A DNA stretch of 32,000 bases, from NCBI RefSeq assembly GCF_000009045.1, contig NC_000964.3:4110001-4142000 (forward strand), read 5' to 3'. Shown here piece by piece: positions 1 through 32,000 of the stretch; the stretch's first letter is position 1; every line of letters starts with the position of its first letter. The stretch comes from Bacillus subtilis subsp. subtilis str. 168. GTDB taxonomy: Bacteria; Bacillota; Bacilli; Bacillales; Bacillaceae. The notes beneath the pieces were generated by a model. That model saw nothing but the letters and a program-made list of their open reading frames with translations, was not told the DNA's origin and ran no database searches. Made by a program: the position numbers and the translations under genes.

Positions 1-247
1 CATCATTGAAGACGGAGCAGGGTTTTTATTATCCTTCCTTCCATTGTTGTTCATCCCGGCAATGACAGGAGTGATAAACTATCCGTCTCTCATTTCATTC
101 AATGGCCTGATGCTGCTGATTACAGTCGTTCTCAGCACCATCGTCACGATCATTGCGGCTGGATTCGCCAGCCAGCTATTAGAGAAAAAAGCAAAAAAAC
201 GGGAGGAGAAAGAGAAATGCAGCAAGCATGTATCGCGATCATTATAA
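1..247 (+). CDS. LrgA/CidA-family holin-like membrane protein, C-terminal part (5' end outside the window)
   Basis: Frame 2 is open from base 2 (IIEDGAGFLLSFLPLLFIPAM...). Hydrophobic segments are followed by a K/E-rich tail. The gene overlaps the start of an LrgB-like gene, the usual LrgA-LrgB pairing. Confidence 0.6.
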   Translation, partial: IIEDGAGFLLSFLPLLFIPAMTGVINYPSLISFNGLMLLITVVLSTIVTIIAAGFASQLLEKKAKKREEKEKCSKHVSRSL

Positions 248-909
248 TTCTTTTAACAGTTGCCGCTTATTTAGCGATGGTCAAACTCTATAAGCGATTC
301 CCGCTTCCATTTCTGATCCCTGTTCTGACAACGACAATTTTGATTGTAGCGGCTTTGATGATGTTTCATGTTTCCTATGAAGGCTATATGATCGGGGGGA
401 AATGGATCAATTCTTTGCTTGGGCCGGCTGTTGTGGCGCTGGCCTATCCGCTTTATAAGCAATGGCATATCATTGTCAAACATTGTGTTCCCATTTTAGG
501 CGGCGTCCTGGTCGGCTTATGCATGGGAATGATCAGCGGGCTGATCTTCGCAGAAGCATTCGGGATTGATCATGATCTCTTATTATCCATTCTGCCAAAA
601 TCGATCACAACCCCTGTCGCTATTCAGATCGCCGCCGGTCTTGGCGGCGTCCCTTCCATGACAGTCGTATTTGTCATGATTGCGGGCTTTTCAGGCGTCA
701 TCCTCGGGCCGCTTTTCCTAAAATGGCTTCGCATACGCAGCTCCCTAGGACAAGGCATTGCATTAGGCAGCGCCTCCCATGCACTGGGTACCTCCAAAGC
801 GTTGGAATATGGGGAATTGGCCGTATCCATGAGTTCCGTCTCCATGACGCTTTGTGCGGTGCTCGGCTCATTCTTCGGCCCGCTCGTCGTCTGGCTGTTT
901 CATATTTAA
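217..909 (+). CDS. yxaC: LrgB-like (CidB/antiholin-like) polytopic membrane protein
   Basis: 230-aa ORF, hydrophobic throughout, typical LrgB size. GGGAGGAG lies about 9 nt upstream of the ATG. It overlaps the upstream LrgA-like ORF by 31 nt. Confidence 0.8.
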   Translation: MQQACIAIIIILLTVAAYLAMVKLYKRFPLPFLIPVLTTTILIVAALMMFHVSYEGYMIGGKWINSLLGPAVVALAYPLYKQWHIIVKHCVPILGGVLVGLCMGMISGLIFAEAFGIDHDLLLSILPKSITTPVAIQIAAGLGGVPSMTVVFVMIAGFSGVILGPLFLKWLRIRSSLGQGIALGSASHALGTSKALEYGELAVSMSSVSMTLCAVLGSFFGPLVVWLFHI

Positions 910-913
910 CAAA

Positions 914-948
914 GAAAGACTGCCCCGGGGGAGGGCAGTCTTTTTCGT
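914..948. terminator. Bidirectional rho-independent terminator between the convergent genes yxaC and yxaB
   Basis: AAAGACTGCCC-cggggga-GGGCAGTCTTT hairpin flanked by an A-run and a T-run. Confidence 0.7.
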
Positions 949-1980
949 TTAAGAAGCAAAAAAATCAATCAACGGCTGAAAGTCCTTAGATAAATCAACG
1001 TCATTCGGTTCTGCTTGAAGCAGGCGGTCAATCATACGCTCCAGCTCCTCAACATCATTCTTATCCGTATATTCAATGAAGTTTAAGCTTTCAAGCCAAT
1101 CCCGATATGAATGTTTGGCTTTGCCATAGCTGTTTCCAAAGACAAGGCAAGGTGTTTTGGTGATAATCGAGAAAATCATCGCGTGAAGGCGGTCGGTAAT
1201 CACCAATTTACTGGAGCCGATGCGGTCCAGCATCTCCATAAAATGCTTTTCACGATCAGCGTAATCGATGGTGTCTACCGTATCCAGCACCGTATCGGTA
1301 CGCTCTGTGTAAGTTGTTTTTTCTGCCCATTGCTTCATCTGTGAAATAAAATCTTCGTCAGTCACTTTCTCCTTATCCGCTCTTAAAATAAAGAGAACGC
1401 CGTCCCGCTCGAGCTCTCGCGGCACAATATCCAAGGAAAGCACCATGTCCGGTGTAAAGATCACATTGGAGTTGAAGGTCTCTTTCACAACATCCAGTGT
1501 TTGCGTCTCACGCGCAGCAATCGTTAAGTTTGTATTTTGATGGTACGCATCCTGTGTTTTTTTCTTTTCCTTCTGTCCTTCCTCTGTATCCTCAAAATAA
1601 ACGGATTGTGGCAGAGAAATTGATTTGTAGTCTTTAAACGCCGAAAAGACCTTTCTTCTGTCTTCCTCAATATCGAGATAAAGGTTTCCTAAATTCCCTC
1701 CGCCTGTAAAGCAGACAATATCGTCTTCACGAATGATCTCCTTCACCAGTTCAATGCCCTCATCCGTCGCATAATCCATAATCTCAATGTATTCATAATA
1801 CGGAAAATGATTTTTGATAAATTTCTCTTCCGCATACGCAATCGCTTGGTCGCCAATGTTTGTGTAGCTAGGGGAACCAAACAAAAATACTTTTCGTTTA
1901 TCATTTAACAGAGCTTCCGGCTCCACATTTGGCGCAATGCCTTTTACTAGTTTTTTGCCTTTGATTTCTTGTACAGTCAT
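949..1980 (-). CDS. yxaB: Polysaccharide pyruvyl transferase family protein (CsaB-like)
   Basis: The ORF-track ORF is 949..2013. I place the start at the internal ATG (MTVQEIKGKK...) because GAAGGAGGA lies 7 nt upstream of it. Pyruvyl-transferase-like motifs: GSPSYTNIGDQAI and TDRLHAMIFS. Confidence 0.8.
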   Translation of the reverse strand: MTVQEIKGKKLVKGIAPNVEPEALLNDKRKVFLFGSPSYTNIGDQAIAYAEEKFIKNHFPYYEYIEIMDYATDEGIELVKEIIREDDIVCFTGGGNLGNLYLDIEEDRRKVFSAFKDYKSISLPQSVYFEDTEEGQKEKKKTQDAYHQNTNLTIAARETQTLDVVKETFNSNVIFTPDMVLSLDIVPRELERDGVLFILRADKEKVTDEDFISQMKQWAEKTTYTERTDTVLDTVDTIDYADREKHFMEMLDRIGSSKLVITDRLHAMIFSIITKTPCLVFGNSYGKAKHSYRDWLESLNFIEYTDKNDVEELERMIDRLLQAEPNDVDLSKDFQPLIDFFAS

Positions 1981-2072
1981 ATCTGCGTCCTCCTTCTGGG
2001 ATGAATTCCTCATTGTGTGTTAACTGTCTCTACCCAAAAAGAAGGATGGCTATGCATTGGCATGTGCATCGG

Positions 2073-3221
2073 CTATATCAGAAACATCGTTTTCGCCAAT
2101 TTGATAGACGCTGCAATGTCCCGCGCCGTTCTTTCCATATATTCCGCGGCATGTTCAAACGCGTCTTCTAGTGGCACGGCTCCGGGGACGATGCTGAAAA
2201 GCGCATCGATTCCGTGTTGATAGACGGCATTACTGTCTCGGGAAATTGATCCCGCAATGCCGATAACGGGCACATCGTATGATTTAGCGGCCTTGGCCAC
2301 CCCGATCGGTGTTTTTCCATGAACCGTTTGGCTGTCGATTCGTCCCTCGCCGGTAATCACAAGGTCTGCATCCTGAACGATACTTTCAAAATCAACCGCT
2401 TCAAGGACAATATCAATGCCTCTTTTCAGGTCAGCCTGAAGATAAGTTAGCAGGCTCCATCCAAGACCGCCCGCTGCACCGGCGCCCTCTGTATCTCGGA
2501 AGGTTGATCCGAGCGCTTTTTCTGCCATATCAGCGAAATGGCTTACGTTCTGGTCTAGTACATCCAACATGTCGGCCGTCGCGCCTTTTTGCGGCCCGAA
2601 AACAGCCGTAGCACCCTTTGGTCCTGTTAACGGATTGTCCACGTCACAGGCAACTTCCAGTTTGACATTCCGCAATCTGGAATCAAGCCCGCTCACATCT
2701 ATTGATGCAAGCTGAGATAACGCGCCGCCCCCTGGGCCAATCTCGCTGCCTGAGTTATCAAGAAGCCTTCCGCCCAATGCCTGAATCATCCCGGCTCCCC
2801 CGTCGTTCGTGGCGCTTCCGCCGATTCCGATGATCAATCGCTCCGCTCCCGCATCAAGAGCTGCTCCGATTAATTCTCCCGTTCCCCTTGTTGTAGTGAT
2901 GAGCGGATTTCGCTTATCTACAGGCACCAGATGCAGCCCTGAAGCAGCAGCCATTTCAATCACAGCTGTTCTCCCATCTCCCATCATGCCAAAGAAAGCT
3001 CTCACCGGTTCCCCCAGCGGCCCTGTGACAACTTGCTCTATGATCCTTCCATTGGTCGCATCGACCAGAGATTGAACGGTTCCCTCGCCGCCATCCGCCA
3101 CCGGCAATTTTCTGTAATCAGCACCCGGAAAGACCGATTTGAAACCTCTTTCTATCGCTTCGGCTGCCTCCAGAGCTGATAAGCTTTCCTTAAAAGAATC
3201 AGGTGCAATGATGATTTTCAT
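2073..3221 (-). CDS. glxK: Glycerate kinase
   Basis: MKIIIAPDSFKESLSA N-terminus, GGSATNDGGAGM and VITGEGRIDSQT motifs of the glycerate kinase family. Start chosen at MKIII (AAAGAGG RBS) rather than the upstream ATG at 3251. Confidence 0.9.
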   Translation of the reverse strand: MKIIIAPDSFKESLSALEAAEAIERGFKSVFPGADYRKLPVADGGEGTVQSLVDATNGRIIEQVVTGPLGEPVRAFFGMMGDGRTAVIEMAAASGLHLVPVDKRNPLITTTRGTGELIGAALDAGAERLIIGIGGSATNDGGAGMIQALGGRLLDNSGSEIGPGGGALSQLASIDVSGLDSRLRNVKLEVACDVDNPLTGPKGATAVFGPQKGATADMLDVLDQNVSHFADMAEKALGSTFRDTEGAGAAGGLGWSLLTYLQADLKRGIDIVLEAVDFESIVQDADLVITGEGRIDSQTVHGKTPIGVAKAAKSYDVPVIGIAGSISRDSNAVYQHGIDALFSIVPGAVPLEDAFEHAAEYMERTARDIAASIKLAKTMFLI

Positions 3222-3336
3222 CCAAATCGCCTCTTTCAAAACATGATTCACTTAACCTATTGATCTCCAATGTACCATAATTGATCTGGAAATACATACC
3301 ATGCAATATGGTAAAAATTTAAATAAAAATTAGAAA

Positions 3337-3350
3337 TGAAAGTGTTTGCA
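3337..3350 (+). promoter_or_regulatory. Candidate upstream cre (CcpA site) overlapping the gnt -35
   Basis: TGAAAGTGTTTGCA compared with the cre consensus TGWAANCGNTNWCA (two mismatches). My recollection is that the gnt operon has a promoter-proximal cre. Confidence 0.45.
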
Positions 3351-3374
3351 TAAAAGAAATATTCACGTTATCAT
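3346..3374 (+). promoter_or_regulatory. SigA-type gnt operon promoter
   Basis: TTGCAT (3346-3351), 17-nt spacer, TATCAT (3369-3374), about 45 nt upstream of the gntR ATG. Confidence 0.6.
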
Positions 3375-3390
3375 ACTTGTATACAAGTAT
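3373..3390. promoter_or_regulatory. GntR operator (perfect 18-bp palindrome)
   Basis: ATACTTGTATACAAGTAT is perfectly palindromic and overlaps the -10/+1 region. It matches the GntR-family operator core. Confidence 0.85.
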
Positions 3391-3416
3391 ACTCCTTGAG
3401 TGAGGAAGGTGAGTGT

Positions 3417-4148
3417 ATGCTAGACTCCAAAGACCTGTTGTATCCCGCAAAATGGCTCTCAAAAGCGTCAACCGGAGTTCGTGTCGCATACGAGCTGAGA
3501 ATGCGGATCGTTTCAGGTCTGATTGAAAGCGGTACCATTTTATCAGAAAATACAATCGCCGCCGAGTTTTCAGTAAGCCGTTCGCCGGTTCGCGAAGCGC
3601 TAAAAATACTCGCATCCGAAAAAATCATCCGCTTAGAACGAATGGGAGCGGTCGTAATTGGTTTAACTGAGAAGAAAATCGCGGAAATTTATGATGTGCG
3701 GTTACTATTAGAAACATTTGTCTTTGAACGGCTTGTCAAAATAGACATTGAGCCTTTAGTTAAGGATCTCAGCAAAATTCTTGAAATGATGAAAGTCTCA
3801 ATCAAATATGAGGATGCTGACGAATTTTCATTTCAAGATGTGCTGTTCCATGAAACGATTATCCGAGCGATTGATCATTCATACATTCAGATGATCTGGA
3901 ACAATCTAAAACCCGTCATGGAAAGCTTTATTCTTTTATCGATGCGGGTACGGTTAAAGGAAAAGTATGAAGACTTCACAAGGATTTTAGATAACCACGA
4001 GCTTTATATTCAAGCCATCAAAACAAAGGATAGGGCGCTGATGATTCAGTCTCTTCACCAAAACTTTGATGATGTGCAGGATAAGGTAGAAGACCTATGG
4101 CTCTCACAACAAATGCTGGCAAAAGGAGCTGAATACAACAATGACTAG
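3417..4148 (+). CDS. gntR: Gluconate operon repressor GntR (founding member of the GntR family)
   Basis: 243 aa from MLDSKDLLYPAKW. GGAAGGTGAG RBS. Winged-helix segment ENTIAAEFSVSRSPVREALKIL. The stop overlaps the gntK start (ATGACTAG). Confidence 0.95.
   Translation: MLDSKDLLYPAKWLSKASTGVRVAYELRMRIVSGLIESGTILSENTIAAEFSVSRSPVREALKILASEKIIRLERMGAVVIGLTEKKIAEIYDVRLLLETFVFERLVKIDIEPLVKDLSKILEMMKVSIKYEDADEFSFQDVLFHETIIRAIDHSYIQMIWNNLKPVMESFILLSMRVRLKEKYEDFTRILDNHELYIQAIKTKDRALMIQSLHQNFDDVQDKVEDLWLSQQMLAKGAEYNND
3524..3537 (+). promoter_or_regulatory. cre (CcpA/HPr-Ser-P site) inside the gntR coding sequence
   Basis: TGAAAGCGGTACCA is a close match to the cre consensus. I recognise it as the downstream gnt cre. 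Confidence 0.8.
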
Positions 4149-5682
4149 TTATATGTTAGGAATCGATATCGGCACGACAAGCACAAAAGCTGTGCTGTTC
4201 AGTGAAAACGGAGATGTGGTACAGAAAGAAAGCATCGGCTACCCGCTCTATACACCGGACATCTCAACAGCTGAACAAAATCCGGAAGAGATTTTTCAGG
4301 CAGTCATCCATACAACAGCGAGAATTACAAAACAGCATCCCGAAAAACGGATCTCTTTCATTTCGTTCAGCAGCGCCATGCACAGCGTCATTGCAATCGA
4401 CGAAAATGACAAGCCGCTGACGCCATGCATTACATGGGCCGACAACAGAAGTGAAGGCTGGGCGCATAAGATCAAAGAGGAATTGAACGGACATGAGGTG
4501 TACAAACGGACGGGAACACCGATTCATCCGATGGCACCGTTAAGTAAAATTGCCTGGATCACGAATGAAAGAAAAGAAATCGCTTCCAAGGCAAAAAAAT
4601 ATATCGGCATCAAAGAATACATTTTTAAACAGCTGTTCAATGAGTATGTCATCGATTACTCATTGGCATCAGCGACAGGCATGATGAACCTGAAGGGCTT
4701 GGATTGGGACGAAGAGGCACTGCGCATCGCAGGCATCACGCCGGATCACTTATCCAAACTCGTGCCGACAACCGAGATCTTTCAGCACTGCAGCCCGGAA
4801 ATAGCGATCCAAATGGGAATCGATCCGGAAACGCCTTTTGTCATCGGCGCCAGCGACGGCGTGCTGTCCAACCTCGGCGTCAACGCCATTAAAAAGGGTG
4901 AAATCGCCGTCACCATCGGTACAAGCGGTGCCATTCGGACGATTATTGACAAGCCGCAAACCGATGAAAAAGGGAGAATTTTTTGCTATGCCTTGACGGA
5001 CAAGCATTGGGTTATTGGGGGACCTGTGAACAATGGGGGCATCGTCCTTCGCTGGATCAGAGACGAGTTTGCCTCCTCCGAAATCGAAACAGCGACACGG
5101 CTGGGCATTGATCCATATGACGTGCTGACGAAAATTGCCCAACGCGTCAGACCCGGTTCTGACGGTCTGCTGTTCCACCCATATCTCGCCGGAGAACGCG
5201 CTCCGTTGTGGAATCCGGATGTACGCGGCTCATTTTTCGGCTTGACCATGTCGCATAAGAAAGAGCATATGATACGCGCGGCATTGGAAGGCGTCATTTA
5301 CAACCTGTACACGGTGTTCTTGGCGTTAACTGAATGCATGGATGGCCCGGTAACCCGCATCCAAGCGACAGGGGGTTTTGCAAGGTCGGAGGTTTGGCGC
5401 CAAATGATGTCGGATATCTTCGAATCAGAGGTTGTCGTTCCGGAAAGCTACGAAAGCTCATGTCTCGGCGCCTGCATTTTAGGCCTGTATGCAACAGGAA
5501 AAATCGATTCTTTCGACGCCGTGTCCGATATGATCGGCAGCACATACAGACATACGCCGATCGAAGACTCAGCCAAGGAATACAGAACATTAATGCCGAT
5601 TTTCATCAATCTATCAAGATTATTAGAAAATCAATATACACAAATTGCAGATTATCAGAGGGGCTTAATCACACACAAATAG
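4141..5682 (+). CDS. gntK: Gluconate kinase (FGGY carbohydrate kinase family)
   Basis: 513 aa. GIDIGTTSTKAVLF N-terminal FGGY motif. Sits in the gnt operon. Confidence 0.95.
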   Translation: MTSYMLGIDIGTTSTKAVLFSENGDVVQKESIGYPLYTPDISTAEQNPEEIFQAVIHTTARITKQHPEKRISFISFSSAMHSVIAIDENDKPLTPCITWADNRSEGWAHKIKEELNGHEVYKRTGTPIHPMAPLSKIAWITNERKEIASKAKKYIGIKEYIFKQLFNEYVIDYSLASATGMMNLKGLDWDEEALRIAGITPDHLSKLVPTTEIFQHCSPEIAIQMGIDPETPFVIGASDGVLSNLGVNAIKKGEIAVTIGTSGAIRTIIDKPQTDEKGRIFCYALTDKHWVIGGPVNNGGIVLRWIRDEFASSEIETATRLGIDPYDVLTKIAQRVRPGSDGLLFHPYLAGERAPLWNPDVRGSFFGLTMSHKKEHMIRAALEGVIYNLYTVFLALTECMDGPVTRIQATGGFARSEVWRQMMSDIFESEVVVPESYESSCLGACILGLYATGKIDSFDAVSDMIGSTYRHTPIEDSAKEYRTLMPIFINLSRLLENQYTQIADYQRGLITHK

Positions 5683-5710
5683 TACATGACATGAAGGGGA
5701 GGGCATTACC

Positions 5711-7057
5711 ATGCCGTTAATCATCGTTGCACTTGGGATCTTAGCATTACTATTTCTGATTATGGGCTTAAAATTAAACACATTTATTTCCCTGCTGGTC
5801 GTATCGTTCGGCGTGGCACTGGCACTCGGGATGCCGTTCGATAAAGTTGTCAGCTCCATCGAAGCAGGAATAGGGGGGACTCTTGGCCACATCGCGCTCA
5901 TCTTCGGACTCGGTGCGATGCTGGGCAAACTGATCGCGGATTCAGGAGGCGCACAGCGCATTGCGATGACGCTCGTCAACAAATTCGGTGAGAAAAATAT
6001 TCAATGGGCCGTTGTCATTGCCTCATTCATTATTGGGATTGCGTTATTTTTTGAAGTAGGACTGGTTCTATTAATTCCGATTGTCTTTGCGATTTCAAGA
6101 GAATTGAAGATTTCTATTTTATTTCTCGGAATCCCGATGGTCGCGGCACTATCCGTCACACACGGTTTCCTGCCGCCGCACCCGGGACCTACGGCGATCG
6201 CCGGTGAGTATGGCGCAAACATTGGAGAAGTGCTGCTGTACGGCTTTATCGTTGCTGTTCCGACAGTGCTCATTGCAGGGCCGTTATTTACAAAGTTCGC
6301 GAAAAAAATCGTTCCTGCATCATTTGCGAAAAACGGCAATATTGCATCACTCGGCACACAAAAAACATTTAACCTTGAAGAAACACCCGGCTTTGGAATC
6401 AGTGTCTTTACTGCAATGCTCCCGATTATCATCATGTCGGTCGCGACCATTATCGACCTGCTTCAAGAAACAATCGGGTTTGCAGATAACGGAGTTTTAG
6501 CTTTTATCAGATTGATTGGAAACGCATCGACTGCTATGATTATTTCGTTATTGGTCGCAGTCTATACAATGGGCATCAAGCGCAACATTCCAGTCAAAAC
6601 CGTGATGGATTCTTGTTCAACTGCCATTTCACAAATCGGCATGATGCTTTTGATCATCGGAGGAGGCGGCGCCTTCAAACAAGTGCTGATCAACGGCGGT
6701 GTCGGCGATTACGTAGCAGACTTATTCAAAGGAACGGCATTATCGCCAATCATTCTGGCATGGCTCATCGCAGCGATCCTGCGCATTTCTCTAGGATCGG
6801 CGACTGTTGCCGCACTAAGCACAACAGGTCTGGTCATTCCGTTATTGGGCCATTCTGATGTTAACCTGGCGTTAGTCGTACTCGCAACAGGAGCCGGAAG
6901 TGTCATCGCTTCACACGTCAATGACGCCGGCTTCTGGATGTTCAAGGAATACTTCGGATTAAGCATGAAAGAAACATTCGCCACATGGACATTGCTGGAA
7001 ACCATTATTTCCGTTGCTGGACTGGGATTCATTTTATTGTTAAGTTTAGTTGTATGA
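5711..7057 (+). CDS. gntP: Gluconate:H+ permease (GntP family)
   Basis: 448-aa polytopic membrane ORF. GGGGAGGG RBS. Lies between gntK and gntZ. Confidence 0.95.
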
Positions 7058-7079
7058 AATTAAGAAGGAGCTGTAACAC

Positions 7080-8486
7080 ATGTTCAATTCGATTGGTGTC
7101 ATAGGCTTAGGCGTAATGGGAAGCAACATCGCCTTAAACATGGCAAATAAAGGCGAAAACGTCGCTGTCTATAATTACACCAGAGATTTAACGGACCAGC
7201 TTATCCAAAAGCTGGATGGACAATCTCTCAGCCCGTATTACGAGCTTGAGGACTTTGTTCAATCGTTAGAAAAACCAAGAAAAATCTTTTTGATGGTCAC
7301 AGCGGGAAAACCCGTAGATTCCGTCATCCAATCATTAAAGCCTTTGCTTGAAGAAGGCGACGTCATCATGGACGGAGGAAACTCCCACTATGAAGACACA
7401 GAAAGAAGATATGACGAGCTGAAGGAAAAAGGGATCGGCTACCTGGGAGTCGGCATTTCCGGCGGTGAAGTCGGTGCGTTAACAGGGCCTTCCATCATGC
7501 CGGGCGGAGATCGCGACGTCTATGAGAAAGCCGCTCCTATCCTGACGAAAATCGCAGCCCAAGTCGGAGATGACCCTTGCTGTGTCTATATCGGACCAAA
7601 AGGGGCAGGGCACTTTACAAAAATGGTGCACAACGGCATTGAATATGCCGACATGCAGCTGATTGCAGAAGCTTATACGTTTCTAAGAGAAACGCTTCGT
7701 CTGCCGCTAGATGAAATTGCATCTATTTTTGAAACATGGAATCAAGGTGAGCTGAAAAGCTATTTAATAGAGATTACAGCTGAGATTTTACGCAAAAAAG
7801 ACGAAAAAACAGGACAGCCTCTGATCGATGTCATCCTTGATAAAACCGGCCAAAAAGGCACCGGAAAATGGACGAGCATGCAGGCGATTGATAACGGCAT
7901 CCCGTCCACGATCATCACAGAGTCCTTGTTCGCCCGCTACTTGTCATCTTTAAAAGAAGAACGGATGGCAGCTCAAGATGTATTAGCAGGCCCGGAAGCC
8001 GAAGAAAAACACTTGGATAAAGACACTTGGATTGAATACGTCAGACAGGCTCTTTACATGGGGAAAGTATGCGCCTATGCACAAGGCTTTGCCCAATATA
8101 AGATGTCATCTGAGCTTTACGGCTGGAATCTGCCGCTCAAAGACATCGCCTTGATTTTCCGAGGCGGCTGCATCATCCGCGCTGATTTCCTAAACGTGAT
8201 CAGCGAAGCATTCAGTGAGCAGCCAAATCTGGCTAACCTGCTGATCGCGCCTTATTTCACAGATAAGCTCCATGCCTATCAAACAGGCCTGCGAAAAGTC
8301 GTTTGCGAGGGTATCAGCACCGGAATCTCTTTCCCATGCTTAACTACCGCGCTCTCTTATTACGACGGCTACCGCACAGGGCGTTCCAATGCGAACCTCT
8401 TGCAGGCACAGCGCGATTACTTTGGCGCTCACACGTACGAACGGACTGATATGGACGGCGTCTTCCATACGAATTGGTCTGAATAA
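7080..8486 (+). CDS. gntZ: 6-phosphogluconate dehydrogenase (decarboxylating), gnt-operon paralogue
   Basis: 468 aa. GLGVMGSNIALNMANKG dinucleotide-binding motif and a 6PGDH C-terminal domain. AAGGAG RBS. Confidence 0.95.
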   Translation: MFNSIGVIGLGVMGSNIALNMANKGENVAVYNYTRDLTDQLIQKLDGQSLSPYYELEDFVQSLEKPRKIFLMVTAGKPVDSVIQSLKPLLEEGDVIMDGGNSHYEDTERRYDELKEKGIGYLGVGISGGEVGALTGPSIMPGGDRDVYEKAAPILTKIAAQVGDDPCCVYIGPKGAGHFTKMVHNGIEYADMQLIAEAYTFLRETLRLPLDEIASIFETWNQGELKSYLIEITAEILRKKDEKTGQPLIDVILDKTGQKGTGKWTSMQAIDNGIPSTIITESLFARYLSSLKEERMAAQDVLAGPEAEEKHLDKDTWIEYVRQALYMGKVCAYAQGFAQYKMSSELYGWNLPLKDIALIFRGGCIIRADFLNVISEAFSEQPNLANLLIAPYFTDKLHAYQTGLRKVVCEGISTGISFPCLTTALSYYDGYRTGRSNANLLQAQRDYFGAHTYERTDMDGVFHTNWSE

Positions 8487-8495
8487 CCTGTATTA

Positions 8496-8531
8496 AAAAC
8501 ACGGTCAGTTTCAACTGAACCGTGTTTTTTT
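8496..8531 (+). terminator. gnt operon rho-independent terminator
   Basis: AAAAACACGGTCAGTT-tc-AACTGAACCGTGT followed by a T8 run. Confidence 0.8.
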
Positions 8532-8850
8532 CTTCTATCCCAAACAACAGAAGACATAAGTTATGTTTTAAATATCATAAACAGTGATACAATAATAGCT
8601 AGAAACAATCCCCAAGATCATCATGTGACAGCAGATTGCTGTTCCGTTCTATTCTGCTTTTGGCCATTGTCCTTTGCCCTTGACCATGGTGTCATAAAAT
8701 GTTCAAATGCCAAAACGGCCTGGCATTCTGATTTACAAAAGTCCCTGAAAACCTTATCTAATTGAGAATCAGCCTCTCATTTATTATAAAAGAAATGCCT
8801 AAATCCTACCTGTCACACCTTTATTAAGATGAAAAAAAGTAGGTTATGGC

Positions 8851-8904
8851 TTGACAAAAAATATATATTAATTAATAATTCATATATAATTAGAATTATT
8901 ATTG
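8851..8904 (+). promoter_or_regulatory. ahpC promoter with Per-box-like AT-rich operator
   Basis: TTGACA at 8851-8856, 17-nt spacer, AATAAT at 8874-8879. TTAGAATTATTATTG (8890-8904) resembles the PerR box TTATAATNATTATAA. ahpCF is a known PerR target. Confidence 0.5.
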
Positions 8905-8949
8905 AAAGCGATTATGCTTTCTAATACATTTTTAGGAGGAATATACATT

Positions 8950-9513
8950 ATGTCTTTAATCGGTAAAGAAGTACTTCCATTCGAAGCAAAAGCATTCAAA
9001 AACGGTGAATTCATCGATGTAACAAACGAAGATTTGAAAGGCCAATGGAGCGTATTCTGCTTCTACCCAGCAGATTTCTCTTTCGTATGCCCAACTGAGC
9101 TTGAAGATCTTCAAGAACAATATGCTGCACTTAAAGAATTAGGTGTTGAAGTATACTCTGTTTCTACAGATACTCACTTCGTACACAAAGGCTGGCATGA
9201 CAGCTCTGAAAAAATCAGCAAAATCACTTACGCAATGATCGGTGACCCATCTCAAACGATCTCTCGCAACTTCGATGTTCTTGACGAAGAAACTGGCCTT
9301 GCTGACCGCGGAACATTCATCATCGATCCAGACGGCGTTATCCAAACTGTTGAAATCAATGCAGGCGGTATCGGCCGTGACGCAAGCAACCTTGTAAACA
9401 AAGTAAAAGCAGCTCAATACGTTCGTCAAAACCCAGGTGAAGTTTGCCCGGCTAAATGGGAAGAAGGCGGCGAAACTCTTACACCTAGCCTTGATCTAGT
9501 AGGTAAAATCTAA
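8950..9513 (+). CDS. ahpC: Alkyl hydroperoxide reductase, peroxiredoxin subunit C
   Basis: 187 aa from [23 protein letters not shown] 9 nt upstream. Peroxidatic Cys motif [13 protein letters not shown] and resolving Cys in EVCPAKW. The ORF-track start at 8902 lacks an RBS. Confidence 0.95.
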
Positions 9514-9526
9514 GGAGTGCATTCAA

Positions 9527-11056
9527 TTGGTACTTGATGCAAATATCAAAGCACAATTAAATCAATATATGCAGCTAATTGAGAATGACATTGTTCTCAA
9601 AGTTAGCGCAGGCGAAGATGACACTTCTAAGGACATGCTGGCTCTCGTTGATGAGCTGGCTTCCATGTCATCGAAAATTTCAGTTGAAAAAGCTGAATTA
9701 AACAGAACGCCGAGCTTCAGTGTCAATCGTGTCGGAGAAGACACTGGCGTGACTTTCGCCGGTATCCCTCTGGGCCACGAATTCACATCATTAGTGTTGG
9801 CGTTGCTCCAAGTGAGCGGCAGACCGCCTAAGGTAGACCAAAAAGTCATTGATCAGGTGAAGAAGATCAGTGGTGAATACCACTTCGAATCTTATATCAG
9901 CCTGACATGCCACAACTGTCCTGATGTTGTACAAGCTTTAAACATGATGAGCGTGCTGAACCCGAACATTACGCACACGATGATTGACGGTGCAGCATAC
10001 AAAGCAGAAGTTGAAAGCAAAAACATCATGGCAGTGCCGACCGTTTACCTGAATGGCGAATCCTTCGGAAGCGGCCGTATGACGCTTGAAGAAATTCTTG
10101 CGAAAATGGGCAGCGGCACAGATGCATCTGAGTTTGCTGACAAAGAGCCGTTTGACGTTCTTGTGGTCGGAGGCGGACCTGCTGGTGCAAGTGCAGCGAT
10201 CTACACTGCACGTAAAGGCATCCGAACTGGTGTTGTCGCTGAGCGCTTCGGCGGACAGGTTCTCGACACCATGAGCATCGAAAACTTCATCAGCGTCAAA
10301 GCGACGGAAGGACCGAAGCTAGCGGCAAGTCTTGAAGAGCATGTGAAGGAATATGATATTGATGTCATGAACCTTCAGCGTGCGAAACGCCTTGAGAAGA
10401 AAGATCTGTTCGAACTTGAACTCGAAAACGGCGCTGTCCTGAAAAGTAAAACAGTGATCCTTTCAACAGGTGCACGCTGGCGCAATGTCAACGTCCCCGG
10501 TGAACAAGAGTTCAAAAACAAAGGTGTCGCATACTGCCCGCACTGTGATGGGCCATTGTTTGAAGGCAAAGACGTTGCGGTAATCGGCGGCGGAAACTCT
10601 GGTATCGAAGCAGCGATTGATCTTGCAGGTATTGTCAATCACGTTACTGTACTAGAATTCGCGCCGGAACTGAAAGCAGACGAAGTCCTGCAAAAACGTC
10701 TCTACAGCCTGCCTAACGTTACTGTCGTGAAAAACGCACAAACAAAAGAAATCACAGGTGATCAGAGTGTTAACGGCATCACATATGTAGACCGCGAAAC
10801 AGGCGAAGAAAAACACGTTGAACTTCAAGGTGTATTCGTCCAAATCGGTCTCGTGCCAAACACAGAATGGTTAGAAGGAACGGTTGAACGCAACCGCATG
10901 GGCGAAATTATTGTCGACAAACACGGCGCAACAAGCGTACCAGGCTTATTTGCTGCCGGCGACTGCACAGACAGTGCGTACAACCAAATTATTATTTCTA
11001 TGGGATCAGGTGCAACTGCCGCCCTCGGCGCGTTTGATTACCTAATCCGTAACTAA
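9527..11056 (+). CDS. ahpF: Alkyl hydroperoxide reductase, flavoprotein subunit F (NADH dehydrogenase)
   Basis: 509 aa. TTG start 7 nt after AAGGAGTG. CHNCPD and CPHCDG redox dithiols. GGGPAG and GGGNSG FAD/NAD motifs. Confidence 0.95.
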
Positions 11057-11060
11057 TATA

Positions 11061-11110
11061 AGAAATCCGCTATATTGCCAGATTGGCAGGATAGCGGATT
11101 TTTCTTTTTC
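11061..11110 (+). terminator. ahpCF terminator
   Basis: AAATCCGCTAT...ATAGCGGATTT long hairpin followed by TTTTCTTTTT. Confidence 0.8.
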
Positions 11111-11115
11111 TACAG

Positions 11116-11158
11116 AAAAAAACCGAACCAGGCACTACGGTAAAAGTGCTCGATTCGA
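11116..11158 (-). terminator. bglA terminator
   Basis: On the minus strand, CGAATCGAGCAC...GTGCCTGGTTCG followed by T7, directly after the bglA stop. Confidence 0.7.
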
Positions 11159-11165
11159 GCGCTTC

Positions 11166-12849
<1,684 letters not shown>

Positions 12850-13055
12850 GACAACCGTAATGACGCCGGGATGGTAGCATCGATTTCACGATATCCTTCG
12901 CTTTAGGGGTAGACCGCTTCAGCACCAATCGAAGTCTGGTAGCGCAGCGAGAAGCCCCAATCACATTCTCTTCCCCGCCTACGGCCTCTAAAATGTCTTT
13001 TGCTAGTCTCGTATAATCTCTCACTTTCCCCGACATTTCACCCACCCCTTCGTTT

Positions 13056-13069
13056 TGGTTACGCTTTCA
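13056..13069 (-). promoter_or_regulatory. Candidate cre just downstream of the PTS-relic/bglA promoter
   Basis: Minus strand reads TGAAAGCGTAACCA, which differs at only 2 positions from the gnt cre TGAAAGCGGTACCA in this same window. Confidence 0.5.
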
Positions 13070-13097
13070 TTATAATTGTAACGGTATAATTTATCAA
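13069..13097 (-). promoter_or_regulatory. SigA-type promoter for the PTS-relic/bglA operon; the spacer holds an imperfect palindrome (candidate YydK operator)
   Basis: Minus strand: TTGATA (13092-13097), 17 nt, TATAAT (13069-13074). The spacer ATTATACCGTTACAAT (13075-13090) matches its own reverse complement at 12 of 16 positions. Confidence 0.6.
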
Positions 13098-13144
13098 TTC
13101 CGAAACAAAATATTTACGCACTAACTATCATTGTAAGCGGTTTA

Positions 13145-13153
13145 TGCTATAAT
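13145..13153 (+). promoter_or_regulatory. Extended -10 promoter element for yydK
   Basis: TGcTATAAT about 40 nt upstream of the yydK start. It is preceded by ATTGTAAGCGGT, which resembles the ATTGTAACGGT half of the divergent promoter's palindrome. Confidence 0.45.
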
Positions 13154-13192
13154 TTTGACAAGTGAAACTAAACGAATAAATGAGGAATGCGT

Positions 13193-13903
13193 ATGTTAAA
13201 ATACCAGCAAATCGCAACGGAAATTGAAACATATATAGAAGAACACCAGCTTCAGCAGGGAGACAAACTGCCAGTCCTAGAAACCCTCATGGCCCAGTTT
13301 GAAGTCAGCAAAAGCACCATCACAAAGTCCCTCGAGCTATTAGAGCAAAAAGGCGCGATCTTTCAGGTCAGAGGAAGCGGCATTTTCGTCAGAAAACATA
13401 AACGAAAAGGCTATATCAGCCTTCTGTCGAATCAGGGATTTAAAAAAGATCTCGAGGATTTCAACGTCACCTCAAAAGTCATCGAACTGGACGTGAGAAA
13501 GCCAACACCGGAAGCGGCGGAAAACCTGAACATCGGAATGGACGAGGACATCTACTATGTCAAAAGGGTCCGCTACATCAACGGCCAGACCCTTTGCTAC
13601 GAAGAATCCTATTACACCAAATCCATCGTGACGTATTTAAACAACGAAATCGTCTCCCACTCCATCTTCCATTACATCCGGGAAGGACTGGGGTTGAAGA
13701 TTGGTTTTTCTGATTTGTTTCTGCACGTGGGCCAGCTTAATGAGGAAGAAGCGGAATATTTGGGATTAGAGGCTGGACTGCCGAAGCTGTATATAGAAAG
13801 TATTTTTCACCTGACAAATGGGCAGCCGTTTGATTACTCGAAGATTTCGTATAATTATGAGCAGTCGCAGTTTGTGGTACAGGCTAATAGTTTTTTATTA
13901 TAG
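13193..13903 (+). CDS. yydK: GntR/HutC-subfamily transcriptional regulator (winged helix plus UTRA domain)
   Basis: 236 aa from MLKYQQIATEIE (TGAGGAA RBS; the ATG at 13187 is too close to the RBS). N-terminal motif LPVLETLMAQFEVSKSTITKSLELLEQKG. Divergent from the bglA operon. Confidence 0.9.
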   Translation: MLKYQQIATEIETYIEEHQLQQGDKLPVLETLMAQFEVSKSTITKSLELLEQKGAIFQVRGSGIFVRKHKRKGYISLLSNQGFKKDLEDFNVTSKVIELDVRKPTPEAAENLNIGMDEDIYYVKRVRYINGQTLCYEESYYTKSIVTYLNNEIVSHSIFHYIREGLGLKIGFSDLFLHVGQLNEEEAEYLGLEAGLPKLYIESIFHLTNGQPFDYSKISYNYEQSQFVVQANSFLL

Positions 13904-13930
13904 GGCTCTTCACTACGGTAGGTGGTCGAC

Positions 13931-14089
13931 ATGTACAAAATTATCATTCCTGCCATACTAGCCATCTTTGCGCTCTGGATACTCTTACAGATTTCACTAG
14001 AGATGAGCATCGTTAAGAATCCAATGAACTACTTTATCGTATTCATTATCTTTTTCCTCTTTGTAAAGATGGTGAAAGAAAAACAATAA
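13931..14089 (+). CDS. Small hydrophobic protein, 52 aa, two predicted TM helices (not in the ORF track)
   Basis: My translation: ATG at 13931 preceded by AGGTGG with a 5-nt spacer, giving MYKIIIPAILAIFALWILLQISLEMSIVKNPMNYFIVFIIFFLFVKMVKEKQ, stop at 14087-14089. Confidence 0.5.
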   Translation: MYKIIIPAILAIFALWILLQISLEMSIVKNPMNYFIVFIIFFLFVKMVKEKQ

Positions 14090-14185
14090 TAGTTTGGGCG
14101 ATGCAAACAGAAAAACATCCTTCCCTTAACAAACTCAGCCAGTCACATGCATTAATCTTGATGTTAATGATATATAGGTGCACAT

Positions 14186-14217
14186 AAAAAGCTACTTCAT
14201 TGTGAAGTAGCTCCCTT
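14186..14217. terminator. Terminator of the yydFGHIJ operon (hairpin usable on both strands)
   Basis: AGCTACTTCA-ttg-TGAAGTAGCT is a perfect 10-bp stem. On the minus strand it is followed by TTTTTAT, 3 nt after the yydJ stop. Confidence 0.75.
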
Positions 14218-14219
14218 TA

Positions 14220-14942
14220 TTAAAGGCCCATTTTGATCCATCTAGTTTTAGAAAAGCGAAGGACAATCGCATTTATGATAATAATTGAAACTAAATACAA
14301 AATAATAAATAAAACATCATTACTCCCAAGTGTCATGTTATCAGATTGCAGCACTCTTTCTATTCGGGGGTACATAGTGTTACCTGCCTCAAAAGGAGCA
14401 ATGAAACCAAACGTTTTATTGCTTATAGCTACTAAGATAACAGAAGTCATCCAATAAACGATACTGACACCTATACTAATTAATATATTAGGACATAACA
14501 CGCTTATAGTTCCGATAATTAGAATATACTGCAGTATAACTGCAGAAAATAAAAAAAGTAATAATGCAAAATGCGAAAAATCATGGTACATCAACGATAT
14601 GATTAGCAGGCCTAGCGTTATAAATGCAAAACATTCTAAAAATAAAACAGCTATCTTTTTATAAAAGAAAGTATAGATGTTCTCTCCAATTAACTTGTAA
14701 AAGAGAATATTTTTGTTTGAATACTCTCTATTAATAAAGAAAGCTATAACAAATGAAAATAACATCAAACCAAACTGGGTCGCAACAGTATAGGAGCTAA
14801 AGAAAAACATTTCAGGTGTAACATTACTGACTTTATCGATTCCAACAAGTAAAAAATAACCCAGCAAAAATAAAAATACAAACATTGCTCCTAAAATAAT
14901 GATAACTTTGTTGCTAATACTCTTTTTAAACTCTAATTTCAT
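14220..14942 (-). CDS. yydJ: ABC transporter permease of the YydF peptide exporter
   Basis: 240-aa AT-rich ORF with about 6 hydrophobic helices, immediately downstream of an ABC ATPase gene. Confidence 0.85.
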   Translation of the reverse strand: MKLEFKKSISNKVIIILGAMFVFLFLLGYFLLVGIDKVSNVTPEMFFFSSYTVATQFGLMLFSFVIAFFINREYSNKNILFYKLIGENIYTFFYKKIAVLFLECFAFITLGLLIISLMYHDFSHFALLLFLFSAVILQYILIIGTISVLCPNILISIGVSIVYWMTSVILVAISNKTFGFIAPFEAGNTMYPRIERVLQSDNMTLGSNDVLFIILYLVSIIIINAIVLRFSKTRWIKMGL

Positions 14943-14962
14943 CTCAAGCCCCCACTGTTTTA

Positions 14963-15592
14963 TTACTCATTTATATACACTTCAATTAATTTATCCACTG
15001 AATGATATTGTTGAATTTCTTGGTGATTAAATATATAATAATCCCCTTCTATCGCCTTTAAATCAGACAAATCATGTGTAATGTTGATGATAATCTTCTC
15101 GGGGTTCTCCTGAATATACTTGTTTAAGAAGCCATGAATCTCTATAACCGTTTTTTTGTCTAATGAATTCGTTATTTCATCTAAAACAATAATATTTTTA
15201 TCCTCTAATAAGAAACTGAGCAATTTTAATTTTTGCTTTTGTCCATCACTCAAATTTTTGATCAGAACTTTTCCATCAATATTATCCAGATTAAGTAAAT
15301 ATGCGATTTTATCTATCATTTTTGCATCAAATTTTTTACTCAAAAAGTGTAATAAAAAGTCCTTAGAAACATCATTAGGTATATTCGACGAGCTGGATAT
15401 TAAAGAAACATTTTGACGAATATCTCTGCCGATTCTTTTGCTATTATTCAACAAAAAGTCTTTAGCAAGCTGTGATTTACCGACTCCATTTTTTCCGACA
15501 ACGTGATTAATTTTCCCGCTCGAAAAATGCAAGTCGGTGTCCTGAAGTAACGTTTTGCCTTTCACTTTTAAAGTGTAATTCGCTATATTCAT
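14963..15592 (-). CDS. yydI: ABC transporter ATP-binding protein
   Basis: Walker A GKNGVGKS, signature LSDGQKQK, Walker B IIVLDE. Start placed at MNIANYTLKV (TAGGAG RBS 7 nt upstream), giving 209 aa. The ORF-track start is 15619. Confidence 0.85.
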   Translation of the reverse strand: MNIANYTLKVKGKTLLQDTDLHFSSGKINHVVGKNGVGKSQLAKDFLLNNSKRIGRDIRQNVSLISSSSNIPNDVSKDFLLHFLSKKFDAKMIDKIAYLLNLDNIDGKVLIKNLSDGQKQKLKLLSFLLEDKNIIVLDEITNSLDKKTVIEIHGFLNKYIQENPEKIIINITHDLSDLKAIEGDYYIFNHQEIQQYHSVDKLIEVYINE

Positions 15593-15741
15593 ATACATAC
15601 TCCTAGGAAATATTTGCATAATAATAAAATGTTCTGCCTTGTGATTTGTTACTAATGTCTAAGCTTTTGAGGTACCTCTTTCGTTTCCGATCCGGAAGCG
15701 AAAGAAATGTTTTTAGATGGCTAATTTGGAGATCTTTTACT

Positions 15742-16500
15742 CTAGTTTACAATATATAATATCCAATGTACAACTGAATTCACTGCAAGGCCAATCCCTA
15801 TAATTTGAATCGTAAGAACTAACCAATGATTTGTCTTAAAACGGCTATATTCATCTAAGCTCAGAAAAGCTAAAAGAATTTTGTAACCATCAGAATTCAA
15901 TATTGGGATTAAGTTCCACAATAAAGTAGACGAGAAAAGCATAAATGCCATAGTTAATGCTTCACTGGAAAATGTAAATTGATTTATTAATTCTAATGTA
16001 TTTATTAAAAGATAATTGATAAACAAGCCAAATAAATGAACGATTATCTTTTCATTTCTTGATAGCATGTAGGTTTCATTCAATTGGACATAAAAAGCAG
16101 GAAATACATAAAAATTCAGTTTGAATCCCACTTTATCAAAGTTTTTCCCGAAAAATTTTAAGGAATAAATATGTCCCAGTTCATGAAGCACTATATTCAT
16201 TATAAAATAAATAACTATAATTATCCACATTTTCCAGCCGTAAAATACTGAGGACAATCCATTTTGCAATTTTATTAAATGAATATAATTTAATATGAAC
16301 ATGAGAGCCGTAAAGGATAAGAACAGATAAAAAAACTTTGGTGATACTTTCTCTTTATACATTTTAAAACGTAATAATTGTTTATCTGACAGAGAATTTA
16401 AACTATTTTTATAGTATTCTCCGCTTTTTTTGTCTTTTATAAATACGTTGTTTTGCACAAGCACTTCATATTTTTCATCTTCATACTTTAAAATTTTCAT
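15742..16500 (-). CDS. yydH: Integral-membrane zinc metalloprotease (M50/site-2-protease-like), predicted YydF processing protease
   Basis: 252 aa, polytopic, with an HELGH zinc motif inside a hydrophobic segment. Overlaps the yydG 3' end by 20 nt. Confidence 0.85.
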   Translation of the reverse strand: MKILKYEDEKYEVLVQNNVFIKDKKSGEYYKNSLNSLSDKQLLRFKMYKEKVSPKFFYLFLSFTALMFILNYIHLIKLQNGLSSVFYGWKMWIIIVIYFIMNIVLHELGHIYSLKFFGKNFDKVGFKLNFYVFPAFYVQLNETYMLSRNEKIIVHLFGLFINYLLINTLELINQFTFSSEALTMAFMLFSSTLLWNLIPILNSDGYKILLAFLSLDEYSRFKTNHWLVLTIQIIGIGLAVNSVVHWILYIVN

Positions 16501-17440
16501 TATAGTATTTTTCCATATAAGGATAGAAGTAGTTTATTTTTTCTGCAGAGTTGAATAAGGAACCACAAACTCCACAAATAGAGGAAAATTCATAAGGAAT
16601 GTCAAATTCCTCTATTTTGTTATTTTCTTTTAAAATATTCAAAAACCATTTGAATCCTTCTTTTCTAAGAATAAATAATAGCAAATTGGAATTTAACTTT
16701 TCCACGGTTCTTTCGAAACTTTGGTTATATTCTTCCCTTAGGGTTATTTTCGTTTCAAAAATAGCAGGGGAACAACATGGATAAATTTCTCCATCATGAT
16801 GATATACAATGTCATATCCGGGACAATGTAAGGAATCTTCATCTTCAAGACTGTAAAATTTATGTATGTTTTCTTGCTTAATTCTAGTTTTAGCAGCGCC
16901 AACTGATATCATTGGAAATTTTGTTATCTTTACACCTAAGATTGAATCCCCCAATTCCTCTAAAATGTGGTTGGACATTTTGTCTTTGGTAACTGCCATA
17001 TTAAGAGAAATATCGATATCAGGGTATTTCCTGCTATGTTCTAATATGTTTTTAATACTGGAAGACTTGACAAATGGAGCATGGTACTCATCATAACTTA
17101 TAGTCAGTGCTATCACATTTAAAGAATTCATATCATGAAAGTACTCCTGGACCTTTTTCTTGCTCAAACCCCAAAATCCATTAGAGATCAACGTTATTTG
17201 TTTTTCATATGGTTTAATGATTTCCATTAGTTCTTTTAAAAATTTATAATCTAAAAAAACTTCCCCACCTGTAAAAGAAATCACTTGAATGGTTTTGTTT
17301 TTTGCAAATTCAGTTACTAACTCTCTTATGTATTCTTTTTCCATCCTGGTTGTTGAAGTTGGTGAACTAGAAAAACAACAATGGTCACAGGATGCATTAC
17401 ACCTTGAATCTAAATTGATTGATACTGTTTTATTATACAT
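16481..17440 (-). CDS. yydG: Radical SAM peptide epimerase
   Basis: 319 aa. CNASCDHCC (CxxxCxxC radical SAM cluster) near the N-terminus. Additional C-terminal Cys clusters (HCPGYD...YPCC, ICGVCG) are consistent with an auxiliary Fe-S (SPASM-like) domain. Confidence 0.9.
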   Translation of the reverse strand: MYNKTVSINLDSRCNASCDHCCFSSSPTSTTRMEKEYIRELVTEFAKNKTIQVISFTGGEVFLDYKFLKELMEIIKPYEKQITLISNGFWGLSKKKVQEYFHDMNSLNVIALTISYDEYHAPFVKSSSIKNILEHSRKYPDIDISLNMAVTKDKMSNHILEELGDSILGVKITKFPMISVGAAKTRIKQENIHKFYSLEDEDSLHCPGYDIVYHHDGEIYPCCSPAIFETKITLREEYNQSFERTVEKLNSNLLLFILRKEGFKWFLNILKENNKIEEFDIPYEFSSICGVCGSLFNSAEKINYFYPYMEKYYNENFKV

Positions 17441-17462
17441 GAAATATCCCCCAACAAATGGT

Positions 17463-17485
17463 AAAGGAGAGTTAGACTCTCCTTT
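17463..17485 (-). terminator. Intra-operon hairpin between yydF and yydG (probable leaky terminator or attenuator)
   Basis: AAAGGAGAG-ttaga-CTCTCCTTT is a perfect 9-bp stem, 13 nt after the yydF stop and 22 nt before the yydG ATG. The U-tract is weak. Confidence 0.55.
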
Positions 17486-17497
17486 GTACCCCTCTAA

Positions 17498-17647
17498 TTA
17501 ATGACCACTTCCAAGAATCCAGCGATTTTCTTTTGATTTTACAAAATACCAAAGATCATTCACTTTTGCTAACTTTTGTGATTCATCTAATAGACCCTTA
17601 AATTCTAAGTTTTTCACAGTCTCATTGTTAGTGATTTCCTTTTTCAT
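17498..17647 (-). CDS. yydF: RiPP precursor peptide YydF, 49 aa (not in the ORF track)
   Basis: My translation of the minus strand: MKKEITNNETVKNLEFKGLLDESQKLAKVNDLWYFVKSKENRWILGSGH. AGGAGGAGGG RBS. Directly upstream of the radical SAM gene. Confidence 0.9.
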   Translation of the reverse strand: MKKEITNNETVKNLEFKGLLDESQKLAKVNDLWYFVKSKENRWILGSGH

Positions 17648-17678
17648 ATTATCCCTCCTCCTTTTCTAATATAAACCA

Positions 17679-17707
17679 ATTATTCTATATCATTCAATAC
17701 ATGTCAA
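17679..17707 (-). promoter_or_regulatory. Candidate SigA promoter of the yydF operon
   Basis: Minus strand: TTGACA (17702-17707), 17 nt, AATAAT (17679-17684). An alternative GTGACA-18-TACAAT lies slightly upstream. Neither is mapped. Confidence 0.3.
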
Positions 17708-18118
17708 TATATTGTACCTAAAAAATCTGAAAAATGTCACTATTCTTGGTATATAAAGCCTATAGTCCTCTAGCCCCTCTAAGCTATACCGAATGAAAGG
17801 CCATAGTTTGATTTAAAGCTTCGTAATGAAAAGTAAAACATCAATATTGACTACACTAGTTAAGGGATATACAGATTTTAAGTGGAAGAAATGAGGCAAA
17901 CAATCTTACCCTAAACCAACCTGTACTGAAAAGCTGTTTTAAGCTCTTGCTTACCCCATTTGGCACCTCTTTCTCTCGTTTTAATTGTCTCTAAAAGCAG
18001 TTATGCGGTACTATCATATAAAGGTCCAATGTTTAAAAATAATGTCATACTTTTAAATTCACCTTATCATGCACATGCTCATAAAGAGGGGTTTATTCTA
18101 AAAAGGGGATGGACGGTT

Positions 18119-20044
18119 TTGGAAAGCAAGTACCTAGATCTACTCGCACAAAAATACGATTGTGAAGAAAAAGTGGTAACAGAAATCATCAATTTGAAAG
18201 CGATATTGAACCTGCCAAAAGGCACCGAGCATTTTGTCAGTGATCTGCACGGAGAGTATCAGGCATTCCAGCACGTGTTGCGCAATGGTTCAGGACGAGT
18301 CAAAGAGAAGATACGCGACATCTTCAGCGGTGTCATTTACGATAGAGAAATTGATGAATTAGCAGCATTGGTCTATTATCCGGAAGACAAACTGAAATTA
18401 ATCAAACATGACTTTGATGCGAAAGAAGCGTTAAACGAGTGGTATAAAGAAACGATTCATCGAATGATTAAGCTCGTTTCATATTGCTCCTCTAAGTATA
18501 CCCGCTCCAAATTACGCAAAGCACTGCCTGCCCAATTTGCTTATATTACGGAGGAGCTGTTATACAAAACAGAACAAGCTGGCAACAAGGAGCAATATTA
18601 CTCCGAAATCATTGATCAGATCATTGAACTTGGCCAAGCCGATAAGCTGATCACCGGCCTTGCTTACAGCGTTCAGCGATTGGTGGTCGACCATCTGCAT
18701 GTGGTCGGCGATATTTATGACCGCGGCCCGCAGCCGGATAGAATTATGGAAGAACTGATCAACTATCATTCTGTCGATATTCAGTGGGGAAATCACGATG
18801 TCCTTTGGATCGGCGCCTATTCCGGTTCCAAAGTGTGCCTGGCCAATATTATCCGCATCTGTGCCCGCTACGACAACCTGGATATTATTGAGGACGTGTA
18901 CGGCATCAACCTGAGACCGCTGCTGAACCTGGCCGAAAAATATTATGATGATAATCCAGCGTTCCGTCCAAAAGCAGACGAAAACAGGCCAGAGGATGAG
19001 ATTAAGCAAATCACAAAAATCCATCAAGCGATTGCCATGATCCAATTCAAGCTTGAGAGCCCGATTATCAAGAGACGGCCGAACTTTAATATGGAAGAGC
19101 GGCTGTTATTAGAGAAAATAGACTATGACAAAAATGAAATCACGCTGAACGGAAAAACATATCAACTGGAAAACACCTGCTTTGCGACGATTAATCCGGA
19201 GCAGCCAGATCAGCTATTAGAAGAAGAAGCAGAAGTCATAGACAAGCTGCTATTCTCTGTCCAGCATTCCGAAAAGCTGGGCCGCCATATGAATTTTATG
19301 ATGAAAAAAGGCAGCCTTTATTTAAAATATAACGGCAACCTGTTGATTCACGGCTGTATTCCAGTTGATGAAAACGGCAATATGGAAACGATGATGATTG
19401 AGGATAAACCGTATGCGGGCCGTGAGCTGCTCGATGTATTTGAACGATTCTTGCGGGAAGCCTTTGCCCACCCGGAAGAAACCGATGACCTGGCGACAGA
19501 TATGGCTTGGTATTTATGGACAGGCGAATACTCCTCCCTCTTCGGAAAACGCGCCATGACGACATTTGAGCGCTATTTCATCAAAGAGAAGGAAACGCAT
19601 AAAGAGAAGAAAAACCCGTATTATTATTTACGAGAAGACGAGGCAACCTGCCGAAACATCCTGGCAGAATTCGGCCTCAATCCAGATCACGGCCATATCA
19701 TCAACGGCCATACACCTGTAAAAGAAATCGAAGGAGAAGACCCAATCAAAGCAAACGGAAAAATGATCGTCATCGACGGCGGCTTCTCCAAAGCCTACCA
19801 ATCCACAACAGGCATCGCCGGCTACACGCTGCTATACAACTCCTACGGCATGCAGCTCGTCGCCCATAAACACTTCAATTCCAAGGCAGAAGTCCTAAGC
19901 ACCGGAACCGACGTCTTAACGGTCAAACGATTAGTGGACAAAGAGCTTGAGCGGAAGAAAGTGAAGGAAACGAATGTGGGTGAGGAATTGTTGCAGGAAG
20001 TTGCGATTTTAGAGAGTTTGCGGGAGTATCGGTATATGAAGTGA
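18119..20044 (+). CDS. fbp: Fructose-1,6-bisphosphatase class 3
   Basis: Class 3 FBPase with metallophosphatase-type motifs ([21 protein letters not shown]). I favour the TTG at 18119 (AAAGGGGAT RBS; [13 protein letters not shown]; 641 aa). The in-frame ATG at 18029 would give 671 aa. The ORF-track start at 17960 is unlikely. Confidence 0.9.
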
Positions 20045-20530
20045 GGGGTGTGGGGTTCAGGGATGGTGATATGCTGCTCCCCTAAAAGTAGATAGATGAA
20101 TTTTAGAAAATCTGTTTGCCTTGGGGAGTTTTTTCATGGCTGGACAATTATACTACAAGGAAGAAATACTAATACTTATAGAATGTAATTGGGTAATGAT
20201 TCGGAGAAAGAGGTTGCGAAATAATATGGTATTACACTGAAACAATTATCAATGGAGAACATGCACGATATAGCCGTTCTATATTCTCCCTCTATTATGG
20301 CACTCATTAGTAGACATAACCGTAAAAAAATGCACTCAAAAAAAGTCCATTCTATATAACTCTCGCTAGGGTGGACCTTTTTCAACATTCAAAGTACTAG
20401 ATTTTTTCTAGTGAAAGAATAAGAAAAGACATAAGTTCTATTTTATCACTCTGTTATAGGTTAAGTTATTACGGTGTTTCATTATATACTGAATTTAAAC
20501 ACCCTTGACATTATGGGAATTTTTAAAACA

Positions 20531-20560
20531 GGTTAAAAGGAAGTTCTATAAGAACTCCCT
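20531..20560 (-). terminator. Candidate terminator after yydD
   Basis: Imperfect hairpin GGAGTTCT-tat-AGAACTTCC (one bulge) on the minus strand, followed by TTTTAACCTGTTTT. Confidence 0.45.
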
Positions 20561-20577
20561 AGTTTAATATTATTTGG

Positions 20578-22338
20578 TCAAAATCTAAAACCAAAAAATC
20601 TATTTTTATCTTCATTGTTTCTATCTAATTTTGCAACAATCATACCTTTCGACTCTAATTCTTGAAGGTCATCTAATAATAATTCATTTTTATTTATTGT
20701 TACAAAATATTGTCCGATCCTATTCTCTAACAGACTTGAATTGATATGTTTTAATAATGTACCTTTTACATGAGGATCAGGATTAGAATAAGATCCGTCA
20801 TGAATTAAAATATTCAAACTACACTTATTTATACACCTGTATAAAAACCAAGTAAGATCAAATATATTTATCTTCATATGGAGTCTACCATGTGAACGTT
20901 CATCCGGTATAGAACAAGAAATTTTGATCCTTCCTGTAGTTGATTGTTTTGCGTTACTTATTCTATTATCATATTCAAAATCTAAAAATCCATGTTGGTT
21001 GTATGTAACATCCATTAGATTATTAAAAAGCTTCTTTAACTCACTAACTATAGCGCTATAAGATTGAAACTCATCATAATACATTGAATTAACTCTTAAT
21101 ATTTCATGTTGAAGTTCATTAATCTTATCAAAAATATGGTTTTTTTTATCGTAGTCACTAATTCTCAATCTTACTTCCGCTAACTCTATTTCTTTCCTTC
21201 TTTGTTCTTCCATCACAATGGAAATATCCTCAATGAAATTGTTACTCTTTAAAATTCTGGCACTTGATTCCAGTTGTTCTGTTAATCCTTGCTTTTTGAT
21301 ATTAAGTTTTTTTAAATCGGCTTGTATTTTAACAATTTTATCTTTAAAATAACTCCCTCTACTTTCTACCATGAAATTATAGAACTCTTGGACTTTATTA
21401 TAATTCTGTTTTACTTCCTCTGGAAAAAAACCTACAATATCTTCATAGAATTTTTCTATATTTTCTAATTCTTTAATCTTAGTTACTTTTTTATTTAAAT
21501 CATCTATATTTCTTTGATATTGTTTACAAATATGTTCATTTTCAAATATTTCATTTTGTATTTTATTAAGTTCACTTTTAATTTCTGAGTACCTATTTGT
21601 ATCATTATTATATTTATTGGCAGTCTTAGTTTGATAGATAACTCTATTGTAATCCTCTATCTCATTTATTAATTCATCTTCCTTAACTTTTAAATCGCCA
21701 ATGTTAATATTCATTGATTCAATCAATTTTATTTCACTATTTAATTTTTCAATCTTATCCCGAAAAACCTTTATGTTTTTTTCTGTATGAGTTGGTAAAG
21801 TAAAAAGATAGTTAAGTAATTTATATTGTTTTAACCCTCCCCTATTCGGTAAAACTATATCATTAAACCCTGTCTTTTCGTCTCTTATAATATACTCCCT
21901 TAACGCCGCAAAAGTTATATCCTCTTTCTCACCCTTTAAAATTTCCTTTTCAATAAATTTTTTATATACACTTATACTAACTTTTTTCCATTCCTCCAAA
22001 TTAAAAGTTAAAGAAGTATCATGTAATGTATAACCATGTTTAGGAGAATTAAAAGATCTAGCAAGGAATACTTGATTTCCATCAATTTCCACATTCAAAA
22101 CAATAAAAACGTTTTTATTGAGAAGAATTTCATTTGTCGTATAAAAATTTGATATAGTCTTCCCTAGTAAAAAGGAGATGCATTCAATCATCGTTGACTT
22201 ACCTACACCATTAGTCTCTTCATGATCTTCTCTCTTTTCACCAAGTATTATATTTACTCCTACAGCATTAAATTTATACTCTTTCAAAATTTCTTGGGAA
22301 TTGCAAACAAAAAGATTTTTTATAATCATAACAATCAC
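20578..22338 (-). CDS. yydD: Coiled-coil ABC/SMC-like ATPase (candidate LmuB/DdmC-like or Rad50-like sensor)
   Basis: 586 aa. N-terminal Walker A ETNGVGKST (K47). A central region of about 250 aa rich in E/K/I/L/N heptads, predicted coiled coil. C-terminal Walker-B-like LNILIHDGS. The GTG start overlaps the yydC TAG stop by 1 nt; an ATG lies 3 codons downstream at 22327-22329. Confidence 0.8.
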   Translation of the reverse strand: MIVMIIKNLFVCNSQEILKEYKFNAVGVNIILGEKREDHEETNGVGKSTMIECISFLLGKTISNFYTTNEILLNKNVFIVLNVEIDGNQVFLARSFNSPKHGYTLHDTSLTFNLEEWKKVSISVYKKFIEKEILKGEKEDITFAALREYIIRDEKTGFNDIVLPNRGGLKQYKLLNYLFTLPTHTEKNIKVFRDKIEKLNSEIKLIESMNINIGDLKVKEDELINEIEDYNRVIYQTKTANKYNNDTNRYSEIKSELNKIQNEIFENEHICKQYQRNIDDLNKKVTKIKELENIEKFYEDIVGFFPEEVKQNYNKVQEFYNFMVESRGSYFKDKIVKIQADLKKLNIKKQGLTEQLESSARILKSNNFIEDISIVMEEQRRKEIELAEVRLRISDYDKKNHIFDKINELQHEILRVNSMYYDEFQSYSAIVSELKKLFNNLMDVTYNQHGFLDFEYDNRISNAKQSTTGRIKISCSIPDERSHGRLHMKINIFDLTWFLYRCINKCSLNILIHDGSYSNPDPHVKGTLLKHINSSLLENRIGQYFVTINKNELLLDDLQELESKGMIVAKLDRNNEDKNRFFGFRF

Positions 22339-22736
22339 TAACTCTCCGTTCTGCTAATCATATTTTGATTAAAAGAAACTTTACCTAATGAATATAAAAA
22401 AGTTAACGATAAATACAGTATCCGTTCAATATTCAAATTTATTATAATACCTTGACTCTTAGCATAATCAAGAAAAAGTTGATCAATATGTTTTTCCTTC
22501 TCTAACAGTTCATAAAGTATCTTTGATGAGTATAAAATATTTTCTTCCACAGCATTATATTTAGTTAATAAAAAATGATTCATTTCTGGCCTCTCCGCCT
22601 TTTCCTTTTTTAAAGGAGAATTATTCACTAGAGGAATAAGATCATTTCCAATTTGAATGTTTTTAAACTCATTTTCTAATAAAACATAAGAGTATTTGAG
22701 AATATTTTCAGCTGTTTCAATTTTAAGATCAATCAT
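22338..22736 (-). CDS. yydC: Small helical protein of unknown function (candidate middle/adaptor component)
   Basis: 132 aa from MIDLKIETAEN. This ATG sits in ATGATTGA and overlaps the yydB stop. The longer 146-aa version (start 22778) would overlap yydB by 50 nt. No recognisable catalytic motif. Confidence 0.65.
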   Translation of the reverse strand: MIDLKIETAENILKYSYVLLENEFKNIQIGNDLIPLVNNSPLKKEKAERPEMNHFLLTKYNAVEENILYSSKILYELLEKEKHIDQLFLDYAKSQGIIINLNIERILYLSLTFLYSLGKVSFNQNMISRTES

Positions 22737-24174
22737 TCTTAACACTTCTTTTGTTATCATTAAAAATCTCACATTCATAAATGCACCAACATGTTAAAAT
22801 CTTAATGTATTTTTTCGTTAAAGCCTTTGAATATGGTAAAACTGAATGACATTCTAGATAAATCTCATTAACAATTTTTACAAATATCTCATCTCCATTA
22901 TTATATTGATTATGAAACTCTAGATATTTGTCTACTATCGTCTCAGCAATCAATTCCTTTTTATCAGCACTTACATACGAAGTGGAATCCATTATATGGT
23001 TTATCACACCAAAATACTCAGAATAACTATCGAATTTCCGTTTAAAAGTTTCCCCACTTTTCATATCATAAAATTTTTTATCTAAACCAATTTGATTATC
23101 AAAATTACTAGTAAATGTTTTATAACTTTCTCTATACTCATGAAAATCTATAATAAAGCTCTTAAACTCATCTTCATCAATTTTATCATCGTTATCTTCT
23201 ATTTCTTTTTCAATAAGGCTCTCTAATCTATTAATCTTATAATTTAACTTCCCTTCCTGTAGTCTCCTTCCTCCTTGGTTGTTTTTTGACCAGTATTTAT
23301 ATTCGGTATTCCAAATGTAGTATGTTACTTCTGTCTCGCCATTATCTAAATTCACATCCACCGAAATAAATTCTGGAGTAGCATACTCATCCTTTATAAT
23401 GGCTCCACTTACTAATTCTAAGAATGGATTTTCATTTGTATTTGCAGTAATATTAAATGAAGAATCATGTACATGTCCTGCCAAATATAGATCAATAAAG
23501 TAATCATCAAAATGTGCCTTTATTGATTCTCTTTCGGAAGATTCAATACAACCTAACGTATGGTGCCCAATAGCTATATTTAATACCTTGCCCTTATTTT
23601 TCTCTTTGTTCATCTTCCTTATTGCTTTATATAATTTCATCTGTGCAGTTAATAACGTTCCTTCTTCACCTTTTTTATCTGATAACAGACATGTATTTAT
23701 TGATAAAACATTATACTTCTCCGATTGATACAAAAAATGCAAATCTTCTTCCGGATATTTAACACCCATAAAATCTTCATAAAAATCGAAAAATTTCCTT
23801 TGACCTTCCACTAATATATTTGTAGCTTTTTGATCTAGTTTATCCAACATTTCTGAGGGGTTAGGAGATTTCATAATACTATCAATCAAAAGTGTCCTCG
23901 TCATGTCTCTAGATATATCGTGATTTCCTGGCACTAAGTGTACGTTATTCTTACTTAATCCCATACTTTTAATAATTCCATTAAGATATTCTTTAACATC
24001 TTCGTTATACACATCACCTTTGTGTGCTATATCTCCAGTTAATAATAAAAAATCAAAATCTGACTCTCTTCTTAAAACTTCTATAAAATCTAATAATTTA
24101 TCTCTCATTACAATAGTGTCATAATTTTGAAACTGAAAATGCAAATCAGAAATTTGTAAAAAACGTACCTTCAA
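22729..24174 (-). CDS. yydB: Calcineurin-like metallophosphoesterase with an uncharacterised helical C-terminal domain (candidate effector)
   Basis: All five metallophosphoesterase motifs are present: ISDLHF, TGDIAHKGD, PGNHD, IGHH, AGHVHD. About 190 aa of C-terminal extension has no motif I recognise. A TTG start at 24174 is favoured by GAGAGG spacing (481 aa); the ATG at 24183 gives 484 aa. Confidence 0.8.
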   Translation of the reverse strand: MKVRFLQISDLHFQFQNYDTIVMRDKLLDFIEVLRRESDFDFLLLTGDIAHKGDVYNEDVKEYLNGIIKSMGLSKNNVHLVPGNHDISRDMTRTLLIDSIMKSPNPSEMLDKLDQKATNILVEGQRKFFDFYEDFMGVKYPEEDLHFLYQSEKYNVLSINTCLLSDKKGEEGTLLTAQMKLYKAIRKMNKEKNKGKVLNIAIGHHTLGCIESSERESIKAHFDDYFIDLYLAGHVHDSSFNITANTNENPFLELVSGAIIKDEYATPEFISVDVNLDNGETEVTYYIWNTEYKYWSKNNQGGRRLQEGKLNYKINRLESLIEKEIEDNDDKIDEDEFKSFIIDFHEYRESYKTFTSNFDNQIGLDKKFYDMKSGETFKRKFDSYSEYFGVINHIMDSTSYVSADKKELIAETIVDKYLEFHNQYNNGDEIFVKIVNEIYLECHSVLPYSKALTKKYIKILTCWCIYECEIFNDNKRSVKND

Positions 24175-24435
24175 TACAAACATCCTCTCATAAGTATATT
24201 TATCCCCTATATATTTCTAGAAAACTTTTTATTCTATATCATCTTTACTCTTTAATATATTAAGACTCTTTCCACACCATCAAATAAATTATAACCTAAA
24301 CATAACTCTTTACTCATTTTAGTATTGTATTTAAGTCAAACATTGCATTGGTTGCTGAAATATTATATTCATTGAATTATTCCATTAAATAGCTTTTAGT
24401 TGAACTTTAGTCTTTCTGTAATGGTGGAGATGCTC

Positions 24436-24915
24436 TTACTTATGATAAGGCTCCCCACGATTAATCCGAAAAGCCCGATAAATCTGCTCCACTAAAATAA
24501 GCCGCATCAACTGATGAGGAAATGTCATCTTCGAGAACGATAGCTTCTCGTCCGCTCGCTTCATCACCGTGTCACTCAATCCGAGTGATCCGCCGATGAC
24601 GAAGGTGACTTTGCTTTTTCCATAAGTAGCCAGCTTATCTATTGTATCGGCTAGTTCTTCGGATGTTTTCATTTTTCCTTCGATGGCGAGGGCGATGACG
24701 TGGGCGTCGGGGCTGATTTTGGATAGGATGCGGTCGCCTTCTTTGTCTTTTATGATTTTCATGTCCTGGTCGCTTAGGTTTTCCGGCGCTTTTTCGTCCG
24801 GGAGTTCGATGATGTCGATTTTTGCGTAGGCCGAAAGTCGTTTGGTGTATTCTTCAATGCCTTGCTTGAGGTATTTTTCTTTTAGTTTTCCGATTGTCAC
24901 AATATTGATATTCAC
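24436..24915 (-). CDS. rlmH: 23S rRNA (pseudouridine1915-N3)-methyltransferase RlmH (SPOUT family)
   Basis: 159 aa. [24 protein letters not shown]-terminus and C-terminal GGS.GL...[17 protein letters not shown] are typical of RlmH/YbeA. GC content returns to the normal level here. Confidence 0.9.
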
Positions 24916-24953
24916 AGGTCATCCCCACTTTAAAAACAAGTTATTCATATATG

Positions 24954-25270
24954 TTGTCCACAATTGTGGATATCTTTTCTGTATTTTGTGTAAGATCATT
25001 CGTTCCCCACTATATATACTGCGGGGTCTCCACATAATTCACAGGCTGTGGATAAACTGTTAGTATGTTCGATTTTTCTGATTTCGGGCGGCAGCTCGTG
25101 GTCGTCTATGTACATATCCAGCACCGTTTCGATGTGTTCTTCACAAGAATAATACGCTTGTTTCATGTTCAAATCCTCCGATGTTTTCTTCCATTTTTAC
25201 AAATGTTCTCTTCTCAATATAACCTATTTATTCACATGTTAGTAGTGCTTCGGGCTGAGTTTTATCCACA
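24954..25270. promoter_or_regulatory. DnaA-box cluster (rlmH/yydA - yycS intergenic cluster)
   Basis: Perfect TTATCCACA at 25262-25270 and, in reverse orientation, at 25047-25055. TTATTCACA at 25228-25236. One-mismatch inverted pair TTGTCCACA (24954-24962) and TGTGGATAT (24965-24973), which together form the palindrome TCCACAATTGTGGA. Confidence 0.85.
24996..25166 (-). CDS. Small CxxH/CxxC-type cysteine protein, 56 aa (not in the ORF track)
   Basis: My codon-by-codon translation: MKQAYYSCEEHIETVLDMYIDDHELPPEIRKIEHTNSLSTACELCGDPAVYIVGNE. CGGAGGA RBS. Upstream of rlmH and co-directional with it. Confidence 0.65.
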   Translation of the reverse strand: MKQAYYSCEEHIETVLDMYIDDHELPPEIRKIEHTNSLSTACELCGDPAVYIVGNE

Positions 25271-25350
25271 ATTCGACAAACAAGCTGTTGATGACTCTAT
25301 TTCGCTCGTGTGTTAGTTTGGATGTAACCGATGTGTGGGGAGGTCTGCAT

Positions 25351-25764
25351 TTGCGCTTTAGATGGGTTTGGCTTTTTGTGATTATGTTGCTGCTTGCTGA
25401 GTGTCAGCCATCTTATTGGGTGTTGGAGAAGGATCGAATCGGTGAAGGCAGTCCAGACTTAGAAATATACGCTAATTATCTCCAAATGCATGATGACGTG
25501 AAAGGATATCAAGTCTTCACCATATCAGAAGGCAAAAAAATGGTCGTCGTGTCTCTCGGAAGCAGCGAGAAAGATAAGAAGCTTGAAGTGTCGGACGTCA
25601 AATTCTCATCTAAAGAAACGATTGTAACTGTGGAGCGAAAACCTGCTCCTACGGCAAATGAGAAAAACCCTTTTATTTTGATTGGACTGGACAAAATTGA
25701 AGGGGATTTAATTGTTCAAGACGAAACAGGAGATCGCTTTGAAGAAACGGATTACCAGCAATAA
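25351..25764 (+). CDS. yycS: Hypothetical exported or membrane-anchored protein
   Basis: ORF-track ORF 25288..25764. I prefer the TTG at 25351 (GGGGAGG RBS 7 nt upstream), which gives an N-terminal hydrophobic signal or anchor (MRFRWVWLFVIMLLLAEC). No recognisable domain. Confidence 0.55.
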   Translation: MRFRWVWLFVIMLLLAECQPSYWVLEKDRIGEGSPDLEIYANYLQMHDDVKGYQVFTISEGKKMVVVSLGSSEKDKKLEVSDVKFSSKETIVTVERKPAPTANEKNPFILIGLDKIEGDLIVQDETGDRFEETDYQQ

Positions 25765-25797
25765 AGCCGGCGTTCTGAGAACGTCCGGCTTTTTCTT
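25764..25797. terminator. Bidirectional terminator between the convergent genes yycS and yycR
   Basis: AAAGCCGGCGTTC-tga-GAACGTCCGGCTTTTT, with an A-run on one side and a T-run on the other. Confidence 0.8.
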
Positions 25798-27024
25798 TTA
25801 CTTCAATGTCCCATGCGGGTCGATGACGAATTTTTTGGCTGCGCCTTTGTCGAAGTCGCTGTAGCCTTTTGGCGCGTCGTCCAGAGAAATAACGGTGGCA
25901 TTGACGGCTTTTGCGATCTGCGCTCTGCCGCTCAGGATCGCTTTCATCAAATTGCGGTTGTATGTCATGGCGGGCGTTTGTCCGGTGACGAAGGTGTGGG
26001 CTTTGGCCCAGCCGAGTCCGAAGCGGATTTTTAATGAGCCTGTTTTGGCGTCCGCATCCTTTGCACCGGGATCTTCGGTCACGTATAAGCCTGGAATGCC
26101 AAGGCTGCCTCCGACCTGGGTGACGTCCATGATTGAGTTCAGCACGGCGGCTGGCGCTTCTCCTTGATTGCCGTGCCCAGATGCTTCAAAGCCGACACAG
26201 TCCACTGCAGCATCAACGGTTGGTTCACCTAGTATTTGTTCAATTTGCTCGCCGAGGCGGTCGTGTTTTTGCACGTTGACCGTTTCACAGCCGAAGCTTC
26301 TGGCCTGTGCCAGCCTGTCTTCGTTCAGATCGCCGACAATCACGGTAGAGGCGCCTAGGAGCTGAGCGGAGTGTGCAGCTGCCAAGCCGACAGGACCCGC
26401 TCCAGCGATATAAACGGTTGAACCTGTTTGCACGCCCGCTGTATAAGCTCCATGGAAGCCGGTCGGAAAAATGTCGGACAGCATGGTCAAATCGAGAATC
26501 TTTTCTAGCGCCTGTTCTTTATCAGGGAATACCAAAAGCTGAAAATCAGCGTATGGCACCATGACATATTCAGACTGGCCGCCGACCCAGCCGCCCATAT
26601 CGACGTAGCCGTAAGCCGATCCCGGCCGGTCCGGATTGACATTCAGGCACACATGCGTTTTCTGCGTTTTGCACATCACACAGCGTCCGCAGGCAATATT
26701 GAAAGGAACGGATACGATATCTCCTTTTTTGATAAATTCAACATCACGCCCCGTTTCAATGACTTCTCCCGTAATTTCATGCCCGAGCACCAAGCCTTCT
26801 GGCGCCGTTGTGCGGCCTCTGACCATATGCTGGTCGCTTCCGCAAATGTTGGTTGTAATGACTTTGAGAATAACCCCATGCTCACATTTTCGATTCACAT
26901 TCGCCTTCGGGACGCCGGGCCCGTCCCTCAAGATTAACTCCGGATAACCGATATCCTCCACCGCTACAGTCCCTTTGCCTTTGTACACAACCGCTTTGTT
27001 TCCTGTCAACGCCATTCCTCCCAT
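25798..27024 (-). CDS. yycR: Zinc-dependent alcohol/formaldehyde dehydrogenase-like oxidoreductase (MDR superfamily)
   Basis: GHEITGEV catalytic zinc motif, CGRCVMCKTQKTHVC structural zinc loop, GAGPVGL Rossmann motif. The start is uncertain by a few codons: the GGGAGGA RBS would favour the TTG at about 27012. Confidence 0.85.
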   Translation of the reverse strand: MGGMALTGNKAVVYKGKGTVAVEDIGYPELILRDGPGVPKANVNRKCEHGVILKVITTNICGSDQHMVRGRTTAPEGLVLGHEITGEVIETGRDVEFIKKGDIVSVPFNIACGRCVMCKTQKTHVCLNVNPDRPGSAYGYVDMGGWVGGQSEYVMVPYADFQLLVFPDKEQALEKILDLTMLSDIFPTGFHGAYTAGVQTGSTVYIAGAGPVGLAAAHSAQLLGASTVIVGDLNEDRLAQARSFGCETVNVQKHDRLGEQIEQILGEPTVDAAVDCVGFEASGHGNQGEAPAAVLNSIMDVTQVGGSLGIPGLYVTEDPGAKDADAKTGSLKIRFGLGWAKAHTFVTGQTPAMTYNRNLMKAILSGRAQIAKAVNATVISLDDAPKGYSDFDKGAAKKFVIDPHGTLK

Positions 27025-27086
27025 TCATGTGTTTGGACTCTCCGTCCTTGAACATGACTTCGGTTCGGCATGACTCTTTCCCTTTT

Positions 27087-27257
27087 TCACGACTGTTTTT
27101 TCTGTATTCTTACAACAACAAATATGCCAAGAAAGCATCCAATAATGGTTCCGCCGATGTCTAAGAAGTCGACTTTACATCCATTTAACAAGAACACAGT
27201 AATGGCCGAAACCAGGCAGATCATAACTGCCAGAAGAATAACCCGATTTGTCTGCAT
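27087..27257 (-). CDS. Small membrane protein, 56 aa, two TM helices (not in the ORF track)
   Basis: My translation: MQTNRVILLAVMICLVSAITVFLLNGCKVDFLDIGGTIIGCFLGIFVVVRIQKKQS. GGAGGAA RBS 4 nt upstream of the ATG. Confidence 0.55.
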   Translation of the reverse strand: MQTNRVILLAVMICLVSAITVFLLNGCKVDFLDIGGTIIGCFLGIFVVVRIQKKQS

Positions 27258-27321
27258 GTAATTCCTCCTTTGGATTCGTTTCTAAACCATACCCAAAATC
27301 CTCTGCAAACTTCGGTTCAAC

Positions 27322-27350
27322 AAAAAAAGAGACTTCACACCAGTCTCTTC
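27322..27350 (-). terminator. Terminator after yycQ
   Basis: Minus strand: AAGAGACT-ggtgtga-AGTCTCTT followed by T7. Confidence 0.7.
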
Positions 27351-27361
27351 ATAAACAGAGA

Positions 27362-27610
27362 TCACTCAAAAAATTTCCTGAGAAATAATGTGGCAACACT
27401 CGTTACTAACGCAATTGCCGTATACATAACAACCCAAAATATGAATGAGCTATTCCCCGAAGCTAACGTAACTAACAATATCAAGCTCGTGATAAGAACG
27501 ATGAGCGGTGCCACCCAAAATCTTTTAAATAAAAAATGACCCGCTATACCAAATACACCTGCGACGATCGGAAAACCAAAAACGATAAATAAAACGGCGA
27601 TGGCTCCCAT
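27362..27610 (-). CDS. yycQ: Small integral membrane protein (82 aa)
   Basis: Three hydrophobic helices. GGAGGG RBS. Sixteen nt downstream of yycP. Confidence 0.7.
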   Translation of the reverse strand: MGAIAVLFIVFGFPIVAGVFGIAGHFLFKRFWVAPLIVLITSLILLVTLASGNSSFIFWVVMYTAIALVTSVATLFLRKFFE

Positions 27611-27625
27611 ACTACCCTCCTTGCC

Positions 27626-28789
27626 TTAAAACCTCTTCATCACCTCAACATCATACAGCTTCAAATGACTCTTCGGCGTCACGACATCCTTTACCTTCCC
27701 AATCTCTTTTTCTTTCATTTTCTTTCCGGTTTTCAGGCTGTACTGTTCAATGTAGGCAGGCTTGTGATACGTGTATGTGAAGAAATAGAGGCTGCTGCCT
27801 TTTTGGGTGATTTCTTTGAATTCGGCTTTCATTTTGTCCGGGGAAAGGGTGAAGACGATGCTTGTTTTTCCTGTCTTGGCATCGATTTTGTGTACCTTTC
27901 CGAAGCCGTCAATGAAATACAGGTTCCCGTCATAAGGGAAAAAGCTGTTTTTAAAGCTGAAGGGCATGGAGCTGTATATCGTTTGTTCGTCGTTTTTGTA
28001 TTCGGCGATATCGTGCAGCTCTACTTCGCCGCTTTTTTTGTTGATCTTGACCATTTGATAGAGATCGTGGGCTTTTTGGCCGCGAACCATAACATACACA
28101 GCTTGGTCGTCCACGGCAAGTTGGGATTCGACTGAGGCTCCTTCCCGGTACTGCCATTCCGTTATGCTGAGATAGGTAAGCTTCTTCTGATCTGCTTGAA
28201 TCTGAAGGAGCTGATAGCCTTTTCCGTCATCTGTCGGGACGAGTGCGTAAATGGCGCCATCATGGAAACCGGAGGCTCGGATGTAGTAGGGGATGACGTC
28301 TTTTTTCCACTCTCCGTCCATTTGGCGGTACAGCTCTGAGCGGTATCCGTCTCCCTTTTTGTCGTAGCCGGAGTTGTATAAGGTGTAAAAGCCGTCCGTG
28401 TTTTGCAGAAAGCCCGCGCTGTCGCCTGTGTGCTGATAGGTTCTTTTATGGGAGCGCAGGCCGTTTTTGATCGTATAAATCGTGTTTTTGTCCTCCAGCA
28501 TCACGCTGTCACCGTGAACCTTTGCTGAGCCCAGCTCAAGGCCCTTCATCTGAAAGGAAGACAGCGTCCCGTCATGGCTGATAAACAGGGCGTAGCTTTT
28601 CCCGCCGCCAAATGCATCTTGATCCGCAGAGGATGAGAAATACAGCAGGACTTCTTTGTCATCCAGGAAATCGGGATTTCTGAGATCCTGCTGACTCACG
28701 GTTTTATGGCTTTTGAGAGGAGAAATGAAGACAAATAGTGCGATTCCTGCGAGAATCAGCATGGCGATGGTAATCATCCACTTTTTCAT
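27626..28789 (-). CDS. yycP: Membrane-anchored extracytoplasmic protein of unknown function
   Basis: 387 aa. N-terminal anchor MKKWMITIAMLILAGIALFVFI, then a Gly/Tyr/Asp-rich, beta-strand-like sequence. Ten nt downstream of yycO. Confidence 0.7.
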   Translation of the reverse strand: MKKWMITIAMLILAGIALFVFISPLKSHKTVSQQDLRNPDFLDDKEVLLYFSSSADQDAFGGGKSYALFISHDGTLSSFQMKGLELGSAKVHGDSVMLEDKNTIYTIKNGLRSHKRTYQHTGDSAGFLQNTDGFYTLYNSGYDKKGDGYRSELYRQMDGEWKKDVIPYYIRASGFHDGAIYALVPTDDGKGYQLLQIQADQKKLTYLSITEWQYREGASVESQLAVDDQAVYVMVRGQKAHDLYQMVKINKKSGEVELHDIAEYKNDEQTIYSSMPFSFKNSFFPYDGNLYFIDGFGKVHKIDAKTGKTSIVFTLSPDKMKAEFKEITQKGSSLYFFTYTYHKPAYIEQYSLKTGKKMKEKEIGKVKDVVTPKSHLKLYDVEVMKRF

Positions 28790-28799
28790 AGCCTTCTCC

Positions 28800-29537
28800 T
28801 TAGTAAATGGTCATAATGGTTGTCGTATAAGAAGAACTAGTGATGTCGCGCGGATACACGCCTAAGCCTCCGTTGCTGTCTATATCAATCCCTGCTTTCA
28901 GCAAAAAGGCAGACCATAGGAGCTTTGAACAGTTTTTGGCGCCGTCATGGCCGGTATTTCTGTTATTGACGAAGTTAAATGAGTATGGGTCGCCGACTTT
29001 TGATACCGCCCAGTCGGCAGCAGCTGTTTTTTGAGATGAGGATACGCTGACGGTTTGCACAATGGAGTTGTCTTCCACGTCTCTGGCATTATACGCGATC
29101 TGCCTGACGCCGTCGCTCGGGACAGATTCAACAATTTTGTCAGCGGCGGAGTACATGCCGACATGGCCGTGATTGTAGTAGGCTGTGTAGGAGTTCGTGT
29201 AATAGATATTGCCTTTCGCGCTTGTCGGGAGTTTTTTCGTGCCGGACGAGCCGCCCATGATAGACATGCCGCTTTCCTTGGCGAGCCGGTCCCCCTCTGC
29301 TTTATCAGCCGTGATCTCCTTATAGAACTGTTTTAGGATAACGTCCTGCTTTACGTGCTGCTGTTTGGCAATCTGGCTGGCAGATTTCATGATTTCTTCC
29401 GGTGTCGTGCCTGGCTGCAGTGCGGCGATTTCTTCAGCATAATTTGTGGTCTTTACGGCTTTGGCGGGAGTAACAAACAGGCCGCCGCACATTGTGAGCG
29501 CTACCAAAAACATCGACACTCGTTTCTTCAACTTCAT
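28800..29537 (-). CDS. yycO: Secreted permuted papain-fold (NlpC/P60-related, YiiX/C92-like) putative amidase
   Basis: Signal peptide MKLKKRVSMFLVALTMCGGLFVTPAKA. HVGMY (His) precedes KNCSKLLW (Cys), the permuted order of this clan. The assignment rests on motif order only. Confidence 0.65.
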   Translation of the reverse strand: MKLKKRVSMFLVALTMCGGLFVTPAKAVKTTNYAEEIAALQPGTTPEEIMKSASQIAKQQHVKQDVILKQFYKEITADKAEGDRLAKESGMSIMGGSSGTKKLPTSAKGNIYYTNSYTAYYNHGHVGMYSAADKIVESVPSDGVRQIAYNARDVEDNSIVQTVSVSSSQKTAAADWAVSKVGDPYSFNFVNNRNTGHDGAKNCSKLLWSAFLLKAGIDIDSNGGLGVYPRDITSSSYTTTIMTIY

Positions 29538-29650
29538 TACATCTCCTCTTTTCTTGTGAGTGTAGGAAAGGTAATTTCCTCACCCACATTATATTAGGAA
29601 AATAAGGAAAGTAACTAGGTTATTTACAGAATTTTTAGAAATCGTTTACA

Positions 29651-29678
29651 GAAAAAGGCCTTTATCAGGCCCTTTTCG
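29651..29678 (-). terminator. Terminator after yycN
   Basis: Minus strand: AAAGGGCCT-gataa-AGGCCTTTTTCT, immediately after the stop. Confidence 0.7.
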
Positions 29679-30149
29679 TTAAAGCTTCTTGCTCATCACT
29701 ACGTCTGTTTCTTGAAATCCGGTTTGCTCATATAGCTTTCGAGCCGTCTGATTATGGGCAAAGACATGAAGGGACAGCTTGCGGATTCCCATACTGCGTG
29801 CCGCTTGATCTAATGCCGCCAATGCTTGCTTTGCGTAGCCCTTTCCCCGATACGGTTCATATAACCCGAAATCATAAATAAACGCTTCCTGCTGCGGATG
29901 CTCCGGTTCAGCATGTATCCAGAGCCAGCCAACGATATCCTTTTCATTCAGCTTGAGGCTCCACAAATGGTGATGGGGTGTTTCGAGCCCTCTCGGAAGC
30001 AGATCAGTAAACACCTGCTTAGACAAAAGCTGGGCATCTTCAGGCAGCCATGTTCCCGCTTTTACCTTTTCTTCCGCGTAATGCTTTGTTGTGTACGTGA
30101 GATAAGACCGAAATTCTTCTGTCTGCATAGGGGTTAGCATAATTGTCAT
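29679..30149 (-). CDS. yycN: GNAT-family N-acetyltransferase
   Basis: 156 aa. Acetyl-CoA-binding motif YRGKGYAKQALAAL, then a beta-strand and the LYEQTGF tail typical of GNAT proteins. Confidence 0.85.
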   Translation of the reverse strand: MTIMLTPMQTEEFRSYLTYTTKHYAEEKVKAGTWLPEDAQLLSKQVFTDLLPRGLETPHHHLWSLKLNEKDIVGWLWIHAEPEHPQQEAFIYDFGLYEPYRGKGYAKQALAALDQAARSMGIRKLSLHVFAHNQTARKLYEQTGFQETDVVMSKKL

Positions 30150-30259
30150 ATCATCTCTCCTTCATATATTGACTAGAGGATTTTACATAAAATAGAAAGA
30201 GGTGTTACTATCAGAATAAGCAACTGAGATTGATAAGTCACTAGAGAAAGGAGTTTCAC

Positions 30260-31357
30260 ATGAATAAGATCGCACCCGCAGAAATCGCTAGCATGCTCAA
30301 CGATTGGTACCTTGCCATCAAGAAACATGAAGTTGAAGAATCCTCCCGTTTATTTGAAGAAGTGAAGCCTTTATTGGATGACATGGAAGAGGATCAGGAG
30401 GTGCTTGCCTACTTCTCCTTATTGGAACTGCGCCACAAGGTTTTGCTTCACGAGGCGAGAGGACAGGGCTTTCAGCATGAGGAGCCTTCTCATATGAATG
30501 CTACGTCTGACATGCTGAAATATTACTTTTTTCTGTTTGAAGGCATGTATGAGGCCTATAAAAATAATTATGACATTGCCATTGGGCTGTATAAAGATGC
30601 AGAGCAGTATCTCGACAACATTCCCGATCCGATTGAAAAAGCCGAATTTCACCTGAAGGTCGGTAAGCTCTATTATAAGCTGGGACAAAATATTGTGTCC
30701 CTCAATCATACACGGCAAGCAGTCAAAACATTCAGAGAAGAGACAGATTATAAAAAGAAGCTGGCTTCAGCCCTGATTACCATGTCAGGCAATTTTACAG
30801 AGATGAGCCAGTTTGAAGAAGCTGAGGCTTATTTGGACGAAGCAATTCGGATCACGAGTGAATTAGAGGATCATTTTTTTGAAGCCCAGCTTTTGCATAA
30901 CTTCGGCCTTCTACATGCGCAAAGCGGCAAATCAGAAGAAGCGGTTTCGAAATTAGAGGAGGCTCTACAGAACGATGAGTATGCCCGCTCCGCCTATTAT
31001 TATCATTCTGCCTACTTGCTGATACGAGAGCTGTTTAAGATCAAAAAGAAAGAACAGGCCTTATCTTATTACCAAGACGTGAAGGAAAAATTGACTGCTG
31101 AGCCGAATAGAATATGTGAGGCAAAAATAGACATTTTATATGCCATTTATGCAGAAGGGGGTCATGCGGAAACGTTTCACTTATGCAAACAACATATGGA
31201 TGACTTGTTGTCCGAGAAAGAGTATGACAGTGTAAGAGAACTTTCCATTTTGGCTGGCGAACGGTATAGGGAACTTGAGCTTTACAAAGAAGCTGCCCAC
31301 TTTTTTTATGAAGCATTACAGATTGAAGAACTGATTAAACGAACGGAGGTTATATAA
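30260..31357 (+). CDS. rapG: Rap-family response-regulator aspartate phosphatase/regulator (TPR protein)
   Basis: 365 aa, TPR-rich. Typical Rap N-terminus IASMLNDWYLAIKKHEVEES. Followed immediately by a Phr peptide gene. Confidence 0.9.
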   Translation: MNKIAPAEIASMLNDWYLAIKKHEVEESSRLFEEVKPLLDDMEEDQEVLAYFSLLELRHKVLLHEARGQGFQHEEPSHMNATSDMLKYYFFLFEGMYEAYKNNYDIAIGLYKDAEQYLDNIPDPIEKAEFHLKVGKLYYKLGQNIVSLNHTRQAVKTFREETDYKKKLASALITMSGNFTEMSQFEEAEAYLDEAIRITSELEDHFFEAQLLHNFGLLHAQSGKSEEAVSKLEEALQNDEYARSAYYYHSAYLLIRELFKIKKKEQALSYYQDVKEKLTAEPNRICEAKIDILYAIYAEGGHAETFHLCKQHMDDLLSEKEYDSVRELSILAGERYRELELYKEAAHFFYEALQIEELIKRTEVI

Positions 31358-31474
31358 ATGAAAAGATTTCTGATTGGCGCAGGCGTCGCAGCGGTGATTT
31401 TATCAGGTTGGTTTATTGCGGACCATCAAACCCACTCACAGGAAATGAAAGTCGCTGAGAAAATGATTGGATAA
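31358..31474 (+). CDS. phrG: Phr quorum-sensing precursor peptide (38 aa; C-terminal pentapeptide EKMIG)
   Basis: My translation: MKRFLIGAGVAAVILSGWFIADHQTHSQEMKVAEKMIG. The ATG abuts the rapG TAA (TAAATG). It has a signal peptide. Confidence 0.85.
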   Translation: MKRFLIGAGVAAVILSGWFIADHQTHSQEMKVAEKMIG

Positions 31475-31477
31475 ATG

Positions 31478-31508
31478 AAAAACCCCCGCGGGATGCGGGG
31501 GTTCAATT
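31478..31508 (+). terminator. rapG-phrG terminator hairpin (GC hairpin copy 1)
   Basis: AAAAACCCCCGC-ggga-tGCGGGGGTT followed by CAATTT. Confidence 0.7.
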
Positions 31509-31512
31509 TAAC

Positions 31513-31552
31513 GAAAGAATCCTAAAACGGTTTGTAGTTTTAGGATTCTTTC
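31513..31552. terminator. Second hairpin, a perfect 16-bp AT-rich stem
   Basis: GAAAGAATCCTAAAAC-ggtttgta-GTTTTAGGATTCTTTC followed by ATCTTTTC. Confidence 0.55.
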
Positions 31553-31681
31553 ATCTTTTCAGCGTGATTGAAAACCCTTGAAGTCTAGGAAGAACGAGCA
31601 TTGGAGCGCAGCGAATGTTTGGAATTCGTGAGCACCGAAGCGCAGGCCTGACAACGAATGCGAGGGTTTGTCGACACGCTG
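31553..31681. repeat. Structured non-coding block between phrG and rocF; possible small RNA or a copy of a dispersed intergenic repeat
   Basis: Long-range complementarity: CAGCGTG (31560-31566) with CACGCTG (31675-31681), and AAACCCT with AGGGTTT. Internal stem CGAAT-gtttgga-ATTCG. No ORF. The wider phrG-rocF gap is bounded by near-identical GC hairpins. Confidence 0.4.
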
Positions 31682-31707
31682 AAACCCCCGCGGGTGCGGG
31701 GGTTTTC
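31682..31707. terminator. rocF terminator, bidirectional (GC hairpin copy 2)
   Basis: AAACCCCCGC-gggt-GCGGGGGTTTTCTT, 5 nt from the rocF stop. Nearly identical to the hairpin at 31481-31503. Confidence 0.75.
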
Positions 31708-31710
31708 TTA

Positions 31711-32000
31711 TTACAGCAGCTTCTTCCCTAACAGGGATTCTACGAGCTCTACTGCTGTTTTGCCCGTTTTGTTTTTGTGATCAAGGATCGGGTTAACCTC
31801 AACGAATTCGGCTGAGGTAATGATGCCTGCGTCATACAGCATTTCCATAGCCAAATGGCTCTCCCGGTAGCTGATGCCGCCGACGACAGGGGTTCCGACA
31901 CCCGGTGCGTCGTTCGGATCAAGTCCGTCCAGATCAAGGCTCAGATGGACGCCATCACATGCTGATAAATAATCAAGGGTTTCTTCAATGACCTTTGTCA
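31711..32000 (-). CDS. rocF: Arginase, C-terminal part (5' end outside the window)
   Basis: My translation of the open minus-strand frame: ...VHLSLDLDGLDPNDAPGVGTPVVGGISYRESHLAMEMLYDAGIITSAEFVEVNPILDHKNKTGKTAVELVESLLGKKLL*. Contains the arginase Mn-binding signature SLDLDGLDP. It is not in the ORF track because there is no in-window ATG. Confidence 0.9.
   Translation of the reverse strand, partial: TKVIEETLDYLSACDGVHLSLDLDGLDPNDAPGVGTPVVGGISYRESHLAMEMLYDAGIITSAEFVEVNPILDHKNKTGKTAVELVESLLGKKLL

Follow-up and report, generated by a model that had tools for sequence, protein, structure and literature searches.

yydBCD of Bacillus subtilis 168, a probable Lamassu-superfamily (ABC-3C) operon with a predicted metallophosphoesterase effector

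Gene organization of the yydBCD island

Three minus-strand genes, yydB, yydC and yydD, lie tightly packed in the window (the whole 32,000-nt stretch of B. subtilis 168 DNA that was analysed) and fill an AT-rich island between fbp and rlmH. The GC content is 0.26–0.30 across positions 20500–24500 and 0.43–0.53 in the flanks, and the open reading frames were found where a sequence-only reading of this DNA had placed them, confirming its account of an AT-rich island with three co-directional genes. A chance origin of open reading frames of 484 and 586 codons in DNA of 27% GC is far beyond expectation.

The effector gene yydB (22729..24183, minus strand) has a longest open reading frame of 484 aa. 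Its translation probably starts at TTG 24174, yielding 481 aa; a Shine-Dalgarno sequence (SD; GAGAGG) lies 9 nt upstream of this codon, and the 481-aa form matches a 100%-identical database protein (P0086). The middle component gene yydC (22338..22778, minus strand) is a 146-aa open reading frame with candidate ATG starts at 22736 (132 aa) and 22583 (81 aa). Most YydC homologues are ~80 aa long, with a first residue equivalent to M66; a conserved SD (GGAGAGG) lies 6 nt before this codon (ATG 22583). Because B. atrophaeus and B. pumilus keep the frame open upstream of it, with an indel that is in frame and conservation at second codon positions, the 132-aa form is also plausible; translation may begin at both codons. 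The third gene, yydD (20578..22338, minus strand), encodes an LmuB-like DUF2326 Rad50/SMC-like ABC ATPase and probably starts at ATG 22329 (583 aa); the corresponding residue, M4, is invariant in 39 homologues.

Both gene junctions had been described as overlapping. Read directly, the yydB stop and a yydC ATG share an 8-nt overlap (AAGAATGATTGA), and the yydC TAG and a GTG share a 1-nt overlap (GGAGAGTTAGTG). However, given the conserved YydD start at M4, the yydC-yydD junction is most likely an 8-nt gap. In homologous loci, overlaps of 4 nt or 1 nt at both junctions are the rule. A weak terminator-like hairpin was read from the sequence 3' of yydD (GGGAGTTC-TTATA-GAACTTCC-TTTT; 20535..20559, minus strand), which the terminator scan did not report because its T-run is only 4. 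Upstream of yydB, the promoter-like hexamers TTGATG-18-TATATT (24254..24283, minus strand) are only a candidate promoter, since chance alone would yield 28.5 such matches in DNA this rich in AT and 25 were counted.

Domain composition of the three proteins

The N-terminal part of YydB is a metallophosphoesterase (MPE) module, a predicted toxic effector domain (23191..24171, minus strand; aa 5–331), and the protein matches Pfam Metallophos (1.8e-18) and the PADLOC model PDLC00736, filed as 'Effector/Endonuclease' (1.1e-65). The calcineurin-like phosphoesterase motif set first noted in the bare sequence is indeed complete, comprising D13/H15, G50-D51, G86-N87-H88-D89, H207/H208 and G236-H237-x-H239, and 27 of 28 homologues retain all five motifs. 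The module is homologous to the anti-phage phosphoesterase domains DS-8 (NF053861, 1.7e-30) and DS-9 (NF053862, 1.1e-17), and other nearest relatives are fused to SAVED+S24, NACHT, nSTAND4/6, GAAD or REC domains. Judged by the DS-8/DS-9 homology and by the SAVED, NACHT, nSTAND and GAAD fusions, it is a recurrent immune effector. This ~325-aa module has homologues in DS-8 (MPE-NACHT) and DS-9 (MPE plus HAD) of DefensePredictor, neither of which defends against phage without its MPE catalytic residues, and in MPE-SAVED CBASS-type effectors. In these systems the partner is NACHT, SAVED or HAD, whereas yydBCD has an SMC-like ATPase and a middle component, and YydB scored far below the DS-8/DS-9 equivalog cut-offs (105.6 vs 790 bits).

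In a fold search with the AF2 model of YydB (pLDDT 81), the MPE module matched acid sphingomyelinase best (3.6e-7), with purple acid phosphatase at 4e-7 and Mre11 at ~1e-5, a result that does not tell a nuclease from other phosphoesterases. Acid sphingomyelinase belongs to the SMPDL3A family, and cyclic-nucleotide cleavage was proposed for the homologous DS-8/DS-9 domain (SMPDL3A-like for DS-8), both consistent with an MPE that breaks down a signalling nucleotide or a molecule made by the phage and so protects without cell death. We consider this improbable, given that the MPE sits where SAVED-, NACHT- and STAND-type sensors, and likewise the ABC-3C chassis, carry their output domain, that the other domains at this position are toxic enzymes (SIR2, HNH, SMEK, Cap4), that the closest PADLOC model is filed as an endonuclease effector, and that the open reading frame list holds no nucleotide cyclase gene in the yydBCD operon.

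The C-terminal part of YydB is a six-helix, CTD11-like domain (CTD), predicted to serve in docking (22732..23181, minus strand; aa 335–484). A helical C-terminal region had been anticipated and is present, but it comprises ~150 aa in the model (residues 334–481) rather than ~190 aa, with the helices spanning 334–467. Its conserved residues are F343, K370, M374, C376, F391, Y420, G430, W466 and C471. The Pfam CTD11 match is sub-threshold in YydB (0.044); 9 of the 28 homologues show it, and one member of the family reaches 4.3e-10. Against CTD10, hhalign gave an E value of 0.014. YydC had been thought to lack any recognizable motif, which is refuted by the above-cut-off match of residues 72–139 to Pfam MC6, an ABC-3C middle component (28.6 bits vs a cut-off of 27.2). 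Homologues of YydC reach 82 bits on this model.

YydD matches Pfam DUF2326 (2.8e-28) and AAA_23 (1.4e-5), as well as the PADLOC models PDC-M68B (4.7e-46) and LmuB (5.9e-12 and 1.1e-9). Sequence and AF2 model (pLDDT 86) bear out the SMC/RecN-style Walker A, the coiled-coil middle and the Walker-B-like LNILIHDGS previously recognized. In the Walker A motif (ETNGVGKS, with K47; 22195..22218, minus strand), N43, V45, G46 and K47 are invariant in 39 homologues, as are G484, H513, D514, G515 and S516 in the stretch holding the signature-like S482-H-G-R and the Walker B LNILIHDGS (20791..20895, minus strand). In the Walker B motif (D514; strand 510–514 in the model), Gly stands where the catalytic Glu is expected, and the pattern across the clade is hhhHD[G/S]. 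Given that short Lamassu systems have Q/S/T/E at this position, the ATPase behaviour of YydD may differ from theirs.

The coiled-coil helix of YydD turns at residues 302–307 in the model, within a conserved apex (21319..21558, minus strand; aa 261–340) in which 19 of 80 columns are ≥90% conserved, compared with 4/76 and 5/106 in the arms. In the Lamassu core, the LmuA CTD and LmuC bind head-distal coiled coils (10.1101/2025.04.02.646746). On the strength of that structure, the apex is predicted to be the docking site of YydC and the YydB CTD, and its conservation is in line with a Lamassu assignment. The best experimental Foldseek matches of the YydD model were five LmuB chains from Salmonella and type II Lamassu complexes (1.9e-13 to 4.5e-11), followed by Rad50, SMC and JetC. 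The TM score to LmuB was only 0.44 and the identity to solved LmuB 11–14%; sequence similarity to LmuB is weak, and no sequence or profile match for YydD was found in the PDB.

A metallophosphoesterase partnered with a coiled-coil ABC ATPase resembling Rad50 had also been taken to recall SbcCD/Mre11-Rad50, in which case yydBCD would be a machine for DNA repair, either housekeeping or accessory, with YydD clamping DNA ends and YydB acting as a Mre11-like nuclease on hairpins or breaks. As in SbcCD, a binuclear metallophosphoesterase gene lies upstream of the gene for a Rad50-fold ATPase; Rad50 and Mre11 are among the fold matches of YydD and YydB, the YydB N-terminus has weak phmmer matches to MRE11 (2.2e-3), and an SbcCD origin has been proposed for Lamassu itself. 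However, YydB falls outside the SbcD family, scoring 15.8 bits where the sbcD model has a cut-off of 77.65, and S. aureus SbcD ranked only 50 in its fold search. A CxxC zinc hook was looked for in YydD and none is present; the Walker B Glu is missing, and the coiled coil, at only ~260 residues, is much shorter than in SbcCD. Furthermore, yydBCD has a third gene for an MC6 adaptor, SIR2, which consumes NAD and has no part in repair, can take the place of its MPE, and the operon is patchy and mobile in distribution and sits in an AT-rich, Rok-silenced island. A canonical SbcCD is already encoded by B. subtilis. Repair thus seems a highly improbable function, and the likeness to SbcCD is best read as convergent, a secondary re-pairing rather than retained ancestry.

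Relatives, effector exchange and mobility

Homologous triads with a complete YydD homologue were tabulated at 27 loci, from Bacilli, Clostridia and one Melioribacteraceae MAG. In all 27, the order is B-C-D with abutting or overlapping genes, so that co-conservation of the three genes was observed and, with MC6 in YydC, the proposed likeness to the Lamassu/ABC-3C order of effector, small protein and coiled-coil ATPase holds. Swapping of effector domains, raised as a possibility earlier, was found as well. In some Bacillus copies the same CTD-MC6-DUF2326 chassis carries SIR2_2 instead of the MPE, with the CTD following SIR2_2 in loci L008 and L054 and in 3 of 28 clusters, and distant DUF2326+MC6 triads have SMEK_N+CTD10 or HNH_2+CTD10 effectors. 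SMEK and HNH are also on the effector list of short Lamassu (10.1101/2025.04.02.646746). The distant triads adjoin Gabija (GajA 2.5e-222, GajB 4.7e-175) and Hachiman (HamB E=0). Enrichment near defence genes, about which the earlier reading had asked, is modest, with only a handful of matches among 131 flanking ORFs.

Integrases and transposases are many among these flanking ORFs. Triad copies occur on two Bacillaceae plasmids and on two prophage-like contigs, beside serine recombinase or lysogeny genes, and in B. atrophaeus and B. pumilus the operon occupies a different chromosomal site, with homology stopping at the operon borders. By these sequence comparisons, yydBCD is a horizontally acquired, self-contained operon. 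Its role could accordingly be sought in competition between mobile elements, in DdmABC-like plasmid exclusion or in island addiction rather than in anti-phage defence: some copies are plasmid-borne or have integrases, transposases and conjugation genes as neighbours, nothing beyond the three genes travels with the operon, and DdmABC, a Lamassu, eliminates plasmids (PMC10586767). We regard this as unlikely; two copies reside in prophage lysogeny regions, a typical site of anti-phage cargo, and validated Lamassu systems act on phages and plasmids alike, while in silico nothing separates plasmid exclusion from anti-phage defence.

Rok binds and represses yydBCD (PMC8894471), and several of the homologous loci carry frameshifts or exist only in fragments (L018, L027, L030, L033–L041), as might befit an inert remnant, a xenogeneically silenced and decaying acquisition without current function in strain 168. 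The chance of this is very slim, given that the three ORFs are intact with all catalytic and nucleotide-binding motifs kept, that the pattern of conservation across codon positions, compared between species, points to purifying selection, and that YydB, YydC and YydD were all detected in the strain 168 proteome (PMC10090944). Moreover, YydB and YydD interact, being crosslinked and co-eluting (0.896 and 0.86; PMC10090944; PMC11383924; PDB 9a6c); the published binary YydD-YydB model, based on one crosslink, is of low confidence (0.27–0.37; PMC11383924).

Probable assignment to the Lamassu superfamily and proposed mode of action

The gene architecture and its synteny, the domain identities, the exchange of effectors, the expression of the proteins, the contact between YydB and YydD and the repression by Rok, each drawn from our analysis or from the literature, suggest that yydBCD is likely a short, three-gene immune or conflict system of the Lamassu superfamily (ABC-3C), in its DUF2326/MC6 branch, whose MPE effector would be released on DNA sensing. 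The sequence-only reading had favoured Lamassu/ABC-3C, and the profile and fold similarity of YydD to SMC-like and ABC-3C ATPases (DUF2326, LmuB, PDC-M68B; LmuB in Foldseek) agrees with it.

Regarding stoichiometry, docking site, DNA sensing, activation step and substrate, we infer the mechanism from solved LmuA1B2C1 complexes. YydD would form a Rad50-like dimer, and in the resting state one inactive YydB would be docked via its six-helix CTD and YydC on the conserved coiled-coil apex. The ATP-binding heads may detect abnormal phage or plasmid DNA, such as free ends or replication intermediates, and engagement of DNA and ATP would release YydB or free it to oligomerise. Its binuclear MPE domain could then destroy an essential phosphoester substrate, for which DNA is our leading but tentative candidate and a nucleotide or cofactor pool the alternative, and infection would be aborted or the plasmid-bearing cell eliminated.

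Pfam, NCBI and PADLOC (as the candidate PDC-M68) already predict the chassis; what is new is the MPE as effector and an example native to B. subtilis. In the literature searched, no phage or plasmid phenotype was reported for yydBCD or any DUF2326/MC6 triad. With type II (short) Lamassu/DdmABC (LmuA-LmuC-LmuB), yydBCD has in common the gene order of effector, small protein and ~600-aa Rad50-like ABC ATPase, an effector with a variable N-terminal enzyme and a helical CTD of 5–6 helices, and a Walker B without catalytic Glu. The zinc hook is absent in some type II members, as in YydD, and the SIR2, HNH and SMEK effectors of type II also occur in yydBCD relatives. In contrast, the yydBCD effector is a metallophosphoesterase, absent from the Lamassu effector lists of 10.1101/2025.04.02.646746 and PMC10586767, the YydD Walker B is hhhHDG, and DdmABC has MC3 (DdmB) and CTD7 (DdmA) where yydBCD has MC6 and a CTD11-like domain.

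The DUF2326+MC6 ABC-3C systems (PADLOC PDC-M68; NCBI 'ABC-three component system') have the same ATPase family (PDC-M68B, 4.7e-46 for YydD and 2.3e-148 for a Streptomyces homologue), the MC6 middle component, the three-gene order and the Walker B pattern hhhHD[G/S]. In their effectors, which match PDC-M68A, CTD10 is joined to SMEK_N, HNH_2 or an unassigned domain, whereas YydB combines an MPE with a CTD11-like domain and does not match PDC-M68A, and YydD is only 21–24% identical to PDC-M68-type ATPases.

Domain architecture and synteny of yydBCD

The evidence best supports reading yydBCD as a short system of the Lamassu superfamily (ABC-3C), within its DUF2326/MC6 branch, for which the MC6 and DUF2326 matches, the fold matches to LmuB and the synteny of the triad argue together; the Lamassu/ABC-3C affinity proposed in the sequence-only reading was thereby supported. 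In this stretch of the B. subtilis yyd region, the three genes are minus-strand ORFs between fbp and rlmH, and the coordinates claimed for them recur unchanged in the ORF listing of the window. The AT-rich island in which they had been placed was equally evident in the GC profile, with values of 0.26-0.30 across yydBCD and 0.43-0.53 in the flanks.

YydD matched DUF2326 (2.8e-28) and AAA_23. Among the PADLOC models, it matched PDC-M68B (4.7e-46) together with two for LmuB (5.9e-12 and 1.1e-9). Its structural model (pLDDT 86) had a Rad50-like head interrupted by an antiparallel coiled coil at residues 185-446, in agreement with the long coiled-coil middle expected from the sequence, and both alignment and model placed this insert between the Walker A and the signature/Walker B halves. 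Given that PDB sequence and profile searches with YydD, YydB and YydC returned no informative relatives (coiled-coil noise only for YydD, weak MRE11 N-terminal matches only for YydB), we used fold comparison. The best experimental Foldseek matches of YydD were the LmuB chains of five Lamassu structures (9hqu_A, 1.9e-13; 9uxh_F, 9hqx, 9ux7 and 9nyg), ahead of Rad50, SMC and JetC. The SMC/Rad50-like ATPase of LmuB type that characterizes Lamassu was thus recovered by Foldseek and by the PADLOC LmuB models, and the similarity to SMC-like and ABC-3C ATPases on which the proposal depended was found in family profile, LmuB models and fold alike.

The Walker B motif of YydD is hhhHDG, and that of distant DUF2326 relatives is hhhHDS; given that a P-D follows Walker B at the distance expected of the D-loop, the catalytic glutamate of YydD is missing. 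The Walker B of short Lamassu systems, hhhhD[Q/S/T/E], is also without a catalytic glutamate (10.1101/2025.04.02.646746), whereas the glycine of YydD lies outside this published set, and this HDG form of the motif appears to be new. No CxxC zinc hook was found in YydD or 7 relatives. Conservation was concentrated at the coiled-coil apex (residues 261-340), where 19/80 columns were at least 90% conserved, compared with 4/76 and 5/106 in the arms.

YydC, previously described as having no recognizable motif, did match Pfam ABC-3C middle component 6 (MC6) at residues 72-139, with a score just above the gathering threshold (28.6 bits, cut-off 27.2); its homologues matched at 27.4-82.1 bits. Scanning genomes with the YydD profile gave 43 loci, of which 27 with a complete YydD homologue were tabulated, the remainder being truncated YydD pieces or contig ends. 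In 27/27 tabulated loci, YydB-like and YydC-like genes lay directly upstream in the order effector, middle component, ATPase, abutting or overlapping, which settles in the affirmative whether the triad is co-conserved. The hosts were Bacilli, Clostridia (including gut Lachnospiraceae) and one Melioribacteraceae MAG. Like ABC-3C systems, yydBCD therefore has co-directional, tightly linked genes in the effector-middle-ATPase order, a middle gene of an MC family, an ABC ATPase interrupted by a coiled coil and, across its family, an exchangeable N-terminal effector enzyme (Metallophos or SIR2_2).

Gene junctions and translation starts

The overlapping junctions noted earlier held for the first gene pair and probably not for the second. 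The sequence ATGATTGA holds both the stop codon of yydB and an ATG of yydC, and the final G of the yydC TAG doubles as the first base of a GTG. This GTG, at 22338, was rejected as the yydD start, the preferred one being the ATG at 22329, which encodes M4; this residue is invariant in 39 homologues, whose N-termini begin there. Given this start, the yydC-yydD junction is most likely an 8-nt gap. At the homologous loci in other genomes, both junctions are usually 4-nt or 1-nt overlaps; tight coupling is a trait of the whole family. The yydB start is likely the TTG at 24174, since an identical database protein has 481 aa and a Shine-Dalgarno sequence lies 9 nt upstream.

Most YydC homologues, at about 80 aa, begin where M66 lies in YydC (ATG at 22583), and an internal ribosome-binding site within yydC (window 22581-22600, minus strand) has a conserved GGAGAGG followed by 6 nt and the ATG. 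On the other hand, a 132-aa form of YydC would also be plausible, given that the 50 codons upstream of the ATG at 22583 stay open in B. subtilis, B. atrophaeus and B. pumilus, that they differ among these species by an in-frame indel, and that codon position 2 is conserved, with 1/51 and 9/50 changes against 8-18 at positions 1 and 3. It is possible that there are two YydC products, of 132 aa and 81 aa.

The predicted metallophosphoesterase effector

YydB matched Pfam Metallophos (1.8e-18), and the complete set of five phosphoesterase motifs read from its sequence was present and conserved in 27/28 aligned homologues. In the AlphaFold model (pLDDT 81), residues 1-313 form an alpha/beta phosphoesterase core and its beta-rich cap and residues 334-467 a six-helix bundle, and this conserved C-terminal domain (CTD) is clearly present in both the homologue alignment and the model. 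Its assignment among the ABC-3C effector families CTD1-12 was weak: CTD11 matched YydB at 14.8 bits (cut-off 27.7; E 0.044) and 9/28 homologues likewise below threshold, and hhalign of the YydB-family CTD with CTD10 of distant triads gave an E of 0.014 at 3% probability, the shared part being only a C-terminal 'E-CDI' motif. The best PADLOC model for YydB was 'Effector/Endonuclease' (1.1e-65). In PADLOC, a PDC-M68 candidate has both M68A and M68B; M68A matched the CTD10 effector of a Streptomyces triad and did not match YydB at E values up to 1, and yydBCD thus carries M68B without M68A.

A search with the YydB CTD across 1.84 billion representative proteins retrieved only 30 clusters; among the 28 scanned, 19 had Metallophos and one had CTD11 (4.3e-10). 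The effector swap anticipated for a system of this type was observed on a constant chassis: SIR2_2 replaced Metallophos on the same CTD at homologous loci L008, L049 and L054 and in 3/28 CTD clusters, and Bacillus sp. FJAT-49711 encodes SIR2_2 (7e-26) on this CTD followed by MC6 and DUF2326. More distant DUF2326+MC6 triads (21-24% identity) were found on plasmids, with an SMEK_N effector in Vibrio (one also matching CTD10), HNH_2+CTD10 in Blastomonas and an unassigned domain on CTD10 in Streptomyces. Most of these distant triads carry the NCBI name 'ABC-three component system', and two adjoin known defence systems, Gabija in Vibrio alginolyticus and Hachiman in Blastomonas. SMEK and HNH are listed short-Lamassu effectors (10.1101/2025.04.02.646746).

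The sequence-only reading had also offered an SbcCD-like system, with Mre11-Rad50 as the parallel, and this alternative fared poorly. In fold, there is a genuine resemblance, with YydB matching Mre11 at about 1e-5. However, YydB scored only 15.8 bits against TIGR00619 sbcd (cut-off 77.65), SbcD ranked 50th in its fold search, and no CxxC zinc hook occurs in YydD or 7 relatives, whose Walker B is HDG or HDS and not the canonical D-E. Given that the phosphoesterase is not SbcD-like and can be exchanged for SIR2, and that the ATPase has neither zinc hook nor Walker B glutamate, the resemblance is best explained as a secondary pairing, and SbcCD ancestry of the YydB phosphoesterase was rejected on the same grounds.

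In the next-closest relatives of the YydB metallophosphoesterase (MPE) domain, this domain is an N-terminal module joined to SAVED+S24 peptidase, NACHT, nSTAND4/6, GAAD or receiver domains, and YydB-type MPE is thus an output module that several immune sensors reuse. The homology of YydB to the NCBIfam equivalogs of DS-8 and DS-9 was at the level of the domain only (105.6 bits against a curated cut-off of 790 and 64 bits against 420); both are anti-phage systems validated recently, and both depend on the catalytic residues of the metallophosphatase (PMC13092281). If YydB belongs to a Lamassu-type system, the effector required in DS-8/DS-9 is thereby linked to a fourth kind of sensor. Other fold matches, to acid sphingomyelinase (3.6e-7) and purple acid phosphatase (4e-7), do not fix the substrate any more than Mre11 does. 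A tentative and rather doubtful reading is that YydB-type MPE represents a distinct immune 'executioner' chemistry, not another DNase, hydrolysing a nucleotide, cofactor or other phosphoester pool and independently recruited by four unrelated sensor types: Lamassu-like ATPase, SAVED (CBASS-type proteins), NACHT/STAND and GAAD. Less likely still, YydBCD might retain a nuclease-plus-ATPase state of SbcCD type that stands between DNA repair and Lamassu.

For the short Lamassu-type system that we favour, the point of reference is the solved LmuA1B2C1 complexes, which have the LmuA CTD and LmuC bound at the head-distal coiled coils and sense DNA ends, whereupon LmuA is freed and tetramerises (10.1101/2025.04.02.646746). 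By analogy, the conserved apex of a YydD dimer would be where one YydB is held, by way of the YydB CTD and YydC; engagement of DNA and ATP would set YydB free, and the freed phosphoesterase would attack DNA or another essential phosphoester. For such an arrangement, the published YydB-YydD crosslink and co-elution and the conserved apex speak indirectly. The DUF2326/MC6 chassis is already predicted by Pfam (MC6, CTD11, DUF2326), NCBI product names and PADLOC PDC-M68. What appears new is MPE as a predicted Lamassu-type effector, absent from the lists in 10.1101/2025.04.02.646746 and PMC10586767, although Krishnan et al. (2020), the ABC-3C paper, may already name YydBCD or a calcineurin-like effector.

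Expression, mobility and neighbourhood

The literature search found no functional study of yydBCD, as the sequence-only reading had supposed, nor any report of phage or plasmid protection by these genes needing Walker A and the effector active site. The locus is an exemplar of those bound and repressed by Rok (PMC8894471). In strain 168 whole-cell proteomics, YydB, YydC and YydD were all detected (iBAQ 1.8e7, 4.4e6 and 1.7e7, respectively), with YydD-YydB heteromeric crosslinks and co-elution of 0.896 and 0.86 (PMC10090944). The integrative YydD-YydB model (PDB 9a6c) rests on one crosslink and has a low confidence of 0.27-0.37 (PMC11383924), as would be expected if YydC and a second YydD are missing from it. 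Strain 168 appears to natively express a Lamassu-type system that the literature searched does not describe, which is also new.

B. subtilis 168 is a reference organism and a host for defence-system testing. The native, Rok-dampened Lamassu-type system that it appears to carry can distort the phenotypes seen with phages and plasmids, or account for them, above all where rok is mutated. The DUF2326/MC6 branch of Lamassu, on which the literature search found no experimental work, also gains in the strain 168 genes a native model that is tractable, and clean point mutants (YydB D13/H15, YydD K47) make the question of the MPE substrate directly testable. If the executioner reading were true, B. 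subtilis 168 would be a native, genetically tractable host for finding this substrate and for studying the gating of the MPE by an SMC-like sensor.

Close homologues were found on mobile elements. A Priestia megaterium plasmid carries a close yydBCD homologue, and a Bacillus cereus plasmid carries a SIR2 version near a methyltransferase and a helicase. In the IMG/VR prophage-like contigs L053 (1-5324) and L054 (1-3299), the triad lies at the contig edge, adjoining a large serine recombinase in the former and, as a SIR2 version, beside lysogeny-type HTH regulators in the latter; no YydD relative was found in the INPHARED phage genomes. The operons of B. atrophaeus and B. pumilus are 89% and 81% identical to the window, and homology ends no further than 10-20 nt from the operon borders (window 24193..20567). 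In these two species, the cassette (L050-L052, about 3300-5770 and 9810-10070) lies next to a Thioredox_DsbH gene of full length (687 aa), and a DsbH fragment of 61-75 aa comes after it; the cassette is thus inserted at another site than in B. subtilis, and the fragment may mark the mode of insertion. Among 131 flanking ORFs at 27 loci, a few were defence genes (type II RM, DruE-like, DRT, ShosA and PDC-S05) and many were integrases, IS66/IS21 transposases and Mu or Tn7 genes. The suggested enrichment near defence genes was thus borne out only in part: the context is variable and mobile, and only moderately a defence island.

Decaying copies were also seen (among L018, L023, L027, L030, L033-L041 and L049), some with frameshifted or split yydD homologues and some as 3' fragments adjoining integrase or transposase genes. 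In the B. cereus plasmid copy, which has a group II intron reverse transcriptase nearby, the SIR2 effector is separated from its own CTD. The 543-bp contig L029, from a Cellulomonas carbonis assembly, codes for a peptide with 100% identity to residues 467-586 of B. subtilis YydD and is most likely B. subtilis contamination.

In the window, the promoter scan gave 25 promoter-like sites, not above the 28.5 expected from shuffled sequence, and the terminator scan called none. The 530-bp fbp-yydD spacer (20045-20577) has a single ORF, of 70 aa and without family match (20176-20388, minus strand), and a weak hairpin was read from the sequence 3' of yydD (20535-20559, minus strand). On the other side lies the gene for the SPOUT methyltransferase RlmH/YydA (24436-24915, minus strand), and other flanking ORFs match YyzF and the radical-SAM protein YydG. 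The yydF-J cluster forms a second AT-rich block (about 14000-17650, minus strand; GC 0.28-0.31) that includes the radical-SAM gene (16481-17440, minus strand), and it is listed jointly with yydBCD as a GerR-inhibited cluster (PMC517825). The fbp ORF (17960-20044, plus strand) matches firmicute fructose-1,6-bisphosphatase, and its true start is probably downstream, since the listed TTG precedes the FBPase_2 match by 56 codons. Its product also had a weak Metallophos match (1.9e-4); that such a match should fall next to yydBCD seems to be coincidental.
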